Source of the DNA: Candidatus Eremiobacteria bacterium
Lineage (GTDB): Bacteria > Vulcanimicrobiota > Vulcanimicrobiia > Vulcanimicrobiales > Vulcanimicrobiaceae
Reading direction: 5' to 3'
Assembly (NCBI GenBank): GCA_963737065.1
Contig: CAVTRC010000001.1
Span: forward strand, 2,336,001-2,400,000
DNA: 64,000 nt
Shown here: one piece after another, positions 1-64,000 of the stretch
Layout of the letters: each line of letters begins with the position of its first letter
Position numbering within the stretch: position 1 is the stretch's first letter
Program-made: the position numbers and the translations under genes
Notes under the pieces: generated by a model
The model's database searches: none
The model's input: the letters and a program-made list of their open reading frames with translations, nothing else
What the model was told of the DNA's origin: nothing

Positions 1-663
1 CCCGGGCCCGCCGAGTAACCACTTGTGCGAACCGCCCGTGACGATATCCAAATCCCAGTCCGTCACGTCGTACGGATACGTTCCGGTCGTTTGATATGCA
101 TCGACGCACAACAGCGCGCCGACCTTGCGGCAATGCGCCTGGATCGCTTGCACCTCGGCAAGCGCGCCGGACACGTAGTATGCGTGCGAAAGGACCGCGA
201 TTTGCGTGCGCTCGGTTATCGCCTCAACGATCCGTTCCGTCGGGATCGTGCGTCCATCGTTCGAGCCCACGATGCGAACCGTCGCGCCGTACCGTTCCCA
301 CTCGGTCCAGACATACGTCAGCGACGGGAATTGCAGCGCTTCGTACACGACTTCGTTGCGCTCGCCGCGAAAATCGAGCGACGTTGCGAGCGCCGCTTGC
401 AACACCGAAACGTTCGGGCCGAGAAACACCGATCCGGGCGCGGCACCGATGATCGACCCGATGCCATCGCCGACGACCGCGATTTCCGGCAACCAGCGCT
501 CCCATGCCTGGGGACCGTCTGTCGCCCACTCGTTCCAGTACGATTCGAGCGCGGCTTTCGCGCGCAGCGGCGCCGCGCCCATTGAATGATTCACCAGATA
601 GGTGGCTGTTTCGAGGATCGGAAATTGATCGCGATGCAGCGCTTGCGTGGCCGTCGTCGTCAT
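1..663 (-). CDS. kynU: Kynureninase / class V PLP aminotransferase (3' end runs off window)
   Basis: Manual translation from ATG at 663 (not in ORF track): MTTTATQALHRDQFPILETATYLVNHSMG...QFPS...VDAYQ...GGSHKWLLGGPG (PLP-lysine motif); ATGA overlap with kynA stop. Confidence 0.8.
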   Translation of the reverse strand, partial: MTTTATQALHRDQFPILETATYLVNHSMGAAPLRAKAALESYWNEWATDGPQAWERWLPEIAVVGDGIGSIIGAAPGSVFLGPNVSVLQAALATSLDFRGERNEVVYEALQFPSLTYVWTEWERYGATVRIVGSNDGRTIPTERIVEAITERTQIAVLSHAYYVSGALAEVQAIQAHCRKVGALLCVDAYQTTGTYPYDVTDWDLDIVTGGSHKWLLGGPG

Positions 664-1442
664 GACTGCGCGTAATTACCGGTGCCTAAGTGCGTCCGCA
701 CCTCCCACAGTTCGGGGAAGAACCGGTGTCCGAGCGTGCGCTGTAGATACTCGGCGCCGGACGAACCCCCGGTGCCGATTCTATTTCCGATCATGCGCTC
801 CACCATGCGGACATGCCGTCCGCGCCAAAGCAAGAAGCGCTCGTCGAACTCGATCAGATCCTCGAGGAGCAGATACAGATCGTAGTACTTGTCGGTGTCG
901 ACGTAGATGCGGCGGAACGATTCGACCAATTCCTCGCTGGAATCGACCGCGAAACCACGCCGCTTCAGCAGTGCTTTGACGTGATCGTATAAGGACGGTT
1001 CCTGTGCCGCCCGTTCGAGCCGCGTCCGTTGTTCCTTGTCCATCGAAATATACTTCAGCGCCTCCGTGCGCCGCACACCGCATAGGAATTCCACTTCGCG
1101 AAACTGCACGGACTGAAAACCGCTCGCGGGGTTGAGATTGTCGCGAAACTCGTTAAACTCTTGCGGCGTCATGGTTTCCAAGACGTCGACTTGCTGTTCG
1201 AGCAGACGCTGAATCGTGTGAATGCGGCGGAAATACTTCGCGACGCGCAATAATTCATCACGATCGAGCGCGTCGACGACCGCGCGCAGTTCATGCAGCA
1301 CTTGCTTGAACCACAGCTCGTACACTTGATGAATCACGATAAAGAGGATTTCATCGTGATGTTCCGGGCTCGAGAGCGGACGTTGAAGGCCGACGAGTTC
1401 GTCGACCTTCAGATAAGAACTGTACGAGAGGCGGTCGTCCAT
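660..1442 (-). CDS. kynA: Tryptophan 2,3-dioxygenase
   Basis: HDEILFIVIHQVYELWFK, ASGFQSVQFR, GTGGSSG, FPELWEVR motifs. Confidence 0.95.
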   Translation of the reverse strand: MDDRLSYSSYLKVDELVGLQRPLSSPEHHDEILFIVIHQVYELWFKQVLHELRAVVDALDRDELLRVAKYFRRIHTIQRLLEQQVDVLETMTPQEFNEFRDNLNPASGFQSVQFREVEFLCGVRRTEALKYISMDKEQRTRLERAAQEPSLYDHVKALLKRRGFAVDSSEELVESFRRIYVDTDKYYDLYLLLEDLIEFDERFLLWRGRHVRMVERMIGNRIGTGGSSGAEYLQRTLGHRFFPELWEVRTHLGTGNYAQS

Positions 1443-1813
1443 TACGGAACCTGTATCGTGAACGTCACCGTTCGAGCCGGTGCAGCGTTCGGTTCAAAGG
1501 GACGCGAGTATTGAAAGGTGATCGTGCTCGTGCCCGCGCGATTGGCGTGATAGATGAAAATCTGCTGCGCGGGTGCGCCGGGCATCGTGGTCGACGGATT
1601 CTGACGAACGTTCCCTTCGTACGCGAGCACGCTGCCGTCACCCGTTTGTTGCGTCCACGAATATCCGGTTGACGGATTGGATTGCAATGCGATGAAGAAT
1701 TCTTCGCCCGTCTGAATCGTGACGGCGCTCGCTGCGTCCGATTCTTGAAGAACCGGCGAATGTGGCGTAAGCGCCAGCAACGCGAGCGCGAGTCCGAGGA
1801 ACAGCTGTTTCAT
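1442..1813 (-). CDS. Secreted chagasin/I42-family protease inhibitor
   Basis: Signal peptide from ATG 1813; SNPSTGYSW, PGA and YSRPFE motifs. Confidence 0.8.
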   Translation of the reverse strand: MKQLFLGLALALLALTPHSPVLQESDAASAVTIQTGEEFFIALQSNPSTGYSWTQQTGDGSVLAYEGNVRQNPSTTMPGAPAQQIFIYHANRAGTSTITFQYSRPFEPNAAPARTVTFTIQVP

Positions 1814-1923
1814 GCGGTCGTGGTCTCCCGAGCGCGCTCGACTTCGCCATCGTTCGATCCGCGCAGAACGTGTCGAAGGACGAATACGGGGCTTGCTGCG
1901 CTTCTCCTCGAAATCGCGCCCGT

Positions 1924-2583
1924 ATGAAAAACGTGTTGCCGGCGGTGGTGCTGCTTGCCGCCGTGACCGCCTGCTCGCAGTCATCCCAATCACGATCCTC
2001 GTCGGAATCGAGCACGGCACAGTCGCCGTCACCCGCGGCGACGAATCCGACGGGGTTTCCGTTGTACGCCGAGAGCACCGTGCTTGCGTCGAAGGCATGG
2101 AGCGAGAACTCCGGCTCGCAGCATTACAGCGGCCTTGAAGTTGTCGCGGAAACCGCGGCTTCGATGAACCAACTCAACACGTGGTTGACGTCGCTTTCAG
2201 CGAACCCGCCCACCGGCTACAGTGTCGCGGCAAGCGGCAGCGGTGTCACGGAGGCGCACACGCGCGCGCGCGCAATGGGCGTCGATTTTCAGGTCTTCGA
2301 ACACTTCGTCAACGGCAAGCGACATGCGTTGATCGTTGCCGCGATCGATCCGTCGACGTTCGATGAAAAAGCCGGCCCGGTATTGAGCGCGCTGAACCAA
2401 TACAAGAAGTTGCCCCAAGCGTTCCGCGATCCGATCGATGCGCAAGTTCGCTCGCGCACAGGCTTCACGATGAGCGATGCCCTTGCTCCGAACACGCCGA
2501 TCGGCGCAGCGGTCGCAGCCGTTGACGAGCTTCGTTCGTCGGGACAGCGCGGCGTCGTCTTGGTGGATGGGTCACATCAATAG
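1924..2583 (+). CDS. Hypothetical lipoprotein
   Basis: MKNVLPAVVLLAAVTAC lipobox followed by Ser-rich linker. Confidence 0.7.
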   Translation: MKNVLPAVVLLAAVTACSQSSQSRSSSESSTAQSPSPAATNPTGFPLYAESTVLASKAWSENSGSQHYSGLEVVAETAASMNQLNTWLTSLSANPPTGYSVAASGSGVTEAHTRARAMGVDFQVFEHFVNGKRHALIVAAIDPSTFDEKAGPVLSALNQYKKLPQAFRDPIDAQVRSRTGFTMSDALAPNTPIGAAVAAVDELRSSGQRGVVLVDGSHQ

Positions 2584-3292
2584 CGTTCGCATCGGTGCGG
2601 CGCTGTTGACGGTTCTCGCAACGGCGCAAACGCCGCCGCCGAAAAGCTACGTCGGCGTTCAGGCGTTGACGATCATCGGTCAGCATCAGGACGTGGCTGG
2701 AACTCAGCGTGGCGTTGGTGCGGGTCCGCTTCTGCAGCTTCGGGCGGGCGGAAGCCGCCTCGCCGTAAGCCTCGAGGGAATTCCGGTCGTTGGCATTCCC
2801 GGCGTCGCGCCTTCTGCTACGTACGGACAAGCGACGCCGCACGTCGGAATCTTCAACGGCGAATTCGAGTATGCAACGAGCGCGAAGCGGACGCTTTGGA
2901 TCGCGCTCGGTGAAACGGTCTACAACCAACGCACGCCCCTGCCCGCGCAAAGTCAAGTCGTTTCTTCACGCCTTGCCGGCTTTCGTTACGCCACGCGCTA
3001 CATACATCCGACGAGCGAATCGCATTTCATCGAAGCGTTCGTCGGTGCCGCACCCGCGCTCACCGGCTCCGACGTCTACGTCGCAACCGGCGGCGCGGTC
3101 CTCGACACGAAGCCCGAGCGCGCATCGGAGATCGATGCGTCGCTTTCTTTCGGCTACTATCATCGCTCAACGGAGTGGCTCATCGGCGTCCGATCGCTGA
3201 ACTTCGCTGCGAAATTCATCGACACGGGTGAAGCAGCAGATCGCAACGTGGGAATCGGCCCGCTCATCGAGTGGCGACACGTTTTTCCGTAA
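2567..3292 (+). CDS. Hypothetical exported protein, possibly beta-barrel
   Basis: Signal-like N-terminus, alternating beta-strand pattern, aromatic C-terminal strand. Confidence 0.55.
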   Translation: MGHINSVRIGAALLTVLATAQTPPPKSYVGVQALTIIGQHQDVAGTQRGVGAGPLLQLRAGGSRLAVSLEGIPVVGIPGVAPSATYGQATPHVGIFNGEFEYATSAKRTLWIALGETVYNQRTPLPAQSQVVSSRLAGFRYATRYIHPTSESHFIEAFVGAAPALTGSDVYVATGGAVLDTKPERASEIDASLSFGYYHRSTEWLIGVRSLNFAAKFIDTGEAADRNVGIGPLIEWRHVFP

Positions 3293-3318
3293 TGCGATCC
3301 CGACCTCGTCGAAGGACG

Positions 3319-3837
3319 CTACGGAAGCACAATCCCTTCGAACGCGAGCAGGCGCCGGCGCATGGAATTCGGGCCCGCACCCTTGATGTGGCCGTCTGCG
3401 CCGACGACGCGGTGGGCGGGAATCAATAGATCGAGCGGCGTTTTTCCCATTGCTGCAGCGACGCCGCGATGCGAGAGCGGTGCACCGATCGCGCGCGCGA
3501 CGTCCGCATACGAAATGAGTTCGCCCGTTTCCAATTGAGCGACGAGACGCCATACGGCAATTTGAAACGGCGTGCCTCCCAGCCGCAACGGCAGATCGAA
3601 GCGACGCAAGCGTTTCTCGAAATATCGGCGCAACTGTTTCGATGCTTCTACGAGGAGCGCGTTGTCGCGCGGCGGTCGCCGTGCCGGCATACGCGCGCGG
3701 AATGTGCACGCCGTTATCTCGCAATCGGTTGCTGTGACAAAGAGCCGCGCGCCCAGTGGCGTCGCAACGACGAGCGCGTCGTTTTCCACGCGGCGGTCTA
3801 CCACGCGTGGGAGGGTTTGTCTTGCGACGGGGTGCAA
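3319..3837 (-). CDS. Ogt/MGMT-family protein with PAHR active site (alkyltransferase-like); start uncertain
   Basis: GTPFQIAVW, SYADVA, IPAHRVV instead of PCHRV. Confidence 0.85.
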   Translation of the reverse strand: MHPVARQTLPRVVDRRVENDALVVATPLGARLFVTATDCEITACTFRARMPARRPPRDNALLVEASKQLRRYFEKRLRRFDLPLRLGGTPFQIAVWRLVAQLETGELISYADVARAIGAPLSHRGVAAAMGKTPLDLLIPAHRVVGADGHIKGAGPNSMRRRLLAFEGIVLP

Positions 3838-3848
3838 GCAAGACCGCA

Positions 3849-4706
3849 GTGAAGACGTTGTTCATTACCGGAGCAAGCCGTGGAATCGGTCTTGCGATTG
3901 CCGTGCGCGCGGCGAGCGAGGGCGCCAATGTTGCGATCGTCGCGAAGACGACCGAACCGCACCCCAAACTGCCCGGCACGATTTATACGGCTGCGGAAGC
4001 AATCGAAGCGGCAGGCGGCAACGCGCTTCCAATCGCGTGCGATATCCGTTTTGAAGAACAGGTCGCGGATGCCGTCGCAAAGACGGTCGAACGTTTTGGC
4101 GGTATCGATGCGTGTATCAATAACGCAAGCGCGATTTCGCTGACACCCACAGTTGAAACCGACATGAAGCGCTATGATTTGATGAATGAGGTCAATGCGC
4201 GCGGGACGTTTCTGTGTTCGAAATTGACCGTACCGCATTTGGCGAAGTCGTCGAACGGGCACATTTTGAACCTCGCGCCGCCGCTCGATATGGACGCGCG
4301 GTGGTTCGCCCGGCACACCGCCTATACGGTCTCAAAATTCGGCATGTCGATGTGCACGCTCGGGATGGCCGAAGAGTTCAAGCCGATCAACGTTGCGGTG
4401 AATTCGCTGTGGCCGCTCACCGCAATCGATACCGCTGCGGTGCGCAACGTTCTGGGCGGTGCGGCGATGGCTGAGGCGTCGCGCAAACCGCAGATCGTCG
4501 CAGATGCCGCATGGCTGATTCTCAATCGGCCCGCCGCCTCGTGCACCGGCAATTTTTTCATCGACGAAGATGTCTTGCGCGAGTCCGGCATAACGAATTT
4601 CTCGGTATACGCGAATCACCCAGGCGCGTCGCTCGTTCCCGACTTCTTCGTGTCGGACGAGACAGTAAAACGCTCGTCGACGCCGCTTCTGCCGTTACCG
4701 TGGTAG
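3849..4706 (+). CDS. Short-chain dehydrogenase/reductase (HSDL2-like)
   Basis: TGASRGIG, NNASAI, YTVSK, HPKLPGTI; GTG start at 3849. Confidence 0.9.
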   Translation: MKTLFITGASRGIGLAIAVRAASEGANVAIVAKTTEPHPKLPGTIYTAAEAIEAAGGNALPIACDIRFEEQVADAVAKTVERFGGIDACINNASAISLTPTVETDMKRYDLMNEVNARGTFLCSKLTVPHLAKSSNGHILNLAPPLDMDARWFARHTAYTVSKFGMSMCTLGMAEEFKPINVAVNSLWPLTAIDTAAVRNVLGGAAMAEASRKPQIVADAAWLILNRPAASCTGNFFIDEDVLRESGITNFSVYANHPGASLVPDFFVSDETVKRSSTPLLPLPW

Positions 4707-4710
4707 TACG

Positions 4711-5460
4711 ATGAGCGACGTCGTGTACAGCGATGACGGGGCCGTCGCATCGATCCGGTTCAACCGTCCCGAGAAGAAGAACGCAATTACGCTTGCAATG
4801 TATGCTGCGATGGCGTCGGCGCTCGAGGACGCCGATCGCAACGATGACATCCGCGTCGTCGGCCTCTTCGGTGGCGACGTATTCACGGCGGGCAACGATA
4901 TCGGCGATTTCTTAGCGGGAGGCGAATTCGGCTCCGCGGATCACCCGGCGCTGCGGTTTCTGCGCGCGATCCGCGAGTTTCGCAAGCCGATCGTCGCGGG
5001 CGTGAAGGGGGCCGCCATCGGCATCGGCACGACGCTGCTGATGCATTGCGACGCGGTTGTTGCGGGAAAGTCGGCGCGCTTTTCGATGCCGTTTACGAAG
5101 CTCGGCATCGTACCGGAGGGCGGCGCAAGCGCTCTCTTTGCGCTGATCGCCGGACGGATGCGTGCATCGTGGTATTTGCTCTCCGGCGAGCAGTTCGGCG
5201 CGCAGCAAGCATTCGAAATGGGCTTCGTGACGCGCGTCACTGATGATGACGACGTCGACGCGGCGGTGGCGATGATGTGCGGCGAACTTGCAGAACTTCC
5301 GAAGAACTCCGTCATGACCACCAAGCGATTGCTGAAGGCGCGTTTCACCGACATCGTCGTCGCCGCGATGAACGACGAAGCGCACGATTTCGCCGCCGCG
5401 CTGCAGTCCGACGAAGCGCGCGCGTCGTTCATGAAGTTCCTCGATGCCTCGCGAAAGTAG
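4711..5460 (+). CDS. Enoyl-CoA hydratase/isomerase family protein
   Basis: NRPEKKNAI, FTAGND, AIGIG, GIVPEGG. Confidence 0.9.
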   Translation: MSDVVYSDDGAVASIRFNRPEKKNAITLAMYAAMASALEDADRNDDIRVVGLFGGDVFTAGNDIGDFLAGGEFGSADHPALRFLRAIREFRKPIVAGVKGAAIGIGTTLLMHCDAVVAGKSARFSMPFTKLGIVPEGGASALFALIAGRMRASWYLLSGEQFGAQQAFEMGFVTRVTDDDDVDAAVAMMCGELAELPKNSVMTTKRLLKARFTDIVVAAMNDEAHDFAAALQSDEARASFMKFLDASRK

Positions 5461-5890
5461 ACTGTTCGTCAAGACCGGCGTCGCGGCGCTGATTCTCGCC
5501 TTTGCATGGGGCGCAGCGATGGCGCTTAGGGAGGCGCGCGGCGGTAGCGCCGGCGACCTTTGGCCGGTGGAGCACGCGCATCTTGCCTTTGTCGGCTGGC
5601 TCGTCAACTTCGTCATCGGCTTTGCGCTCTGGCTCTTGCCGCTCAATCGCGAACGCTATCCGCAAACGCAAGGGCGGTACTTGGCGTGGATGCCGCTTGC
5701 GATCTATCTGTTGCTCAACGTCGGGCTCGTCGCGCGGATCGTCTCCGAGCCGTTTGCTTATCAAAGCGAAATCGCGCGCATCGTTCTCGGAGTATCGGGC
5801 ATCGCGCAGCTCGCGGCGATTCTTCTCTTTGCGGCGCTTGCATGGTCGCGGACACGGGCTCCTGCGCGGCCTGCGCCGGGTGTGCGCTAA
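5444..5890 (+). CDS. Small membrane protein with HAH motif (heme-copper oxidase subunit I-like/NnrS-like repeat)
   Basis: About 4 TM helices, EHAHLAFVGW motif. Confidence 0.6.
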   Translation: MPRESRLFVKTGVAALILAFAWGAAMALREARGGSAGDLWPVEHAHLAFVGWLVNFVIGFALWLLPLNRERYPQTQGRYLAWMPLAIYLLLNVGLVARIVSEPFAYQSEIARIVLGVSGIAQLAAILLFAALAWSRTRAPARPAPGVR

Positions 5891-7080
5891 TGTGGGGGTC
5901 GTGGATTCCGCCGGTTCCGCTCACGCTCGGCGCGTTCTTCGGCATTGTTGCGTGGATTCTCGCGATCGCCTACGGAATCGAACCGTCGTTCGCGCGCGGC
6001 CTCGCGTGGATTCATGCAATCGCGCTCGGTTCCATCACCACGATTGCGCTCTCCGTGCTCATTCACGTCATTCCGGCATTCACCGATCTCGAGTGGCGGT
6101 TTCGAGCGGTCGCGCGATGGTGCGCATTCTTTCTGCCGTTCGCCGCGGCGGGGCTCGTCGCCGCGTTCTTCGTGATGAATCTAGGCGGGATTGCGGCGTT
6201 CGGCAGCGTTGCTGCGGTCATCATCGCCGTCTACGTTATCGTCGCAATCATGACGCTCGCGCAACGGGCACCGACGCGGCTGGAAGGAGCGGTCGCGCGA
6301 GCATTCCTCATTGTCATGGGCTTTCTCGGCGTGGCCGTGCTCATCGGCGGCGACGTTGCGCATGGATTGTGGAGTGGTGAGGCGCGAGTTCTACGCTACG
6401 CGCCCGTGCATGCGACGCTCGCAATTGTGGGCTGGTTAACGATGCTCGTGATGGGCGTGTCCGCGCGGACGTTTCGTCCGCTGTTACGCTCGGACTCGCG
6501 ATTGCGGCGGGTTCATATCCCGGCGACTTCCAGTATGTTCTTTTGTGCCGTGCTTGCAGCGATTGGGTTCGCTATCGCAAACGTTGCCGTTACAACTGCC
6601 GGTTTTGCACTCGGACTCGTGGGATCGCTGCTGTACGCGGCCGATGGTTTCGATCGCGTTCGACGCGCGTCCACACCGAATCGTCCCGCGCACGTCTTCA
6701 TCGCCTTCGCGTTTGTCTGGCTGATCGTCGCCGCGGTAGCGGCACTGCTTGCGAATTATCCCGTAGCGATCGTCATCGTCCTCGCCGGATGGCTCGGACA
6801 GATGGTCAACGCGCACTTGCATCATCTCGGCATTCGCGTGATTGCTACGACCTTCGGCGGTGAAGACAATGAAACGCCCCCGTGGCAGATCCTTGACATG
6901 CGAGTTGCATGGACGAGCGTTGTTCTCGATCAGCTGGCCGTGCTCGCGCTGGCGATCGGTGTGCTCGCGTCCTCATCACCGCTGATCGTCTGCGGTGGAA
7001 TTGCCGGCCTTGCCGGTATGCTCGCATTCTTACTCAATGCGCGCATCGCGATGCAAAGAGTAACGCCCGGACTCGTTTGA
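5890..7080 (+). CDS. Polytopic membrane protein (NnrS-like / heme-copper oxidase subunit I-like repeats)
   Basis: TAATG coupling to upstream gene; about 12 TM helices; WIHAIALG, VHATLAIVGW, HLHH. Confidence 0.6.
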   Translation: MWGSWIPPVPLTLGAFFGIVAWILAIAYGIEPSFARGLAWIHAIALGSITTIALSVLIHVIPAFTDLEWRFRAVARWCAFFLPFAAAGLVAAFFVMNLGGIAAFGSVAAVIIAVYVIVAIMTLAQRAPTRLEGAVARAFLIVMGFLGVAVLIGGDVAHGLWSGEARVLRYAPVHATLAIVGWLTMLVMGVSARTFRPLLRSDSRLRRVHIPATSSMFFCAVLAAIGFAIANVAVTTAGFALGLVGSLLYAADGFDRVRRASTPNRPAHVFIAFAFVWLIVAAVAALLANYPVAIVIVLAGWLGQMVNAHLHHLGIRVIATTFGGEDNETPPWQILDMRVAWTSVVLDQLAVLALAIGVLASSSPLIVCGGIAGLAGMLAFLLNARIAMQRVTPGLV

Positions 7081-7114
7081 GCCGGGCGTTACGCGGTGTA
7101 ACCCGTTGCGTGCC

Positions 7115-8950
7115 TTACGGATTGCTCGGCGTTTGGGGGTCACCCGCAAATGGGCCGAACGGATCGAGTACGTATCTTGCGGCATACGGCGTGCCGTTGC
7201 CGAGCACGTAGTTATAACCTCTGCGCGTCGGGTAGCCGTTGTTGCCCGGGATATCGTTACGGAACACCGTATCGTTACCGCCGAACGCGAGTAGATAGAT
7301 CGGGTCGTTGGCGTTGCCGACGCGTCCACCAAGCGCTTCATCTTGAACTGCCTGCAAGCCCGCGAACTCGGGAGCCGCAGCACTCGTTCCGATGAGCAAG
7401 TAGAGGCCGCCGGCGAGCGCGGTGACATCCGAGCTGCGATGCGCGCCGCACGGTTGAATGGCGCCGAACGGGCAACCACCCATGTGCATTGCAACGTCCG
7501 GAACAGTGCGCATACTGGAACGCGTGTTTACGAGGTATTGATAGAGCGGTTTCTTCCAATACACACTGATACCGCCGCCCGAGCCCCAGACTGAGCCGGG
7601 CGCGTATCCGTACGACGGATCGAGTGGATCGTCGTATGCGTTCTCGGAAACGTATTTCGAGGTCAACGAATTTGCCACGTGTGTCGTCTGCAAATTCGTT
7701 CCGCCGACGCCCGTCGTGTTCGGATCGTTTGCCGGCCAAATCACGCCTTTGAGCGCCGTACTTCCCGAAGGATCGGTGCATCCGTATGCGCCGCCGTCGC
7801 CCGAGGAGTTGACGAACGTGATTCCTTGCGCATTGCCTTGACGGAACACGTCATGGAACGTCTGGAAGAGATACGTGAAATCTTCCCCGCCATTATACGG
7901 CTTGGTGAAGTACAATTCGCAAAGGCCGAACGACGCGCTCGAAACATCGGCTTGGTTGTCGTCGACGATCGCCGTGTACATGTCGAGGAACGACGGAACG
8001 ATCGACGCATCGGGCGCTTCGTATACGACGAGTCTGGCACCAGGCGCTGAGCCGCCGGCTTGCTGCACGTCGAGAGACACTTCATCAGAGGCGCCGCTGT
8101 TGATGTCGAAGGGCGGGCTTCCGCCGTCAACCGGGCGGCGCTCGATCGCCGGCGGCGTTAGCTTTTCGTGACCGAAATACAGGGCGACATCGCTATCGAG
8201 AAAGTCGCTCGCAGCGAGAATCGCGATCGTCTTTCCCGAACCGTTGAGCCGCGTGTATGACGGATACTTGTACGCTTCTTTAAGATCGTCGAACCAGTAC
8301 GGGCCGTCGACGCTGTAGCGATTCTGCGTAATGGGCGTCTTCGACACCAGCGCCGACTGCGGTCGCATCGCCGGAAGCGGCGCGAACGCTGCAACTTGAG
8401 CGTTTACCGACTTCAGTGCGGCGGGCAGCACGGGCGCGGTGTTGGCTCGCAGCATCGGCGTCGCTTCGTGACCGCGTGCGAGCGTGCTCATGCGGCGTGT
8501 CAAGTGCACGCCGAACGTCTTTTCTACGGTCGCCTGCGGAGCGTCCGCCACGACACCTTGCGTCGTGATCACGGTGCGGAAGCCTTGCGCGTTCAACGCC
8601 GTTGCGACCGTGCGCAAATCGTTCGCGGTCGCGCCGTATGACGCACGGAATTGCGCCGGCGTAAGCCAATGGTGGTACATCGGCGACTTCTTATCGTTTT
8701 GCTCCGAAATCAGCTTATCGAGTTCGCTGCTGTTGCGAAGCGGCAGATGAACGTAAAGCCGAACGCCCTGAGCCGCCGTCTTTGGAACGGTCGCATACAT
8801 GGCATTGTCGGCGGAGCTGGTGTTGGCATTCGAAAGTGACTGTGGTGATGTATCGGAGGTCGTGGGTATCGAGTTGTTTCCGCCCCCGCTGCAAGCGGAT
8901 AAGGCGAAAGCCGCAACGGCACTAGCCGTTGCAACAATGCGGAATCTCAT
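7115..8950 (-). CDS. S53 (sedolisin/kumamolisin) serine peptidase, lipoprotein
   Basis: LSAC lipobox; prodomain WLTPAQFRASYG; EVSLD, SSGD, GTSAAAP catalytic motifs. Confidence 0.9.
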   Translation of the reverse strand: MRFRIVATASAVAAFALSACSGGGNNSIPTTSDTSPQSLSNANTSSADNAMYATVPKTAAQGVRLYVHLPLRNSSELDKLISEQNDKKSPMYHHWLTPAQFRASYGATANDLRTVATALNAQGFRTVITTQGVVADAPQATVEKTFGVHLTRRMSTLARGHEATPMLRANTAPVLPAALKSVNAQVAAFAPLPAMRPQSALVSKTPITQNRYSVDGPYWFDDLKEAYKYPSYTRLNGSGKTIAILAASDFLDSDVALYFGHEKLTPPAIERRPVDGGSPPFDINSGASDEVSLDVQQAGGSAPGARLVVYEAPDASIVPSFLDMYTAIVDDNQADVSSASFGLCELYFTKPYNGGEDFTYLFQTFHDVFRQGNAQGITFVNSSGDGGAYGCTDPSGSTALKGVIWPANDPNTTGVGGTNLQTTHVANSLTSKYVSENAYDDPLDPSYGYAPGSVWGSGGGISVYWKKPLYQYLVNTRSSMRTVPDVAMHMGGCPFGAIQPCGAHRSSDVTALAGGLYLLIGTSAAAPEFAGLQAVQDEALGGRVGNANDPIYLLAFGGNDTVFRNDIPGNNGYPTRRGYNYVLGNGTPYAARYVLDPFGPFAGDPQTPSNP

Positions 8951-9111
8951 ATGTGTGAAAAAATCCCCCTAGAGCAGCATAGGCCCGTAAGATTGGGATA
9001 GCGCTCCTTTCGTCCTGCTTCGTAGGCGCTCACCTCGTTGGGAAATTCGGGGAAGGCGCACTCGCAGGATTGCTCACCGCGTGCACTATGATCGACGTGC
9101 TGGAGGAAACG

Positions 9112-9738
9112 ATGCCTGAGCGATTGCCAACAAGTCATGAACGGCGTTCGGGACAACCATGGGACGCCTCGTATCACGACGGTCCGGCCCCGTGGGATAT
9201 TGGAAAACCGCAGCCCGCTATCGTGCGTCTGGCGTCCGAAGGCGCATTCTCGGGTACGGTGCTCGACGCGGGTTGCGGGTCCGGCGACAACGTGCTTCAT
9301 ATCGCATCGCTCGGATTAGCCGTCGTTGGTGTTGACGTGGCCCAGACGGCGCTCGCGATAGCGCGCGCGAAGGCTGCGCATCGTGAGCTCGACGTCGAGT
9401 TCAAAACTGCTGACGCACTTCAGCTGGAGGGTTTGCGTCGCACGTTCGATACGGTCGTCGACTGCGGATTATTCCACACGTTTGACGGCGAGGAACGTTC
9501 ACGATACGTGTCGGGCCTCGCGGCGGTGACGAAGCGCGATGCAACCGTATACATCGTGTGCTTCAGTGACGAAGGACCCGATATCGGGCCCCACCCGGTG
9601 AGTCGAGAAACGCTGCGGGCCGCGTTCACTGCCCAGAACGGATGGAACGTCGTGTCGATCCAACCTGACCGGCTGCAAACGAGGTTCCACGGCGATCCTG
9701 GCGCATCGGCATGGTGCGCGACGATCAAACGGACGTAA
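9112..9738 (+). CDS. Class I SAM-dependent methyltransferase
   Basis: PWDIGKPQP, VLDAGCGSG, DCGLFH; GGAGG RBS before ATG 9112. Confidence 0.9.
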   Translation: MPERLPTSHERRSGQPWDASYHDGPAPWDIGKPQPAIVRLASEGAFSGTVLDAGCGSGDNVLHIASLGLAVVGVDVAQTALAIARAKAAHRELDVEFKTADALQLEGLRRTFDTVVDCGLFHTFDGEERSRYVSGLAAVTKRDATVYIVCFSDEGPDIGPHPVSRETLRAAFTAQNGWNVVSIQPDRLQTRFHGDPGASAWCATIKRT

Positions 9739-9761
9739 TGTATCGTCACCGGCTGCGCGCT

Positions 9762-9810
9762 ATATTGACGGAAATCGATATAATGGTTTAATATCGACGT
9801 ATGTCGATGC
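9762..9810 (+). promoter_or_regulatory. Tandem ArsR-type operator inverted repeats overlapping the arsR promoter
   Basis: ATATTGA-N6-TCGATAT (9762-9781) and ATATCGA-N6-TCGATGC (9791-9810); -35 TTGACG at 9765. Confidence 0.65.
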
Positions 9811-10133
9811 AGCGCTGCTGTCCTCCGGTTGCTGTCGTGAACGAGGAATTCGAATCGTCGGCGTTGCTCCTCAAAGCCGTCGCCGATCCGTATCGCCTCA
9901 CGATGCTCGCTACGCTCGCCGCCGCGGAAGATGAAGTGTGCGTCTGCGACTTTACCGACGCGCTGCCGCTGAACCAGCCCACGGTCTCGCATCATCTGCG
10001 GATCCTGCGAGAAGCCGGCCTCGTCACCTGTGAACGGCGCGGGACCTGGGTGTACTATCGCATCGCGCGTGACGCGCGCTCGCGCCTTCGCGACGTATTG
10101 TCGTCCGTCTTCAAACAGAAAGTAGCTCGATGA
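9801..10133 (+). CDS. arsR: ArsR/SmtB family metalloregulator
   Basis: KAVADPYRL, VCVCD, QPTVSHHL, RRGTWVYY. Confidence 0.9.
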   Translation: MSMQRCCPPVAVVNEEFESSALLLKAVADPYRLTMLATLAAAEDEVCVCDFTDALPLNQPTVSHHLRILREAGLVTCERRGTWVYYRIARDARSRLRDVLSSVFKQKVAR

Positions 10134-10540
10134 AAACTCATCTGAATCTTGGAACGAGTAACCTCGATAAAAGCGTTTCGTTCTACTCGATCCTCTTGGG
10201 CGCAACACCGGCAAAAGTCCTCAGCGACTACGCGTTATTTATCACCGACGAACCCGGTTTAGAACTAGCGCTCGACCTCCGTGATTCCGTAACGCCCACG
10301 ACCGATACCCATTTCGGCATCTACGTCGAATCAGCCGATGACGTTGAGCGCGCCATCGAACGACTCAAAGCCAACGGCCTCATTGATTCTATAGAACATC
10401 AAGATACTTGCTGCTACGCAAATCAGACGAAGGTGTGGTCTTCCGATCCCGACGGCCGGCGCTGGGAAGTTTACACGGTTCACGAGGACACCGAAGAACG
10501 CGACACCGACGACACGCTTTGTTGTTGTTCCGCGAACTGA
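10130..10540 (+). CDS. arsI: ArsI/CadI family VOC metalloenzyme (organoarsenical C-As lyase-like)
   Basis: HFGI, TCCYANQTKVW, DPDGRRWEVY; ATGA-coupled to arsR. Confidence 0.8.
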   Translation: MKTHLNLGTSNLDKSVSFYSILLGATPAKVLSDYALFITDEPGLELALDLRDSVTPTTDTHFGIYVESADDVERAIERLKANGLIDSIEHQDTCCYANQTKVWSSDPDGRRWEVYTVHEDTEERDTDDTLCCCSAN

Positions 10541-10885
10541 TGAACCCGGGCCGCATGAAAAATTGGCCGGCGAACCCGGAAAGGTCTAAGAATGAATGAA
10601 GCGGTCTTGAATGGGGCTCATAAGGCGTGCCGTGATTCACTGAGGCTGTTCTAACGTCCGGTCTCTACGCACCAACGTCACCGGAAGACCGCCAAGAGCT
10701 GCGAATGCGACAATCAAATGTCACTAAGAGGCGTTCGTCATACCGGCGCGTCCTCGGCACGCGACCGCTACTGTTTCGCGCATTGTAAGCTCGACCTGAT
10801 TTACGTATGGCGGTTAGAAAAATGCTGCTATGCGAATCAAAACATCAAGTGACACATATAAAGAATTGAAACGCAATCGTCCCGT

Positions 10886-11224
10886 ATGAGAAACAAAATC
10901 GTTCAATCGGTGTGGGGCCTGATGGTGGTTGGCGCACTAATTGCTCTGACGTTTGCACCACCGCCGTTCGATCGTATCGCAAGCATCGCGTTCGTCACCA
11001 TCGCAACATTTCAAGTTGCCAGCGACGAAAGAGCGGATACCCGCTTCCTGGCGTTGGTGCTTCTCGCCGGCAGCGTCTTCATCGCCGTACGGTCGCTACA
11101 CTCGCGCGGCGTTCTCATGCAATACCTGGAGGCCAGCTACTTTCTGGTGCTTGGCGTCATACTTGTAGCGGTATACGCGCGAAAGCACAACGCAACCGCG
11201 TTGCCACCTACAGATCTGAAATGA
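10886..11224 (+). CDS. Hypothetical 4-TM membrane protein
   Basis: 112-aa hydrophobic ORF within the AT-richer stretch. Confidence 0.55.
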   Translation: MRNKIVQSVWGLMVVGALIALTFAPPPFDRIASIAFVTIATFQVASDERADTRFLALVLLAGSVFIAVRSLHSRGVLMQYLEASYFLVLGVILVAVYARKHNATALPPTDLK

Positions 11225-11294
11225 TTACTGAATAAATAGATTTCACGCGTGCGTTTTCCGAATTGGGTCACGAGGAGTCGCCGGAATTCGATGA

Positions 11295-11445
11295 CTTCAC
11301 GACTTACGGCATACTTGCGCTTCGAAGTTGCTTCGGGCGATGGTGCCCATCAACGTCGTAGCGAAACGGCTCGCGCACTCATCCTCGAACGTGACACTCG
11401 ACCGATATATCCACGTCCTCGAAGGGATGGATCAGAAAGGCGTTG
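11295..11445 (+). pseudogene. Tyrosine recombinase/integrase C-terminal remnant
   Basis: After TGA at 11292: LHDLRHTCASKLL...VVAKRLAHSSSNVTLDRYIHV (HxLRH, LGH-like, catalytic Y); no N-terminus. Confidence 0.85.
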
Positions 11446-11462
11446 CAAATTGTGGCGACCAT

Positions 11463-11550
11463 GGAGAGGTGGCAGAGCGGTTTAATGCAGCGGTCTTGAA
11501 AACCGCAGAACGTGTTGAGCGTTCCGAGGGTTCGAATCCCTCCCTCTCCT
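11463..11550 (+). tRNA. tRNA-Ser (anticodon TGA)
   Basis: GGAGAGG/CCTCTCC acceptor stem, GCGGT-CTTGAAA-ACCGC anticodon arm, long variable arm, GGTTCGAATCC T-arm; CCA not encoded. Confidence 0.95.
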
Positions 11551-11558
11551 TCGTTTCG

Positions 11559-12791
11559 TTAGGCCGATTCCGTACTCGTGCGTTTCGCACTTGCCAGCAT
11601 CGTAGCCGCAATCGCCGGGATCACACCGCAGAGTGAAAATAGCGCAACCGCGTGCCATGCCGCCGGGATGCCCGCGTTCTGCATGATTGCTTGAAAAATG
11701 GCGGGCGTCAGAATACCGGTCGCCATGACCCACGTCAAACCGAAGCCGAGCGCGCTACCCGCATGATTTTCGCCGCCGACTTCTGCCATCGCAACGACGG
11801 CGATACCGAACCAGCCTTCTGCTGAAATTCCAAGAAGAACTGCGACGCCGGCGAGCACTGAGATCGGTAAATTCCCAACGTCCGCAACAATAACTGCCGC
11901 CACCGCGCATAGCACGCACGTGATCGTTAACGGCGTCATGCGTCGTCCGTGGAATAAACGGTCGCTGATCCATCCCCAGGCAAGGCGTCCCGTCGCGGCG
12001 GCAAACTGCGTGATAACGAACACCAAACAGGCAAAGCTCGCCGAAACATGCAGCACGTGCACGAGCGTCCACGGAAAGAATCCCATCAGCGCGACTTGCG
12101 CGGCGAAAAGCACGATACTGACGAGCGTAATCAGGATTAGGCGCGGCTCCCGCCCCATACGCAAAATGTCTTTGAGCAGCACGCTCGCGCGTATTCGGCT
12201 GCCGTGGAGTTGCGGCGGTTCACGATAGAGCGCTGCCGCGCCGAGCGTGATGATGAGCACCAGTACGCCGAGCGCAACGAGCGCGCCACGATAGCCGTAG
12301 TAATCGGCGCCGATTGCAATGACGATTGCGCCGGCCACACCGCCGAGCGGCGTTCCCATCTGTCGTATGCCCATCGCGAGACCGCGCTCTTGCGGTTTAA
12401 AGAAGAACAGAATGGCGTGGCTACCCACAGGATTGATTGCGGCGAAGCCCATTCCGTAGATTGCGAACCACACGGCGAGCCAGGCAAAGCTCGGAACCGC
12501 GGCCGCTGCCAGCAACGCGCACCCCATGACGACGCCGCATGCAATGAGCACGGCTTTGTCGCCGAACCGATCCGTTGCGGCGCCGCTCACCGCGGTTGTC
12601 AGCGTCGCACCGAGCAGCAGCGCCGTGATCAAGACCGAGATGTGAGCGGTGTCGGTAGGAAATGCTTTCGAGACGTACGGAAGCAGCGCGCCGACGGCAA
12701 CGAGAATCATCGATGCAGCGACCATCGATGCGGTAAAGAGCCCGAGGATCTCGTAGCGCGACTCGGTCGGATGCGCCGTGTGGCGTAACAT
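11559..12791 (-). CDS. MFS transporter
   Basis: GAATDRFG, GWISDRLF motifs; 12 TM; GGAGGA RBS before ATG 12791. Confidence 0.9.
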   Translation of the reverse strand: MLRHTAHPTESRYEILGLFTASMVAASMILVAVGALLPYVSKAFPTDTAHISVLITALLLGATLTTAVSGAATDRFGDKAVLIACGVVMGCALLAAAAVPSFAWLAVWFAIYGMGFAAINPVGSHAILFFFKPQERGLAMGIRQMGTPLGGVAGAIVIAIGADYYGYRGALVALGVLVLIITLGAAALYREPPQLHGSRIRASVLLKDILRMGREPRLILITLVSIVLFAAQVALMGFFPWTLVHVLHVSASFACLVFVITQFAAATGRLAWGWISDRLFHGRRMTPLTITCVLCAVAAVIVADVGNLPISVLAGVAVLLGISAEGWFGIAVVAMAEVGGENHAGSALGFGLTWVMATGILTPAIFQAIMQNAGIPAAWHAVALFSLCGVIPAIAATMLASAKRTSTESA

Positions 12792-12911
12792 GCATGCTCC
12801 TCCGCGGGATGCTCGGAATGGCGTGCCGTTCGCCGCGCTTGGCGCGAGGCCCGCCCGCCAAAGCGCCCTCTGCAATTGCGAACGCAACGCTTTCGCGCTA
12901 TAAGCGTCGGT

Positions 12912-14030
12912 ATGCAGCTGCTTTGGACGCTCGTTCGCGCGATTGAAATTTCGGCCGCAATGGCGTGGGAAGTTGCGTGGAGTTTGGTACTGGGCTTCAC
13001 GCTCTCCGGGCTCGTGCAAGCGGTCGTTTCGAAACAACACATGCAGCGCGTGCTCGGGCGGAACGGTGCGCGCGAGACGGCGATTGCGACGCTCTACGGA
13101 GCGGCGAGTTCCAGCTGTTCGTATGCGGCGGCCGCGCTCAGTAAGACGCTTTTTAAAAAAGGCGCGGCCCTTATTCCGTCGCTCGCGTTCCTGTTTTCAT
13201 CGACGAATCTCGTGATCGAACTCGGGCTGATTCTGTGGTTTCTCATGGGCTGGCAATTCACCGCCGGTGAATGGATCGGCGGGGTAGTGCTTGTCATCGC
13301 GATGTCGCTGCTCGTGCGCGCCACGTATCCGAAACATCTTGTTGAAGAAGCACGCGCGCATGTCGACGGCACATCCGGACACGAGCATGGAGACAATACG
13401 GTCGACGGCACGACCCTGTGGGATCGTCTGCGTAATCCGCAAACGCCGGTCGTCGTCGCGCAAAACGCGGCGATGGATTGGTCGATGTTATGGAAAGATT
13501 TGCTCGCCGGTTTTATCGTTGCGGGCGTGCTTTCGGCGTTTGTGCCCGACACTTGGTGGAGTCATCTTTTCATCGGAACGGTAGGCGGCGCTCTCGTCGG
13601 TCCGCTCGTTGCGATCGTTACGTTCGTGTGTTCGATCGGTAACGTGCCGATGGCAGCCGTCTTGTGGGCCGGCGGTGCCGGCTTCGGCGGCGTCCTTGCG
13701 TTCCTGTACGGTGATCTCATCGTGCTGCCGCTGCTGGATATATATCGGAAATATTACGGCTGGCGAATGGCCGCGTATATCGCCGTAGTATTTTATGTGA
13801 CGATGGTCGCCTCGGCTTTACTCGTCGACGTTGCATTCAGCGCATTGCACCTCGTGCCCGCGCGTACGCAAGGCGGCTTCGCACTCGAAACCGCCTTTCG
13901 CATGAACTATACCTTTTGGTTGAATCTGGTCTTCGGCGCGCTCGCTCTATGGTTGTGGCAAATAAATCGCCGCCATCCGATGGAGCACGCGTGTCACGCG
14001 CACCATCACGAACATGGCATGGAGCACTAA
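12912..14030 (+). CDS. Permease (DUF318/ArsP-like), His-rich C-terminus
   Basis: SSSCSY, STNLVIELG, FVCSIGNVP motifs; CHAHHHEH tail. Confidence 0.8.
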   Translation: MQLLWTLVRAIEISAAMAWEVAWSLVLGFTLSGLVQAVVSKQHMQRVLGRNGARETAIATLYGAASSSCSYAAAALSKTLFKKGAALIPSLAFLFSSTNLVIELGLILWFLMGWQFTAGEWIGGVVLVIAMSLLVRATYPKHLVEEARAHVDGTSGHEHGDNTVDGTTLWDRLRNPQTPVVVAQNAAMDWSMLWKDLLAGFIVAGVLSAFVPDTWWSHLFIGTVGGALVGPLVAIVTFVCSIGNVPMAAVLWAGGAGFGGVLAFLYGDLIVLPLLDIYRKYYGWRMAAYIAVVFYVTMVASALLVDVAFSALHLVPARTQGGFALETAFRMNYTFWLNLVFGALALWLWQINRRHPMEHACHAHHHEHGMEH

Positions 14031-14374
14031 CGCCCCTCTTCGCGATCTTGTTGTTCGATCGATGTTCGGCGTTCATCGAGGATGAAGCGATTGGCGTTTT
14101 CGCGTTGCTCGTCGGAAACGTGCTCGTCGAAATATTTAATCAACGCTTCGTCGCCCGCGCCTTCGCGAATGAGATGATCGAAGTCGCCTTCGCTGACGCC
14201 GACACGCTTTAAAAAGCCGAGCGAGAGCGGGCAGTATGCAACGTAGTCGCCGTGGGTCCCGGCAGCCTCTGCGCGGGCTTTGTCAGCTAAACGCGCGAGC
14301 CACGCGTAGCGCCCGAGCGTCTCTTTTCCGCTACGCGGCGGCGAGGTTCGGAGATCCGGTGTTGTAGTAGCCAT
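14027..14374 (-). CDS. DUF5069-like small protein
   Basis: DLRTSPPRS...LGRYAWLARLADKARA...YCPL pattern. Confidence 0.65.
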   Translation of the reverse strand: MATTTPDLRTSPPRSGKETLGRYAWLARLADKARAEAAGTHGDYVAYCPLSLGFLKRVGVSEGDFDHLIREGAGDEALIKYFDEHVSDEQRENANRFILDERRTSIEQQDREEGR

Positions 14375-14376
14375 TT

Positions 14377-15273
14377 CTACGCTATTCCCGTCAACTCGTT
14401 GTTTAGTGCAATCGCGGCTCGCGCGCCGCTCGCGGCCGCGAACGCAATTTGATGGAGATGCGTTACCGCATCGCCGATCGCATAGACGCCGGGAACGTTC
14501 GTGCGATACTCGCCGTCAACGTCAACGTGACCTCGCTCGGTTAACCGGCAGCCAAGAGTTTCCGCTAAGCCGCAACACTGCATGAGGTTTACGTTCATGA
14601 AGAGCGCGTTGCGTTCTACCGAATCGCCGTCTTCGAATTCGATTCGCTGCAGCAGTCCGTCGCGCTCACGAAGCCGCCGGATCGGCGCTTGTTTCACCTG
14701 AACGGAGTTACGAGCGAGCCAATCACGATCGTCATCGGATATCGGCGTCGCGACGTCCGCGCAAACCACGATGTCGTGACTCCATTGAAAAAGCTCTTGC
14801 GCGAGACCGACGCCGCTTCGCGTGTTGCCCCACACGGCGATCGGGCGGTCGCGCACTTCCCAACCGTCGCAATAGGGACAAACAAACGCGCTGAGGCCCC
14901 AGCAGCGATCGAGTCCTTCTATTTCCGGCAGCTTGTCGCGCATGCCGGTCGCAAGAACGAGCCGCCGCGCGTGCACGCGTTCGCCGTCGTCGGTGACAGC
15001 CACAAATCCGTCGCCGGTGATCTCCGCATCCGAGACTGACGCGGCATAGAACGTCACGCCGTCATACTGCGCCAATTGAGCGCGCGCTTCTTCGAGCAAT
15101 TGTGCGGGCCCAATGCCGTCGCGAGACAAGAAGCCATGCGACTCCCGCGCCGGTAAGTTGCGTGGCTGGCCCTTATCCAGCACAACCACAGAGCGTCGAG
15201 CGCGACCCAACACTAACGCACATTGTAGGCCGGCGGGCCCGCCTCCCACGATTGCGACCTCGTACGTCGTCAT
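14377..15273 (-). CDS. NAD(P)/FAD-dependent oxidoreductase (thioredoxin reductase-like)
   Basis: IVGGGPAGL, LATG, CPYCDGWE, TNVPGVYAIGD. Confidence 0.9.
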   Translation of the reverse strand: MTTYEVAIVGGGPAGLQCALVLGRARRSVVVLDKGQPRNLPARESHGFLSRDGIGPAQLLEEARAQLAQYDGVTFYAASVSDAEITGDGFVAVTDDGERVHARRLVLATGMRDKLPEIEGLDRCWGLSAFVCPYCDGWEVRDRPIAVWGNTRSGVGLAQELFQWSHDIVVCADVATPISDDDRDWLARNSVQVKQAPIRRLRERDGLLQRIEFEDGDSVERNALFMNVNLMQCCGLAETLGCRLTERGHVDVDGEYRTNVPGVYAIGDAVTHLHQIAFAAASGARAAIALNNELTGIA

Positions 15274-15397
15274 TCGCGAGTTCTACCCATAGCTCAGCGA
15301 GCGAACGGTCAATCTTTGCGTGCGCGGAGAAAACGGGTAAGGGCGTATGTGCATGAGGTTTTACCTTTCACTTAAACTCGGGGAGCGCATTAAAAGC

Positions 15398-16090
15398 ATG
15401 AATCAAACGTTTTTCGCACGCAGCGTCGCTGCGGCAACCGTGGTAGGAATGCTTGCGGTTTCCGCTCCGGCGTCCGCGCAGACGACGCAGGGAACGCCTA
15501 CGAACCCGAGCGCGACGAGTACCCAAGGAACGCAAGGAACGACCACCGATCAACAATCGCAAGGTCAAACACCGAGTACGCAGACGACGCAAGGCCAGCA
15601 ACCGGTCGACCAAACCAACAAAGGTGTCGCGACGCCTGCGCAATGCGGAGCATCGTCGCCCGCCGATACGAACAAAAATAACGGCAGCAAAGGCACCCAG
15701 CCGGTCGAAAGCAGCGGCGCGGCATCGAATGCACCGTCGGGCGCGACGACTTCGGGCGCGGGCACATCGAACACCGACAACGCCGACTGTCCTTCAGGCG
15801 GCACGACGTCTGCACCGGGCAGCATGAGCACCGGCGGCTACCACTCTGCGCCGAACGGTCAGCCCACGAACAGCACGCCGTCGAATACGACGACCACGAC
15901 GAATTCGCGCGATATGAACAACATGTCGATGCCGATGACGTCGGGACAGAGCACGATGACAAACACGCTGCGCGACAATCCGAACGGTTCGAATTGGCTC
16001 CAGAAGTTCAACCGTCCGAGCGTTGCAGCATCGAATCGCCACCATCACACGAATGCACTCGGTACGACGACTCATCCTCCTAAGCCATAA
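15398..16090 (+). CDS. Secreted low-complexity T/S/Q/G/N-rich protein
   Basis: Signal peptide ending APASA-Q; disordered composition. Confidence 0.65.
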   Translation: MNQTFFARSVAAATVVGMLAVSAPASAQTTQGTPTNPSATSTQGTQGTTTDQQSQGQTPSTQTTQGQQPVDQTNKGVATPAQCGASSPADTNKNNGSKGTQPVESSGAASNAPSGATTSGAGTSNTDNADCPSGGTTSAPGSMSTGGYHSAPNGQPTNSTPSNTTTTTNSRDMNNMSMPMTSGQSTMTNTLRDNPNGSNWLQKFNRPSVAASNRHHHTNALGTTTHPPKP

Positions 16091-16125
16091 CGAGATATAG
16101 ATCGACGTGACCAACGAAAAGGCTC

Positions 16126-17049
16126 TCAGCTCTTCGCTGAGAGCCTTTCACGTCCGTGCGCTGATTGCAAATATTGCAACGGTCCGATCGGGACGATACG
16201 CGTCGGATTGATATCGTCGTGCGTCATGTAATAATGACGTTTGATGTGATCGAAATCGACGGTTTGCGCAATGCCGGGTACCTGGTAGAGGTCGCGTAAG
16301 TATCCGTAGAGGTTCGGATAATCGACGATGCGGCGAAGATTGCATTTGAAGTGACCGTAATAGACGGGATCGAAGCGGATCAACGTGACGAAGAGGCGCC
16401 AGTCAGTCTCAACCGGATGTGGACCGAAGAGATACCGCCGCGTCGCCAGACGCTGTTCGAGTTCATCGAGCGTCGCAAACACGCGGTAAGCAGCCTCTTC
16501 ATAGACCTCTTGCGCGGTTGCGAAGCCGGCGCGATAGACCCCGTCGTTAACCGTTTCGTAGATCACTGCATTGAGTGCATCGATTTCGGTCCGTAGATCG
16601 TAGGGATACAGATCCGGCAGCGGATCTCCGATCGCATTGAACTCCGTTTCGAACATACGCATGATATCGTCGTCGGAATTGCTCACGACGCGCTTCGTCT
16701 CCAGATCCCAGAGGACAGGAACGGTGACACGGCCGCGATACCGCGGTTCGCTCGCGAGGTACAGCTCGCTTAAAAAATGCGCGCCGTATCGCCATCCGCG
16801 TTCGTCGCGAATCGGATCCACGATCGTCATCGGGATCGCAGGTTCCAGGCGCTTGAGTTTGCGCGCAATGATCGTACGGTGTGCCCAAGGACAGGCTAGC
16901 GAAACGTACAATTGATAGCGCCCCGCGACGGCGCGAAATCCCGAGCTTCCATCGGCGCTCACCCAACTGCGAAAACGATCTTGTTGGCGGACGAACCGGC
17001 CGTCTTCGGATTGTTCCGCGGGGAATTGTGCTTTCGCCGGTGTTTCCAT
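16126..17049 (-). CDS. Glutathionyl-hydroquinone reductase (YqjG/ECM4, GST xi class)
   Basis: YVSLACPWAHR, TVPVLWD, GVYRAGFA, HFKCN, HIKRHYY, NPTRIVPIGP. Confidence 0.92.
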   Translation of the reverse strand: METPAKAQFPAEQSEDGRFVRQQDRFRSWVSADGSSGFRAVAGRYQLYVSLACPWAHRTIIARKLKRLEPAIPMTIVDPIRDERGWRYGAHFLSELYLASEPRYRGRVTVPVLWDLETKRVVSNSDDDIMRMFETEFNAIGDPLPDLYPYDLRTEIDALNAVIYETVNDGVYRAGFATAQEVYEEAAYRVFATLDELEQRLATRRYLFGPHPVETDWRLFVTLIRFDPVYYGHFKCNLRRIVDYPNLYGYLRDLYQVPGIAQTVDFDHIKRHYYMTHDDINPTRIVPIGPLQYLQSAHGRERLSAKS

Positions 17050-17136
17050 ACGCTGTTCAATTGGCAGACGTTGGGGGAAGTTGCTTTCGCGCACCTAAAA
17101 ACGGCGTAGCCGAAACTCTTTTCCAGGGAGGCTCGC

Positions 17137-17703
17137 TTGCTCAAGGGCTTTGTTCTCGGCATCGTTGCCGTCATCGTGATCGGGCTGATTGCGGCGTATG
17201 TCGGCATCACGCAGGGCCTCCTGATTCCAGCGAACGCCGACGCGCGCCCGGGCAAAATGGAAACGTGGGCGGCTCGCGTGTCGCTGCGCGCGACCTTGCG
17301 GCGACAAGCCTCGCGCAGTCCGAATCCCTTGCCGACGTCAATGCCCAATCTGCTCGACGGCATCAAATTGTACGGCGAAAACTGTTCGGTTTGCCATGGT
17401 GTTGCGGACGGACGCGCGAGCACGATTGCGCGCGGGCTCTATCAAAACGCGCCGCAACTCGCCAAAGACGGCGTGGAAGATGATCCGGACGGTATTACGT
17501 ATTGGAAGATCTATCACGGCATCCGGTTGACCGGTATGCCGTCATTCGGGGCAGCGCTTTCCGACAATCAAATCTGGGCACTTTCGCTCTTTCTGAAACA
17601 CATGGATAAACTTCCGCCGCAAGCAGAACGAGCGTGGAAGAATTTGAAAAATCCCGCACCGGCTGCGCCGGCGAGCGAGCACTCAAAGAAAGGCGGGCAG
17701 TAA
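17137..17703 (+). CDS. Membrane-anchored c-type cytochrome
   Basis: N-terminal TM helix, CSVCHG, GIRLTGMPSF. Confidence 0.88.
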   Translation: MLKGFVLGIVAVIVIGLIAAYVGITQGLLIPANADARPGKMETWAARVSLRATLRRQASRSPNPLPTSMPNLLDGIKLYGENCSVCHGVADGRASTIARGLYQNAPQLAKDGVEDDPDGITYWKIYHGIRLTGMPSFGAALSDNQIWALSLFLKHMDKLPPQAERAWKNLKNPAPAAPASEHSKKGGQ

Positions 17704-17734
17704 GTTGCTGATCGATGCGAGAACCGAAACACAT

Positions 17735-18667
17735 ATGCTAGACGTGGAACGGCTCGATCTGCGCGGGTTGCCCGTGTGGGAGCGTCCGACGCGCGTGCTC
17801 GACGTTTTCGACCGCTTGCCGCCGGGGCAAGCCGTCGTGTTCATCACCGAAAACGAGCCGCGTGGTCTAGGCACGCGCATCGAAGAGTCGCGCAAGCATG
17901 AATTGATTCTCGATACCCGGCGCGTCGGCGATCGTGAATGGCACGTCGTAATGACGCGAGCAGCCGTTGAGACCGATGCGCCCTCGCCGATGGGAATTCT
18001 CAAACGCTCACGCGTGTTCTCTCATCTCGACGAGGTCTCGCGTAGCAAGCTCGCCGCCGTTGCCACGCTGCATACCTCGCGCCGCGGACAGACCGTCGTC
18101 ATGGAAAACAGCGATTGGCCCTTCATCGGCGTCGCATTCGAAGGCGTCTTCGCGCTCGCGAGCCGGAACGGCACGTCACGCCAGCGGATCTTCCACGAAA
18201 TTTTTCCGTACGAAGTCTTCGGTGAACTCGAACTCTTCGACGGCGCGCCGACGATCGGACGCATCATCGTGCTTTCGAAAGCTGCGCGCTACTTGCGCTT
18301 GCCGAACGATGCCGTGTTGCAAATTGCCGAGCATTCGCCGAAGCTCTACGAGGCACTCGGCCGCGTTGCGGCGCAACACGCGCGCGACCTCGCCGAGTTG
18401 CTCGTCAATCAGAACACGATGCCGATCATCGCGCGTATCGCACAGGTGTTGCTGCCGTACGCAATGCCCGAGAAGGGACTGAGCGCGGCAATGCCGCCGC
18501 TCCCGAACATGACGCAGGCGCAGATCGCAGCGGCGGCCGGAACGGTAAAGGAAGTTGCTGCACGCGCGATCGCGGAGCTCGAATCGAAGAATTTACTCCG
18601 TCGCGAACGGGGGCATGTCCGGTATCTCGATCGTCAGGGCTTGATCGATCTGATACGCGAGTCGTAA
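17735..18667 (+). CDS. Crp/Fnr regulator with N-terminal DUF2249-like domain (alternative TTG start at 17705)
   Basis: LDLRGLPVWER...LPPGQ...ENEPRGL; FGELELF; MTQAQIAAAAGTVKEVAARAI HTH. Confidence 0.8.
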   Translation: MLDVERLDLRGLPVWERPTRVLDVFDRLPPGQAVVFITENEPRGLGTRIEESRKHELILDTRRVGDREWHVVMTRAAVETDAPSPMGILKRSRVFSHLDEVSRSKLAAVATLHTSRRGQTVVMENSDWPFIGVAFEGVFALASRNGTSRQRIFHEIFPYEVFGELELFDGAPTIGRIIVLSKAARYLRLPNDAVLQIAEHSPKLYEALGRVAAQHARDLAELLVNQNTMPIIARIAQVLLPYAMPEKGLSAAMPPLPNMTQAQIAAAAGTVKEVAARAIAELESKNLLRRERGHVRYLDRQGLIDLIRES

Positions 18668-18679
18668 GGCCGCCGCCAA

Positions 18680-19438
18680 TCACCGCGGTTCGCGAGGTTT
18701 CGAGAGACCCAACCAAAACGTTTCAACGCCCGCGAGCATCACTGCGCCCGCGCGGATGAAACGTGCCGGCGAGAATCGCGGCTTTGCAAACGCGGCCGCG
18801 AGTTCGTCATCGGTGTGCGCAGCGTGCTGGTCCTCGAGCGCGTCGTGCCATGTCCAGAATCCCAGCGGGAGATCGGGCCGGCGCGTCGCTTTGATCGTGC
18901 GAAGGCCAAGAATCAACTGTTTCCAAAATCCGGCCGCCGCCCAATGTTCGATCGCGTACGACGCGCCGGCAGCAGTTGATTCATCGTGCGAGCCATACCA
19001 TTCCAGAAGCGTGTCGCAGAACGCGAGCGTCTCGGCCGAACCGTGTTCGCGTTTGCCGATCTCCTTCCACGTCAACCCGATCGATTCGGCGAATTGCACG
19101 AGCCATTCGAAGTGTCCGGCTTGAAACCTGAACGTGCCGCCTTCCACCGATCCGGTCGGCGAGAAGCCGACGCCGAGCTCATTCAGCAAAATCTCTTTGC
19201 CCGCGTGGTAACTCTCGAGGTCCGGTGCGTTGATGCACTTGCGCAATTGCGCCTCGATGAAGAGATGACTGAAGACTGAGAATTGCACCGTGAAGTGGCG
19301 CAGTTCGTCGTCGCTCGCGGCGCCCGTCGCAAACCACTCCGTGTACGGATTATGCTGTACGATCGGATGCGCTCCGATTTCCTCGTCGACGGCGCATCGA
19401 AACGCGTCGACTGCTGATGTGGGCGCTGCTGCGATCAT
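18680..19438 (-). CDS. Heme-oxygenase-like diiron (HDO; PqqC/TenA/CADD-fold) redox enzyme
   Basis: NELG...HFEWL, YAIEH, FWTWHDALEDQHAAH ligand pattern; AGGAG RBS before ATG 19438. Confidence 0.75.
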   Translation of the reverse strand: MIAAAPTSAVDAFRCAVDEEIGAHPIVQHNPYTEWFATGAASDDELRHFTVQFSVFSHLFIEAQLRKCINAPDLESYHAGKEILLNELGVGFSPTGSVEGGTFRFQAGHFEWLVQFAESIGLTWKEIGKREHGSAETLAFCDTLLEWYGSHDESTAAGASYAIEHWAAAGFWKQLILGLRTIKATRRPDLPLGFWTWHDALEDQHAAHTDDELAAAFAKPRFSPARFIRAGAVMLAGVETFWLGLSKPREPR

Positions 19439-19469
19439 GATCGATCTCCTGGTACAAAACAAGAGCAAT

Positions 19470-19500
19470 AAAAAAGCCGCCTCGCTGTCGGCGAGGCGGC
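19470..19500 (-). terminator. Intrinsic terminator in the leader of the HDO gene (attenuator)
   Basis: GCCGCCTCGC-CGACA-GCGAGGCGGC-TTTTTT on the minus strand, 31 nt upstream of the start codon. Confidence 0.85.
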
Positions 19501-19524
19501 GTGTGTTCTAGCGGACGGTATTCG

Positions 19525-19602
19525 CTAAGACAACGGCAACCTGCAGCCGACTTCATCGAAGCGGCTGTAATAATACGAAACGGTTGCGGGCTGTCTGGAC
19601 AT
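19525..19602 (-). CDS. Putative Tyr-rich leader peptide MSRQPATVSYYYSRFDEVGCRLPLS
   Basis: Manual translation; tandem TAT TAT TAC; located between promoter and terminator. Confidence 0.7.
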   Translation of the reverse strand: MSRQPATVSYYYSRFDEVGCRLPLS

Positions 19603-19614
19603 GGTTTAGCGAGG

Positions 19615-19643
19615 AGTCTAACATGAAGGACGCGGCAATGCAA
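19615..19643 (-). promoter_or_regulatory. Sigma70-type promoter of the leader/HDO transcript
   Basis: TTGCAT-N17-TAGACT with extended TGn. Confidence 0.65.
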
Positions 19644-19836
19644 TACATCGTCCGTCCTTGCGACGGCATGTTGCGGCTTCGCGTTCGCAGGTGCCACGTT
19701 TGCCGCGAACGGCCCGGCGGCGGGTCATGACCCAACCGATGTGTCGCGACGCTCAGGCGCAGGGAAAGCGCGATTCGCGTCGCAGCAGTCGCCGCACTGC
19801 CCGCACGCGGCATCGTGCTGCGTGGCCCGTTTTACA

Positions 19837-20190
19837 ATGAGTTTTTTCTTGAAGTGGCTGAAGGCGGAAACGACCGCGCACATCGGATTGCGTCCGCATC
19901 GCCTCGTTGAGCTGCCCGTTGACTTCGACACCGCGTACGGTCGCGTTCTCCACGCGATTGAAGTAACGCTCGGCGCGAACGTCTACATCGACGATCGCAA
20001 CGGCCGCTTTATCGAAGCGGGCTTCGGACTGGTGAACAACGAGCGCGTGCGCGTGAGCTTCGAAACCGAATCGGCGTTCGCAACTTGCGTGCGCGTCGAA
20101 GCGTACTTCCCCGCGGGCGCCAAAATTCCGAAGAAGTCCGCGGCGGTCGACGTATTAGCCGATACGCTCGAAGCCGGTATAACGGCGTAA
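19837..20190 (+). CDS. Hypothetical protein
   Basis: ATG 19837, protein-like composition, 36-nt convergent overlap with serS. Confidence 0.6.
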   Translation: MSFFLKWLKAETTAHIGLRPHRLVELPVDFDTAYGRVLHAIEVTLGANVYIDDRNGRFIEAGFGLVNNERVRVSFETESAFATCVRVEAYFPAGAKIPKKSAAVDVLADTLEAGITA

Positions 20191-21438
20191 AACGTCCGGT
20201 ACTTCGATCGAGCCGTCGGCTTGTTGGTAATTTTCCATAATTGCAAGGAGCGTGCGGCCGACCGCGAGCCCCGAACCGTTCAGCGTATGCACGAGTTCGG
20301 GTTTCGACCTTGGATCGCGCCGAAAGCGGATCGATGCACGGCGCGCCTGGAAATCGGTGCAGTTCGAGCACGAACTGATTTCACGGTAGCCTTTCGAACT
20401 CGGCAACCACACTTCGAGGTCGTAGGTCTTCGCGGAATTGAAGCTGACGTCGCCCGCGCACAACGCCATGACGCGATGCGGAAGCCGAAGCTCCTCGAGG
20501 AGCGTGCGTGCGTCCTCGGTTAAGCGCTGGAGCGCCTCCAACGATTGCTCCGGTTGGGAAAGCCAAACGAGTTCTACTTTTTCGAACTGATGTTGACGAA
20601 TCAGTCCGCGGGTGTCTTTGCCGGCCGCACCCGCTTCTTTGCGGAAGCAAGGCGTATACGCCGTCATTTTCCGCGGCAGCGACTGAATATCCAGAATTTC
20701 GTCGCCATGCAACGCGGTCAGCGGAACTTCGGCCGTTGGAATCATGAACAGGTCCGCATCGCGGTCGATGAACATCGCATCGGAAAATTTCGAAAGCTGC
20801 CCGGTGCTCCACATCGTACCGCGCGAAACGAGCAGTGGAGGAATGACTTCGAGGTAACCGCGTTCGTTGGCGCGGTCCAAAAAATACTCCACGAGCGCGC
20901 GCGAGAGGCGCGCACCTTTCCCTTTCAAGATCGCAAAACGGCTGCCGGATAGCTTTGCGGCGCGTTCGAAGTCGAGAATGTCGAGCTCTTCGCCGAGTTC
21001 CCAATGCGGCTTCGGCGTGAACGGGAATTCGCGCGGCGTTCCCCACGAACGCACGCAGACGTTGTCTGCTTCGCCCGCTCCGTCGGGGACCGAGTCATCC
21101 AGAACGTTCGCCGTATTTTCTAGAAGCGATCGCAGCGTCGAGTCGGGATTATCGGGCGCGAGCGCCTTTGCACGTTCTTCATCGCGCGCGATCCGCTGCG
21201 AAAGCTCATCGAGCTTCGGCTTGAGATCCCGTGCCGCGGCGGCTTTATCCGGCGCTTTACCGATCTCGGCCGACAAGCGATTCTTCTCGGCTTTTGCCGT
21301 TTCGACGTTCGCAAGGGCGGAGCGGTACTCTGCGTCCAAGCGCAGAACGTCATCGACGAACGACGCATCATTCCCGCGACGCTGTGCCGACCGCCGAACG
21401 CGATCGGGATCGCGTCGTAGTAAAGCGATATCGAGCAT
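20155..21438 (-). CDS. serS: Serine--tRNA ligase
   Basis: MLDI, IPTAEVP, CFRKEAG, RQHQFEKVE, EISSCSNCTDFQARR, TLNGSGLAVGR. Confidence 0.98.
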   Translation of the reverse strand: MLDIALLRRDPDRVRRSAQRRGNDASFVDDVLRLDAEYRSALANVETAKAEKNRLSAEIGKAPDKAAAARDLKPKLDELSQRIARDEERAKALAPDNPDSTLRSLLENTANVLDDSVPDGAGEADNVCVRSWGTPREFPFTPKPHWELGEELDILDFERAAKLSGSRFAILKGKGARLSRALVEYFLDRANERGYLEVIPPLLVSRGTMWSTGQLSKFSDAMFIDRDADLFMIPTAEVPLTALHGDEILDIQSLPRKMTAYTPCFRKEAGAAGKDTRGLIRQHQFEKVELVWLSQPEQSLEALQRLTEDARTLLEELRLPHRVMALCAGDVSFNSAKTYDLEVWLPSSKGYREISSCSNCTDFQARRASIRFRRDPRSKPELVHTLNGSGLAVGRTLLAIMENYQQADGSIEVPDVLRRYTGFERIG

Positions 21439-22663
21439 GGAACAGCGCGGCTTCGTCTTTCACTCAGAAAATCTTTTGTCGCCCGCGGATGCGATTGCGA
21501 CGTTTCTAGCGAGAATTTCACTCTCGCAGCGCGACGTCGAACGCGTGCCGTTAGATGACGCGCACGGCCGCGTTTTAGCCCAGGCGATCGATGCGGATTC
21601 CGACTATCCGAGCGCGCCGCGTTCGGCGATGGATGGTTTTGCGGTGCGCGCGGCAGATACGCCGGGAAGGCTGCACGTGCTCGGTGACGTACGCATGGGA
21701 GCCGCATGGCCGGCCGCAGTCGCATCCGGCACGGCGGTGCGGATTCCAACCGGAGGCGTCGTGCCCGACGGCGCAGATGCCGTTGTCCCGGTTGAAGATA
21801 CGATTCTCGAGGGCACATCGGTCGGCATATCGGACGGCGTTGCGGCGGGCGAGAACATCAACGAACGCGCGAGCGATATGCGTGCGGGCGAAGCAATACT
21901 CGACGCGGGTACGCGCATTACCGCACCGCACGCGGGATTGCTCGCAACCCTCGGTATCGTGAACGTTCCGGTGTACAAACGTCCGCGGATCGCGGTGCTT
22001 TCCAGCGGCGATGAACTCGTTGCGCCGGATGCCGTTCCAGTGCCGGGGCAAGTGCGCGACTCAAATCGCTTCGCAATCGCTGCGACGGTACGCGCGCTCG
22101 GCGCGGAGGCGGTTCACGTCCCGAGCGCTTCCGATGAACCCGGCGCGCTGGAACGCGCGTTACGCGACGCGCTTGCGAATGCGGACGCGGCGATACTCAC
22201 CGGCGGGTCGTCGGTCGGCGAACGCGATCGCACGCCATCGGCGATCGCATCGCTCGGTGCGCCGGGCGTGATCGTACACGGCGTGCGCGTGAAGCCCGGG
22301 AAACCGACCGTACTTGCGGCTATCGGCGCGCAACCGGTGATCGGTCTGCCGGGAAACCCGACGTCCGCCGTCATTATCTTGCAGGCAATCGTCCGTCCCG
22401 TGATCGACGCGATGACGGGCGCGCGATATCGGCCCGCAACCGTTGAAGCGCGTCTCGACGTCCCGGTTTCGAGCCGGCGTGGTTGGACCTGGTACGTTCC
22501 TGTGGCTGTAAAGAATGAAGGCAGCGAGCCCGTGGCGCATCCACTTCCTTTGCGCTCCTCGACGGTGAGCATCATCGCTCGCGCTGACGGATACATCGTT
22601 TTGCCGGAGGACGTCGAGGCATATCCTGCGGGAACACGCGTTCGCGTTACGCGATTTATTTAA
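21437..22663 (+). CDS. moeA: Molybdopterin molybdotransferase
   Basis: SAMDGFAV, IPTGG, SSGDEL, TGGSSVG, KPGKP, GLPGNP; start position tentative. Confidence 0.93.
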   Translation: MEQRGFVFHSENLLSPADAIATFLARISLSQRDVERVPLDDAHGRVLAQAIDADSDYPSAPRSAMDGFAVRAADTPGRLHVLGDVRMGAAWPAAVASGTAVRIPTGGVVPDGADAVVPVEDTILEGTSVGISDGVAAGENINERASDMRAGEAILDAGTRITAPHAGLLATLGIVNVPVYKRPRIAVLSSGDELVAPDAVPVPGQVRDSNRFAIAATVRALGAEAVHVPSASDEPGALERALRDALANADAAILTGGSSVGERDRTPSAIASLGAPGVIVHGVRVKPGKPTVLAAIGAQPVIGLPGNPTSAVIILQAIVRPVIDAMTGARYRPATVEARLDVPVSSRRGWTWYVPVAVKNEGSEPVAHPLPLRSSTVSIIARADGYIVLPEDVEAYPAGTRVRVTRFI

Positions 22664-22692
22664 AATCCCACGTACACGGAGGTAATCTACAC

Positions 22693-23790
22693 GTGATCCG
22701 TCCGGCGCCTGAAATCGAGGCGATTCCCGCGATGACGCCGTTCATCGGACCGGAACAACTGATGCGCGAAGGCGGCCGCAGCGAGCTCGTGCGTCTCGGC
22801 GCAAACGAGAGCGCGTTCGGGCCGTCGCCGCGCGCCGTGACCGCGATGGCTGCGGAGCTGCCGCGTATTTCGTGGTACGGCGATCCCGAGTCGTACGAAC
22901 TGCGCACGGCTCTATCAGCGAAACACGGCTGCCGCGTCGAGGAGGTCGTCGTCGGCGCGGGCATCGACGACCTGATGGGCCTCGTCGTGCGTGCATTTGT
23001 TGCGCCCGGCGCTGCAGCGCTGACGACGCGCGGATCGTATCCGACCTTGAACTATCACGTCACCGGTTACGGCGGGCGGCTGGTATATGCGAACTACCGC
23101 GATGACGGACGGCCGGATCTCGACGCATTGCTTGACGTTGCGACCCGCGAAAAGCCATCGGTCGTGTATCTCGCGAATCCCGACAATCCGAGCGGAACGT
23201 TCATTCGCAAGGACGACATGATTGCGTTTTTCGATGCGCTTCCGCGCGACGCCGTCTTTCTCTTGGACGAAGCGTACGCCGATTTCGTCGACGAGACCGA
23301 CCTCTTGCCCGCGCACATCGAGGACCGTTTGATTCGCGCTCGTACGTTTTCGAAGGCATACGGCATGGCGGGCGCGCGCATTGGTTATGCGATCACGACG
23401 GAACCCAACGTCGCGACGCTGCAGAAAATTCGCCTCCACTACGGCGTGAATCGCAACGCGCAGATCGGCGCGCTGGCTTCGCTCGAAGATGAACCGTTTC
23501 GATCCTATGTCGTCGATGAAGTCGCCGCCGCGCGCGCTGATTACTACGCGCTCGCAACGCAACTCGGTCTTGCATGGATCGAGTCCTTCACGAACTTCGT
23601 CTGCATCGATGTGGGAACCGCCGATCGTGCAACGCGCGTGATGAACGAACTGCTCGCGCGCGGCGTGTGGATTCGCAAACCCGGCCTGCCGCCGCTCGAT
23701 CGTTTCGTACGCGTGAGCGCCGGGACGAAGCCGATGCGCGATGCCTTTGCCGCGGCGTTCAGAGCGGTCCTTAACGAGGTTCGCGCGTGA
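22693..23790 (+). CDS. Class I/II aminotransferase (histidinol-phosphate aminotransferase-like)
   Basis: LGANES, ANPDNPSG, LDEAY, RTFSKAYGMAGARIGY. Confidence 0.85.
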   Translation: MIRPAPEIEAIPAMTPFIGPEQLMREGGRSELVRLGANESAFGPSPRAVTAMAAELPRISWYGDPESYELRTALSAKHGCRVEEVVVGAGIDDLMGLVVRAFVAPGAAALTTRGSYPTLNYHVTGYGGRLVYANYRDDGRPDLDALLDVATREKPSVVYLANPDNPSGTFIRKDDMIAFFDALPRDAVFLLDEAYADFVDETDLLPAHIEDRLIRARTFSKAYGMAGARIGYAITTEPNVATLQKIRLHYGVNRNAQIGALASLEDEPFRSYVVDEVAAARADYYALATQLGLAWIESFTNFVCIDVGTADRATRVMNELLARGVWIRKPGLPPLDRFVRVSAGTKPMRDAFAAAFRAVLNEVRA

Positions 23791-24512
23791 GATACGCGAT
23801 CGTCTCGGACATTCACGGCAATATCGAGTCGCTCGAGCGGGCGTTTGCGTTGATCGGCGACGAAGAGGCGGTGCTGTGTTTGGGCGATATCGTCGGATAC
23901 GGTCCGAACCCAAACGAGTGCGTTCGCCTCGTTCGCGCGCGGGCTGAAAACGGGGTTCTCGGCAATCACGATATCGCCGCTCTGGAGAACTTCGGCGTCG
24001 AATACTTCAACGATGCCGCACGCGCCGCGATTGCATGGACGCAGAACGTGCTCAACGAGGAAAGCCGAGATTGGCTCAACGGCCTCTCGTACGAACTGCG
24101 CTACCCGGAATTTTTGCTCGTGCACGGTGCGCCGGTGAATTATTTCGAGTACATTCTCGACAAACGGACGGCCGCGCGCGCATTCGCGAACACGGATGCT
24201 CCGCTCATCTTTGTCGGGCACACACATATTGCGGAGTATTGGGTCCAAGAACCCGACGGAAGCATCGGCCATAAACACATGCAACACGGCGGCGAATTAC
24301 AGCTGCAAGATGGCCGCCGCTATATCGTCGACGTCGGAAGCATCGGCCAGCCGCGCGATCTCAATCCCGAAGCGTCCTTCGCGATGTACGACAGCGCGAC
24401 ACGGCGCGTGGAATGGGTGCGCTTTCCCTATCCGATCGCCGAAGTGCAAGAGAAGATTCATCACGCGCACTTGCCGGATTATCTCGCAACGCGTCTGGAG
24501 TCCGGGCGGTGA
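23787..24512 (+). CDS. Metallophosphoesterase family protein
   Basis: SDIHGN, LGDIVGYG, GNHD, HG, GHTH, GSIGQPRD. Confidence 0.9.
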   Translation: MRYAIVSDIHGNIESLERAFALIGDEEAVLCLGDIVGYGPNPNECVRLVRARAENGVLGNHDIAALENFGVEYFNDAARAAIAWTQNVLNEESRDWLNGLSYELRYPEFLLVHGAPVNYFEYILDKRTAARAFANTDAPLIFVGHTHIAEYWVQEPDGSIGHKHMQHGGELQLQDGRRYIVDVGSIGQPRDLNPEASFAMYDSATRRVEWVRFPYPIAEVQEKIHHAHLPDYLATRLESGR

Positions 24513-24955
24513 GCGTGCCGGTCGACGACGGTCATTGCTTTGCGTGCGGCCCGGAGAACCCGATCGGTTTGCACCTGCACTTCGACCCCGACAACGACGG
24601 CGTGCACGCGCGCATTACGCTTCCGCCACAATTCCAAGGCTGGCGCGATATCGCGCACGGCGGCATCGCGATGTCGCTGCTCGACGAAGCGATGGCGCAT
24701 GCCGCCGGTCACGCCGGCCACCGCGGCGTCACGGCAAGCATAAACGTACGTTTTCGAAAGCCCGTACCGCTCGGCAAAGAACTGCGGATTACCGGTCGCG
24801 TCACCTGGCAACGTCGCAACGTGCTCGGCATGGAAGCCGCCGTCTGCGATGATTCCGGCACCGTACTCCTCGACGGCGACGGAAAATTCGTGTCGATGGG
24901 CTCCGTAGAAGCCGTAAACGACCGAAGAAATCCCAGCGCGACGAAGTCCCGCTAG
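24509..24955 (+). CDS. PaaI/hotdog thioesterase
   Basis: CFACGPENPIGL, AHGG...LLDEAM; GTGA overlap. Confidence 0.88.
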   Translation: MSVPVDDGHCFACGPENPIGLHLHFDPDNDGVHARITLPPQFQGWRDIAHGGIAMSLLDEAMAHAAGHAGHRGVTASINVRFRKPVPLGKELRITGRVTWQRRNVLGMEAAVCDDSGTVLLDGDGKFVSMGSVEAVNDRRNPSATKSR

Positions 24956-25089
24956 CAACATGGCGACGACACAAGAGATGTTTAGGCGCGCCCTAGGGGC
25001 GAGTATTGCTTTCCAAAACCTGTCGCGCGCCATGGTCCGGGGGCCCCACGAAGTGGGGGGTGCGCAGGCTAGGCCGGAGCACCTTTCAA

Positions 25090-25584
25090 ATGGCTAAATC
25101 CAAACAGACGCGACTTCAAGCGAAAGAAGAAACGAAGAAGCATAACGCGCCGGCGGTTGATAATCGGCGTGCGCGGCACGAGTACCACATCCTCGATTCG
25201 GTCGAAGCCGGGCTGGCATTGACGGGAACGGAAGTGAAGTCGATTCGTCAGGGCGGCGTGAGCTTGAATGAAGCGTATGCGCGCTTTCGCGACGGCGAAG
25301 CGTGGCTGCTCGGCATGCACGTGCCGTCGTACAAACAGGGCAGCTTTTCCAACGTCGATCCCAATCGCCCGCGCAAATTGCTGTTGCACAAAGGACAAAT
25401 CAACGACTTACAGTCGCGCGTGAAAGAGAAGGGGCTGACGATCGTGCCGCTGCGGATGTATTTCACGCGTGGCAAAGTGAAGGTGCAACTGGGACTCGCG
25501 CGCGGCAAAAAGATGTGGGACAAACGCGAAGACATCGCCAAACGCGACGTCGAACGCGAAATCCAACGCCATGCGAGGGGCTAA
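25090..25584 (+). CDS. smpB: SsrA-binding protein
   Basis: NRRARHEY, EAGLALTGTEVKSIR, RKLLLHK, GLARGKK..DKRE. Confidence 0.97.
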   Translation: MAKSKQTRLQAKEETKKHNAPAVDNRRARHEYHILDSVEAGLALTGTEVKSIRQGGVSLNEAYARFRDGEAWLLGMHVPSYKQGSFSNVDPNRPRKLLLHKGQINDLQSRVKEKGLTIVPLRMYFTRGKVKVQLGLARGKKMWDKREDIAKRDVEREIQRHARG

Positions 25585-26458
25585 ACCGGAAGCGGCGATC
25601 GAGCAGAGCGTCGAGCGCGACGGGATCGTTCGCAAAGGGGATCGCGTCGTCGTTGCGTGCAGCGGCGGCGCCGATTCGGTTGCACTAGCAGCGGCGCTGT
25701 GCGCCGTGCGCGCGCCAATGGCACTCCAACTCACGCTCGCGTATGTCAACCACGGCACGCGCGAGTCGGCGTGGCAAGACGAGTGCGTCGCGCTGCGGAT
25801 CGGCGCAACATTCGGCATTCCTGTTCGCGTCGTGCCGCTCTCCGGCGATCGGTGTGATGAGGCATCGCTGCGGAAGGCACGCTACGAGGCGCTGCTCGAC
25901 ATCGCGCGCGACGTCCGTGCGAACGTCGTTGCAACCGCGCATCATCAAGAGGATCAAAGCGAGACGGTGATGCTTGCACTGTTGCGCGGCACCGGGCCCG
26001 GTGGGATGGTGGGCATGCGTCCGCGCCGCGAAATGGCGCCGGGCATTGAACTTGCGCGTCCACTGCTGCGCATGGCTTCCCACGAGCTACGCCACTATTG
26101 CCACGTTCATGCATTGCCGTACGCGGTCGACCCGACGAATGCCGACCTCGGCTTACGCCGAAACGCCGTTCGCCAAGCGCTTGAAGCGCTTCGTCCGTAT
26201 TTCCCCGCTCTCGATGCTGCCGTCGCGCGCACCGCCGAACTGCTCGGCGAAGAGGCCGAGCGAACCGGCCGCGCGGCATTGCGCCGGCGCGTTCGCGACG
26301 CTCTCGACACGGAACAGGCGCTGCGTGACGTCGATTTTCAGCACGTCGAAGCCGCCGTACGCGCGTTGGAACGCGGCCGCTCCGGGCGCTTTCATATGAG
26401 GACCGGCATTGAAGTAGAAATCGCAGGCGGCAAGATTATCGTTAGAAAGGCGCAGTGA
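25571..26458 (+). CDS. tilS: tRNA(Ile)-lysidine synthase
   Basis: SGGADS PP-loop, TAHHQEDQSET, RPLL, RNAVR. Confidence 0.93.
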   Translation: MRGAKPEAAIEQSVERDGIVRKGDRVVVACSGGADSVALAAALCAVRAPMALQLTLAYVNHGTRESAWQDECVALRIGATFGIPVRVVPLSGDRCDEASLRKARYEALLDIARDVRANVVATAHHQEDQSETVMLALLRGTGPGGMVGMRPRREMAPGIELARPLLRMASHELRHYCHVHALPYAVDPTNADLGLRRNAVRQALEALRPYFPALDAAVARTAELLGEEAERTGRAALRRRVRDALDTEQALRDVDFQHVEAAVRALERGRSGRFHMRTGIEVEIAGGKIIVRKAQ

Positions 26459-27033
26459 AGACGACGGATTCCTACGACGCAGCAATCGAGCGGGCGCTCT
26501 TCACCGCAGAGGAAATCGCCGGCGCACTCGCGCGTCTCGCGAAGCAGATCGCGGACGACTACCGCGGGCAACCGTTGACCCTGGTCGGCGTGTTGAAAGG
26601 AGCGCTCTATGTCGTCACCGACCTCGCGCGTGCGCTCGCCGCGATTCCGGACGGCCCGAGCGAAATCATCGTGGACTACATCTGCGTTTCCAGCTACGGG
26701 AATTCTACGCGTTCGTCGGGCGAGGTTCGTATGCTCAAGGACGTGAGTGAGCCCATGACCGGCCGCAACGTCGTGATCGTCGAGGACATCGTGGATAACG
26801 GCCTCACGTTGCAGTACCTCCGGTCGTTACTCGAAGAGCGGAGGCCGGCACGCCTGCGAGCCTGCGTCCTCTTCAACAAGCCCTACCACCGGCGTGTCGA
26901 CGTCCCGATCGACTATATCGGCCTACAATCTCCTGACGAATTCGTCGTAGGTTACGGTTTGGACTACCAGGAACTGTTCCGGAACCTGCCCTACCTGGCA
27001 CAGCTCCGTCCAGCCGTCTTTAAGGAAGGGTAG
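26455..27033 (+). CDS. hpt: Hypoxanthine phosphoribosyltransferase
   Basis: VLKG, VEDIVDNGLTL, FVVGYGLDY; tilS-hpt-ftsH synteny. Confidence 0.95.
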   Translation: MKTTDSYDAAIERALFTAEEIAGALARLAKQIADDYRGQPLTLVGVLKGALYVVTDLARALAAIPDGPSEIIVDYICVSSYGNSTRSSGEVRMLKDVSEPMTGRNVVIVEDIVDNGLTLQYLRSLLEERRPARLRACVLFNKPYHRRVDVPIDYIGLQSPDEFVVGYGLDYQELFRNLPYLAQLRPAVFKEG

Positions 27034-27087
27034 AGTCTAATATATCGCGTGAACGCGCGATCAAACACATCAAAGGCTTTTTAAGTA

Positions 27088-29004
27088 GTGAGTAAACATC
27101 TCCGGTCCATTCTTCTGATCGTGCTCGCCGTCATCGCGGTTTTCGTGATCGTCGAGCGTATGGTGCAGCCGGGTGAAGGGGCGACGAATCTCCCTTACGG
27201 CAAGTTCTATCAGAAGCTGGAATCGTATCAGGTTGAGTCCTTCAACGCCGTCGGCCAACAGGCGTCCGGCGCGCTTTCGGATGGTTCGAAGTACACCGTC
27301 TCGTTGCCGAACACCGATCACGAGTTTGTGAAAGACGTGCAGGCGCACGTCAAGAGCGGACAAGTGAATTTCCAGCAGCAGAGCAACAGCGGGCTACTTT
27401 CGAGTCTCGTAACGCTCGCGCCGCTGCTGTTGATGGCGCTCTTCCTGTTCTTCATTCTTCGTCAAGCGCAAAGCGGCGGAAGCCAAGCGCTCTCGTTCGG
27501 GCGGTCGCGCGCGAAGATGATGTCGGAGAATCGTCCGAAGGTCACGTTCGCCGACGTTGCGGGTGTCGATGAGGCAAAAGAGGAGCTCGGCGAAATCGTC
27601 GACTTCCTGAAGTACCCGAAGAAATATCAGGCACTCGGAGCGCGCATTCCGAAAGGCGTATTGCTGCTCGGACCGCCGGGATCCGGTAAGACGCTGCTCG
27701 CACGCGCTATCGCAGGCGAAGCCGGCGTGCCGTTCTTCTCGATCTCCGGTTCGGATTTCGTCGAGATGTTCGTCGGTGTCGGCGCTTCGCGCGTTCGCGA
27801 CCTCTTCGATCAAGCGAAGAAATCCGCGCCGTGTATCGTCTTCATCGACGAAATCGATGCGGTTGGGCGGCAGCGCGGCGCCGGCCTCGGCGGCGGACAC
27901 GACGAGCGCGAACAGACGCTCAACCAATTGCTTGTCGAGATGGACGGCTTCGATCAAAACACGGGCGTCATCTTGATCGCGGCGACGAACCGCCCCGACG
28001 TGCTCGATCCCGCCCTGCTTCGTCCCGGCCGCTTCGACCGTCAAATCGTCGTCGATCGCGCCGACTTCCGCGGCCGTCAGAAGATTCTGGAAGTGCACGC
28101 GCGCAACAAGCCGCTCTCGAAGGAAGTCTCCCTGGAAACGCTTGCAAAGCGCACGCCGGGCTTCTCGGGTGCAGATCTCGAGAATCTATTGAACGAAGCG
28201 GCGCTGCTCGCGGCGCGCAAGAACAAGAACATCATCGAGATGCAAGATTGCGATGAAGCGATCGACCGCGTCATGGTCGGCCCGGAGCGTAAGTCGACGG
28301 TGATGTCGAAGAAAGAAAAAGAGAACACGGCGTATCACGAGTCGGGCCACGCCATCCTTGGCGGCATGCTCGATAAAGCCGATCCGGTGCACAAGGTCAC
28401 GATCATTCCACGCGGTATGGCGCTCGGCTTAACGTGGTCGCTCCCCGAAGACGATCGCCACAGCGTCACCAAAGAAGAACTGCTCGCGCAAATCACGATG
28501 GCGCTCGGTGGCCGTCTGGCCGAAGAGATTCAATTCGGCGACGTCACGACCGGTGCGAGCAACGACTTCCAAAAGGCAACCGAACTCGCGCGCCGCATGG
28601 TGACGCAGTACGGCATGAGCTCGCTCGGCCCGATTCAGTTCGGACGCGGCAACCACCAGGTATTCCTCGGCCGCGATCTCGGCGAAGAGCGTAACTACTC
28701 TGAAGAAGTTGCGAGCAAAATCGACGGCGAGGTTCGGAACATCATCGAAACGTGCTATCAGCAAGGCCGCAAGATTCTCGGCGAAAACTGGGATAAGGTG
28801 GAACGTATGGTAGCCTCGCTGCTCGAGTACGAAACCGTTGACGCCGAAGAAGTACGCGCGATTCTCGAGGGAAAGCCTTACGATAAAAATTCAGGTGGAA
28901 CCGGCGTCTCTGCCGTGCCGCCTGCGCCCGAAAAACCCGCGGAGGAGCCGCAGCGCGAGAAGCCCTCGCGACTGCCCCCAACGATTCGCCCGGAACCGGC
29001 ATGA
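27088..29004 (+). CDS. ftsH: ATP-dependent zinc metalloprotease FtsH
   Basis: 2 TM helices, [26 protein letters not shown]. Confidence 0.98.
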
Positions 29005-30299
29005 ACCGACAAATCGTAATCGCGTTGGCGGCGCTGGCAATTGGGCTAGCGCCGCTCGGCATTTCGGCCGCTGCCGACGTCCCGACCGTCGGAAGGTTGC
29101 CGCACGGCGGCAACTTCGTGCTCTACCGCGATCAAACGGTTCCCGCCGCGGCCGTCGATCTGTGGTTCCGCGCGCCTGGCGCCGGTTACGATAATGCGTT
29201 GCCCGGGATCGCGCGCATCGCGGCGACCGCCGCCGCAACCGCAACGCTCGAGAGCGGCAAGTCGCTCTTCGGATTCGTGCGCAGCGTAGGCGGCCACATG
29301 TCGATCAATGTGTATCCCGACATCATCGGCGTGAGCGCCGTCGTGCCGACGAATGCCGCACGCCGGGTCATCGCCGCGATGAGCGCGGCGTATTTTTCGC
29401 CGGCGATCGACGATTCGGCGCTGAAAACGGCGCAAAAAGATGCAGCCGTCTTGTCGGTCGCGCGCCGCTATTCGTCCGACGATGTACTGCATGATGCGCT
29501 CTTCGCGCAGATTTTCTCGTCGGGACCGAACCACTATTCGCCGCTGCCGGAAACCGTTGACCAGATAAGAAAGATTTCGCTCGCCGACGTAAGATCGTTC
29601 GCGAAGCGCGCGTTCCGCTCGGCGAACGCGACGATGTCGCTTGCGGGCAATGTCGATCCGTTGTGGATCGAGGCCGTGACGGCCGGGACGCCGGGCTCAC
29701 CGGATGCGCCGATTAGATCGCCGATCGCCGGAGCGCCTGCAAACACCAGCATTAGCGGCAACGTGCCGGGCGTCGGCATCGCGTGGACCGGTCCGCCGAT
29801 TAGCGATGAGCGCGCTGCGACCGCAATGGATTTTATCGCCGACTATCTGTTTCGCGATGAAACCGGAACGGTCGTGAGAGCGGTCACGTTGCAGAGCGGA
29901 AACTACGTGAGCGGCCAATTCATCACGCTACACGACCCGGGCGTCATGCTGGTGACGATCGGTGGCGACAAGCCGGCGCAATTGAAGCAAACGGTGCTCA
30001 ATGCGGTCGCCGCTCTCGCGACGCCGCTCGACTCCAAAACGTTCGAGGCAGCTCGTGCGGCCTTCGTCTATCATCTTGCGGTCGATACGCAGCTTCCGAT
30101 CGAGCAGGCCGACAATCTCGGGTGGTATGCGGCAGAAGGCAATGCGTCGTACGCACCGAGCGATCCGAGCAGCAGCTATTGGCAGCGCGCGAAAGACCTC
30201 GATCCGGCATATGTCGCGTCAGTGGTCAAACAGTATTTGTCGCATCCCGTCGTCGTCGACTTGACGGCTTCCCCCGCGTCGAAGGAGTCCGCATCGTGA
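29001..30299 (+). CDS. Exported M16 peptidase-like protein lacking HxxEH
   Basis: Signal peptide; LWFRAPG...PGIARIAA at the expected zinc motif; ISLADVRSF M16 pattern. Confidence 0.65.
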   Translation: MNRQIVIALAALAIGLAPLGISAAADVPTVGRLPHGGNFVLYRDQTVPAAAVDLWFRAPGAGYDNALPGIARIAATAAATATLESGKSLFGFVRSVGGHMSINVYPDIIGVSAVVPTNAARRVIAAMSAAYFSPAIDDSALKTAQKDAAVLSVARRYSSDDVLHDALFAQIFSSGPNHYSPLPETVDQIRKISLADVRSFAKRAFRSANATMSLAGNVDPLWIEAVTAGTPGSPDAPIRSPIAGAPANTSISGNVPGVGIAWTGPPISDERAATAMDFIADYLFRDETGTVVRAVTLQSGNYVSGQFITLHDPGVMLVTIGGDKPAQLKQTVLNAVAALATPLDSKTFEAARAAFVYHLAVDTQLPIEQADNLGWYAAEGNASYAPSDPSSSYWQRAKDLDPAYVASVVKQYLSHPVVVDLTASPASKESAS

Positions 30300-31606
30300 A
30301 ATCCCGCGTCGCCGCGCTCGCGCTCATCTGCGCGTTCGCGCTTCCGTCCGTCGCCTTCGCCGCGGCACCCGTCGTTCAAAACAGCAGTGGGGCGACGCTC
30401 ATCGAGCAGCAAGACAATGCGGCTCCGCTCGTTCATGTGACCGTCGTCGTGCGCGCCGGACTCAATCGACAGACGATGTCGCAAAACGGCCTGGCCGCGT
30501 TGACCGCGCAAACGGTTCTGCGAACGGCCGTCGACGGAACGCCGCTCGAAGATGCACTCGCAGCACATGGCGGCGGCGTTCATTTTGCGGTCGATCCCGG
30601 CGACGTTCGATTTGCGGTCGAATCGACGCCGGCGCAAGCGCCGGCGGTGTTCGATCTGTTCCGTCGCGCGATCGCTGCGCCCGCATTCGACGCAAAAACC
30701 GTTACGTCGGCGCGAACCGCGCTGCAGACGCAGATCGCGATGAACGAGCAAGTCGCCCTGCAAGTCGGAATGGACATGCTCGCCGGGAACGATGCGCCCT
30801 CCGCCAATGCAGCGCTTCCCGCACTCGGTATTCCCGGCGCACTTGCGCAAATGGGGCCCGCCGACGTGCGCGGATTCTATGCGAAGTTTTACCGTCGCGG
30901 TGGCTCGTTCGTAAGCGGTGTCGGCCGCCTCGACGCGCTCTCGGCCGGTATGCTGGATACGCTCGCGCAAACATTGCCGGCCGGCGACACTACCGCTGTC
31001 GCGGTTTCGCTTCCGAAGCTGCAAGGCACGACGCATCAATATGTCACGCACCGCGATATCTCTGCGCCTTGGTTGATCGCGCAGTATCCCGCGCCGCCGA
31101 TTGACAGTAAGGATTACGGGCCGATGCTCGTGCTTTCTTCGTTCATGCAACGCACGCTCTCGGAGATTGCCCAAGTCCCAGGCGTCGTTTCATCGACTGC
31201 GAGCTCGCGCGCGGTCGGCGCAATGTATCAGTACGACCGTACCGATCCGAATCTTACGCTCTATGTGAACGGCAGCATCGGCAACCCGAACCGCGCATTT
31301 GCTACGGCGCTTTCGGTCGCAAGCATTCTCGCCGCGACAAAACTGCAAGGATCGATCGACGATTTCAAAGCGCTTGCGGCAGGCGACTTCGTCAGCGAGT
31401 CGACGAGCTTGGAATCGCGCGCGTGGCTTGCCGTGCTATTCAGCCAAAACGGTCAATCGGCCGATTACGTGAGCCGCACGCTGAGCGCAATTGCAAACAC
31501 GAACGCCGCCGATTTACAGCGCGTTGCTCGTCAATATCTCGGTAATCCCGCGATCGCGCTCGTGCTGCCGCGCGATACGAACGCGCAAGCTTCACAAAGC
31601 CCCTGA
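30296..31606 (+). CDS. Exported M16 peptidase-like protein, second subunit, no HxxEH
   Basis: GTGA overlap; VRAG...NGLAALTA; ADVRGFYAKFY; ADLQRVARQYL. Confidence 0.65.
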   Translation: MKSRVAALALICAFALPSVAFAAAPVVQNSSGATLIEQQDNAAPLVHVTVVVRAGLNRQTMSQNGLAALTAQTVLRTAVDGTPLEDALAAHGGGVHFAVDPGDVRFAVESTPAQAPAVFDLFRRAIAAPAFDAKTVTSARTALQTQIAMNEQVALQVGMDMLAGNDAPSANAALPALGIPGALAQMGPADVRGFYAKFYRRGGSFVSGVGRLDALSAGMLDTLAQTLPAGDTTAVAVSLPKLQGTTHQYVTHRDISAPWLIAQYPAPPIDSKDYGPMLVLSSFMQRTLSEIAQVPGVVSSTASSRAVGAMYQYDRTDPNLTLYVNGSIGNPNRAFATALSVASILAATKLQGSIDDFKALAAGDFVSESTSLESRAWLAVLFSQNGQSADYVSRTLSAIANTNAADLQRVARQYLGNPAIALVLPRDTNAQASQSP

Positions 31607-31633
31607 AAGTCGCGCTTAGGGCCAGTTTACGCA

Positions 31634-32728
31634 ATGCGTAAACTGGCCCTTGTCCACGATTACCTCAACCAGCGCGGAGGCGCCGAACGCGTCTTTGCGC
31701 ACATGGTTGCGGCGTGGCCGGATGCTCCCGTGTTCACGGCATTGTATGATGAAGCCGTTATCGGCGATTTGATCCCCCGCGAGCGCGTGCAGACATCCGC
31801 GCTCGCGCGCATTCCGGGCGCGAACCGCAATTTTCGTTACTTGGCACCGCTGTATCCGCGCGCATTCGAGGCTTTCGATTTTTCGCCGTACGATGTGGTG
31901 ATCAGTTCGACGAGTTCGTGGGCGAAGGGCGTCCACGTTCGTTCGGATGCCGTGCATGTGTGCTTCATTCACACCGTCAGCCGTTTCTTGTTCGACTACG
32001 ACCGCTACGTCGGGGGGCTTCGACCCGCTCGCGCCAAGCTTGCAAAGACGTTGACGCGAGCAATGGTTTCGAGGCTCGTCGATTGGGATCTCGTCGCGGC
32101 ACAGCGGCCCACGCGATACGTCGCGAACTCCGAGACCGTCGCCGAGCGCGTGCGCCGGTATTACGGGAGGAATGCCGACATTTTGCATTCGCCCGCGGAC
32201 GTCGAGCGCTTCACCGTTGGCGAGGGTGGAGGCGACTACTTTTTCATCGCATCTCGATTGCTCCCGTACAAACGGATCGAGCTCGCAATCGACGCGGCGC
32301 AACTCGCCGGCGTGCCGCTCGTCATTGCGGGAACCGGTCCGTCGGAGCGGCAGCTGCGCAACCGCGCGCGTGGCACGTCGACGACCATACTCGGCTACGT
32401 TAGCGACGAGCGCGTCAACGCGTTGCTCGGCAGCGCCCGCGCGGCCGTTTTGCCTGGCGAGGAAGACCTCGGGCTCGTACCGATCGAAGCGGCGGCGACC
32501 GGCCGGCCGACGATTGCCTATCGCGGCGGCGGCGCGCGCGAAACGGTAATCGAAGGCGTTACCGGCGAGTTTTTCGATGAGCCGTCCGCCGAGTCGTTGG
32601 CGAACCGGCTGCGTTCGTTCGATGCATCGCGTTACGATTCACAGCGCTTGCGCGCGCATGCGGAAGACTTCTCACCGCGGCGATTCATCCAACGCTTCCG
32701 AGCGATCGTCGAATCAACCCAAGCATGA
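31634..32728 (+). CDS. GT4 glycosyltransferase
   Basis: HDYLNQRGGAERV, SRLLPYKR, EDLGLVPIEA. Confidence 0.9.
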   Translation: MRKLALVHDYLNQRGGAERVFAHMVAAWPDAPVFTALYDEAVIGDLIPRERVQTSALARIPGANRNFRYLAPLYPRAFEAFDFSPYDVVISSTSSWAKGVHVRSDAVHVCFIHTVSRFLFDYDRYVGGLRPARAKLAKTLTRAMVSRLVDWDLVAAQRPTRYVANSETVAERVRRYYGRNADILHSPADVERFTVGEGGGDYFFIASRLLPYKRIELAIDAAQLAGVPLVIAGTGPSERQLRNRARGTSTTILGYVSDERVNALLGSARAAVLPGEEDLGLVPIEAAATGRPTIAYRGGGARETVIEGVTGEFFDEPSAESLANRLRSFDASRYDSQRLRAHAEDFSPRRFIQRFRAIVESTQA

Positions 32729-33695
32729 GGCGCGCGGGTTCGGTACGATCGATCCGCGCTGCACGCGCAAGCGATTGCTCGCGCATCGTTTCGCGCAGCG
32801 TTTCGTCGTGAACGACGCGTTCGAGCGCGAATGCCCACGCTTCGACGTCGACCGGCGGCACGAGAATGGCGGCGTTATCACACGCTTCGGGTAGTGCGGT
32901 AACATTGCTCGCGATAACGGGCGCGCCACAAGCCATTGCCTCGACCGCCATGATTCCATAGCCTTCGGCAAGGGATGGTATCGCGACCGCAAGCGCTCCG
33001 CTGTAGAGCGCGCGCAGTATTTCATCGTCCGCGACTATGCGTTCGTGCCGCGTGCCGCTGCGTTCGAGCATCCATTTGTCGTTCGCACTGATGTTTCCGG
33101 CAACGACCAGTTCGCAGTCACCGCCCGGAAACGCGCGCGCAAATGCGTGCACGAGCGTTGGAATGTTCTTGCGCTCCTCCGGTCCGGCTACGACGAGAAC
33201 GTATCCCGGACGACGATCCGTACCGACCGGCATCCAAAACCGATCGGGAACTGGGTGAATCACGGTAAAGTTCCCGACGTCGCATCCGAAGATGCGCGCT
33301 AGTTCCGTTGCGGACCAATGCGAATTGACGGCTCGGGCGTCGGCGCGCTCCATCGCGCGGCGGATCGGCCTTTGCTCTCGCCACCGTGCGACGAAATGGT
33401 GATGCGGTTGCGTGAAGGCGAACGCGTCGTGAAACACTACGGTACTTCGTGCGCGCGGAACATCGAAACGCATCGCATTCCACGGGAACCATACCGCATC
33501 GAACCTTCCGTGCACGCGCGTTTCAACCGCGTAAGGAAAGTCTCGCCGCAGGGCCTCCGCATGCGCCGGCTTGCGAACGATGAGCGCGACGTCGAGATCC
33601 GATGCACGCTGCCAGTCGGCGAGCACACGGCGCACGTATCGTCCCATGCCGCGGCGGTCGTCGACGAGATTCCACGCGTCGACGGCCAACCTCAT
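32685..33695 (-). CDS. GT4 glycosyltransferase
   Basis: GMGRY, RKNI, PSLAEGYGIMAVEAMACG. Confidence 0.88.
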   Translation of the reverse strand: MRLAVDAWNLVDDRRGMGRYVRRVLADWQRASDLDVALIVRKPAHAEALRRDFPYAVETRVHGRFDAVWFPWNAMRFDVPRARSTVVFHDAFAFTQPHHHFVARWREQRPIRRAMERADARAVNSHWSATELARIFGCDVGNFTVIHPVPDRFWMPVGTDRRPGYVLVVAGPEERKNIPTLVHAFARAFPGGDCELVVAGNISANDKWMLERSGTRHERIVADDEILRALYSGALAVAIPSLAEGYGIMAVEAMACGAPVIASNVTALPEACDNAAILVPPVDVEAWAFALERVVHDETLRETMREQSLARAARIDRTEPARLMLGLIRRSLGSVG

Positions 33696-34450
33696 TGGGC
33701 GAGTTGCGGAGCGAACATCAGCGCAAAAACGGTGACGGCATTGAAAAGTCCGTGTGTGACCATGGAGCAGAACGCGTTGCCCGTTCGATAGTAGACGCCG
33801 CACAGGATAATGCCGCCGAGTGCAAGCGGGACGAGAACGAACGGATCGGTGTGCGCCGCACCGAAACAGAGCCCGCTGATGATCGCGCCCAGCCAAAAGC
33901 CGGCCCAGCGCAGCCCGATGTTAAAGATGAAGATGCGGAAGATCACTTCTTCCATGAATGGCGCGAGCACGATCGCAAAGAGCGCAAAGAGCCACATGAC
34001 GCGCGGTTGCCCGATCACCGCTTTGAACAGCTCGACGACGCTTTGTTCGTGCTTCGTATGCGTGAGCATCTGGATCAGCGATGCGCCGCCTTCGACGACG
34101 ATGACCATTCCCATCGCACCCAATACGGCGACGCCGAGCTGCCACGCGCGCGGCGCGTAAAAACCGAGTTCGCGCAGCGAGCGTTTTGAAACGGCCGGAA
34201 GCGCGGCGAGGATGACGATAACGGCGCAGCCTTCGACGAGCAATTGGACGAGAATCGCCGCAACGACGAATTGTGGGCCTATCGTTCGCGGACGATTCGC
34301 CAGGAAAAAGAACACAACGCCGATTATGCCGCCGACGATCGCCGCACCGAGCGCGGCAAAAATCAACAGCGCCGTCGGTCCCGCGAGAAAACTATTCGCC
34401 GGCCAACGCGTCCGAGAGCCGGCAGAAATCGTTGAGGTCGAGTTGTTCAC
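33692..34450 (-). CDS. CPBP (Abi/CAAX) intramembrane metalloprotease; start uncertain
   Basis: EEVIFR, FGAAH, HGLFN motifs. Confidence 0.85.
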   Translation of the reverse strand: MNNSTSTISAGSRTRWPANSFLAGPTALLIFAALGAAIVGGIIGVVFFFLANRPRTIGPQFVVAAILVQLLVEGCAVIVILAALPAVSKRSLRELGFYAPRAWQLGVAVLGAMGMVIVVEGGASLIQMLTHTKHEQSVVELFKAVIGQPRVMWLFALFAIVLAPFMEEVIFRIFIFNIGLRWAGFWLGAIISGLCFGAAHTDPFVLVPLALGGIILCGVYYRTGNAFCSMVTHGLFNAVTVFALMFAPQLAQ

Positions 34451-35303
34451 CGCGGGACTCCGTGGAAAGCGAACTGGCGGCAATTGCTCGTGCAACGCGC
34501 GCGCGTTCGATTCCGAGCGCGAGCGTAAGGCTGTTTGCGAGCGTTTTGCGGCGGTACGCGAACGCACCGCGGACGACCTTCCTGAACCATGCGACGTCGC
34601 GCGGATGCACGGCGGGTTGCGCTCGACGCACCAAACGCACGACGGTCGATTCGACATTCGGCGACGGATAAAACGCGCGCGGTCCAAGCGTGAACGCTCG
34701 TTCGACATGCATTGCATACTGGACGGCAATCGAAAGACTTCCGTACGCCGCGGTGCCCGGTTTTGCGGCAAGCCGGTCCGCAACGTCTTTCTGAATCATC
34801 ACCGTGATGGCGTGAGGTCCAGCTTCCATTTCTACCAGTTCGATGATCAGCGGCGTCGCGATGTTATACGGGAGGTTCCCCGCGGCATACCACGTTCCGC
34901 GCGCAGCATAAGCGGCATAATCAAATTGCATCGCGTCGGCGTGAACGATGTGCGCAGCGCGCAATTCCGGCCGTGAATGCAACACGTCGACGAGTTGAGA
35001 GTCGATCTCGATTGCGGTGACGGCTGCTCCTTCGTCGAGCAAAGCGCACGTCAGCACGCCCGTCCCCGCGCCGACTTCTAAGACGCGCTGATGCGTCGTC
35101 GCATCCGGGTTTGCCCGTTCGGCGCGAACGACGTCTATGAGAGAGAGCCGCGCAATACGATGCGCGGCTCCGCTATCCATCAGGAAATTCTGTCCGAATT
35201 TTTTCTTCGGACGCAGCCCCCACGCGCTCAGTAGTGCGCGCGGATGCGTTTTGTCCCCAATCGCGGGTTCGCGATTCGGGTCTCCTTCATTTTGAAATGG
35301 CAC
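34392..35303 (-). CDS. rsmA: 16S rRNA adenine dimethyltransferase
   Basis: KKKFGQNFL, EVGAGTG, NLPYNI, MIQKDVADR, RRKTL. Confidence 0.96.
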   Translation of the reverse strand: MPFQNEGDPNREPAIGDKTHPRALLSAWGLRPKKKFGQNFLMDSGAAHRIARLSLIDVVRAERANPDATTHQRVLEVGAGTGVLTCALLDEGAAVTAIEIDSQLVDVLHSRPELRAAHIVHADAMQFDYAAYAARGTWYAAGNLPYNIATPLIIELVEMEAGPHAITVMIQKDVADRLAAKPGTAAYGSLSIAVQYAMHVERAFTLGPRAFYPSPNVESTVVRLVRRAQPAVHPRDVAWFRKVVRGAFAYRRKTLANSLTLALGIERARVARAIAASSLSTESRGEQLDLNDFCRLSDALAGE

Positions 35304-35358
35304 TTAGCACTGCACTTCGTTCCGTGCTACGCGCGCCCCGCTGCGGCGGACCGAAGCT

Positions 35359-36408
35359 CTAGCGTAGTCGGTAGACGGTCACCGCGCGCCGGCCAAACTG
35401 CATTGCATCGGCATACGAATTGAATCCGAGATCGATCCGGTTACCGTGGATTGCGCCGCCCGTATCACCGGCGATCGCAAACCCGTATCCGGGAATATAT
35501 AAGCGCGTACCGAGCGGAATCACGCTCGGATCGACGGCTACGATGCCGTGACCCGCGGGGCGTCCGATCGCGGTCATGCCGCTACACCCGCCGCACGATG
35601 CGGTGTACGCCGTTGCAACCATATCCAGCGCGCTCACCGCGAGGCGCGATGTCCGTTCTATGCCGCGTGACGCGAAGCGCTGGAACGAAGCGTATTCACC
35701 GACCCCTACGGCCACAATGCGCGGGTGCGCTTGTCGAATGATACGCGATTCGATAATTTGCTTCGTGATGCGGCCGCCGTCGCGTTGCGCGAACGCAACG
35801 AGCATGTATCGGATACCTGGTGAACCTTTCGCGACCACTCGCGACGCGCCCGGATCCAGCGAAAAATCGAGACGACGTTCGGTCTTGACGCGAATCTTGC
35901 GTTTTTCGCTGCGCAGCCACTTTTTGACGCGCGTGACATTGATCGTCCCGTTCTGCGGGACCGGAGCGTTGGGCGCCGGGCTCACGTCGTCGTCGTTCGA
36001 AACGGCGATACTCTGCTCCGCGAGTACGCTCGCGACATCGCTTGCAGTCGTCGTAACGATTTTCTTTTGATGCGCGCTTTCAATAGTGACCGTCACCGCA
36101 GGACGATACGTTATCGTCATGCGATCGGAGATCGGCGTGTCGGCCGATGGATTGACGAAGTCATTCGCGCCGATCGTGATGCCGCGTTCCGTGAGGAAGG
36201 CGCCGACCGTCACGGCGGTAGTCGGATGCTCCGAAACGCTTCCGAGCGAATCGAACGTGACGACATGCGAGGCGGTCGCGGAAATGATCTCACCACTGCC
36301 CGCGTAGGCAGGTGCCGGGTGAGTCAGGAAGCCGGCCGTGACCAAGCCGGCAGTTAAGACGCTGACAGCGAGCACGTGGCTCAGCCGCAGAGGGCCGCGT
36401 CCTATCAA
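35359..36408 (-). CDS. YabE-like cell-wall protein (DUF348 repeats, G5, 3D domain)
   Basis: ATAYT, VAVDPSVIPLGT, AGDTGGAIHGNRID; upstream of rsmA. Confidence 0.88.
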   Translation of the reverse strand: MIGRGPLRLSHVLAVSVLTAGLVTAGFLTHPAPAYAGSGEIISATASHVVTFDSLGSVSEHPTTAVTVGAFLTERGITIGANDFVNPSADTPISDRMTITYRPAVTVTIESAHQKKIVTTTASDVASVLAEQSIAVSNDDDVSPAPNAPVPQNGTINVTRVKKWLRSEKRKIRVKTERRLDFSLDPGASRVVAKGSPGIRYMLVAFAQRDGGRITKQIIESRIIRQAHPRIVAVGVGEYASFQRFASRGIERTSRLAVSALDMVATAYTASCGGCSGMTAIGRPAGHGIVAVDPSVIPLGTRLYIPGYGFAIAGDTGGAIHGNRIDLGFNSYADAMQFGRRAVTVYRLR

Positions 36409-36680
36409 CCGGGTTTCCTTTCCTGTCCCAGCCCCCGCAAAGGTTCGTATACCGTAGAAATAACGAACGAAAGCCGCGAGGCTCGACTAAACAGTTGGGG
36501 TAAAGTGGTTGACGGATCCCAAATCGGAAACGCCATTCCGGACCGTTGCAACACCAGGCTGGCGGTGGTCCGCTGGCCGCTCGACGGGCGAGCGGCGGGG
36601 TAACCCGGGCACTATACCATGCCCGACGCGACGTTCGCCTATGCCGAAAGTCATAGACACGAAGGGACTGCCTTTGCACG

Positions 36681-37898
36681 GTGAATCGGCCTGTTCCACT
36701 GCCGTCACGGAGTGTCGTGAGTCGCTCGCATAGTTCGAACCTGAGCGTCGGATTCTTCACCGAGATCTATCGCCCGGTCGTCAATGGCGTGGTCGAATCG
36801 GTAGACACGCTCGCTGAAGGTTTGCGTGGACGCGGCCATAGCGTGTACTGTTTCGCTCCCCAAATGCCGGGCTTCGACGGTGACGAGCGCGCGGTGTTTC
36901 GCATGCCGTCGTTGCCGCTGCCGACGAACACCCCGTACCGGCTGACGTTGCCCCTCGTGAGTCGCAGAAACGTCAACAACGTGATCAAACGTTTGTCGAT
37001 CGTTCACGTGCATTCGATGTTCGTAACGGGATGGATGGGATTGCGGTATGCGCGGCGTTATGGGATGCCGGTCGTCTACACCTATCACACCCAGCTCGAA
37101 GCGTACGCGCACTATGTCCCGTTTCAACCGCGAGCGACGCGATTCGCGGCGCTGCAATTGACGCGCACGTTTGGGAACCTCGTCGATGCGGTGGTCGTTC
37201 CAACCCCTGCGATGGCGACGCATCTCCGCGACATCGGCGTCGAAGCGCGAATCGAAGTCGTCCCAACCGGTATCGACGTCGAACGTTTCGGCCAAGGCCG
37301 GCGCGATGATGCGTTGCGTGCGGGCCTAGGCGCAAAGCTCGGCGATCGTGTGCTGCTCTTCGTGTCGCGGCTCGCGCGGGAGAAGAATGTGGAGCTGGCA
37401 TTGCGAGCGTTCGCGCAAACAAGCGATCCGGATCTCAAACTTGTCATCGCCGGCGACGGCCCCGCGCGTGCCGAACTCCAGACGCTCGCCGACGAACTGG
37501 GTATCGCGAAGCGCACGCGCTTTCTGGGCGCGGTCGCGCGCGACCAGCTGCCGGACCTGTATGCAAGCGCGGACGCGTTCGTTTTCCCCAGCACGACCGA
37601 GACGCAGGGGCTCGTACAGGCGGAAGCGCTCGCTGCCGGCGCGTACGTGATTTCGGCGGATGCCGCATCGAACCGCGAGGTCCTCGGCAGCGCAGGGCGC
37701 ATCGTCGAGCCGACGGTCGCCGGATTCGCGACGGCGATGCAAGAGACGCCCGCAGCACCGAGCCAACCATCGATTCAATGCGCTCGCAGCGCAGCCGCGC
37801 GGTTCGCGGTCGGCCATCAAGTCGACCGCATCATCGAGATCTACGCGAGCCTGCTCGAACGCGTGCCCACTGGGACGCACAGCACCCAAACGGCTTGA
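36681..37898 (+). CDS. GT4 glycosyltransferase (diacylglycerol glucosyltransferase-like)
   Basis: YRPVVNGVV, YTYHT, SRLAREKN, ETQGLVQAEA. Confidence 0.88.
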   Translation: MNRPVPLPSRSVVSRSHSSNLSVGFFTEIYRPVVNGVVESVDTLAEGLRGRGHSVYCFAPQMPGFDGDERAVFRMPSLPLPTNTPYRLTLPLVSRRNVNNVIKRLSIVHVHSMFVTGWMGLRYARRYGMPVVYTYHTQLEAYAHYVPFQPRATRFAALQLTRTFGNLVDAVVVPTPAMATHLRDIGVEARIEVVPTGIDVERFGQGRRDDALRAGLGAKLGDRVLLFVSRLAREKNVELALRAFAQTSDPDLKLVIAGDGPARAELQTLADELGIAKRTRFLGAVARDQLPDLYASADAFVFPSTTETQGLVQAEALAAGAYVISADAASNREVLGSAGRIVEPTVAGFATAMQETPAAPSQPSIQCARSAAARFAVGHQVDRIIEIYASLLERVPTGTHSTQTA

Positions 37899-37924
37899 CG
37901 GATCGAACATCTGTTCGATACAAT
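37895..37924 (+). promoter_or_regulatory. Promoter containing a Gram-positive-type LexA (SOS) box
   Basis: TTGACG (37895) and TACAAT (37919) flank TCGAACATCTGTTCGA (37903-37918). Confidence 0.85.
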
Positions 37925-37930
37925 CGACCC

Positions 37931-38329
37931 ATGCTTCAGGTGCAACTCGGCTATGCTGCCGACGAGGTAGGAAACGGAGTCGCCTATGCGCGCCTGCGCT
38001 CGCGGACGGGAGAGCGGCTTGTGCGAGCCGGCTTCCGCGTCCAACGGTTTGCCGGTCTCGATGACCGTGAGGTCGCATACGCAGCGTTGACGGTAGTCGC
38101 GACGCTTTTGTCCGAGCGCGGTGTTGACCGCGCGGCGTTCCTCGTACCGAATGACGCGCTGGTGAGCGACCGTAACGAACATCGGGACGTCCCTTCGCCC
38201 GTCGTTCTCCCGTACGTCCGGCTTGGCTGTGCGCTCAACCGCTTCAAGGCGTATACCCTCGCCTTTGGTGACGATCCGGATATCGCGCAACGCGCCCGCG
38301 CGGAGGTTGCTCTAAACCCGGCCGCCTAA
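37931..38329 (+). CDS. Hypothetical protein, probable degenerate RNase HI-like fold
   Basis: ATG 6 nt after the -10 element; EVAYAAL...ERGV...DALV...PY...LNRF pattern. Confidence 0.65.
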   Translation: MLQVQLGYAADEVGNGVAYARLRSRTGERLVRAGFRVQRFAGLDDREVAYAALTVVATLLSERGVDRAAFLVPNDALVSDRNEHRDVPSPVVLPYVRLGCALNRFKAYTLAFGDDPDIAQRARAEVALNPAA

Positions 38330-38338
38330 ATCGGCGGC

Positions 38339-38938
38339 GTGCAATTTGAGCGGACGTATCCGTCGGAGCTGCCCGTTGGAACCGAAGAGCTCGCTCGTGC
38401 GTTACTCGGAATGGTCCTCGTTCGCGATAGCGACGAGGGGCGTTCCGCGGGACGTATCGTCGAGACGGAGGCATACGTCATCGGCGATCCGGCATCGCAC
38501 GCATATATCGGTCCGCGTCAACGCAATGCATCGATGTTTCTCGAGCCGTTTCATTCATATGTCTATCTCATTTACGGCACGAACTTCTGCTTTAATGTAA
38601 CGAGCGAAGCGCGCGGTGAAGGCGCCGCGGTGTTAGTTCGCGCGTTGGAGCCGCTCGACGGAATTGCGTTGATGGAGCGACGGCGGCAAACGGACTCGCT
38701 GCGCGATTTATGCCGCGGTCCCGGACGTCTCGCGCAGGCGCTCGACATCGACCGCTCGCTCGATGGACGGCAACTGTTGACCGATCGGGATCTCTGGCTT
38801 GCACGTCGGAATCGCGCACCGGGAGCAATCGGCGTCAGCCCCCGTATCGGAATCACGCGCGCCGCGCACCGCCGCTTGCGGTTCTATGAACGAGGGAGCC
38901 CGTATGTCAGCGGGCCGCGAACGCTCTCGCCACCGTAA
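38339..38938 (+). CDS. 3-methyladenine DNA glycosylase (MPG/AAG family)
   Basis: GRIVETEAY, DPASH, YVYLIYG, AVLVRALEP, GPGRL, RIGI. Confidence 0.93.
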   Translation: MQFERTYPSELPVGTEELARALLGMVLVRDSDEGRSAGRIVETEAYVIGDPASHAYIGPRQRNASMFLEPFHSYVYLIYGTNFCFNVTSEARGEGAAVLVRALEPLDGIALMERRRQTDSLRDLCRGPGRLAQALDIDRSLDGRQLLTDRDLWLARRNRAPGAIGVSPRIGITRAAHRRLRFYERGSPYVSGPRTLSPP

Positions 38939-38956
38939 CAACCCCCAAATCGTCCC

Positions 38957-38985
38957 TTGATAGGTCGCAACGCTCATGCTATAGT
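38957..38985 (+). promoter_or_regulatory. Putative rho promoter
   Basis: TTGATA-N17-TATAGT with extended TGn. Confidence 0.6.
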
Positions 38986-39095
38986 GAGCACGTTTAATCC
39001 CCTCGTACACAACGATCGATGCTCGTTGGCAGCCTCGCCAATGATATAGCGTCGGTAAATCGTCCTGTGCACGGCTCTACGAGAGAGACAGTCCT

Positions 39096-40545
39096 CTGCA
39101 AACGGAACATCGCCCAAACGAAAATGGCCGGCCGCAAGGCGGCGGTGGTCGCCGCCGCCGCTCGCGCCGCCGCCACGGATTCAATCCGCAATATCAAAAT
39201 CACAACGACCAGTTTCCGGCAATTGAAACCGGGCCGCCGATGTTGGCTGCGGCCGACCTTGAAGGCAAAAAGAAAGCCGAATTAATCGAGATCGCGCAAG
39301 CAACACGAAGTTGCGCTCGGCAACCCGACGACGATGAAGAAAGACGAAATCGTCGCCGCCATTCTTGCTGCGCAACAACAACGCTCAGGCCTCGAAATGG
39401 CGAGCGGCATTCTCGACATCTTACCGGAAGGTTACGGATTTTTACGGCGCGGCGGATACGTCATCGGCAACGACGACATCTACGTCAGCCAGTCGCAGAT
39501 TCGACGTTTCGAATTGCGCCGCGGCGATATGGTTGAAGGTCAAGTACGCCGACCGAAAGAGAGCGAAAAGTACTACGGACTCATTCGCGTCGATAAGGTC
39601 AACGGTTTCGAACCTGACGCGATCAAAGGCCGCCCGGTCTTTGAAAAAGGCACGCCGATCTTTCCGGAAGAGCGATACAAACTTGAAAATCGCTCCACGC
39701 AACTGTCGACGCGCGTGATCGACCTGTTCTGTCCGATCGGTAAAGGACAGCGCGCGCTCATCGTCTCGCCGCCGAAGGCCGGCAAGACGACGCTGCTCAA
39801 GAACATCGCGCAAGGCATTTCGATCAATCATCCGGAGGCGCACATCATCGCATTGCTCGTCGACGAGCGCCCGGAAGAAGTCACCGACATGCAGCGTACG
39901 ATCGACGGCGAAGTCGTCGCCTCCACGTTCGACGAACATCCCGAGAATCACACGGCCGTTGCCGAGCTTGCGATGGAACGAGCGAAGCGTCTCGTCGAGC
40001 TCGGCAAAGACGTCGTCATACTCCTCGACTCGATTACGCGTCTCGCGCGTGCGTATAACCAGGTCGTTCCGACCTCGGGACGCACGCTGTCCGGCGGTCT
40101 TGATACCGCGTCGCTCCACAAACCGAAGCGCTTCTTCGGCGCGGCGCGCAAGATCGAGAACGGTGGATCGCTTACGATCATCGGCACCGCGCTCGTCGAG
40201 ACCGGTTCGAAGATGGACGACGTGATTTTCGAAGAGTTCAAAGGCACGGGCAACATGGAGCTGAACCTGACCCGTAAGCTGGCCGAATCGCGCGTCTTCC
40301 CCGCGGTCGACATCAAGCGTTCGGGTACGCGTCGCGAAGAGCTCTTGCTCACGACCGAGGAGATGCGCAAAGTGTGGATGTTGCGCCGCGTAAGCGCAGC
40401 ACTCAACACGGGCGACATCACCGAAATGATCCTCGAGAAGATGGCGCAGACGCGCAACAACGACGAGTTCTTGCAATCGGTCACGAAAGAAGCACTCTCG
40501 ATGTCCCGCGGCTACGAAGAAAACGGCTCTAACGGCCGCTACTAA
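39096..40545 (+). CDS. rho: Transcription termination factor Rho (apparent frameshift near 39297; intact ORF from 39334; start uncertain)
   Basis: GYGFLR, DIYVSQSQIRRF, PPKAGKT, DSITRLARAYN; N-terminal DLEGKKKAELIEIA lies in another frame. Confidence 0.95.
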
Positions 40546-40563
40546 CCGCGGAACGGGACAATG

Positions 40564-40597
40564 AAAGGCGGGCCGGCGGTGCCCGTCTTTTTTCTTT
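40564..40597 (+). terminator. Intrinsic terminator after rho
   Basis: AAAGGCGGGC-N7-GCCCGTCTTT followed by a T tract. Confidence 0.75.
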
Positions 40598-40666
40598 ATC
40601 AAGGCCTCGAAAGCGGACGCGAATAACATTCGCGGTCAGGAGTGCCTGTGATGGGGAGCCGAACCG

Positions 40667-40831
40667 ATGCTAGTGATCGTCACGTGCGTTCTTATAATGG
40701 TCGTTATTATTGGTATGATGGCTGCTGCCACATCGCGACGCGGAATGCGACGCGGCGCTCGCGACGATGTCGGCCCGGAGACGAATCTCAACATCCGAGC
40801 CCTGATCGACGACTCGTGGAACAAACATTGA
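40667..40831 (+). CDS. Small single-pass membrane protein (54 aa)
   Basis: GGGGAG RBS; MLVIVTCVLIMVVIIGMMAAATSRRGMRRG... Confidence 0.5.
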   Translation: MLVIVTCVLIMVVIIGMMAAATSRRGMRRGARDDVGPETNLNIRALIDDSWNKH

Positions 40832-41349
40832 CGATTGACGCCGGCAACTGCATCCTTCGGCCGTTTCGCGAAACCGACGTTGAACGACTGGCAGAGATTG
40901 CGAACGACGCCGACGTGGCGCGCTACATGGCGGATCGGTTCCCGAATCCGTATACGCTCGAAGACGCGCGTTGGTGGATTCACTCGCATCTCGCTTCGAC
41001 CTCGATGAACAACTTCGCGATTGAGGCCGGCGGAGAACTCGTGGGCGGCATCGGTATGGATCCGCTCGACGCGGAACGCCGCGTCGGGGCGCAGTTTGGC
41101 TACTGGCTAGGCACCGCGTACAGGCGGCGCGGTATAGCGACCGCAGCGGTCAACGCGTTCACGAATTATGCGATGAACGAGCGGCGCTTCATCCGACTCG
41201 AAGCCGCCGTGTATGCGCCGAACGTTCCGTCGATGCGCGTGCTGGAGCGCTGCGGGTATACGTTCGAAGGCATCATGCGCAGCGCGATCATCAAGCGCGA
41301 TGAAATACTCGATGCGCATCTGTACGCCAAAGTAAGACGGCGTGCGTAG
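40816..41349 (+). CDS. GNAT N-acetyltransferase (RimJ/RimL family)
   Basis: FPNPYTLEDA, FGYWLG, RRGIAT, NVPSMRVLERCG. Confidence 0.88.
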   Translation: MEQTLTIDAGNCILRPFRETDVERLAEIANDADVARYMADRFPNPYTLEDARWWIHSHLASTSMNNFAIEAGGELVGGIGMDPLDAERRVGAQFGYWLGTAYRRRGIATAAVNAFTNYAMNERRFIRLEAAVYAPNVPSMRVLERCGYTFEGIMRSAIIKRDEILDAHLYAKVRRRA

Positions 41350-41541
41350 GCCGGTTGCGTCGATGCGATTTCGTTGGTCGGCTTCTACGGTGTCTTCACC
41401 GCAAACATGACGTGCAACGCCGTGCGCCTGGGGATCGCCATCGCCTCGCACCTCGGCAATCTGCCGGCGACGCTCGGCATCGCCGTGCCGGTCTTCGGGA
41501 TTGCACCGTGGCTTGCGAGCAGGTCCGCGGAAAGATCGTAA
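41350..41541 (+). pseudogene. YoaK/DUF1275 family membrane protein fragment
   Basis: AGCVDAISLVGFYGVFTANMTCNAVRLG resembles the AG.VDA...F...MTGN signature; no start codon; truncated. Confidence 0.55.
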
Positions 41542-41542
41542 C

Positions 41543-42298
41543 ATGGCGAGTTCTACGAGAGCATCGGCGTCGCGCGAACAAGGCGTGCGTTTGAACAAAT
41601 ACATCGCGCAAGCCGGTATAGCGTCGCGCCGTCGCGCCGATCAGTTGATCGCGTACGGAAAAGTGCGCATCAATGGCAGGGTCGTGCGCGAGCTCGGAAC
41701 GCTCGTCATTCCGGGGGATCGCGTTGACGTCAGCGGTACGACGATCGAGCCCGTTGACGACGCGGTATATTTGGTCGTTCACAAGCCAACCGGTGTAATG
41801 ACGACGATGCGCGATCCGCAAGGCCGTCGCACGGTCGTCGATTTGCTTCCGAAGAAGGCGGCGCGCATCGTCCCGGTCGGACGGCTCGACTACAACACCG
41901 CCGGCGTGCTGTTGATGACGAACGACGGTAACCTCGCGAACAAGCTATTGCACCCGCGCTACGGTGTAGAGAAAACCTATCGCGCAACAATCGCCGGACG
42001 GCTCACGCCGGAAGACGTTACGGCGTTGCATGACGGCGTTGTCGTGAAAACGTACAAAGCATCGAGCGCGAAAGTACGCGTCGTTTCGGTGCGCAGCGGC
42101 TATTCCGTCGTCGACGTCACGATTCACGAAGGCCGCAATCGCCAGGTGCGCGATATGTTCGAGGCGCTCGGCCACCCGGTGCAAACGCTGGTGCGGTTGC
42201 GATTCGGGCCGATTTCGCTCGGTGATCTCGGTGTCGGCCGCACGCGCGCGGTGACACCGAAAGAACTCGCAGCACTGAAGCGGGTAGGCGAGTCCTGA
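41543..42298 (+). CDS. rRNA pseudouridine synthase (RluB/RsuA family)
   Basis: RLNKYIA...SRRRAD S4 domain, VGRLD, EGRNRQVR. Confidence 0.92.
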   Translation: MASSTRASASREQGVRLNKYIAQAGIASRRRADQLIAYGKVRINGRVVRELGTLVIPGDRVDVSGTTIEPVDDAVYLVVHKPTGVMTTMRDPQGRRTVVDLLPKKAARIVPVGRLDYNTAGVLLMTNDGNLANKLLHPRYGVEKTYRATIAGRLTPEDVTALHDGVVVKTYKASSAKVRVVSVRSGYSVVDVTIHEGRNRQVRDMFEALGHPVQTLVRLRFGPISLGDLGVGRTRAVTPKELAALKRVGES

Positions 42299-42347
42299 CT
42301 TTTGTCGGCGGGGCCGCAGCGCACGCACCGTCGAACCTCCGGACACC

Positions 42348-43211
42348 GTGGATCGTTATGAAGCACCATCCCGAGAGTTGAAGCTCGCGCGGCGCGATGC
42401 GCGCGCCGGCCGCACGATCGTGCGGTTGCACAGCGGCGCATCGTTCGGTGGTGACACGCTCGCAATCTGTGCGGGTCCGTGTTCGGTCGAATCCGGCGAA
42501 CAGATTGATGCCACGGCAAAGTCCGTATCGGCCGCAGGCGCAAACGTTTTACGCGGCGGCGCGTTCAAGCCGCGCACGTCGCCGTACGCGTTTCAAGGCT
42601 TGGGCGTGCGCGGACTCGAGCTGCTACGCGCGGCAGCCGATCGTCATGGGCTCGCGGTTGTAACCGAAGTGCTCGACCCGCGCGATGTCCCAACCGTCGC
42701 ACGTTATGCCGATCTGCTGCAAATCGGCGCGCGCAATATGCAGAACTTCTCGTTATTGCGCGAGGCGGGTGAATCGGGTAAACCGGTGTTGCTCAAGCGC
42801 GGTCTCGCCGCTACGGTCGATGAATGGTTGATGGCCGCGGAATACATTCTCGTCGGCGGCAATGACAACGTCGTGCTCTGCGAACGAGGCGTGCGATCGT
42901 TCGATCCGGCGACCCGTAACTTGCTGGACCTTTCCGCCGTTCCGTTGCTTGCGGAGCTGACCCACCTGCCGGTGATCGTCGATCCTTCGCACGGCACGGG
43001 AATCGCGCGTCTCGTCGAGCCAATGGCGCTTGCCGCCGTCGCCGCCGGAGCGGACGGATTGCTGGTAGAAGTTCATCCCGATCCGATAAGCGCGATTTCC
43101 GACGGGGCACAGTCGCTGACCCCGGAAGCGTTTACCGCGATGACGCGAGCGCTCGCGGCGGTTGCCTCGGCTGTCGGCAGGCGTTTGCCTGCAGCATCGT
43201 TAGCGGCCTAG
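42348..43211 (+). CDS. aroF: DAHP synthase (class I-beta)
   Basis: AGPCSVES, GGAFKPRTSPY, QIGARNMQN, VDPSH. Confidence 0.93.
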   Translation: MDRYEAPSRELKLARRDARAGRTIVRLHSGASFGGDTLAICAGPCSVESGEQIDATAKSVSAAGANVLRGGAFKPRTSPYAFQGLGVRGLELLRAAADRHGLAVVTEVLDPRDVPTVARYADLLQIGARNMQNFSLLREAGESGKPVLLKRGLAATVDEWLMAAEYILVGGNDNVVLCERGVRSFDPATRNLLDLSAVPLLAELTHLPVIVDPSHGTGIARLVEPMALAAVAAGADGLLVEVHPDPISAISDGAQSLTPEAFTAMTRALAAVASAVGRRLPAASLAA

Positions 43212-43287
43212 GGTAAGAACAATGGCACTCCGGGCGGGGGTCGACTCGTTCACACGGTAGCAAACTCTACTTTCTCGAGGTATAGAA

Positions 43288-44625
43288 ATGACGTTTACGC
43301 GCATCGTTGCACTCGGGTGCACGATGGCGATGGCGGCGACGACCGTCCCCGCTCTCGCACAATATGCTAGTGAATTTTCGATTGCCAAGGTGACGAAGGT
43401 CGGGACGAGTTCGAAGCCAATCGCGGGCTCCGGTACAGTGAAAGTTCAAGTGCAAGTGAACGCCGACGGCTCGCACAAAGTTACCAAAGTCCTCAGTTCC
43501 ACCAACCCCGGCGACAACGCCGCCGCGATGGAGATCGCGCAGAGCTCTACCTACCGTCCCGCGCATCGCGGCAGTACGGCGATCACGAGCTTCTACGACT
43601 TTCAACTGAAATTCAACGGCAAGTCGGTCTCGCATACGGAAGAGGGCGGCGGCACGTCGGGTGCGAGCGCGCTCGCCGGTGCGCCGAGCTCCGTGACCGG
43701 ACCGATCGACGCGGCAATTCGCGCGCATCAGTACGATACCGCAATCTCGAAGGCGAACGCCGCGCTTGTTTCGTCGCCGGGAAACGCGGCGGTACTGCAA
43801 TTGCTCGGCATCGCTCAATATTATAAGAAAGACTATTCCGCGGCGGCCGCGACGTTCTCGAAGGTTCCGTCGATCGGTAAGGAATTCCAACCGCTCGCAG
43901 CCGATGCGTTTGCGAGCGCGAGCGTGCAGGCTGCGCAAAGCAGTCCTTCAGATTCGCTTGATTATGCGCAGAAAGCCGTGTCGCTAGCGAACGACAGCAA
44001 TTCGCAATTTGCGCTCGGCGTAGCGGAACTCGCGAACAAGCAGTACGCGCAGGCAATCACGACGCTGAAGGCCGTGCACGAGAAGGCGCCTGATGCCAAG
44101 ACGAAAGTGGCGATCGATCGTCAATTGCTTTCCGCATATCTCGCCACCAATGACACCGCCGGCGCGAATGCGACCACGGCCGAGATGAAGCAACTCGATC
44201 CGACCGGTAGCACCGCGTCCACTGCGGTCGGAAGCCACTATATTCAACTCGCCAACGACGCGATGACGGCGAAGAACTATCCCGAAGCACTGAAGGACTA
44301 CGATCAGGCAGCGGGCACGGGCGACCCGAAGGTGACTGTCACGGCGAACACCGGCGCCGCGTTTGCGATTTTAAGCATGGCGAAGCCCGATTACCAGAAA
44401 GCGCACGACTATGCCGCCAAGGCAGTAGCCGTCGCGCCGAACGATGCGCAGGCGAACTACGCGGCGGGCGTATCGATGCTCGGGCTCTATGCGAACAGCA
44501 AAAAGGCTGCGGACAAGCAGCAAGCGCTGGACTTCCTCAATAAGGCCGACCAGCTCGCAAAGGCAGCCAACAACACCGCCCTTGCGTTGCAAATCGAAAA
44601 TCAAATTAAGAGTATTCCCCAATAA
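43288..44625 (+). CDS. Exported TonB-C-terminal-like domain + TPR protein
   Basis: Signal peptide; GTVKVQVQVNADG...VLSS...TYRPA; Ala-rich TPR-like helices. Confidence 0.65.
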   Translation: MTFTRIVALGCTMAMAATTVPALAQYASEFSIAKVTKVGTSSKPIAGSGTVKVQVQVNADGSHKVTKVLSSTNPGDNAAAMEIAQSSTYRPAHRGSTAITSFYDFQLKFNGKSVSHTEEGGGTSGASALAGAPSSVTGPIDAAIRAHQYDTAISKANAALVSSPGNAAVLQLLGIAQYYKKDYSAAAATFSKVPSIGKEFQPLAADAFASASVQAAQSSPSDSLDYAQKAVSLANDSNSQFALGVAELANKQYAQAITTLKAVHEKAPDAKTKVAIDRQLLSAYLATNDTAGANATTAEMKQLDPTGSTASTAVGSHYIQLANDAMTAKNYPEALKDYDQAAGTGDPKVTVTANTGAAFAILSMAKPDYQKAHDYAAKAVAVAPNDAQANYAAGVSMLGLYANSKKAADKQQALDFLNKADQLAKAANNTALALQIENQIKSIPQ

Positions 44626-44799
44626 AACGCATGCCGACGGGTGTGTGGGTTTGCGTGAAAGTGCAAATCCGGCGTGGGCAAAACGATACCAGGACTTTAC
44701 GGAAGGGCGGGCAAATGCTCGGGCCTTCGGGACGGCGGAAGCCGTCGCTTTTTCCTTATATCAGCTGCACTCTAAACGCCCGGGAGGGGTCGGAAACTC

Positions 44800-45468
44800 G
44801 TGTTTGATGGATTTATGAGTGTCATGAAGCAGGGTGGTCCGGATATGTGGATCCTGCTCGCTCTCTCCGTGATCGTCGTTGCAATCGTGATCGAACGGCT
44901 GGTGTTCTTCGCATCGCAGCATGGCGATACGAAAGGTCTGCTGCGTCAAATCGGCAGCAAGATCGCTGACGACGATCTCGACGGTGCAATCAAGATTTGC
45001 CAACAGAATAACGGCATGCTTCCGCGCATTCTGGAGTTCGGGCTCCGCCGCGGCGAAAAGAATCGCGCTGATATCACCGACGCGCTCTCGATCGCGCTGA
45101 TGGAGCACCTTAATGCTCTCGAGCGCAACCTCGGCATCATCGGTACGATCGCCGTTATCGCACCGTTCGTCGGCCTCGCCGGCACGGTTCTCGGTATCAT
45201 CCGCGCGTTCCAAGACATCGCGTTGAAGGGCAACTCGACGCCCGCCGTCGTTGCGGCCGGTGTTTCCGAGGCGCTCATCACGACGTTCGCCGGTCTGGTC
45301 GTCGCGATTTTCGCGGTTATCTTCTTCAACTATTTCAAGTCGCGCATCAAGGCGTACAACCAAGAGATGATCGTTGCTGCCAACCAGCTCGCCGAAATGC
45401 TGCACTTTCATAATACGGGCGCGCCGATTCCGACGGAACTTTATCAGCCGAGCGGCCCGACGAAATAG
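44800..45468 (+). CDS. MotA/TolQ/ExbB proton channel
   Basis: IAPFVGLAGTVLGIIRAF, GVSEALITT. Confidence 0.92.
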   Translation: MFDGFMSVMKQGGPDMWILLALSVIVVAIVIERLVFFASQHGDTKGLLRQIGSKIADDDLDGAIKICQQNNGMLPRILEFGLRRGEKNRADITDALSIALMEHLNALERNLGIIGTIAVIAPFVGLAGTVLGIIRAFQDIALKGNSTPAVVAAGVSEALITTFAGLVVAIFAVIFFNYFKSRIKAYNQEMIVAANQLAEMLHFHNTGAPIPTELYQPSGPTK

Positions 45469-45488
45469 CTCGGGAGAGAAGGTAGGTC

Positions 45489-45905
45489 GTGGGACTGCTC
45501 TCGGCACAGCAAGAGTCCGAAGTGATGGCGGAGATCAACATCACGCCGTTCACCGACGTATTGCTCGTGCTGCTCATCATCTTCATGATTCTGGCAGCTA
45601 TCCTCGCGCCGCCGGGCTTTGAGAAGCAGCTTCCGAATCATAATAACAACAATACGCAGAATCAGAATCAGAATAAGAACGATATCGAAGTCGACGTCAA
45701 CGATAAGGGTGTGATTTTCGTCGACGGAACGAAGACGGACCAATCCGGAATCTATCGTGTGATGTACGACGTCTCGCAGAAGAAGCCGCACCACCACGTT
45801 TCCGTGATCGCCGACGCCAAAGCGCCGTACGGTATCATCATTCGGATTCTCGATGCTGCGAAGGAAGCCGGACTGGAAGACGTCGGTTTCGTTACGTCGG
45901 GCTAG
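45489..45905 (+). CDS. ExbD/TolR family protein
   Basis: EINITPFTDVLLVLLIIFM, IADAKAPYG. Confidence 0.92.
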   Translation: MGLLSAQQESEVMAEINITPFTDVLLVLLIIFMILAAILAPPGFEKQLPNHNNNNTQNQNQNKNDIEVDVNDKGVIFVDGTKTDQSGIYRVMYDVSQKKPHHHVSVIADAKAPYGIIIRILDAAKEAGLEDVGFVTSG

Positions 45906-45923
45906 TGGAGGTTTAGTTTACTC

Positions 45924-46349
45924 GTGGCAATGTCGACAGGTGGGGGAGAAGATGAGGTGATGTCGACCATCAACATCACGCCGTTCACGGACGTGTTGTT
46001 GGTGCTCTTGATCATCTTCATCATTCTTGCCGCCGTTACGAAAGAGCCGAAGCTCCCCGACGCGCGCAACAAGGACCGCGTTCAGGCTTCTCAGCTCGTC
46101 GTCATCATCGACGATAAGAACAATATCCAAATCGGATCGAATCAGGTTACGATCTCGCAGGCGCACGATGCGTTCGCGCAGCTGCAAGATCAGACCGGGC
46201 ACAAATTCACAAGTGTCATTATCAAAGCAGATCCGCGTGCGAACTACGGGACGATCTTGCAAGTCATGGACGCTGCGAAATCCGTAGATCTCACGACCTT
46301 CGGGTTGGCCAACCATGTCGAGGGTCAACCGGAGGGCTCAACGCAGTAA
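45924..46349 (+). CDS. ExbD/TolR family protein (second copy)
   Basis: INITPFTDVLLVLLIIF, KADPRANYG. Confidence 0.92.
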   Translation: MAMSTGGGEDEVMSTINITPFTDVLLVLLIIFIILAAVTKEPKLPDARNKDRVQASQLVVIIDDKNNIQIGSNQVTISQAHDAFAQLQDQTGHKFTSVIIKADPRANYGTILQVMDAAKSVDLTTFGLANHVEGQPEGSTQ

Positions 46350-46352
46350 CCG

Positions 46353-47081
46353 ATGGCGAATAAAGGCTTCATTACTACCGGTGAGCGCACGCGCAACTTC
46401 TTGATTGCCGCGTTCGTCATTTCGCTTGTCATCCACGCGGCCGCTTCGCCGTTCTTTCCGGACTTGACGAAGCACCACGAATCGGAAGAAGTCGAAAAGG
46501 TGAGCGTCACCAAGAAGATTCAGGTACGAATACCGACGCCGCCGCCGCCCACACCGACGCCGCCCCCGACGCCGACGCCGCCGCCTGAGAAGACGCCGCC
46601 GCCGCAGAAGAAGGTGGAGGTCGTGCAACCGAAGCTCAAAGTCAACGTTCCGAAGACGTCGAACAACTCGAGCACGACGTCGAACGAACAGCAATACAAC
46701 GTCACCAAGGGCACGGAAAACGGCCAACCGGGCGGTACGAAACCGAACGGAACGCCGGCGCCGCCGGCGACTCCGGCTCCGACGCCGAAGCCCGCGTGTG
46801 CAAATCCGAATCAGGATGCGACGGTGACCAATGCGATGGCACCCGATTATCCCGACTCCGCGCGCGATCTCGGGTTGGGGCCCGTAACGGTGCTTGTCGA
46901 AGTGACGGTTGGTCCGTCAGGTGCGTTGCAAGATGCAACCGTTTACAAATCCTCGGGAAACGGTGCGATCGATCGTGAGGCACTGCGCGCTGCGCATCAG
47001 TCGACGTACGCACCGAAATTGGTCAATTGTCAGCCGACAAGCGGCCAGTATCTCTTCCGTGCGGAATTCAATCCAGACTAA
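46353..47081 (+). CDS. Energy transducer TonB
   Basis: TM with SLVIH, PTPPP repeats, YPDSAR...SSGNGAIDREA C-domain. Confidence 0.88.
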   Translation: MANKGFITTGERTRNFLIAAFVISLVIHAAASPFFPDLTKHHESEEVEKVSVTKKIQVRIPTPPPPTPTPPPTPTPPPEKTPPPQKKVEVVQPKLKVNVPKTSNNSSTTSNEQQYNVTKGTENGQPGGTKPNGTPAPPATPAPTPKPACANPNQDATVTNAMAPDYPDSARDLGLGPVTVLVEVTVGPSGALQDATVYKSSGNGAIDREALRAAHQSTYAPKLVNCQPTSGQYLFRAEFNPD

Positions 47082-47105
47082 GCGCGTGCGGCGTCACGTA
47101 CAATT

Positions 47106-47134
47106 GGAGCGCCCCCGCACGGGAGCGCTCCTTT
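47106..47134 (+). terminator. Putative intrinsic terminator
   Basis: GGAGCGC...GCGCTCC-TTTT. Confidence 0.55.
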
Positions 47135-47147
47135 TCGTTGACGTCCG

Positions 47148-47795
47148 ATGACGCCGCAACGCGCGCGGCGTTTGCTGCTCGTCGCGTTTGCGCTCTCGCT
47201 GCTGATTCACCTTATCGTGATGACCGGCGTTCGTTCACCTTTCGGTCCCTCGGAAGAACAAACGCAAACCGTTGTGAGCATTCAACACGTGCACGCGTTG
47301 CGCGTTACGCGCCGGCCCACCCCATCACCGCCGACGCCCACACCGGCGGTGAGCCCGTCGCCACAAGCCTCGCCGCGATCGACGGCAGTTCCGAAGCCAC
47401 GTCCCGGCGGTTCGCCCGGATCCGGCGGATCGAACCCTTCGAGCGGCGGCAGCGCGCGGACGACACTGGCTGCAGCGCCCACGGCGGCAAAGCCGTCGCC
47501 GACTCCGAACTGTGCGACGAGCGACGGGCCCGCATCGGTAGCGCAGACGCCTCCGCCGCCTGACATCGCGCCCGCTGCACGCGGCGCGGCAACAAACGGA
47601 ACGACGACCGTGCGAGTCTCGCTCGACGCGACGGGAACGGTGAAAGCGGCCACCGTGATGCAAAGCAGCGGAAATACCGCACTGGATGTCGTTGCGGTCA
47701 GCATGGCACGCGCTGCGCGCTACACTCCCGCCACGCATGCGTGCAAATCGATCGCAAGCGACTATCTATTCAAAGTGAAGTTCACCGCGTGGTGA
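47148..47795 (+). CDS. TonB family protein
   Basis: SLLIH TM, Pro-rich linker, SSGNTALD C-domain. Confidence 0.82.
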   Translation: MTPQRARRLLLVAFALSLLIHLIVMTGVRSPFGPSEEQTQTVVSIQHVHALRVTRRPTPSPPTPTPAVSPSPQASPRSTAVPKPRPGGSPGSGGSNPSSGGSARTTLAAAPTAAKPSPTPNCATSDGPASVAQTPPPPDIAPAARGAATNGTTTVRVSLDATGTVKAATVMQSSGNTALDVVAVSMARAARYTPATHACKSIASDYLFKVKFTAW

Positions 47796-47837
47796 CGCTA
47801 GCCGCAACACGGCGCTGCGTTTAATGCACGTCGCGGC

Positions 47838-48221
47838 TTAGAGCATCCCCATGTCGCGTAAGAGGTGCAGCGTGTCGATGTAGCGCTGCAGCTGTTTGCG
47901 CGTTTCGTCGTCGACGTCGAGAAACGCGACGCCCGTACGGTATCGCTGAAGAAGCGGATCGTAGCGCGACCAGCGAACGACCCCGCGGATGCGAAGGACC
48001 GGTTGTGCATCGCCGCGCAGCTCGACTTGAACGCTGACCGGTTCATCCTTGATCAACTCGGCGTTTGTGAGCATCGCCATGCCGCCCATCGCAATATCGT
48101 ACGTCTCCGTAAATTCGGGAGCGAATTCATCGTTGATGCTATACGAAACGAGCAATGAGTCGCCGACGCGCGGAAATTTACGCTCTTGCGGCTCCTGCAT
48201 GCTCGTATCGTGATATTCCAC
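47838..48221 (-). CDS. PilZ domain protein (start may be 48200)
   Basis: RKFPR (RxxxR) and DIAMGG motifs; GVVRW, GVAF. Confidence 0.8.
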   Translation of the reverse strand: MEYHDTSMQEPQERKFPRVGDSLLVSYSINDEFAPEFTETYDIAMGGMAMLTNAELIKDEPVSVQVELRGDAQPVLRIRGVVRWSRYDPLLQRYRTGVAFLDVDDETRKQLQRYIDTLHLLRDMGML

Positions 48222-48282
48222 GCGTTCGCCTTAGTCCGGCCGGATAGGCAATCCTGCCCATTTCGGCGTAACTGAGGGCCCC

Positions 48283-49143
48283 GTGACGCTTTTGCAAGCC
48301 GTTGTGTTGGCGCTGCTCCAAGGGATAAGCGAACTGTTTCCTGTTTCCAGCCTCGGACACACGATTCTCGTGCCGGCCGTGCTTCATTGGGACAACATCA
48401 ATCGTTCCGATCCAACGTTTCTCGCGTTCGTCGTCGTGCTGCATCTCGGCACCGCGCTTGCGCTTATCGCGTTCTATCGCAGGCAGTGGGCCGCAATTGT
48501 TCGCGCGCTGATCGCGAGCGTTGTTCGGGGAAAATTGTCGAACGATCGCGATGAGCGAATCGGATGGCTCCTGGTCGTCGGTACGATTCCCGTCGGCATT
48601 CTTGGTGTAATTTTCGAAGAACCGGTACGTGCGCTTTTCGGATCGCCCGCGCCCGCGGCGATGTTCCTCGCGATCAACGGCATCGTCATGTTTACCGGAG
48701 AGGCGCTCCGGCGGCGGCAGCAAACCGCTGCGCACCGCGATGACCGGCCGATGCAAAGCCTGTCGTTCTTTCAGAGTGCGCTCGTCGGATTCGCGCAAAG
48801 CTTCGCGCTGCTGCCCGGGATCTCGCGCTCCGGCGCGTCGATGGTCGCCGGCCTCTTGTGCGATCTCGATCACGAAGACGCCGCACACTTTTCGTTTCTG
48901 CTCGCAACGCCCGTAATTTTTGCAGCAGCACTTCTCGAGATTCCAAAACTGTTCGCGCCGGAGGCGCACGTCGTTGCACTACAGGCGGTTATCGGCGGAA
49001 TTCTCGCGGGGATCGCGGCGTATTGGTCCGTTGCGTTCTTGACTCGTTACTTCAAGTCGAACGATCTGCGCCCGTTCGGCTGGTATTGCGTGATCGGCGG
49101 CGCGGTCTGTTTCGTTCTTAGCCGTTTGGGGGTGCTTTCATGA
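48283..49143 (+). CDS. uppP: Undecaprenyl-diphosphate phosphatase
   Basis: QGISELFPVSSLGH, LPGISRSG, FSFLLATP. Confidence 0.94.
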   Translation: MTLLQAVVLALLQGISELFPVSSLGHTILVPAVLHWDNINRSDPTFLAFVVVLHLGTALALIAFYRRQWAAIVRALIASVVRGKLSNDRDERIGWLLVVGTIPVGILGVIFEEPVRALFGSPAPAAMFLAINGIVMFTGEALRRRQQTAAHRDDRPMQSLSFFQSALVGFAQSFALLPGISRSGASMVAGLLCDLDHEDAAHFSFLLATPVIFAAALLEIPKLFAPEAHVVALQAVIGGILAGIAAYWSVAFLTRYFKSNDLRPFGWYCVIGGAVCFVLSRLGVLS

Positions 49144-49334
49144 AAGCTCTTGCAGTCGTTCTTGCGATCGTGTTCTTCGTTCTGGGATTGCTCTATGGAC
49201 TCGGCACGGTCAACGTGTTCACGAAGTCAGGCACCGAGCACGCGCACCATATGACCCACCTCGTGGTCTGCTGGGTCCTAGCGCTTCTTTGCTTGATCTG
49301 GTACCGGTTCCAAAGCTCGGCTGCTGCCCGGTAA
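49140..49334 (+). CDS. Small 2-TM membrane protein
   Basis: ATGA overlap with uppP; HAHH loop. Confidence 0.6.
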   Translation: MKALAVVLAIVFFVLGLLYGLGTVNVFTKSGTEHAHHMTHLVVCWVLALLCLIWYRFQSSAAAR

Positions 49335-49423
49335 AACGACGACCCTCTAGGAAGAAAAGCCCTATCCTGTTCGGCCGTTCGCACCGCGAGCGGCCGTTCG
49401 CGCTCTCATACCATCATCATACG

Positions 49424-50494
49424 ATGCGTCGAATTCTGATTGTTGCTGCCTGCATAGCGCTGGTTGCCGGTTGTGGAGGTGGCGGTGGAGGAGGCTCTAC
49501 GCCGCCGACGACGGTGACGGCTGCGCCGGGGAGCCCAACGCCGCCTGCGAGCACGCCCTCGCCCACGACCAAGCCGACCGCAACGCCGACAGGTAAGCCG
49601 TCGACCTCGCCCTCACCGACGACACGGCCGACCGGTTCGCCAACCGCGCTGCCGACGAATTCACCCACCGTGGCTCCGCCAACGCCTCCCCCGACGCCGA
49701 CGGCTACACCGACGCCCACCGCGAAGCCTACGCCTACGGCGACGCCGACTGCAAGTCCGACGCCGACGTCCATCACTCCGGGATGGAGCGGGAACAATCT
49801 TTCGACGGAGTACGAATATACCAACTCGAAAACCGGCGTGACGCATGCCGCGGTAATCAACGGTCAAGTCACAACGGCGTTCAATCCGCCGAGCCAATAC
49901 GGGGATACGCCTTCAGGCGGTCATGGGCCGATCGGCAACGTCGTAGACAACGTGCCGTGCGAAGTGGAAATGTCGAACAACTACCACATCCACGTCTTCA
50001 TCGGCATCTACTACAACGGGCAAGAGATCGCATTGCCGACCGGAACCGGCGTGGTCGAACCGGTGATCGATTCCTACGGTGACGACAACTACGGCACGCA
50101 GTGCTTCTACTTTACGCACACGCACGATTCGACCGGCGTGGTTCATGTTGAATCGGATAACGGCGGTGTCGTCGAACCAACGCCGACAGATTCGAAGTTC
50201 GTGCTGGGTCAGTATTTGCAGGTCTGGGGTATTACAGCGACCTGTCCGACCGGTGTGCCCGGATGCATGGGACAATTCGGTCCCTTCAACGGGCCGATCG
50301 AAGTCTTCACGTCGGGGCAAGTATATCGCGGTTCGCATACACCGGGTTGGCCGGTTACCAAAGAGCAGGACCTCACTCCCTGGTACGGCGATCCGAATAG
50401 CATCCCGCTGTACTCACACGAAGTAATCTGGTTTCTCATCGGCCCGAACTATCCGTCGACGTTACCGGGCGTGAAGTTCGCCGAAGAGTTCTAA
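49424..50494 (+). CDS. Lipoprotein with Pro/Thr-rich linker and His-rich C-terminal domain
   Basis: LVAGC lipobox; PT repeats; YHIHV, THTHDSTGVVHVES. Confidence 0.75.
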   Translation: MRRILIVAACIALVAGCGGGGGGGSTPPTTVTAAPGSPTPPASTPSPTTKPTATPTGKPSTSPSPTTRPTGSPTALPTNSPTVAPPTPPPTPTATPTPTAKPTPTATPTASPTPTSITPGWSGNNLSTEYEYTNSKTGVTHAAVINGQVTTAFNPPSQYGDTPSGGHGPIGNVVDNVPCEVEMSNNYHIHVFIGIYYNGQEIALPTGTGVVEPVIDSYGDDNYGTQCFYFTHTHDSTGVVHVESDNGGVVEPTPTDSKFVLGQYLQVWGITATCPTGVPGCMGQFGPFNGPIEVFTSGQVYRGSHTPGWPVTKEQDLTPWYGDPNSIPLYSHEVIWFLIGPNYPSTLPGVKFAEEF

Positions 50495-50511
50495 CGCCGG
50501 CTCGTAAACGC

Positions 50512-50543
50512 AAAGCCCGCCGAAACGTTTCGGCGGGCTTTTG
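50512..50543. terminator. Bidirectional terminator hairpin
   Basis: AAAGCCCGCCGAAAC/GTTTCGGCGGGCTTTT between convergent genes. Confidence 0.8.
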
Positions 50544-50544
50544 C

Positions 50545-51459
50545 TTATTTCGTCGCGACGAGGTAGATTTCGCATGCGTGCGGCGCGATGATCCGCACGT
50601 TCGGGCGCGCGTTGCGAACGATCGGTTCCAGTTCGGGCAGGCGTTGTTCCGTCGTTTGCACGATCGCGACGGGATACTGTTGCGCGGCAGAAAGAATCGA
50701 TGCGATCGCGCGCGCGTATGCCGCGGCGTCGGACGCGCGTGCGCCGAGCAGCGAATCGCGGTACGCGTGCTCGATGGTGAAATACGGATTGCCTTGCCAC
50801 CACGCTTCCCACATCCAGATGCGTGCGTCGGCACTGCGGAACGAATTGCGCGCGGGCGGCGCAAGGAAGAGCGCATCACCGCTCTGCGCGCTCATCGTTG
50901 CCAGGACGTCGGCTTGGCGAATCGTATTACGGCGCATGTTCGGCGTGACCCACTGTTCGGTCTGACGAATGTACGTCCACGCAAGCTCGCTCGGTGGAAC
51001 GTCTTGCATGTCGTCGGGCGACTGTGTCTTTTCGAGCCAATAGCAAAACGCGCGCCACAACCCGATGATCGCGAGGCCGGTTTGCTGATCGCTTCTCAGA
51101 TTGCGCACGTTGTCGTGCCATACGCCTAAATAGACGCACTGCTCCTCGCTGAAGAAGACGCCTTCCCAAGCTTTGAACGTGTCGAGCGTGTAGATGCGCC
51201 CCGGCAGCATCTCGACGATTTCCGCCACTTCGTTGTCGCGCAGATACGTCATATCGTTGACGACGAGTCCTTCACCCGCCCGCACGAACCACTCGAGTAA
51301 GTCGCCGCCGTGTACCGCGATGCCATGGCGCTTCAGGTAATTCAAGTGCGTCGGCAGCCCCATGAAGGGATCGACGAGACTCGTACATTCGTATTCCGTG
51401 AGGATTTCATGCAGGCGCGACGGTGAGACGCGGCGCGTGCGTTCGTGCAGCTCGATCAC
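50545..51459 (-). CDS. Hypothetical protein resembling a degenerate DNA adenine methyltransferase
   Basis: LVDPFMG motif-I-like segment; DALFLAPPA where DPPY is expected. Confidence 0.55.
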   Translation of the reverse strand: MIELHERTRRVSPSRLHEILTEYECTSLVDPFMGLPTHLNYLKRHGIAVHGGDLLEWFVRAGEGLVVNDMTYLRDNEVAEIVEMLPGRIYTLDTFKAWEGVFFSEEQCVYLGVWHDNVRNLRSDQQTGLAIIGLWRAFCYWLEKTQSPDDMQDVPPSELAWTYIRQTEQWVTPNMRRNTIRQADVLATMSAQSGDALFLAPPARNSFRSADARIWMWEAWWQGNPYFTIEHAYRDSLLGARASDAAAYARAIASILSAAQQYPVAIVQTTEQRLPELEPIVRNARPNVRIIAPHACEIYLVATK

Positions 51460-52598
51460 GCGTGTGCCTTTGCCGTTTCCATGACGGCGCGCACGACTTT
51501 GGGATCGAACTGCGTTCCGGCCGCATCGTCCAGACGCTCGCCGCGATCGAGTCGCGCATACGCGATGGCCGATGCGAGGACGGACGCCGCGCGAATTATC
51601 TCGTTCCCGCGCGCGCCGTTGGGTTTCCCGGTTCCGTCAAACCATTCGCTTCGCATCGCAACGATCGGTGCGGCGGACGCGAGCGCAGTGTATGGCCGCG
51701 CAAACTCGGCGGCGGCAGCGGCGTTCGATGCGCGGAGCTCGATTCCTAAGCGCGCGAGCGGATCGAACTGTTCGTCTTCTCCGACATCTTTCGCGATCTC
51801 GCCCGCGCCGAAAATACGGCACGCGAGCGCGAGATCGACACGTGCGCGCTCGTCAAAACCGAGCGCGCACGCAGTGCCGTCCGCGAGAGCCGCAACGCGC
51901 CGCCATCGGCCGCTAACGCCGTTGTGATGATCGATCGCATCGGCCATTGCATCGAGAAGCGCTGCCGGGGAGGTCGTCTCTCCGAGCGCTTCGACGGGCA
52001 TTGCGATCGGTGACGCTTCGCCCGCGTTGATATGAAACCACATGCTGAACGTTCGCGTGTGTTGCGGCCCGAACGCGCGTCCGCTCTGCAACCCGATTGC
52101 GTTGAGCGCTTCCTCAGCGTCGTCCGCGCGAAGGAAGAAATCGGCTAAGGCAAGGAGCTGGGCGCTTTGCGGGATTCCGTACCAGCGAAGTTGATCGGGA
52201 AAGCCGGTGCCGTCCCAGCACTCGCACTGCCAGCGCACGATATCGCTCGTCTGCGCCGGAAGCGACGTCACCGATGCACAGAACCGCGCGCCGCGGGCTG
52301 GGACATCCCACCGTGCCATACGTGCGTTGCGATCGCCGAGCGTCTCGCCCTTGCGATACGCGATACTGCCGATTGCGCCCGTTGCGTGGAGCAATCCGGC
52401 GAAATAAAGCGCCGCGCGTTCGGCTTGCGAAGTTTTTGCGATGTCGGCAAGCGCAACCGCCAGCGATGCCTTACGCACCGCGGTACCGGGCGAATTGCCG
52501 ATCGCGGCGTCACTAACCGCGCCATACCAAGACAGAACATCGGCGAGCCGAGCGCGTCCGGTCCGAGGATCGCCGCCGGTGTCCTGGAATAGCGTCAT
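51456..52598 (-). CDS. Tandem degenerate HD-GYP-like domain protein
   Basis: GLLHATG, ECWDGTGFPDQL, EWFDGTGKPNG, GTQFDPKVV. Confidence 0.75.
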   Translation of the reverse strand: MTLFQDTGGDPRTGRARLADVLSWYGAVSDAAIGNSPGTAVRKASLAVALADIAKTSQAERAALYFAGLLHATGAIGSIAYRKGETLGDRNARMARWDVPARGARFCASVTSLPAQTSDIVRWQCECWDGTGFPDQLRWYGIPQSAQLLALADFFLRADDAEEALNAIGLQSGRAFGPQHTRTFSMWFHINAGEASPIAMPVEALGETTSPAALLDAMADAIDHHNGVSGRWRRVAALADGTACALGFDERARVDLALACRIFGAGEIAKDVGEDEQFDPLARLGIELRASNAAAAAEFARPYTALASAAPIVAMRSEWFDGTGKPNGARGNEIIRAASVLASAIAYARLDRGERLDDAAGTQFDPKVVRAVMETAKAHA

Positions 52599-52623
52599 CT
52601 CTTTCCGCGATTTACATATTGCC

Positions 52624-53094
52624 GTGCAGAAACCCTCACATATTTTGCCCGATGGCAGCATTTCGATGGTCGACGTATCGGAGAAAGCTGTTACCGCAAG
52701 AACCGCACGCGCGGAAGCGCGCGTACGATTTCAATCCAACGCAGCCCAAGCGCTTCGGGACGCAACGCTTCCAAAGGGAGATGCGTTCGTTACGGCGCAG
52801 ATCGCCGGTGTTATGGCGGCCAAGCAGGCATCGTCGTTAATCCCGCTCACGCATCCGCTCCCGCTAACGCACGTCGACGTGTCGTTCGAGTGGATCGATG
52901 ATAACGTGTTACGTGTCGATGCCGTCGCGGCGACGAGCGCGCAGACGGGCGTTGAAATGGAAGCAATGGTGGCCGCGAGCGTCGCCGCGCTCACGATCTA
53001 TGACATGACGAAGGGAATCGACAAGGGCATCACGATCGAAGCGGTGCGCCTGCTGGAAAAAACCGGCGGCAAGAGCGGCCGGTGGCACGCGTGA
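52624..53094 (+). CDS. moaC: Cyclic pyranopterin monophosphate synthase
   Basis: MVDVSEK, LIPLTHP, TGVEMEA, TIYDM, KTGGKSG. Confidence 0.95.
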   Translation: MQKPSHILPDGSISMVDVSEKAVTARTARAEARVRFQSNAAQALRDATLPKGDAFVTAQIAGVMAAKQASSLIPLTHPLPLTHVDVSFEWIDDNVLRVDAVAATSAQTGVEMEAMVAASVAALTIYDMTKGIDKGITIEAVRLLEKTGGKSGRWHA

Positions 53095-53573
53095 CGTACA
53101 CTGCCGCATTGATCGTGCTTTCCGACCGCGCGGCGGAAGGCTCACGTGCCGACGCGTGCATTCCCGTGATGCGCGAGCGGCTGGGCGCCGCGTATGCGAT
53201 CGTTCGTGAACTCATACTTCCCGACGATCCGGGGACGCTGCAAGCGGAACTGATCGATCTTGCGGATACCGGCGCCGCATCGCTCATCTTAACGAGCGGC
53301 GGAACCGGGCTCTCATCGCGCGATCGAACGCCGCAAGCGACGATCGCCGTCCTCGATTACGAGGTGCCGGGGATCGCCGAAGCGATTCGCGCCGCGTCGG
53401 TGCCACTCGTGAAAACGGCGATGCTTTCCCGCGCAACAGCCGGCGTGCGCCATCGTAGTTTGATCGTCAACCTGCCCGGCAGTCCGAAGGCCGTCGCCGA
53501 ATCGCTCGACGTCATCGTCCCGGTCTTGCCGCATGCGCTCGAATTACTCTCCGATGCGCTCGTCGACGGGTAA
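53082..53573 (+). CDS. MogA/MoaB molybdenum cofactor biosynthesis protein
   Basis: LSDR, TSGGTG, RDRTP, LSRA, NLPGSPKA. Confidence 0.92.
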   Translation: MARVTYTAALIVLSDRAAEGSRADACIPVMRERLGAAYAIVRELILPDDPGTLQAELIDLADTGAASLILTSGGTGLSSRDRTPQATIAVLDYEVPGIAEAIRAASVPLVKTAMLSRATAGVRHRSLIVNLPGSPKAVAESLDVIVPVLPHALELLSDALVDG

Positions 53574-53582
53574 CGTCAGCTA

Positions 53583-54896
53583 ATGGATTTTGCGGCGGCG
53601 CAGAATTACCTGATCGGGACGATCAACGAAACCGTATCGCGGCGGATGCCGTATCGGCTAGAGCGCATGCGCACGTTTATGTCCGAACTGGGCGATCCGC
53701 AAGATACGTATCCGACGATTCACATCGGCGGCACGAGCGGAAAAGGTTCGACGTCAACCATGGTCGCCGCAATGATCGGCTCGGCAGGGAAACGCGTCGG
53801 GCTGCATACCAAGCCGCACTTGAAATCGATGACCGAGCGCGCGCGTATCAACGGCTTGGCGATTTCCGAGGAACGGTTCGCGCATATTTTGCAGTCAATG
53901 ATGCCGGCGATCGATCGCACGGCGCAAGTGGCCGGGCGTCCGACGTATTACGAGACGTTGCTTGCAATTGCGTTTGTTTATTTTGCCGAGGAGCACGTTG
54001 ACGTCGCGGTCATCGAAGTTGGATTGGGCGGCCGCGTGGACGGAACCAACGTCATTACGCCGCTCGTTTCGGCGATTACGTCGATCGGATTCGATCACAT
54101 GGACGTGCTCGGCGAAAGGCTTGAAGAGATCGCGCTCGAGAAGGCGGGTATTGCAAAGTCCGGCGTTCCGCTCGTGAGTCTCGTCGAAGACGCCGGTGCG
54201 CGCGCCGTTGTCGAGGAAGCTGCGCGGCGCGCCGGCGCGCCGTTCATCGACGTCGCGGCGACTGTGAGCATCGAGGATGTACGGCTTTCTCCCGACGGAC
54301 AGTCCTTCGCCATCATCACGCCCGGCACGCGCTACGGTCTTTCGACGCCGATGCTCGGCGAATTTCAACGCCGGAACGCATCGACCGCAATCTCCGTTGG
54401 GGAAGCGCTCCCGCCGGCATTTCGTCCTACCGTTCGCGACGTAGAAGAAGCGTTCGCGTCGCTGACGATTCCCGGGCGCATGGAGTACTATCCGGGACAT
54501 CCCGGCGTGCTCTTCGACATTGCGCACAACGCGGAAAAAGCGGAGCATCTCGTGCGGTCACTGCAAGAGCACTTTCCCAATCGCCGCTTCACGTTCGTCG
54601 TCGCGATCGGCGAAAGCAAGGACTCGTACGAGATCCTGCGGCGCTTCGCTGCGCTACCGCTCAAGTTCATCTTTACGTCGTTCGAAATCGCCGGGCGTAC
54701 GGCGACGAAGCCTCAACGATTGGCGGCGATTGCGGAGTCGCTCGGTTCGTGGGGACGAGTCGTGCAAGATCCGGTCGAGGCGATGGAGATCGCGCGCCGG
54801 ACGAGCGGCGCCGATGAAATCATCGTCGTCACGGGTTCTACCTTTATCGTTGCAGAGATCCGAGGGTGGTGGTTAGGGACGATCGTCGCGGCGTAA
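53583..54896 (+). CDS. folC: Dihydrofolate/folylpolyglutamate synthase
   Basis: HIGGTSGKGST, EVGLGGRVDGTNV, DIAHN, VTGS. Confidence 0.95.
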   Translation: MDFAAAQNYLIGTINETVSRRMPYRLERMRTFMSELGDPQDTYPTIHIGGTSGKGSTSTMVAAMIGSAGKRVGLHTKPHLKSMTERARINGLAISEERFAHILQSMMPAIDRTAQVAGRPTYYETLLAIAFVYFAEEHVDVAVIEVGLGGRVDGTNVITPLVSAITSIGFDHMDVLGERLEEIALEKAGIAKSGVPLVSLVEDAGARAVVEEAARRAGAPFIDVAATVSIEDVRLSPDGQSFAIITPGTRYGLSTPMLGEFQRRNASTAISVGEALPPAFRPTVRDVEEAFASLTIPGRMEYYPGHPGVLFDIAHNAEKAEHLVRSLQEHFPNRRFTFVVAIGESKDSYEILRRFAALPLKFIFTSFEIAGRTATKPQRLAAIAESLGSWGRVVQDPVEAMEIARRTSGADEIIVVTGSTFIVAEIRGWWLGTIVAA

Positions 54897-55717
54897 TGCG
54901 CGTTCGCGCCAAAGACTTCGCGTGGGGAGGTTGCACGTATTTGATGGCGATCGTCAACGTCACGCCCGATTCCTTTTCCGGTGATGGACGCAAGCCCGAT
55001 GATGCGATCGAACACGCGGTGCGACAATGGCAGGCCGGCGCCGACATTCTCGATATCGGCGGTGAGTCGACGCGTCCCGGACACGAACCGGTCGACGACG
55101 CATTAGAGATCGAACGCATCCGTCCCGTCATCAGCGCAATCCGCCAGCGCCTTCCGCAAGCAATCATTTCCGTCGATACGTACAAGCCGGACGTTGCGCG
55201 CGCCGCGTACGCAGCGGGCGCGGACATGATCAACTCCGTGTGGGGCGCACCAAACGAGTTGATCGACGTTGCCGCCGAACTCGGGATGCCGCTCGCGGCG
55301 ATGCATAATCAGCGCGATACGCAGTATCATGGCGACGTCGTCGATGCCGTCGTCGAATTCTTGAGCGATTGCGTGGACCGCGCGAACGCTCGCGGACTTG
55401 CGGGACGCGTATTGCTGGATCCGGGAATTGGTTTCGGCAAGACGCCGAACCAAAACATCCGCGTGTTGCGCGGACTTCATCGCGTCTGCGCGCTCGGCTA
55501 TCCGACATTGCTTGGAACGTCACGAAAATCGACGATCGGAAAATTGACGGGGCGCGAAGCGCACGAACGGATTTACGGAACGGCCGCAACGACGGCGCTC
55601 GGTATCGCGGCCGGGATCGACATCGTCCGCGCGCACGACATTGCCCAACAACGCGACGTGATCAGCGTCGCGGACGCAATCGTGCGTAACTGGAGGCCGG
55701 CCGGATGGACCGGATAA
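54896..55717 (+). CDS. folP: Dihydropteroate synthase
   Basis: NVTPDSFS, GGESTRPG, DPGIGFGK, SRKS. Confidence 0.96.
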   Translation: MRVRAKDFAWGGCTYLMAIVNVTPDSFSGDGRKPDDAIEHAVRQWQAGADILDIGGESTRPGHEPVDDALEIERIRPVISAIRQRLPQAIISVDTYKPDVARAAYAAGADMINSVWGAPNELIDVAAELGMPLAAMHNQRDTQYHGDVVDAVVEFLSDCVDRANARGLAGRVLLDPGIGFGKTPNQNIRVLRGLHRVCALGYPTLLGTSRKSTIGKLTGREAHERIYGTAATTALGIAAGIDIVRAHDIAQQRDVISVADAIVRNWRPAGWTG

Positions 55718-56061
55718 GCCTGCGAAACATCGTCGCGCACGGTAAACACGGTGCCAACCCCGGCGAACGCGATCGCGCGCAGCCGCTCCATATCGAAGTC
55801 GATCTGCTCGTCGATCTCAGCCGCTCCGGGCTCACCGACCAGCTGCACGACACCGTCGACTACGCGGTCGTGTATGAAACGATCGTGAAGATTGTCGAGG
55901 ATCGGTCGTTCCAGCTACTCGAGCGCGTAGCATCGGTCATTCTCGACGAAATCTTTCGCGATCCGCGAATTGTGCGCGCTTCATTGGCGATCGCGAAGCC
56001 CGATGTCCTCGACGGCGCGACGCCGATCGTCCGGCTCGAACGCGACAACAGGAAAGTATAG
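55705..56061 (+). CDS. folB: Dihydroneopterin aldolase
   Basis: HG...ER..Q, TVDY, LLERVA, KP. Confidence 0.93.
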   Translation: MDRISLRNIVAHGKHGANPGERDRAQPLHIEVDLLVDLSRSGLTDQLHDTVDYAVVYETIVKIVEDRSFQLLERVASVILDEIFRDPRIVRASLAIAKPDVLDGATPIVRLERDNRKV

Positions 56062-56064
56062 CTG

Positions 56065-56523
56065 TTGCCGCTTGCGTACATCTCGGTTGGATCGAATTTG
56101 GACGATCCGGTCACCCAAGTTCGGCGCGGCATCGAAGCGCTGCGTTTCTTTGGAGAGATCGCCGCCGTCTCTCCGTTCTATCGCGCGAAACCCTGGGGAA
56201 CGATTTTGGATCAGCCGGACTTCGTCAACGCCGTTGTTGCGCTCGATACGCATCGCGGCCCGCGGGACTTGCTCAATTCGTTGAAAGCCGAAGAGGCGCG
56301 ATTGGGCCGCGTCCCCGGCGAGCGCTGGGGTCCGCGCGCAATTGACTTCGATATCCTGACGTACGGAGAGGAAACGGTCGACGAGTACGACCTGCGCATA
56401 CCTCACCCGCGCATGAACGAACGTGCCTTCGTGCTCGTCCCGCTCGCCGATTTGGACGAACGCTATGCCTCGGCACGCGACGCGCTCGGCACGAATGAAC
56501 TGCACACCGTGCAGCGAGTGTAA
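56065..56523 (+). CDS. folK: HPPK (6-hydroxymethyl-7,8-dihydropterin pyrophosphokinase)
   Basis: GSNL, QPDFVNAV, RWGPRAIDFDIL, PHPRMNERAFVL. Confidence 0.95.
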   Translation: MPLAYISVGSNLDDPVTQVRRGIEALRFFGEIAAVSPFYRAKPWGTILDQPDFVNAVVALDTHRGPRDLLNSLKAEEARLGRVPGERWGPRAIDFDILTYGEETVDEYDLRIPHPRMNERAFVLVPLADLDERYASARDALGTNELHTVQRV

Positions 56524-56585
56524 CGGCTCGCGGGTATGTCCGCGAAAACGGGGCGGAGCGCAAGACCGGCGAAACGGTAGCGCTC

Positions 56586-57005
56586 ATGTCCGAAGAGCCG
56601 CCTTCTTCTCTTGTTTCTCGCGTTCGTACTCTGGCCGACTATTTCGTCGGCACGGACCTGTTGCGTCTGCGCATCGAGCGCGATACGGAAGAAATTGAGC
56701 TCGGACGGCGCCATCTTCGTCCGGAGCTGGTTCCGCCGCTCGCGAGCGAACTGACGGCCCACGAGGCGCCGCCGATCAAGCTCGATGCGATCAAAGCGGA
56801 TCTCGTGGGAATCTTCCGGTTGAGCCGTCCTGTGCCATCGCCCGGGGAGCTCCTTGAGAGCGACCGCGAACTGGCGTATGTGGAAGCGCTCGGTATTCGC
56901 AATCCCGTCCGTAGCCGAGGGGCCGGCCGTGTCGTCTCGATCCTGCCGCCTGACGGCGGCGCGGTGGAATACGGACAAGTACTCTTCGAGATCGACCGAG
57001 GATAA
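56586..57005 (+). CDS. BCCP/AccB-like protein lacking the biotinyl-lysine
   Basis: [17 protein letters not shown] (canonical EAMKxxN), [10 protein letters not shown]; directly upstream of accC. Confidence 0.8.
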
Positions 57006-57010
57006 GACCG

Positions 57011-58438
57011 ATTTTCAATAAGGTGCTGATCGCCAACCGCGGCGAGATCGCATTGCGAATCAATCGCGCCTGCCGCGAGTTGGGCGTGCATACCGTTGCG
57101 ATTTTTTCCGAGGCCGATCGCGAGTCGCTGCACGTTCGCATGGCAGACGAGGCGTTCTGCGTCGGGCCTGGGCCGGTACCGCGTTCGTACCTCAATATAC
57201 CGAACATTATCTCGACCGCGCTGATTACGGGCTGCGACGCGATCCATCCCGGCTACGGATTTCTGGCAGAAAACGCGCGCTTCGCGGAGATCTGCGCCGA
57301 CCATGGGCTGACCTTCATCGGCCCGACCCCGTCGGTGATTTCCGCAATGGGCGACAAAGCAACAGCGAAGCGGGTCATGAAAGAAGCCGGCGTTGCGACG
57401 ACACCGGGAACGGATATCCTCGACTCCGTCGATGAAGCGAACCGTGCAGCAGAAGCGACCGGGTATCCGGTCCTCCTCAAGGCGACCGCCGGCGGCGGCG
57501 GCAAAGGCATGCGCGTCGTCGAGAACGCAAGCGAAATGGAACGCGCGTATGCGAGCGCGACCGCGGAAGCCGAGGCGAGCTTCAAAGACGGGCGTGTCTA
57601 CATGGAAAAGCTCATCCTCAATCCGCGTCATATCGAAGTGCAAGTGCTCGGTGACGACTTCGGTAATGTCGTGAGTTTGGGCGAACGCGATTGCTCGGTG
57701 CAGAAGCCGTCGCATCAAAAGCTCATCGAAGAATCGCCGGCGCCGCATCTTTCCGAACGCACGCGGGCGTCGTTGCTCGAGATGGCGGTACGCGCGTGCA
57801 AGCACGTCGGCTACACGAATGCGGGTACGCTGGAATTTCTCGTCACCGGTGACGAGGTGTATTTCATGGAGATGAACACGCGCATTCAAGTCGAGCACCC
57901 GGTGACGGAAATGGTCTATAGCGTCGATTTGGTCAAAGAACAGATTCGCATCGCCGCGGGCGAGCCGCTCGGTTACGAACAGAAGGACCTGCAGCTGCGC
58001 GGACACGCAATCGAATGCCGCATCAACGCAGAAGATGCATCCAACGGGTTCGCACCGCAGGCCGGCACACTCTCGCGCGTCGTCTTTCCCGGAGGCCCCG
58101 GCGTGCGCGTCGATACGCACGTGTTTTCCGGAACGGCGGTTCCGCCCTATTACGACTCCATGATCGCGAAGATCGTCGCGTTCGGCGCGACGCGTGAAGC
58201 GGCAATCGCGCGCATGGAGCGCGCGCTGCGCGAAACGGTGATCGAAGGCGTCAATACGACAATCGGCATGTGTCTCGAAATCCTCGCCACGCCGCAATTC
58301 CGTGAAGGCAAATACGACATTGTATTCCTGCCGAAGTTGCTGACGCAACTTGGGAATCGCGACGGTTTAACGGGTGCTGCGCCGTTCGCTTCGCACTCCC
58401 CACGCGCGAAGCCCGCGGCGTCCCCAAGGAAACTGTAA
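57011..58438 (+). CDS. accC: Acetyl-CoA carboxylase biotin carboxylase subunit (apparent ATT start at 57011; GTG at 57023)
   Basis: [52 protein letters not shown]. Confidence 0.96.
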
Positions 58439-58440
58439 CG

Positions 58441-58848
58441 ATGGCTTCGCGTCGGCACGGACGAGAACAAGCGTTACAAGCGCTCTACTCGATCCACGTC
58501 GGTCATCGTGAACCGGGCGATGCATTGACCGAGGTCGTCGGCGAGCGCGCCGACACGGCACATCGTACGTTCGTGCGGGATCTCGTGCTGGGCACACTTG
58601 ATTATGCTCCCGAAGCGGATAAGACGTTTCAGCCACTGCTCGAGGGCTGGACGGTCGAACGTTTGCCGACGATCGACCGTTTACTCTTAGAAATGGGCAC
58701 GTTCGAGCTTCGTTGCCGCCGCGACACGCCGCAGGCCGTCGTGATCAACGAGGCAGTAGAGCTTGCAAAAAAGTTCTCCACCGAAGAATCAAACCGATTC
58801 GTCAACGGCGTTTTGAATGCAGTCGCGAAACAAACGACCAACTCGTAA
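58441..58848 (+). CDS. nusB: Transcription antitermination factor NusB
   Basis: RRHGREQALQALY, INEAVELAKKF, FVNGVL. Confidence 0.95.
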   Translation: MASRRHGREQALQALYSIHVGHREPGDALTEVVGERADTAHRTFVRDLVLGTLDYAPEADKTFQPLLEGWTVERLPTIDRLLLEMGTFELRCRRDTPQAVVINEAVELAKKFSTEESNRFVNGVLNAVAKQTTNS

Positions 58849-58864
58849 AGCAAAGCGCGGTGGA

Positions 58865-60976
58865 ATGCCTCGCTGGGTGCGCGGCGTCCTCGTCGCGCTG
58901 CTGCTCTTGATTCTTTTTGCGGCCGGTACGATCGCCGGCATGGTTGCGGCATACTCGCGCAATCTTCCCGACATCAGCCGCATGGCGGATTATCAGCCGG
59001 CGAGTTCTACGCGGATCTTTGCTCGCGACGGCACGCCGCTCGCATCCGTTTACAAAGAAAATCGGGTATGGGTTCCGCTCTCACGCATTCCGTTGGTCGT
59101 GCAGCAAGCGGTTATCGCCAACGAGGATCACAACTTTTATTCGCACCACGGCGTAGACTTCGGCGGCATCATCCGCGCCGGTTTTGCCGATTTGACGCAT
59201 CAGCAATTTCAAGGCGCATCGACGATCACACAACAGCTCGCGCGCAAGCTGTTCCTGAACGACCAGGTCTCGATCTCGCGTAAAATCCAAGAGGCGCTGC
59301 TCGCCATGGAGATCGAGCGATACTACACGAAAGACGAGATCCTCGAGCGCTACCTCAACATGGTCTATCTCGGCTCCGGCGCCTACGGCGTCGATGCGGC
59401 CGCGCATACCTACTTCGGCGAGCGTGTCGAGAATTTGACCCTGCCGCAAGCCGCGATGCTCGCCGGCGTGATCGCCGCGCCTTCGGATTATTCGCCGTTT
59501 GTCAATCTCGAGCTCGCGAAAGACCGTCAGTCGCACGTGCTCGACCGCATGGCGGAGAGTCAGTTCATCACGCGCGCACAGGCCGATGCGGCGCGAGTCG
59601 CTGCCGTCGGACTGACGCACCAGCGCGCGCCCGGGTTGCAAGGCTATCTCTATCCGTACTACACGACGTACGTGATCGCACGGTTGGAGAAACTGTTCGG
59701 AAAACAAGCCGTGCAAGAGGGCGGGCTTCAGGTTTACACTGCGCTCGACATTCACATGGAGCAAGTCGCGCAAGACGCCGTTGACTGGGGTATCAAGGCC
59801 GCGGAAGAAGAAGGAATCGGCGCGCATCAAGCCGCGCTCGTTGCAATTCGCCCCTCGACGGGTGAAATCGTCGCGATGGTGGGCGGCACGCATTTCTCGT
59901 TAGAGAACCAATTCAACCGCGCGTGGCAGGCGCGGCGTCAGCCGGGTTCGTCGTTCAAAGTGTACGTGTATACTGCGGCGGTCGACGCGGGCATGCCGCC
60001 GAACACGATCATCGAAGACTCGCCGATCGGCTATCCGATGGGCGACGGAACAACCTGGTATCCCCGCGACGACGACAACAGTTTCATGGGCGACATCACG
60101 TTCCGTACGGCGCTCGCGCAGTCGCGCAATGTTGCCGCCGTTCGCCTCGCCGACAAGATCGGTATCGATAAAGTGATTCAGTACGCGCATCGCATGGGCG
60201 TAACGGCTCCGCTCGAAGCGAACCTGTCACTTGCACTTGGGTCCTCCGTCGTTTCGCCGCTCGATCAAGCCAGCGGGTATTCGACGCTCGCGAATCAGGG
60301 CGTGCACATTGACCCGTCGGCCATCAGACTCGTGCGCGATTCTCTCGGCAATTCGATTCTCGACGATCAATATCCGGAAGCAACGGAAGTCGTGAGCGCC
60401 GGAACGGCGTGGCTGATGACATCGATGCTCGAGGACGTCATCAACCACGGCACGGGATACCCGAACGCCATTATCGGACGGCCGGCCGCCGGTAAGACCG
60501 GAACGACGTCGGACTTCCGCGATGCATGGTTCGTCGGATACACGCCGGATTTGGTTACCGCGGTTTGGATCGGAAACGACAACTATTCGCGCATGGTGGA
60601 GTCGTACGGCGGAAACATTCCGGCTCGCATTTGGGCGCGGTTCATGAAAGGCGCGCTCGTGAAAGTTGCAAAACACGACTTCACGTTCCCTGAAGGTGAA
60701 GTCGTGAAAGTCGCGTCGTGTTCAGGCGGCTACGAGTATTATTTGAACGGCACGCAGCCGCAGAGCGGCTGCGGTTCCGGATATGCAGCGCAAGCCGCTG
60801 ATGTGCGCACGCCGGCACCCGGCGACACGTCATTGCCGTCGCTCTCGCCGCCGCCGCAAACGCTGCCGCCCGATGTAACGCCTCCTCCGAACAGCATCGG
60901 CGACGGCACGAACTACGTTCCGCTCGGGGATTCGCCGCAACCGAACGCCACGCCGACGTCGAAACCACGCCGGTGA
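58865..60976 (+). CDS. Class A penicillin-binding protein (PBP1A)
   Basis: EDHNFYSHHG, GASTITQQ, RKIQE, GSSFK, SRN, KTG. Confidence 0.94.
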   Translation: MPRWVRGVLVALLLLILFAAGTIAGMVAAYSRNLPDISRMADYQPASSTRIFARDGTPLASVYKENRVWVPLSRIPLVVQQAVIANEDHNFYSHHGVDFGGIIRAGFADLTHQQFQGASTITQQLARKLFLNDQVSISRKIQEALLAMEIERYYTKDEILERYLNMVYLGSGAYGVDAAAHTYFGERVENLTLPQAAMLAGVIAAPSDYSPFVNLELAKDRQSHVLDRMAESQFITRAQADAARVAAVGLTHQRAPGLQGYLYPYYTTYVIARLEKLFGKQAVQEGGLQVYTALDIHMEQVAQDAVDWGIKAAEEEGIGAHQAALVAIRPSTGEIVAMVGGTHFSLENQFNRAWQARRQPGSSFKVYVYTAAVDAGMPPNTIIEDSPIGYPMGDGTTWYPRDDDNSFMGDITFRTALAQSRNVAAVRLADKIGIDKVIQYAHRMGVTAPLEANLSLALGSSVVSPLDQASGYSTLANQGVHIDPSAIRLVRDSLGNSILDDQYPEATEVVSAGTAWLMTSMLEDVINHGTGYPNAIIGRPAAGKTGTTSDFRDAWFVGYTPDLVTAVWIGNDNYSRMVESYGGNIPARIWARFMKGALVKVAKHDFTFPEGEVVKVASCSGGYEYYLNGTQPQSGCGSGYAAQAADVRTPAPGDTSLPSLSPPPQTLPPDVTPPPNSIGDGTNYVPLGDSPQPNATPTSKPRR

Positions 60977-62313
60977 ATAGCCTGCCTCCGGGAACCGTCG
61001 TTCGGACCGTCAGCGAGTTCACGAGTGGGCTCACGAAATGGTTCTTGAATCAAACGGCCTTTCGCGGTGCGGCGATCAGCGGTGAGATCTCAGGACTGAA
61101 AGAAACGAGCGGCGGCCATTTGACGTTCGCGTTGAAGGACCGCGGCGCCGTTCTGAACTGCATCCTCTGGCAAAGCCGCGTGCGGCTCGTGCCGGCGCTG
61201 AAAAACGGCATCTCGGTTGTAGCCGTCGGAAATGTCGAATTGCGCGGCGAGTATAGCTCGTATCAAATGATCGTCGATACGGTGCAATTGACCGGCATCG
61301 GCGATCTTTTCGCGAAATTCGAGGCGCTCAAAGAGCAGTTTCGCGTCGAAGGGCTGTTTGAACCGGCACGCAAGCGCCGCGTCCCGGCGTTCGTGCGCAG
61401 CGTCGCGCTGATTTCCGCGCCATCGAGTAAAGCATCGGAAGATTTCTCGCACACGATGCGCTCGAAGGCACCGTTCGTGCGCGTGTACTTCATCGCGACT
61501 CGCGTCCAGGGGCAAGGAGCCGACGTCGATATTCGCGAGGCGTTCGACCGAGCCGATCGCATGGATGTCGACGCGGTGGTGTTGACGCGCGGCGGCGGTT
61601 CGTATGAAGATCTCTTCACATTTAACGAGGAGGTCGTCGTCCGCGCGATCGTGCGCTCGCGTCACCCGGTGATCACGGCAATCGGGCATCAAGAAGATCA
61701 CCATCTTGCCGACGACGTTGCCGATGCCGTCTACGGAACACCGTCGAAAGCGGCGGACGCTATCGCGCAGGCGTGGCTCGATGTCCGCGAGCGCATCACG
61801 CGCGCCAATCGCGATCTGAATCGTGCGCTTGAAACGGCGCTTGGAACGAAGTCCCAGTCGGTGTCATGGAGAACCGGGAATCTCCACGTCGTCGCGCGCT
61901 CGCGCCTCGGCGCCGAAGAGCGGCGCTTCGTTCAGCTCGAACGCCGTCTCCACGCGCAGAATCCGGTGCAACGCCTTTCCCTGGCTCGCGAGCGGCTCAC
62001 GCGAGCGCGAGCCAACCTCGATCAGTTTCCTTCGCGTTTGACGCACCTGCAAACCGTTTGTGAGACGCGCGTGTCCCGGCTCGATCCGACGTGGCAGCGA
62101 TCGCTGCAACTGCGGACGCACCGTGTACGCATGTCGGCGACGCTGTTAGACGGTCTAGACCCGAATGCACCGCTCGCTCGCGGCTATGCAATGATCTTCC
62201 GGGACGGGCAATTGGTTCGTTCGGCAACTGACGTGGCCGCCGGTGCGAACATCGTCGCGCGTCTCGGGCGCGGAAGGCTCGAAGCTCGCGTCGAAGCAAC
62301 GCGCGATGAATAG
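60973..62313 (+). CDS. xseA: Exodeoxyribonuclease VII large subunit
   Basis: GEISG...SGGH, VQG, RGGGSYEDL, AIGH, TPSKAA, LARGY. Confidence 0.93.
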   Translation: MNSLPPGTVVRTVSEFTSGLTKWFLNQTAFRGAAISGEISGLKETSGGHLTFALKDRGAVLNCILWQSRVRLVPALKNGISVVAVGNVELRGEYSSYQMIVDTVQLTGIGDLFAKFEALKEQFRVEGLFEPARKRRVPAFVRSVALISAPSSKASEDFSHTMRSKAPFVRVYFIATRVQGQGADVDIREAFDRADRMDVDAVVLTRGGGSYEDLFTFNEEVVVRAIVRSRHPVITAIGHQEDHHLADDVADAVYGTPSKAADAIAQAWLDVRERITRANRDLNRALETALGTKSQSVSWRTGNLHVVARSRLGAEERRFVQLERRLHAQNPVQRLSLARERLTRARANLDQFPSRLTHLQTVCETRVSRLDPTWQRSLQLRTHRVRMSATLLDGLDPNAPLARGYAMIFRDGQLVRSATDVAAGANIVARLGRGRLEARVEATRDE

Positions 62314-62512
62314 CGACTCATCGAATTCGTTCGAGTCGAAGTTGGCGCGAATCGACGCGATCGTCAAGGAACTCGAGACCAATCAGGTTCCGTTGGATCG
62401 CGCGATCGAGCTGTTCAAGGAAGGTAAGACGCTCTCGCGTGAGTGTGAGAGCATGCTGAAGACCGCGCAAGAGCAAGTCGACCGCGCAATGAGCGATGGC
62501 GGAACGACTTGA
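62306..62512 (+). CDS. xseB: Exodeoxyribonuclease VII small subunit
   Basis: SFE...IVKELE...[12 protein letters not shown]...C...L..A. Confidence 0.9.
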
Positions 62513-63278
62513 TGAAGTCGTTGCTGCCCGAACCGGCGTAAGCCGATCGCAGGCGCGCAGCCTCATCATGGAGGGACGCGTGCGCGTCAACGGCGTGCGG
62601 GCGACGAAGGCGGGGCAAAGCGTGCGCGCCGACGTTAGGATCGACGTCGAGCGTCCGCGTCCGTTCGTGAGCCGTGGAGGTGAGAAGCTCGACCACGCGC
62701 TCGATGTATTTGCGTTCGACGTTCGCGGACTCGACGTGCTCGACGTTGGGGCCTCGACCGGTGGCTTCACCGATTGCCTGTTGCAGCGCGGCGCAGCACG
62801 CGTGACCGCGGTCGACGTCGGCTACGGACAACTCGATTGGAAGTTGCGTAACGATGCACGCGTCACCGTTGTAGAACGTACAAATTTCCGGACGCTGCCG
62901 GACAACGCGTATCCCGGCGGCTTCGACGCGATCGTCATCGATACGTCGTTTATATCGCTCCGAACGATTCTCACGCGGGCGCGAACGTTTTTGCGTCCCA
63001 ACGCGCACATCATCGCGCTCATTAAACCCCAGTTCGAAGCGGGACGGGAACGCCTCGGCCGCGGTGGCGTCGTTCGCGATCCGTCGGTTCACCGCGACGT
63101 GCTGCGCGAACTGCGCGATGCCGCGCTGGAGCTGGGGCTCTCCATCGTTGCATTGACCGCATCGCCGCTGCTTGGGCCGGCCGGGAACCGCGAGTTTCTC
63201 GGCGACTTCCGCGCCGGAGGACTTCCGGTCGACGACAAGCGGATAGATGAAGTCGTCGGCGAAGGCGGTTCGGAATGA
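62496..63278 (+). CDS. tlyA: TlyA family RNA methyltransferase
   Basis: S4 domain, [35 protein letters not shown]. Confidence 0.94.
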
Positions 63279-64000
63279 AGGTCGCGCTCGAGCGCAAGCT
63301 GGTTACGCTCTACGTCGACGCCACGCGCGAGACCGCGCGTACGCTCGCGCAGTCGGTTGCTGCGTCGTTTACCGAGAGCGGATACGAGATCGCCTCATGG
63401 AAGGGCGCTCCGTCAATTCAAGAGCTAACGACGAGCAGGGCGGCACATGAAGCATCACTGTTCGTCACGATCGGCGGCGACGGCACGCTGTTGCGCGCCG
63501 CGCGCGTTGCGACGGAATGCGATTGTCCGTTGCTCGGCATCAACACCGGAAGGCTTGGCTTTTTAACGGAGCTGGACTACGCTGATCCACGCATTGCGCG
63601 GCTGCCCGGACTGATCGAAGAGGGACTCTTCATCGACGAGCGTATCGCGCTGCTTGCGGAATACGGCGGCCATTCATTCTTCGCGCTCAATGACGTGGTC
63701 GTGCGCAAAGGGGACGTTTCGCGTATCGTGCCTTTCGGACTGAGTCTCGATGGCGAACACATCGCGGACATTCCCGCCGACGGCGTGTGCATTGCCACTC
63801 CGACCGGCTCCACCGCGTACTTTCTCTCTGCCGGCGGCTCGATTATATCGCCGCGTGTCGATGCGTTCGGCATCGTACCGCTCTTGCCGCACACGCTCTT
63901 TTCGCGACCGCTCATCGTGCCCGCTTCTTCACACATTGAAATCACGTGTGATTCGGAAGTCGCGCACGCCCATCTCGAATGCGACGGCGACGTGCTCGCG
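63275..64000 (+). CDS. nadK: NAD(+) kinase (partial, runs off window)
   Basis: Manual translation from ATG 63275: [25 protein letters not shown]...[14 protein letters not shown]. Confidence 0.93.

Follow-up and report, generated by a model that had tools for sequence, protein, structure and literature searches.

A probable tyrosine-specific leader-peptide attenuator upstream of a heme-oxygenase-like (HDO-fold) enzyme gene in uncultured Eremiobacterota and Obscuribacterales

Introduction

Textbook examples of leader-peptide attenuation exist for Trp, His, Phe, Leu, Thr and Ile/Val. In E. coli, the trpL, hisL, pheL/pheA and pheST leaders each contain a short ORF in which codons for a single amino acid stand in tandem. 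The terminator, antiterminator and anti-antiterminator of a trpL-type leader are mutually exclusive: the antiterminator is released when the ribosome stalls and blocked when the ribosome reaches the stop codon. Leader-peptide attenuation by E. coli trpL and pheL is described in the available part of one report (PMC11802643). The same part covers the aroR leader that precedes aroF in Corynebacterium glutamicum, which has a Phe-Tyr-Phe motif, acts by ribosome stalling and, as far as this text goes, is sensitive to a shortage of Phe but not to Tyr availability. In mycobacteria, polycysteine leaderless short ORFs attenuate downstream genes, according to the accessible part of a preprint (bioRxiv 10.1101/834739).

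The leader analysed here lies in a 64-kb stretch of DNA (hereafter, the window) and precedes a gene for a protein of the HDO fold. It shares with the E. coli leaders a short ORF with tandem codons for a single amino acid, mutually exclusive folds, here observed in silico, and a predicted geometry in which the antiterminator would be released by stalling of the ribosome and blocked once the ribosome reaches the stop codon. Unlike those leaders, it appears to sense Tyr, it has no Shine-Dalgarno sequence and is seemingly leaderless, the gene under its control encodes an orphan HDO-fold enzyme instead of a recognised biosynthetic function, and it occurs in uncultured Eremiobacterota and Obscuribacterales. 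The aroR peptide, which controls an aromatic amino-acid gene, likewise includes Tyr; however, aroR has a single Tyr codon, whereas the leaders described here have three to six and no Phe run. With the polycysteine ORFs, as described in the accessible text, it shares an apparently leaderless short ORF containing a single-amino-acid codon run, and it differs from them in the amino acid, the phylum and the output, which is a canonical intrinsic terminator. A tyrosine-specific leader-peptide attenuator was found neither in Rfam 15 nor in a full-text literature search, in agreement with the preliminary description of this locus, which knew of no Tyr attenuator on such a gene.

On the protein side, the closest described systems are CADD and NePabS. 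The available part of one report assigns Tyr27 and Lys152 of CADD as the sacrificial Tyr and the amine-donor Lys (PMC11965152). Both CADD and NePabS share with the present enzyme a seven-helix heme-oxygenase-like bundle, here predicted, and a central place for tyrosine. Unlike them, the present enzyme, which is 16–17% identical, fails the family model TIGR04305 (18.5 vs 200 bits), and whereas CADD and NePabS spend tyrosine, the regulatory logic of the present locus points to making it.

Leader elements in the window

The enzyme gene and its leader are encoded on the minus strand of the window and comprise the following elements.

19643-19638, minus strand: -35-like hexamer TTGCAT, read from the sequence
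19623-19615, minus strand: extended -10 element TG-t-TAGACT, with TAGACT at 19620-19615 and TG at 19623-19622
19602-19525, minus strand: leader ORF MSRQPATVSYYYSRFDEVGCRLPLS, 25 codons plus stop, with ATG at 19602 and TAG at 19527-19525
19582-19596, minus strand: pre-Tyr strand of the OFF fold (5' side of the anti-antiterminator), pairing with 19528-19541 in the MFE fold
19575-19567, minus strand: regulatory codons TAT TAT TAC (Tyr x3), read from the sequence
19567-19544, minus strand: hairpin 1, CAGCCG/CTTC-GAT-GAAG/T/CGGCTG, its 5' arm starting from the last Tyr codon, from sequence and folding
19487-19551, minus strand: antiterminator of the ON fold, GTCGGC 19551-19546 pairing with GCCGAC 19492-19487, from folding with the ribosome footprint masked
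19470-19500, minus strand: intrinsic terminator, stem GCCGCCTCGC / GCGAGGCGGC at 19500-19476 and T6 at 19475-19470, from sequence and a terminator scan
19450-19446, minus strand: Shine-Dalgarno sequence AGGAG of the enzyme gene, read from the sequence
18680-19438, minus strand: heme-oxygenase-like (HDO-fold) protein of 252 aa, with ATG at 19438 and stop at 18680

The promoter, leader ORF, Tyr codons, hairpin, terminator and AGGAG were all found where the preliminary description had placed them, and the enzyme gene starts with an ATG at 19438, not 19437. The two promoter hexamers, separated by a 17-nt spacer, match the consensus at only 7 of 12 positions and were absent from the output of a simple promoter scan. 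The promoter was called because the TG-n-TA...T pattern and a TTGC-type -35 hexamer are conserved in the alignment of related leaders: columns T5, G6, T8 and A9 of the -10 region are invariant in 58/58 leaders, and a TTGC-type hexamer occupies the matching position in the upstream regions of relatives. There is no Shine-Dalgarno sequence upstream of the leader ORF, so its translation would depend on a leaderless start. The enzyme gene is preceded by GGAG-type sites in the relatives as well.

The window terminator is a 10-bp G+C stem with a CGACA loop (-21.7 kcal/mol). Its 5' arm and loop are spanned by GCCGAC (19492-19487), which is complementary to GTCGGC (19551-19546) within the 3' arm of hairpin 1, GAAGTCGGCTG, the arm that contains the antiterminator strand. 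Inner helices of the ON fold also sequester the terminator 5' arm. The 141-nt leader as a whole folds at -57.1 kcal/mol, compared with -38.4 +/- 3.9 for 200 shuffled sequences (z = -4.83), none of which folded as well.

Conservation of the leader in relatives

Relatives were sampled by a genome scan (80 of 441 matching loci), and 78 upstream regions, namely the window and 77 loci with at least 150 nt of upstream sequence, were compared; they belong to Eremiobacterota and Obscuribacterales/Melainabacteria. The leader ORFs were located by a search anchored on the Tyr run. The preliminary description had presented the Tyr-run ORF and the terminator for the window only; both recur in relatives. 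A short ORF with at least three Tyr codons is present in 75/78 regions, and a strong intrinsic terminator (a hairpin, then a T-run) follows it in 74/75. In 65 of these ORFs the Tyr codons are consecutive, with runs of 3, 4, 5 and 6 codons in 18, 31, 11 and 5 leaders, respectively. Loci L068, L071 and L072 have no qualifying leader ORF by this search, and the seven loci of the L069 group possess only three scattered Tyr codons, retaining the leader and terminator.

The coding signature of the leader is consistent across this set. The start codon is ATG in 74/75 ORFs and GTG in 1/75, the Tyr run shares its frame in every case, and the stop codon always precedes the terminator. The run grows or shrinks by entire codons, TAT and TAC replace each other, L003, L046 and L077 contain in-frame insertions of non-Tyr codons, and in the 58-leader alignment the indels that precede the run come in multiples of 3 nt. 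The synonymous TAT/TAC swaps and the 3-nt indels support translation of the leader. Among the 65 leaders in which a TANNNT hexamer was found, it is separated from the start codon by 9–10 nt in 47, so that transcription would begin on the AUG or no more than a few bases from it. The leader ORF is thus probably translated from a leaderless or near-leaderless mRNA.

At the peptide level, conservation is limited to the Tyr run, which is always preceded by a small residue (Ala, Ser or Gly), and the remainder differs between leaders in sequence, length and reading frame. Downstream of the run it is the RNA that is conserved, and it is read in different frames, the leaders stopping within GTCGGCTAG or ~24 nt later. 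For example, a 1-nt indel between L030 and L033 shifts the peptide tail and the stop position, and all RNA elements are retained.

Runs of three or more TAY triplets are nearly confined to these leaders. The window (128 kb, both strands) contains one such run, the TAT TAT TAC of the leader, and the loci contain 66 in leader zones versus 4 in their remaining ~995 kb (both strands). The cassette is homologous across the two phyla, L053 and L061 being identical at 79/135 leader positions and the enzymes sharing 63–66% identity. The leader-terminator unit always accompanies the enzyme gene, whereas all other neighbours vary. A search of Rfam 15, whose leader and riboswitch families include the Trp, His, Phe, Leu and Thr leaders and the T-box, gave at gathering thresholds no match in the window leader, and at E<=10 only chance matches to the terminator were obtained (9–10 bits), with none elsewhere in the leader.

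Alternative RNA folds and ribosome positions

The OFF and ON folds proposed for the leader were evaluated in the 58-leader alignment. The OFF fold pairs in 74.1% of cases, compared with 37–43% for controls in which the structure was slid along the alignment, and the ON fold in 80.3%, compared with 27–50%; the tested structures were derived from one aligned sequence, which favours both folds over the slid controls. Both folds exceed 500/500 shuffles in the number of both-sides-changed cells and in covariation score, whereas the counts of pairs changed on both sides are not above the shuffles (220/500 and 444/500). As an example of covariation, pair 98-179 of the ON fold is GC in 27, GU in 13 and AU in 7 sequences. 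Among the individual helices, the terminator stem pairs in 99.1% of cases, with compensatory changes at 3 pairs, and hairpin 1 in 83.5% across the 58 sequences, with both-side changes at 3 pairs. The weakest are the pre-Tyr helices of the OFF fold, which pair in 54–67%.

The effect of ribosome position was assessed in 74 leaders by folding the transcript cut before the terminator 3' arm, sequestration being defined as pairing of at least 50% of the terminator 5' arm. Within this set, which includes five leaders with mis-parsed terminator arms (L024, L030, L033, L040 and L046), the 5' arm is sequestered in 72/74 cases with the ribosome on the first Tyr codon, 67/74 with it on the last Tyr codon, 34/74 with it at the stop codon and 51/74 with no ribosome; thermodynamics alone therefore separates the states poorly, the ribosome-free value being already 51/74. 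In the window, the ON fold emerges when the ribosome footprint is masked.

The antiterminator 5' strand begins 12–27 nt past the last Tyr codon. In the footprint set, which excludes the five mis-parsed leaders, at least 30% of this strand is covered in 0/69 cases by a ribosome at the last Tyr codon versus 61/69 by a ribosome at the stop codon, the exceptions to stop-codon coverage being the L069 group and L056. The mutually exclusive folds of the preliminary description are supported in silico by pairing above the slid controls, and the footprint spacing fits the classical attenuator model.

The terminator stem ends at most 42 nt before the enzyme start codon (median 26.5) in 64/64 loci, and in many of them the T-tract abuts the Shine-Dalgarno site of the enzyme gene. 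This gap leaves no room for a promoter, which argues that the enzyme gene is transcribed by read-through only.

Proposed mechanism

Comparative conservation, the coding signature, the mutually exclusive folds and the ribosome geometry together support the original proposal of a Tyr-sensing leader-peptide attenuator before an HDO-fold enzyme. We consider it very likely that an attenuation mechanism operates in this leader. A tyrosine-specific, ribosome-mediated transcription attenuator is the best overall explanation and, in our assessment, a likely one.

According to this model, the extended -10 promoter would start the transcript a few bases before the AUG, and the 25-codon leader would be read without a Shine-Dalgarno sequence. 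When charged tRNA-Tyr is plentiful, the ribosome would pass the three Tyr codons and arrive at the stop codon, where it would cover the 5' strand of the antiterminator; alternatively, the naked RNA would adopt the OFF fold. The 10-bp terminator could then form, and RNA polymerase would halt 37 nt short of the enzyme gene. With little charged tRNA-Tyr available, the ribosome would stall on the Tyr run, where it would open the pre-Tyr helix together with the 5' arm of hairpin 1. The freed GTCGGC and the bases that follow it would pair with the terminator 5' arm, and the polymerase would continue into the HDO gene. By analogy with the known attenuators, the most likely outcome is that a shortage of Tyr raises read-through into the enzyme gene.

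The HDO-fold enzyme and its partners

The 252-aa product, which has a high content of Phe (7.3%) and Trp (3.5%), scores 25.4 bits against Pfam PF14518, below the cut-off of 28.9, and belongs to a family with 3282 homologues at E<=0.001. Its predicted structure is all-helical (pLDDT 87.4, pTM 0.84), and Foldseek matched the model with probability 1.00 to CADD, BesC, PqqC, HrmI, SznF and UndA; the top hits were CtCADD, BesC, PqqC and HrmI, with CtCADD at E 4e-6 and a TM-score of 0.80–0.82 on the target. The predicted model thus confirms a seven-helix heme-oxygenase-like bundle, the fold proposed for this protein from the outset. A profile search of PDB sequences with the family found no relative (one chance 12-bit match), and a protein atlas returned only generic TenA/PqqC/PF14518 look-alikes. 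Membership in the CADD family itself was rejected by the TIGR04305 score.

Seven residues are invariant in 27/27 sequences: E82, E87, H109, E164, H198, E202 and H205. The arrangement H198-x3-E202-x2-H205 resembles the HDO third-helix motif. The metal ligands of HDO enzymes are three His and three carboxylates on the core helices, as given in the available part of one study (PMC13108848). Tyr32, in the N-terminal helices, is nearly invariant, and three alternative alignments to the published NePabS peptide are possible.

The preliminary description had called the enzyme a lone one. This holds in the window, where the next gene (17705-18667, plus strand) is convergent to it, and does not hold elsewhere: a mu-crystallin/ketimine-reductase-like gene lies directly downstream of the HDO gene clearly in 7 loci, and in up to 9. 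Longer homologues of the enzyme carry additional, apparently fused domains, including 4HPPD fragments in P0125, P0126, P0128 and P0131, HgmA-like cupins in P0127, P0130, P0143, P0146 and P0147, a UbiA prenyltransferase domain in P0137 and a mu-crystallin-like domain in P0121. The UbiA family uses 4-hydroxybenzoate or homogentisate. Clustering of the neighbouring ORFs from all loci revealed no partner in more than 16 loci, and neither an aromatic-biosynthesis gene nor a tRNA or tRNA-modification gene was a conserved neighbour in the clustered loci. Four candidate partners, serS (upstream in 16 loci), DUF4010, a DUF2249-Crp regulator and cytochrome c, were dismissed as synteny among close relatives. 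An antisense tblastn match between a neighbouring DUF4010 ORF and the leader was discarded as well, since it arose from calling that ORF too long.

The logic of all known attenuators implies that the enzyme should raise the supply of tyrosine. Its homologues with 4HPPD, HgmA-like, UbiA and mu-crystallin-like domains link it indirectly to 4-hydroxyphenyl metabolism in other lineages, and the enzyme is probably tied to the metabolism of tyrosine or 4-hydroxyphenylpyruvate. That it forms tyrosine is a tentative assignment, to which we give a little less than even weight: the nearest solved fold, CADD, consumes tyrosine, the partner genes found elsewhere are tyrosine-catabolic, aromatic-biosynthesis genes are not conserved neighbours, and the enzyme is not depleted of Tyr (1.6% vs 2.0% in the window ORFs), so that cognate depletion lends the assignment no support. 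Candidate reactions would be an O2-dependent 4-hydroxylation of Phe, or an oxidative decarboxylation that converts prephenate or arogenate into 4-hydroxyphenylpyruvate or Tyr.

Alternative explanations of the leader

The Tyr-run peptide might itself be the substrate of the enzyme, a CADD-like oxygenase that would cut the Tyr side chains and so yield a ring of the 4-hydroxybenzoate or pABA type, with the terminator serving mainly to set a high peptide:enzyme ratio, an arrangement compatible with attenuation. The closest solved fold is that of the self-sacrificing pABA synthase CtCADD (E 4e-6), and both CADD (PMC11965152) and NePabS (PMC13108848) cleave protein-borne Tyr, according to the available parts of these reports. 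Also in keeping with a substrate are the apparent UbiA fusion of homologue P0137, the small residue (Ala, Ser or Gly) that always precedes the Tyr run and the folC-like, folP and folB genes of the window, which imply a need for pABA. However, the folate genes lie 35 kb from the enzyme gene, the score against the CADD family model is 18.5 bits where 200 are required, and the L069 group retains the leader and terminator with scattered Tyr codons only. Moreover, nothing but the Tyr run is conserved in the peptide, whose tail varies in frame and length, and a leaky terminator alone needs neither an antiterminator and anti-antiterminator nor a spacing matched to the ribosome footprint. We regard a substrate peptide as improbable. 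A RiPP-type precursor was rejected, no core or recognition sequence being conserved at the peptide level beyond the Tyr run, while the RNA is.

Marginally less credence is given to a bifunctional leader, in which the attenuator would also supply the sacrificial Tyr-run substrate of a CADD-like oxygenase making a 4-hydroxybenzoate- or pABA-type ring. If so, the single-turnover self-sacrifice of CADD would be replaced by multiple turnovers with a throw-away peptide.

It is very improbable that the leader reads the decoding capacity of tRNA-Tyr, for instance its modification state, instead of tyrosine supply, and that the enzyme acts on tRNA-Tyr or translation. Consecutive Tyr codons are especially sensitive to pseudouridine 35 made by RluF, according to the accessible part of one study (PMC13602947). 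The leaders do favour TAT over TAC (196 vs 151) relative to the window (183 vs 230), a bias that is only slight and concerns a codon that is not rare in the window. Against this idea, none of the HDO-fold enzymes matched by Foldseek acts on RNA, the enzymes that partner the present one in other lineages act on small aromatic molecules, and no tRNA or modification gene is conserved nearby, the serS gene of 16 loci being explained by synteny.

We give just as little weight to the possibility that the short ORF and terminator form an independent small gene or sRNA unrelated to expression of the enzyme. The unit does have its own promoter and a strong terminator, but the gap of at most 42 nt to the enzyme gene in 64/64 loci offers no space for another promoter, and the unit is a constant companion of the enzyme gene, whereas the other neighbours vary.

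Least probable of all is an untranslated structured RNA, either a riboswitch or a TRAP-like protein-binding site that would recognise UAU/UAC repeats: the leader is strongly structured (z = -4.83) and conserved as RNA after the run, but it has no Rfam match even at E<=10 beyond the chance terminator matches, its start codon (ATG 74/75, GTG 1/75) keeps a constant spacing to the -10 box, the run consists of just 3–6 contiguous triplets, and the in-frame run, 3-nt indels, synonymous TAT/TAC swaps and stop codon before the terminator all argue against it.

Biological significance

The proposed tyrosine attenuator, which occurs across two phyla of uncultured bacteria and is seemingly leaderless, would broaden both the known range and the known mode of attenuation. 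It may also provide a natural label for an enzyme family numbering in the thousands (3282 matches). Taken together, the proposed regulation and, in other lineages, the 4HPPD, homogentisate-dioxygenase-like, UbiA and ketimine-reductase partners lead to a testable hypothesis, namely an O2-dependent route to tyrosine or 4-hydroxyphenylpyruvate that would be independent of both pterin and NAD.

Leader and enzyme gene in the window

All elements listed in the preliminary description (promoter-like boxes, a tyrosine-rich ORF, a hairpin, a terminator and an AGGAG motif) are present when the minus strand is read. The HDO (heme-oxygenase-like enzyme) ORF also stands, with its start moved by one nucleotide from 19437 to the ATG at 19438. 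The features below come from sequence reading unless stated otherwise.

19643-19638, minus strand: -35-like TTGCAT, with a 17-nt spacer to the -10 box
19620-19615, minus strand: -10 box TAGACT, with TG two bases 5' (extended -10)
19602-19525, minus strand: leader ORF MSRQPATVSYYYSRFDEVGCRLPLS, 25 codons, ATG at 19602, stop codon 19527-19525
19575-19567, minus strand: TAT TAT TAC in the leader ORF
19567-19544, minus strand: bulged hairpin (hairpin 1), its 5' end within the last Tyr codon
19500-19470, minus strand: terminator, 10-bp G+C stem (19500-19476) and T6 (19475-19470), also by terminator scan
19450-19446, minus strand: Shine-Dalgarno-like AGGAG
19438-18680, minus strand: HDO enzyme ORF, ATG to stop, by ORF calls

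For the leader RNA, folding gives -57.1 kcal/mol, with z = -4.83 relative to 200 shuffled sequences. The TTGCAT/TAGACT promoter agrees with the consensus at 7/12 positions and was not reported by a simple promoter scan. The leader belongs to no Rfam family; the sole Rfam match in the window at the gathering threshold is an 88-nt tRNA gene (11463-11550, plus strand).

Distribution and conservation of the leader

A protein database search returned 3282 homologues of the enzyme at E<=0.001. The best 120 of these show 66-82% identity to the window enzyme, and their named sources are Eremiobacterota (Baltobacteraceae, Cybelea, Aquilonibacter, Tumulicola). A scan in which each species was represented by a single genome gave 495 matching stretches, 441 of them encoding a relative. 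The best 80 (L001-L080) were used; most come from Eremiobacterota (= Vulcanimicrobiota), and some twelve, with 63-66% identity, are from records named Obscuribacterales, Melainabacteria or 'Cyanobacteria bacterium'. Three loci with too short upstream DNA were dropped, leaving 78 upstream regions (the window and 77 loci).

The 200 nt 5' of the enzyme have one common layout in almost all loci examined. Conserved Tyr-run ORFs and terminators, proposed earlier as a check, were indeed recovered: a short ORF with at least three Tyr occurs in 75/78 regions, starting with ATG in 74 and GTG in one, and is followed by a strong hairpin with a T-run in 74/75, the exception being L070 with an interrupted T-run. 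No qualifying ORF was obtained in L068, L071 and L072; L071 has an ORF with two adjacent Tyr upstream of the enzyme, and L072 has scant upstream DNA and an uncertain enzyme start. Runs of at least three Tyr are present in 65/78 regions (longest run 3, 4, 5 or 6 in 18, 31, 11 and 5 leaders, respectively), three leaders have split runs (YYSY in L003, YYRYY in L046 and YYPYY in L077), and in seven, referred to as the L069 group, the three Tyr are scattered and the terminator is longer, at 13 bp. The divergent leader of this group (MFAPAYLIGSYQYRSASESVEPPIPVEP) precedes the HDO start in L069, L073, L074, L076, L078, L079 and L080. Runs of (TAY)>=3 on both strands number one in the window and, across the loci, 66 in leader zones versus 4 in the other ~995 kb.

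The Obscuribacterales leader (peptide MTARNAYSYYYYTYSLGVG) can be aligned end to end with Eremiobacterota leaders; between the L053 and L061 leaders, 79/135 positions are identical, including GTCGGCTAGCT and the terminator. All neighbours other than the leader and the enzyme vary, so these two travel together as one cassette present in two phyla.

When 58 core leaders are aligned (A2), the Tyr run differs in length by whole triplets only, TAT and TAC replace each other, insertions of non-Tyr codons stay in frame, and each indel in the stretch from the ATG to the run spans 3 nt. The nucleotides 3' of the run are conserved, yet their reading varies between leaders. For example, a 1-nt indel between L030 and L033 changes ...GRSDGFRLGTPLL to ...GRPMGFG with all RNA elements retained, and the stop codon lies within GTCGGCTAG or ~24 nt further downstream. 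A codon-wise run followed by a frame-shifting tail argues against both an untranslated RNA and a functional peptide tail. The pattern indicates selection at the codon level for the Tyr run and at the RNA level for the remainder of the leader.

In 47 leaders, a TG-preceded TANNNT hexamer lies 9-10 nt 5' of the start codon; the count is 65 for distances of 6-14 nt. The TG and TA are invariant in A2. Transcription usually begins 6-8 nt past the -10 box; the predicted transcript 5' end would fall at or within ~3 nt of the leader AUG, giving a leaderless start. The missing Shine-Dalgarno sequence before the short leader ORF of the window and the near-universal ATG are consistent with such a start. 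A -10 box at that distance is absent from the Obscuribacterales leaders, which may be led differently.

Alternative folds and ribosome position

Folding with and without ribosome masking, as suggested in the preliminary description, yielded two distinct structures. Without a ribosome, the full leader adopts the OFF fold, in which helices join its 5' end to a segment beyond the stop codon and the pre-Tyr segment to one 3' of hairpin 1, and both hairpin 1 and the terminator form. With a ribosome footprint masked at a Tyr codon, the hairpin 1 3' arm (GTCGGC), the next GG-rich segment and a TTGC element find their partners in GCAA, the terminator 5' arm and the terminator loop (GCCGAC), giving the ON fold; this antiterminator encloses a small hairpin.

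Both structures were taken from one A2 member, L016, which biases the comparison with slid controls in their favour: 74.1% of A2 cells pair in the OFF fold versus 37-43% with partners slid by 1-3 columns, and 80.3% in the ON fold versus 27-50%. Both folds beat 500/500 shuffles on cells changed on both sides and on covariation score; the number of pairs with both-side changes shows no excess over shuffles (220/500 for OFF, 444/500 for ON). The antiterminator pair of columns 98-179 is GC in 27, GU in 13 and AU in 7 leaders, changes from CG to UA occur at pairs 114-166 and 120-160, and the terminator stem of L027, L050, L059 and L062 has CCCGG/CCGGG instead of CTCGC/GCGAG.

Transcripts cut before the terminator 3' arm were folded for 74 leaders, five with mis-parsed terminator arms included. 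At least half of the terminator 5' arm was sequestered in 51/74 without a ribosome, in 72/74 with the ribosome at the first Tyr codon, in 67/74 at the last Tyr codon and in 34/74 at the stop codon. The antiterminator 5' strand starts 12-27 nt past the first base of the last Tyr codon. A ribosome positioned at that codon covers 30% or more of the strand in 0/69 leaders, and one at the stop codon in 61/69. The exceptions are L056 and the seven L069-group leaders, where the stop codon is too far 3' for a terminating ribosome to reach this strand. In 64/64 loci with a trusted start, 0-42 nt (median 26.5) separate the end of the terminator stem from the enzyme start, which leaves no space for the enzyme's own promoter.

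Comparative, structural and geometric evidence, all in silico, supports the originally proposed Tyr-sensing leader-peptide attenuator in front of the HDO gene. Its working scheme resembles that of the trp, his and phe attenuators. A tyrosine-specific attenuator was not found in the literature searched, which included few subscription journals, so an older description may exist. The nearest leader found there is C. glutamicum aroR (Phe-Tyr-Phe motif), reported to be unresponsive to Tyr (PMC11802643), and the closest parallel for the predicted leaderless start is the mycobacterial leaderless polycysteine short ORFs (10.1101/834739). Relative to known attenuators, the proposed Tyr specificity, the predicted leaderless start, the target gene and the host phyla are new.

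The HDO enzyme

The heme-oxygenase-like fold assigned earlier agrees with an all-helical AlphaFold model (pLDDT 87.4, pTM 0.84). Its top Foldseek matches are CtCADD 8va9, 1rcw and 8vag (E 4e-6 to 8e-6, target TM 0.80-0.82, 16-17% identity), followed by BesC, PqqC, a CADD-like Nostoc protein, HrmI, HamA, TenA, SznF and UndA. Pfam PF14518 scores 25.4 bits (cut-off 28.9), and no sequence relatives in PDB were found with the family profile. Membership of the CADD family (TIGR04305) was rejected at 18.5 bits (cut-off 200). The window protein is rich in Phe (18/252) and Trp (9/252); family means are 7.3% and 3.5% versus 3.7% and 0.9% in long window ORFs.

Residues E82, E87, H109, E164, H198, E202 and H205 are invariant in 27/27 sequences and, by motif resemblance, are candidate metal ligands. 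Most HDOs are defined by a three-His/three-carboxylate set (PMC13108848), which the invariant Glu and His residues could supply. To make pABA, CADD and NePabS sacrifice a Tyr of their own chain, with a Lys providing the amine (PMC11965152); Tyr32 of the enzyme is an ambiguous counterpart of this sacrificial Tyr.

Genomic context and clues to function

The following window genes bear on the locus.

17705-18667, plus strand: regulator with N-terminal DUF2249, cNMP-binding and Crp helix-turn-helix domains
20155-21438, minus strand: serS, upstream of the leader on the same strand
22693-23790, plus strand: hisC-like aminotransferase, scoring under its cut-offs
42348-43211, plus strand: type I-beta DAHP synthase (421.7 bits, cut-off 335)
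53583-56061, plus strand: folate cluster with folC-like Mur ligase, folP and folB

The regulator gene faces the HDO gene, bearing out the convergent neighbour described previously. A cytochrome c gene precedes it (17137-18667, plus strand, for both), and 12 loci carry the same pair downstream of their HDO gene, with a fatty-acid-hydroxylase-family gene interposed in L008 and L015. In L001, L004, L008 and L069, the interval between serS and the leader contains a DUF4010 membrane-protein gene (opposite strand). Compared with L001:1574-2986, window 19644-20154 lacks ~1.1 kb at the DUF4010 place, with ~70 nt left. A 149-aa ORF at 19741-20190 (plus strand) has no family match.

Given its folC-like, folP and folB genes, the organism requires pABA. 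Within the 64-kb window, tyrA, phhA and pab (pabA/B/C-like) genes were not seen, and a Tyr-run leader is absent before its DAHP synthase and hisC-like genes.

A same-strand gene directly 3' of the HDO gene is found clearly in seven and in up to nine loci (L045 (3765-4694, plus strand), L020, L030, L033, L043 and L052; perhaps L004, L026 and L044), with a 4-nt overlap with the HDO stop in L045. This partner, of the ornithine cyclodeaminase family type, is closest to mu-crystallin/ketimine reductase (4bv8, E 2.5e-78) and archaeal alanine dehydrogenase; all NCBIfam models score under their cut-offs. Its adjacency therefore predicts a two-gene operon under the attenuator in these loci.

Extra domains were sought in twelve longer homologues and in 30 proteins that match one of these in its HDO region. 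HDO is accompanied by a mu-crystallin domain (P0121), an HgmA-like cupin (P0127, P0130, P0143, P0146 and P0147, and P0132 by alignment), 4-hydroxyphenylpyruvate dioxygenase fragments (P0125, P0126, P0128 and P0131), a glyoxalase-type domain (P0151), a UbiA prenyltransferase (P0137) or an M48 peptidase (P0144). Many of these longer or more distant homologues (P0121-P0152) have Arg/Pro/Ser-rich tails resembling frameshifted high-GC translation, so some 'fusions' may be merged neighbours; adjacency is indicated in either case. These domain and neighbour links tie the enzyme to 4-hydroxyphenylpyruvate/homogentisate chemistry in other lineages and, combined with the predicted induction on Tyr shortage, suggest two simple readings. 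A Phe 4-hydroxylase analogue would fit the clusters with hppD and hmgA. An oxidative decarboxylase converting prephenate/arogenate to 4-hydroxyphenylpyruvate or Tyr would be in keeping with hppD, UbiA and the reductive-aminase-like partner. What the switch would mean for the cell depends on the enzyme's reaction, and the attenuator is useful mainly as a lead to the function of a large family of orphan oxygenases.

Follow-up and report, generated by a model that had tools for sequence, protein, structure and literature searches.

What does a homolog of biotin carboxyl carrier protein (BCCP) do when it lies directly upstream of the biotin carboxylase gene accC but lacks the lysine to which biotin is attached? 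The question is raised by a gene, here called X, in a 64,000-nucleotide (64-kb) stretch of DNA from a Candidatus Eremiobacteria bacterium, which was analyzed as a whole and is referred to below as the window. Gene X is a forward-strand open reading frame encoding 139 amino acids (positions 56586..57005 including the stop codon, ATG start, TAA stop). The initial annotation had read EALGIRN, with GGT at 56892, where EAMKxxN carries the biotin lysine of a BCCP. Direct reading of the sequence gives GGT at 56892-56894 as codon 103, within V-E-A-L-G-I-R-N, and in HMMER alignments with solved biotinyl domains the biotinyl-lysine is the residue that pairs with G103 ('vealgirn' against 'LEAMKMEH' in MCC alpha, 3u9s, and 'LEAMKMRN' in PCC, 8sgx), in agreement with that reading. 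The whole hairpin motif, E100-A-L-G103-I-R105-N-P-V-R-S110, occupies 56883..56915 of the forward strand, the G103 codon replacing the lysine of EAMKMMN. X matches the Pfam Biotin_lipoyl family (PF00364) over residues 85-136 with 25.6 bits, above the gathering threshold of 22.1, and scores 26.3 bits against the BCCP model TIGR00531, far below its curated cut-off of 115.2. The protein contains only two lysines, K65 and K70, and neither is conserved across 81 species: the K65 column holds lysine in 6 of 81, and the K70 column holds 61 Lys, 18 Arg, 1 Ala, and 1 Thr. Judged from its sequence, X derives from AccB, has the Biotin_lipoyl fold, and is non-biotinylatable; with glycine at the biotin attachment position it would be unable to shuttle CO2. 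Because two defining features of AccB fail, the lysine and the family cut-off, X should not be annotated as accB.

The remainder of the BCCP architecture is retained, as had been proposed for this gene. An AlphaFold2 (AF2) model based on a 41-sequence alignment (mean pLDDT 82.5) comprises an AccB-type N-terminal domain (residues 9-42, 56610..56711 on the forward strand, pLDDT ~80) made of a helix (9-21) and two strands (27-31 and 36-40), followed by a Pro/Ala-rich flexible linker with five prolines (residues 43-65, 56712..56780, forward strand) that is predicted to be disordered (pLDDT ~50), and by a biotinyl-domain fold without the biotinyl-lysine (residues 66-139, 56781..57002, forward strand), in which eight strands are modeled with pLDDT 95-98. 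Foldseek comparisons of this C-terminal domain returned TMt values of 0.87 for 5gua of P. horikoshii, 0.83 for E. coli BCCP (1bdo), 0.82 for 4hr7_G, and 0.80 for Arabidopsis BCCP1 (9a87). Mean pairwise identity along X falls from 0.86 in the hairpin to 0.70 in the C-domain, 0.56 in the N-domain, and 0.23 in the linker; seven N-domain residues (R12, R14, L16, D24, R27, R29, and E38) are each shared by 75-81 of the 81 sequences. The thumb loop, which the initial annotation had described as shortened, is indeed short, with 22 residues from VGIF to EALG, whereas three thumb-bearing relatives of the K type (P0264, P0216, and P0193) have 27. The 22-residue spacing is also present in the K-bearing relatives P0253 and P0257, so that shortening of the thumb and loss of the lysine do not go hand in hand.

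The replacement of the lysine is a fixed feature of the family rather than a peculiarity of this genome. A relative of X is encoded in 221 GTDB species genomes (one genome per species), and the locus set examined here consists of the window and the best 80 of these. By title, the 80 loci belong to Vulcanimicrobiota/Eremiobacterota or are evident mislabels; the exceptions by title are a few records named Acidoferrum/Acidiferrales, Verrucomicrobiia, or just "bacterium." An intact X coding sequence is present in 81/81 species, and E100, A101, L102, G103, and R105 are each found in 81/81, with I104 in 79, P107 in 80, and S110 in 80; conservation of the motif in relatives, which had been suggested as a check, is therefore borne out by the invariant A, L, G, and R of ALG-I-R. 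In a word-indexed search, EALG[IM]RN occurs in all 120 close homologs listed of 507 relatives; taken together with the 81/81 counts, this far exceeds what chance would give. An exhaustive search of representatives gave 570 matches at E <= 1e-3, and the Leu-Gly pair is invariant down to ~36% identity. Retention of the lysine in close relatives had been named as the outcome that would point to decay or sequence error, and the [AS]MK motif was found in 0/120 of the near matches listed and in 0/120 of the best FolK-fused matches. The median pairwise dN/dS of X is 0.32, compared with 0.33 for folK, 0.35 for folB, 0.22 for nusB, and 0.12 for accC, values that are rough, being calculated by NG86 at a dS of about 1.2. 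Decay of an accB into a pseudogene, or an error of sequencing or assembly, would account for the poor score of X against the curated BCCP model (26.3 against 115.2 bits). This explanation is refuted by the conservation data and has next to no probability, because the coding sequence is intact in every species with a dN/dS like that of neighboring housekeeping genes, the replacement motif is identical in the 120 listed close homologs from many sources, L102-G103 remains invariant even though the family reaches ~36% identity, and the change from AAG or AAA to GGT takes at least two base changes.

Linkage to accC is equally strict. The biotin carboxylase gene lies on the forward strand at 57011..58438, with ATT 57011 or GTG 57023 as its start, and its product scores 656.2 bits against TIGR00514, above the cut-off of 626.5. 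AccC aligns with solved biotin carboxylases at E = 4e-158, including the ATP-grasp and biotin-site motifs such as 'ECRINAED', and its mean column identity is 82% among 35 species within the phylum. By these features AccC looks fully functional, and an apparently functional AccC would need a biotinylated partner or substrate. accC is immediately downstream of X in the window and in 80/80 other loci, which answers the second half of the suggested check (81/81), and the gap between the X stop codon and accC is 4-44 nt in 75/81 loci, with some overlaps. Three apparent X-AccC fusions (P0148, P0183, and P0150) look like frameshifted low-quality reads and were left uncounted. The next gene of the same-strand cluster X-accC-nusB-PBP1A is nusB (58441..58848, forward strand; Pfam NusB, E = 6.7e-31), and wherever a locus extends far enough, the order X-accC-nusB is found. 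In the window, the neighborhood reads folC-folP-folB-folK-X-accC-nusB-PBP1A-xseA. The gene order of Bacillus is likewise accB-accC-...-nusB-...-xseA, which suggests that X occupies the ancestral accB slot.

The junction between the two genes points toward a further level of coupling. A GAGGA sequence (56998-57002) lies in the last codons of X, 8 nt upstream of ATT 57011, so that positions 56998..57013 of the forward strand carry a putative Shine-Dalgarno sequence followed by a probable non-AUG start of accC. Among 63 loci that could be scored, the codon at the usual AccC start is ATT in 35, ATC in 9, GTG in 13, ATG in 5, and GTT in 1, and the peptide downstream of the putative start codon is conserved at the protein level across these loci. 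We therefore consider ATT 57011 the more probable start in the window compared with GTG 57023. The combination of a weak AUU/AUC start and a Shine-Dalgarno sequence inside X suggests that translation of AccC is coupled to that of X.

A physical association of the two products is supported by modeling. The complex was modeled from AccC residues 1-445 (alignment of 35 species) and X (alignment of 41), as a model with AccC had been proposed as a check, and X was placed on the N-domain of AccC with ipSAE values of 0.81, 0.81, and 0.83, whereas the best of three controls reached 0.00. At least 94% of contacts are common to the runs, the partner pLDDT is at least 71, and the pass mark applied is one reached by 116/157 solved complexes and 2/215 mismatched pairs. 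The predicted interface comprises residues 30, 45-49, 60-61, 63-65, and 67-69 on the AccC side and residues 73-76, 101-102, 126, and 128-131 on the X side, including L73, V74, G75, A101, L102, Y129, and G130, each conserved in 81/81. Because the E. coli BC-BCCP complex has been solved (4HR7), the score may reflect likeness to that complex rather than real binding. The most conserved segment of X, G103-S110, lies mostly outside the modeled interface, and the model thus leaves the frozen hairpin unexplained.

The explanation that we favor, with confidence somewhat above even, is that X is a non-catalytic subunit resembling the plant BADC proteins, i.e. a dead AccB that may still bind AccC and either compete with holo-AccB or help the complex assemble. 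This would match the reports on plant BADCs, described as non-biotinylated BCCP homologs that bind BC and inhibit ACCase or help assemble it (PMC12706156, PMC11926652, PMC13585458). In such a mechanism X would be a catalytically dead descendant of AccB that has kept the whole BCCP architecture with glycine at the biotin site. X and AccC would be made together, AccC translation depending on that of X, and X would bind the biotin carboxylase N-domain through the conserved face formed by L73-V74-G75, A101-L102, and E128-Y129-G130. From there, X might occupy BCCP sites on AccC and throttle malonyl-CoA synthesis, or it might hold the BC/BCCP/CT assembly together, the true biotin carrier being encoded by a separate accB elsewhere in the genome. 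Of the earlier proposal of a regulatory or scaffold subunit of ACCase, the lysine-less BCCP homolog in the accB slot is observed and the contact with AccC is modeled, whereas the regulatory effect is one that we infer.

The comparison with known systems shows how far this likeness extends. X and the BADCs of plants and algae (e.g. Arabidopsis BADC1-3) are all BCCP homologs without the biotinylation motif and its lysine, and each is connected with a heteromeric ACCase through the BC subunit, X by its gene linkage and the complex model. For BADCs, a role as competitor or inhibitor, or as an assembly 'glue', has been proposed (PMC12706156, PMC11926652, PMC13585458), and they have been called 'unique to the plant htACCase' (PMC11926652). 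X, on the other hand, is bacterial, lies in the accB slot, appears translationally coupled to accC, is often fused to FolK, and has its own frozen hairpin; the function of BADCs has been shown by experiment, whereas that of X is proposed, and the two are likened here by their features. With canonical AccB/BCCP (TIGR00531, K02160; 1BDO, 4HR7), X shares the three-part layout, the fold (TMt 0.83 to 1bdo), the position upstream of accC, and, according to the model, the contact with BC, but it differs in having G103 in place of the biotinyl-lysine, in a thumb five residues shorter than that of thumb-bearing relatives, and in a score far below the family cut-off. A likeness that is functional only may be drawn with the actinobacterial epsilon subunits (AccE/PccE), which are small, non-catalytic proteins with a tethering or activating role in a biotin carboxylase complex. 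Subunits of this type have been cited as bacterial 'glue' subunits (PMC11926652), and AccE tethers AccA3 in the LCC structure of M. smegmatis (10.1101/2025.10.28.685139). MSMEG_0435/0436 of the mycobacterial LCC were also considered as a bacterial BADC analog and set aside, being KipA/KipI-like and not BCCP homologs.

If X is a dead carrier, a lysine-bearing one would be expected elsewhere, as the initial annotation had supposed. A six-frame scan of the 64-kb window for the canonical accB motif [EASV][AVSC]MK gave only chance matches in non-BCCP frames, and a Pfam scan of the 57 other open reading frames of the window detected no biotin-related gene. An HMM built from 19 K-bearing relatives, run over the window and the 80 loci (covering up to 10 kb around X, and so no more than about 20 kb of each related locus), returned the 81 X genes and three secondary matches inside X reading frames, with no second BCCP gene in that range. 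In a search for the lysine-bearing AccB of the phylum, the clusters of 20 relatives carried no Eremiobacterota name, and in the Atlas P0264 leads to other phyla. A wider view of one related genome is given by the DRAM table, an automatic annotation, of the Eremiobacterota MAG Ca. Lamibacter sapmiensis (PMC11180709, supplement file 2). In this table, scaffold 30 carries a 310-amino-acid HPPK plus Biotin_lipoyl protein (gene 4) directly upstream of biotin carboxylase (gene 3), scaffold 7 carries a separate 149-amino-acid protein annotated as K02160 accB (gene 11) between hisS and gmhA, and scaffold 13 carries accD and accA (genes 53-54); scaffold 12 holds a BC-BCCP fusion beside a PCC beta subunit (genes 4-5), and other scaffolds hold a single-chain pyruvate carboxylase, birA, bioB, and two bioY genes (PMC11180709). 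At least one genome of the phylum is thus annotated with a full heteromeric ACC set to which X is an extra. From this one related MAG, we infer that the real carrier is probably encoded elsewhere in the present genome too; the accB, accA, accD, and birA annotated there agree with the supposition, whereas the 64-kb window itself contains no such accB.

The frequent association of X with folK raises the alternative that its partner is FolK rather than ACC. Here, folK (HPPK) is a separate upstream neighbor on the forward strand (56065..56523; Pfam HPPK, E = 2.7e-36). folK is seen in 78 loci. In 26 of these it runs on into X as a single open frame, in 22, the window included, the two genes are neighbors but separate, and in the other 30 they are divided by 1.9-5.2 kb of opposite-strand genes of HD-GYP/GAF type. 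Examined as a possible site for an accB, these insertions proved to encode opposite-strand proteins of HD-GYP/GAF type. In the fusions X forms the C terminus of FolK, and of 280 fused database proteins the best 120 are 248-325 amino acids long and all have an HPPK domain and ALGIR. X might accordingly serve as an accessory or oligomerization module of HPPK in folate synthesis, its adjacency to accC being a legacy of an old accB locus, and the single reading frame in a third of the loci (26/78), the 280 fused proteins, and the fusion annotated in Ca. Lamibacter are all in keeping with that. Loss of a stop codon alone, though, can fuse neighboring co-transcribed genes, the modeled interface of X is with AccC and runs through invariant X residues, and X is split from folK by 1.9-5.2 kb in 30/78 loci yet never from accC, so that X travels always with accC and only sometimes with folK. 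We consider a role confined to FolK distinctly unlikely, but the frequency of the fusion also counts against a role of X in ACC only, because such a role does not predict it.

Two further possibilities keep X at the ACC locus and give it another task than that of a dead subunit. The N-terminal part of E. coli AccB represses the accBC operon, and X might in the same way be mainly a regulator of expression, sensing AccC or holo-BCCP and setting the transcription or translation of X-accC-nusB without a role inside the enzyme. Such a role requires no lysine, and it would fit both the N-domain residues kept in 75-81 of 81 sequences (R12, R14, L16, D24, R27, R29, and E38) and the tight coupling of X and accC, with a weak AUU/AUC start in 44/63 loci. 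A regulator acting through its N-domain would, however, need neither the C-domain nor the hairpin, which are more conserved (identities of 0.70 and 0.86, against 0.56 for the N-domain), and searches with Pfam and TIGR profiles detected no nucleic-acid-binding family in X; we regard this as an unlikely main function. Regulation of expression is compatible with the BADC-like explanation and does not exclude it. Alternatively, X might be a working carrier that needs no classical AccB, either holding free biotin or carboxybiotin through its G-I-R-N-P-V-R hairpin or borrowing the BCCP domain of another carboxylase. No part of the protein is more conserved than the hairpin, whose two invariant or near-invariant arginines could hold a carboxylate; X fills the accB slot in 81/81 species; and neither the window nor the stretches of at most roughly 20 kb covering the 80 related loci showed another BCCP gene. 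That absence applies to the 64 kb of the window and to no more than about 20 kb for each related locus, whereas the annotation of a related genome lists birA and a separate K02160 accB, and we know of no precedent for non-covalent carriage of biotin in ACC. We therefore rate an unusual carrier as very improbable, below either a FolK partner or an expression regulator, and return to the BADC-like subunit as the preferred explanation.

Acetyl-CoA carboxylase catalyzes the committed and tightly controlled step of fatty-acid synthesis and is a target of antibiotics and herbicides. To our knowledge, plastids are the only place where non-biotinylated BCCP look-alikes that bind BC have been recognized as regulators or assembly factors. 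If the BADC-like explanation is true, X would add a new layer to the regulation of bacterial ACC, and a counterpart found across a bacterial phylum would offer a simple, genetically tractable system for the function of a pseudo-carrier, tractable because X lies in the accB slot and appears translationally coupled to accC. It would also provide an independent origin, or possibly a source, for comparison with the plant BADCs. A literature search made without Salie et al. 2016 and Conrado et al. 2024, which are possibly on prokaryotic relatives, returned no description of a bacterial BADC-like or lysine-less BCCP and nothing relevant on Eremiobacterota together with ACC or biotin, and the V. alpinus paper and its 6 supplementary files contain no mention of biotin or accB. 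Regulation of ACCase by a lysine-less BCCP is already known from plants, and within this limited search the bacterial case appears to be new. X-type genes now appear in databases as 'biotin carboxyl carrier protein' or 'hypothetical', and fused ones simply as HPPK, so that a dead carrier may be entered as accB in metabolic reconstructions. In the Atlas, the nearest clusters are named 'lipoyl-binding domain-containing' or 'hypothetical' and come from Vulcanimicrobiota and Chloroflexota.

A bolder reading, which we offer tentatively and regard as possible but doubtful, is that BADC-type control of ACC is not a plant invention and that a large and so far unrecognized radiation of lysine-less BCCP paralogs exists in bacteria, with a Gly type in Eremiobacterota, an Arg type that includes Armatimonadota, an Asn type that includes Chloroflexota, and others. 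The frozen G-I-R-N-P-V-R segment of the Eremiobacterota protein would then act as a pseudo-substrate, docking at the biotin site on either AccC or the carboxyltransferase and so gating the synthesis of malonyl-CoA, with the synthesis of AccC coupled codon to codon to that of X through its AUU/AUC start. The diversity of such proteins was surveyed in a list of representatives and in a search seeded with an Arg-type relative. Among the 120 matches listed, the residue at the hairpin tip is Arg in 45, Asn in 40, Lys in 19, Gly in 4, and other in 12, the last being one mis-anchored match and 11 left unclassified by the pattern. For example, the Arg type (IE[AS]MRLMNDC) includes two named Armatimonas sp. 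among the matches listed, and the named members of the Asn type (IQSLNVINEVE) are Chloroflexi and Ktedonobacteraceae among those listed. Like X, both types are full-length BCCP-like proteins (135-185 amino acids) with a conserved non-lysine residue at the tip; they differ from X in that residue, in their motifs, and, as far as the few names indicate, in phylum, and they fall outside the starred clade that contains X. This clade comes from a quick tree (115 rows, 134 columns) that is unrooted and poorly resolved and was read without assigning a direction of change. In it, the X family belongs to a starred clade (95) together with a group ending in ...EPPR[LIV], whose tip is Lys or Arg even between close sisters, and the main canonical cluster has Lys in 27/28 rows. 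Over the whole tree, the tip has changed between Lys and non-Lys at least nine times, and the starred branches force at least four of these changes.

At the junction between X, the lysine-less AccB homolog, and the biotin carboxylase gene accC on the plus strand of the window (56998-57025), a GAGGA motif (56998-57002) is followed by ATT at 57011 as the apparent accC start. An ATT or ATC codon occupies this position in 44 of the 63 loci with a scorable X/accC junction; a ten-residue peptide 3' of the apparent start is conserved across loci, and in some loci the accC start overlaps the X stop. These codons appear to represent rare non-AUG initiation, which suggests translational coupling of X and accC.

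On its 5' side, the link between X and folK, the gene for HPPK, varies across the phylum. In 30 of the 78 loci with a visible folK, one or two large opposite-strand genes separate folK from X; for example, L001 carries one such gene on the minus strand (8144-9961) and L007 carries two (4772-7204 and 8122-10002, both minus strand). The HD-type motifs read in their sequences point to GAF/HD-GYP-like signaling proteins, and such an insertion would leave X-accC with its own promoter region. A single FolK-X reading frame is found in another 26 of the 78 loci (including L005, L033, L044, and L046-L049), i.e. in about one-third of species. The protein collection contains 280 FolK-X fusion proteins of 248-325 residues, the best 120 of which are P0280-P0399, and these are usually annotated as HPPK alone.

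AccC itself also shows sequence peculiarities. Residues 227-233 (numbered from the 57023-58438 reading frame) read QKPSHQK, as compared with QRR-NQK or QR-RHQK in two aligned solved biotin carboxylases, corresponding to a one-residue insertion adjoining the conserved HQK; Gln-227, Lys-228, Pro-229, His-231, Gln-232, and Lys-233 are invariant across 35 species of the phylum. The window protein also has an extra tail of about 25 residues that is absent from most relatives.

The surrounding housekeeping gene order (window 25006-29001 and 53583-63275) is Firmicutes-like and includes smpB, tilS, hpt, and ftsH, then folC-folP-folB-folK, and accC-nusB-PBP1A-xseA-...-FtsJ/TlyA-like methyltransferase; none of the mobile elements or tRNA-related features looked for was found in these two segments. 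The sole cultured member of the phylum, V. alpinus, is described as requiring high CO2 and growing on yeast extract only (PMC9758169). Its description and the supplementary files examined mention neither biotin nor accB (PMC9758169), and it is pure speculation that these needs are related to unusual carboxylase biology.

Lysine-less BCCP-like proteins also form further families: an Arg-type (P0179 and P0400-P0446; conserved IE[AS]MRLMNDC in 45 of the 120 matches listed), including Armatimonas sp., and an Asn-type (P0452-P0515; conserved IQSLNVINEVE in 40 of the 120 matches listed), including Chloroflexi and Ktedonobacteraceae. Another group of relatives (P0169-P0189, 146-239 residues) branches together with the X family in the phylogeny and carries the tip motif EAL[KR]L, in which Lys and Arg are exchanged even between close sisters, and its C-terminal tail terminates in EPPR[LIV].
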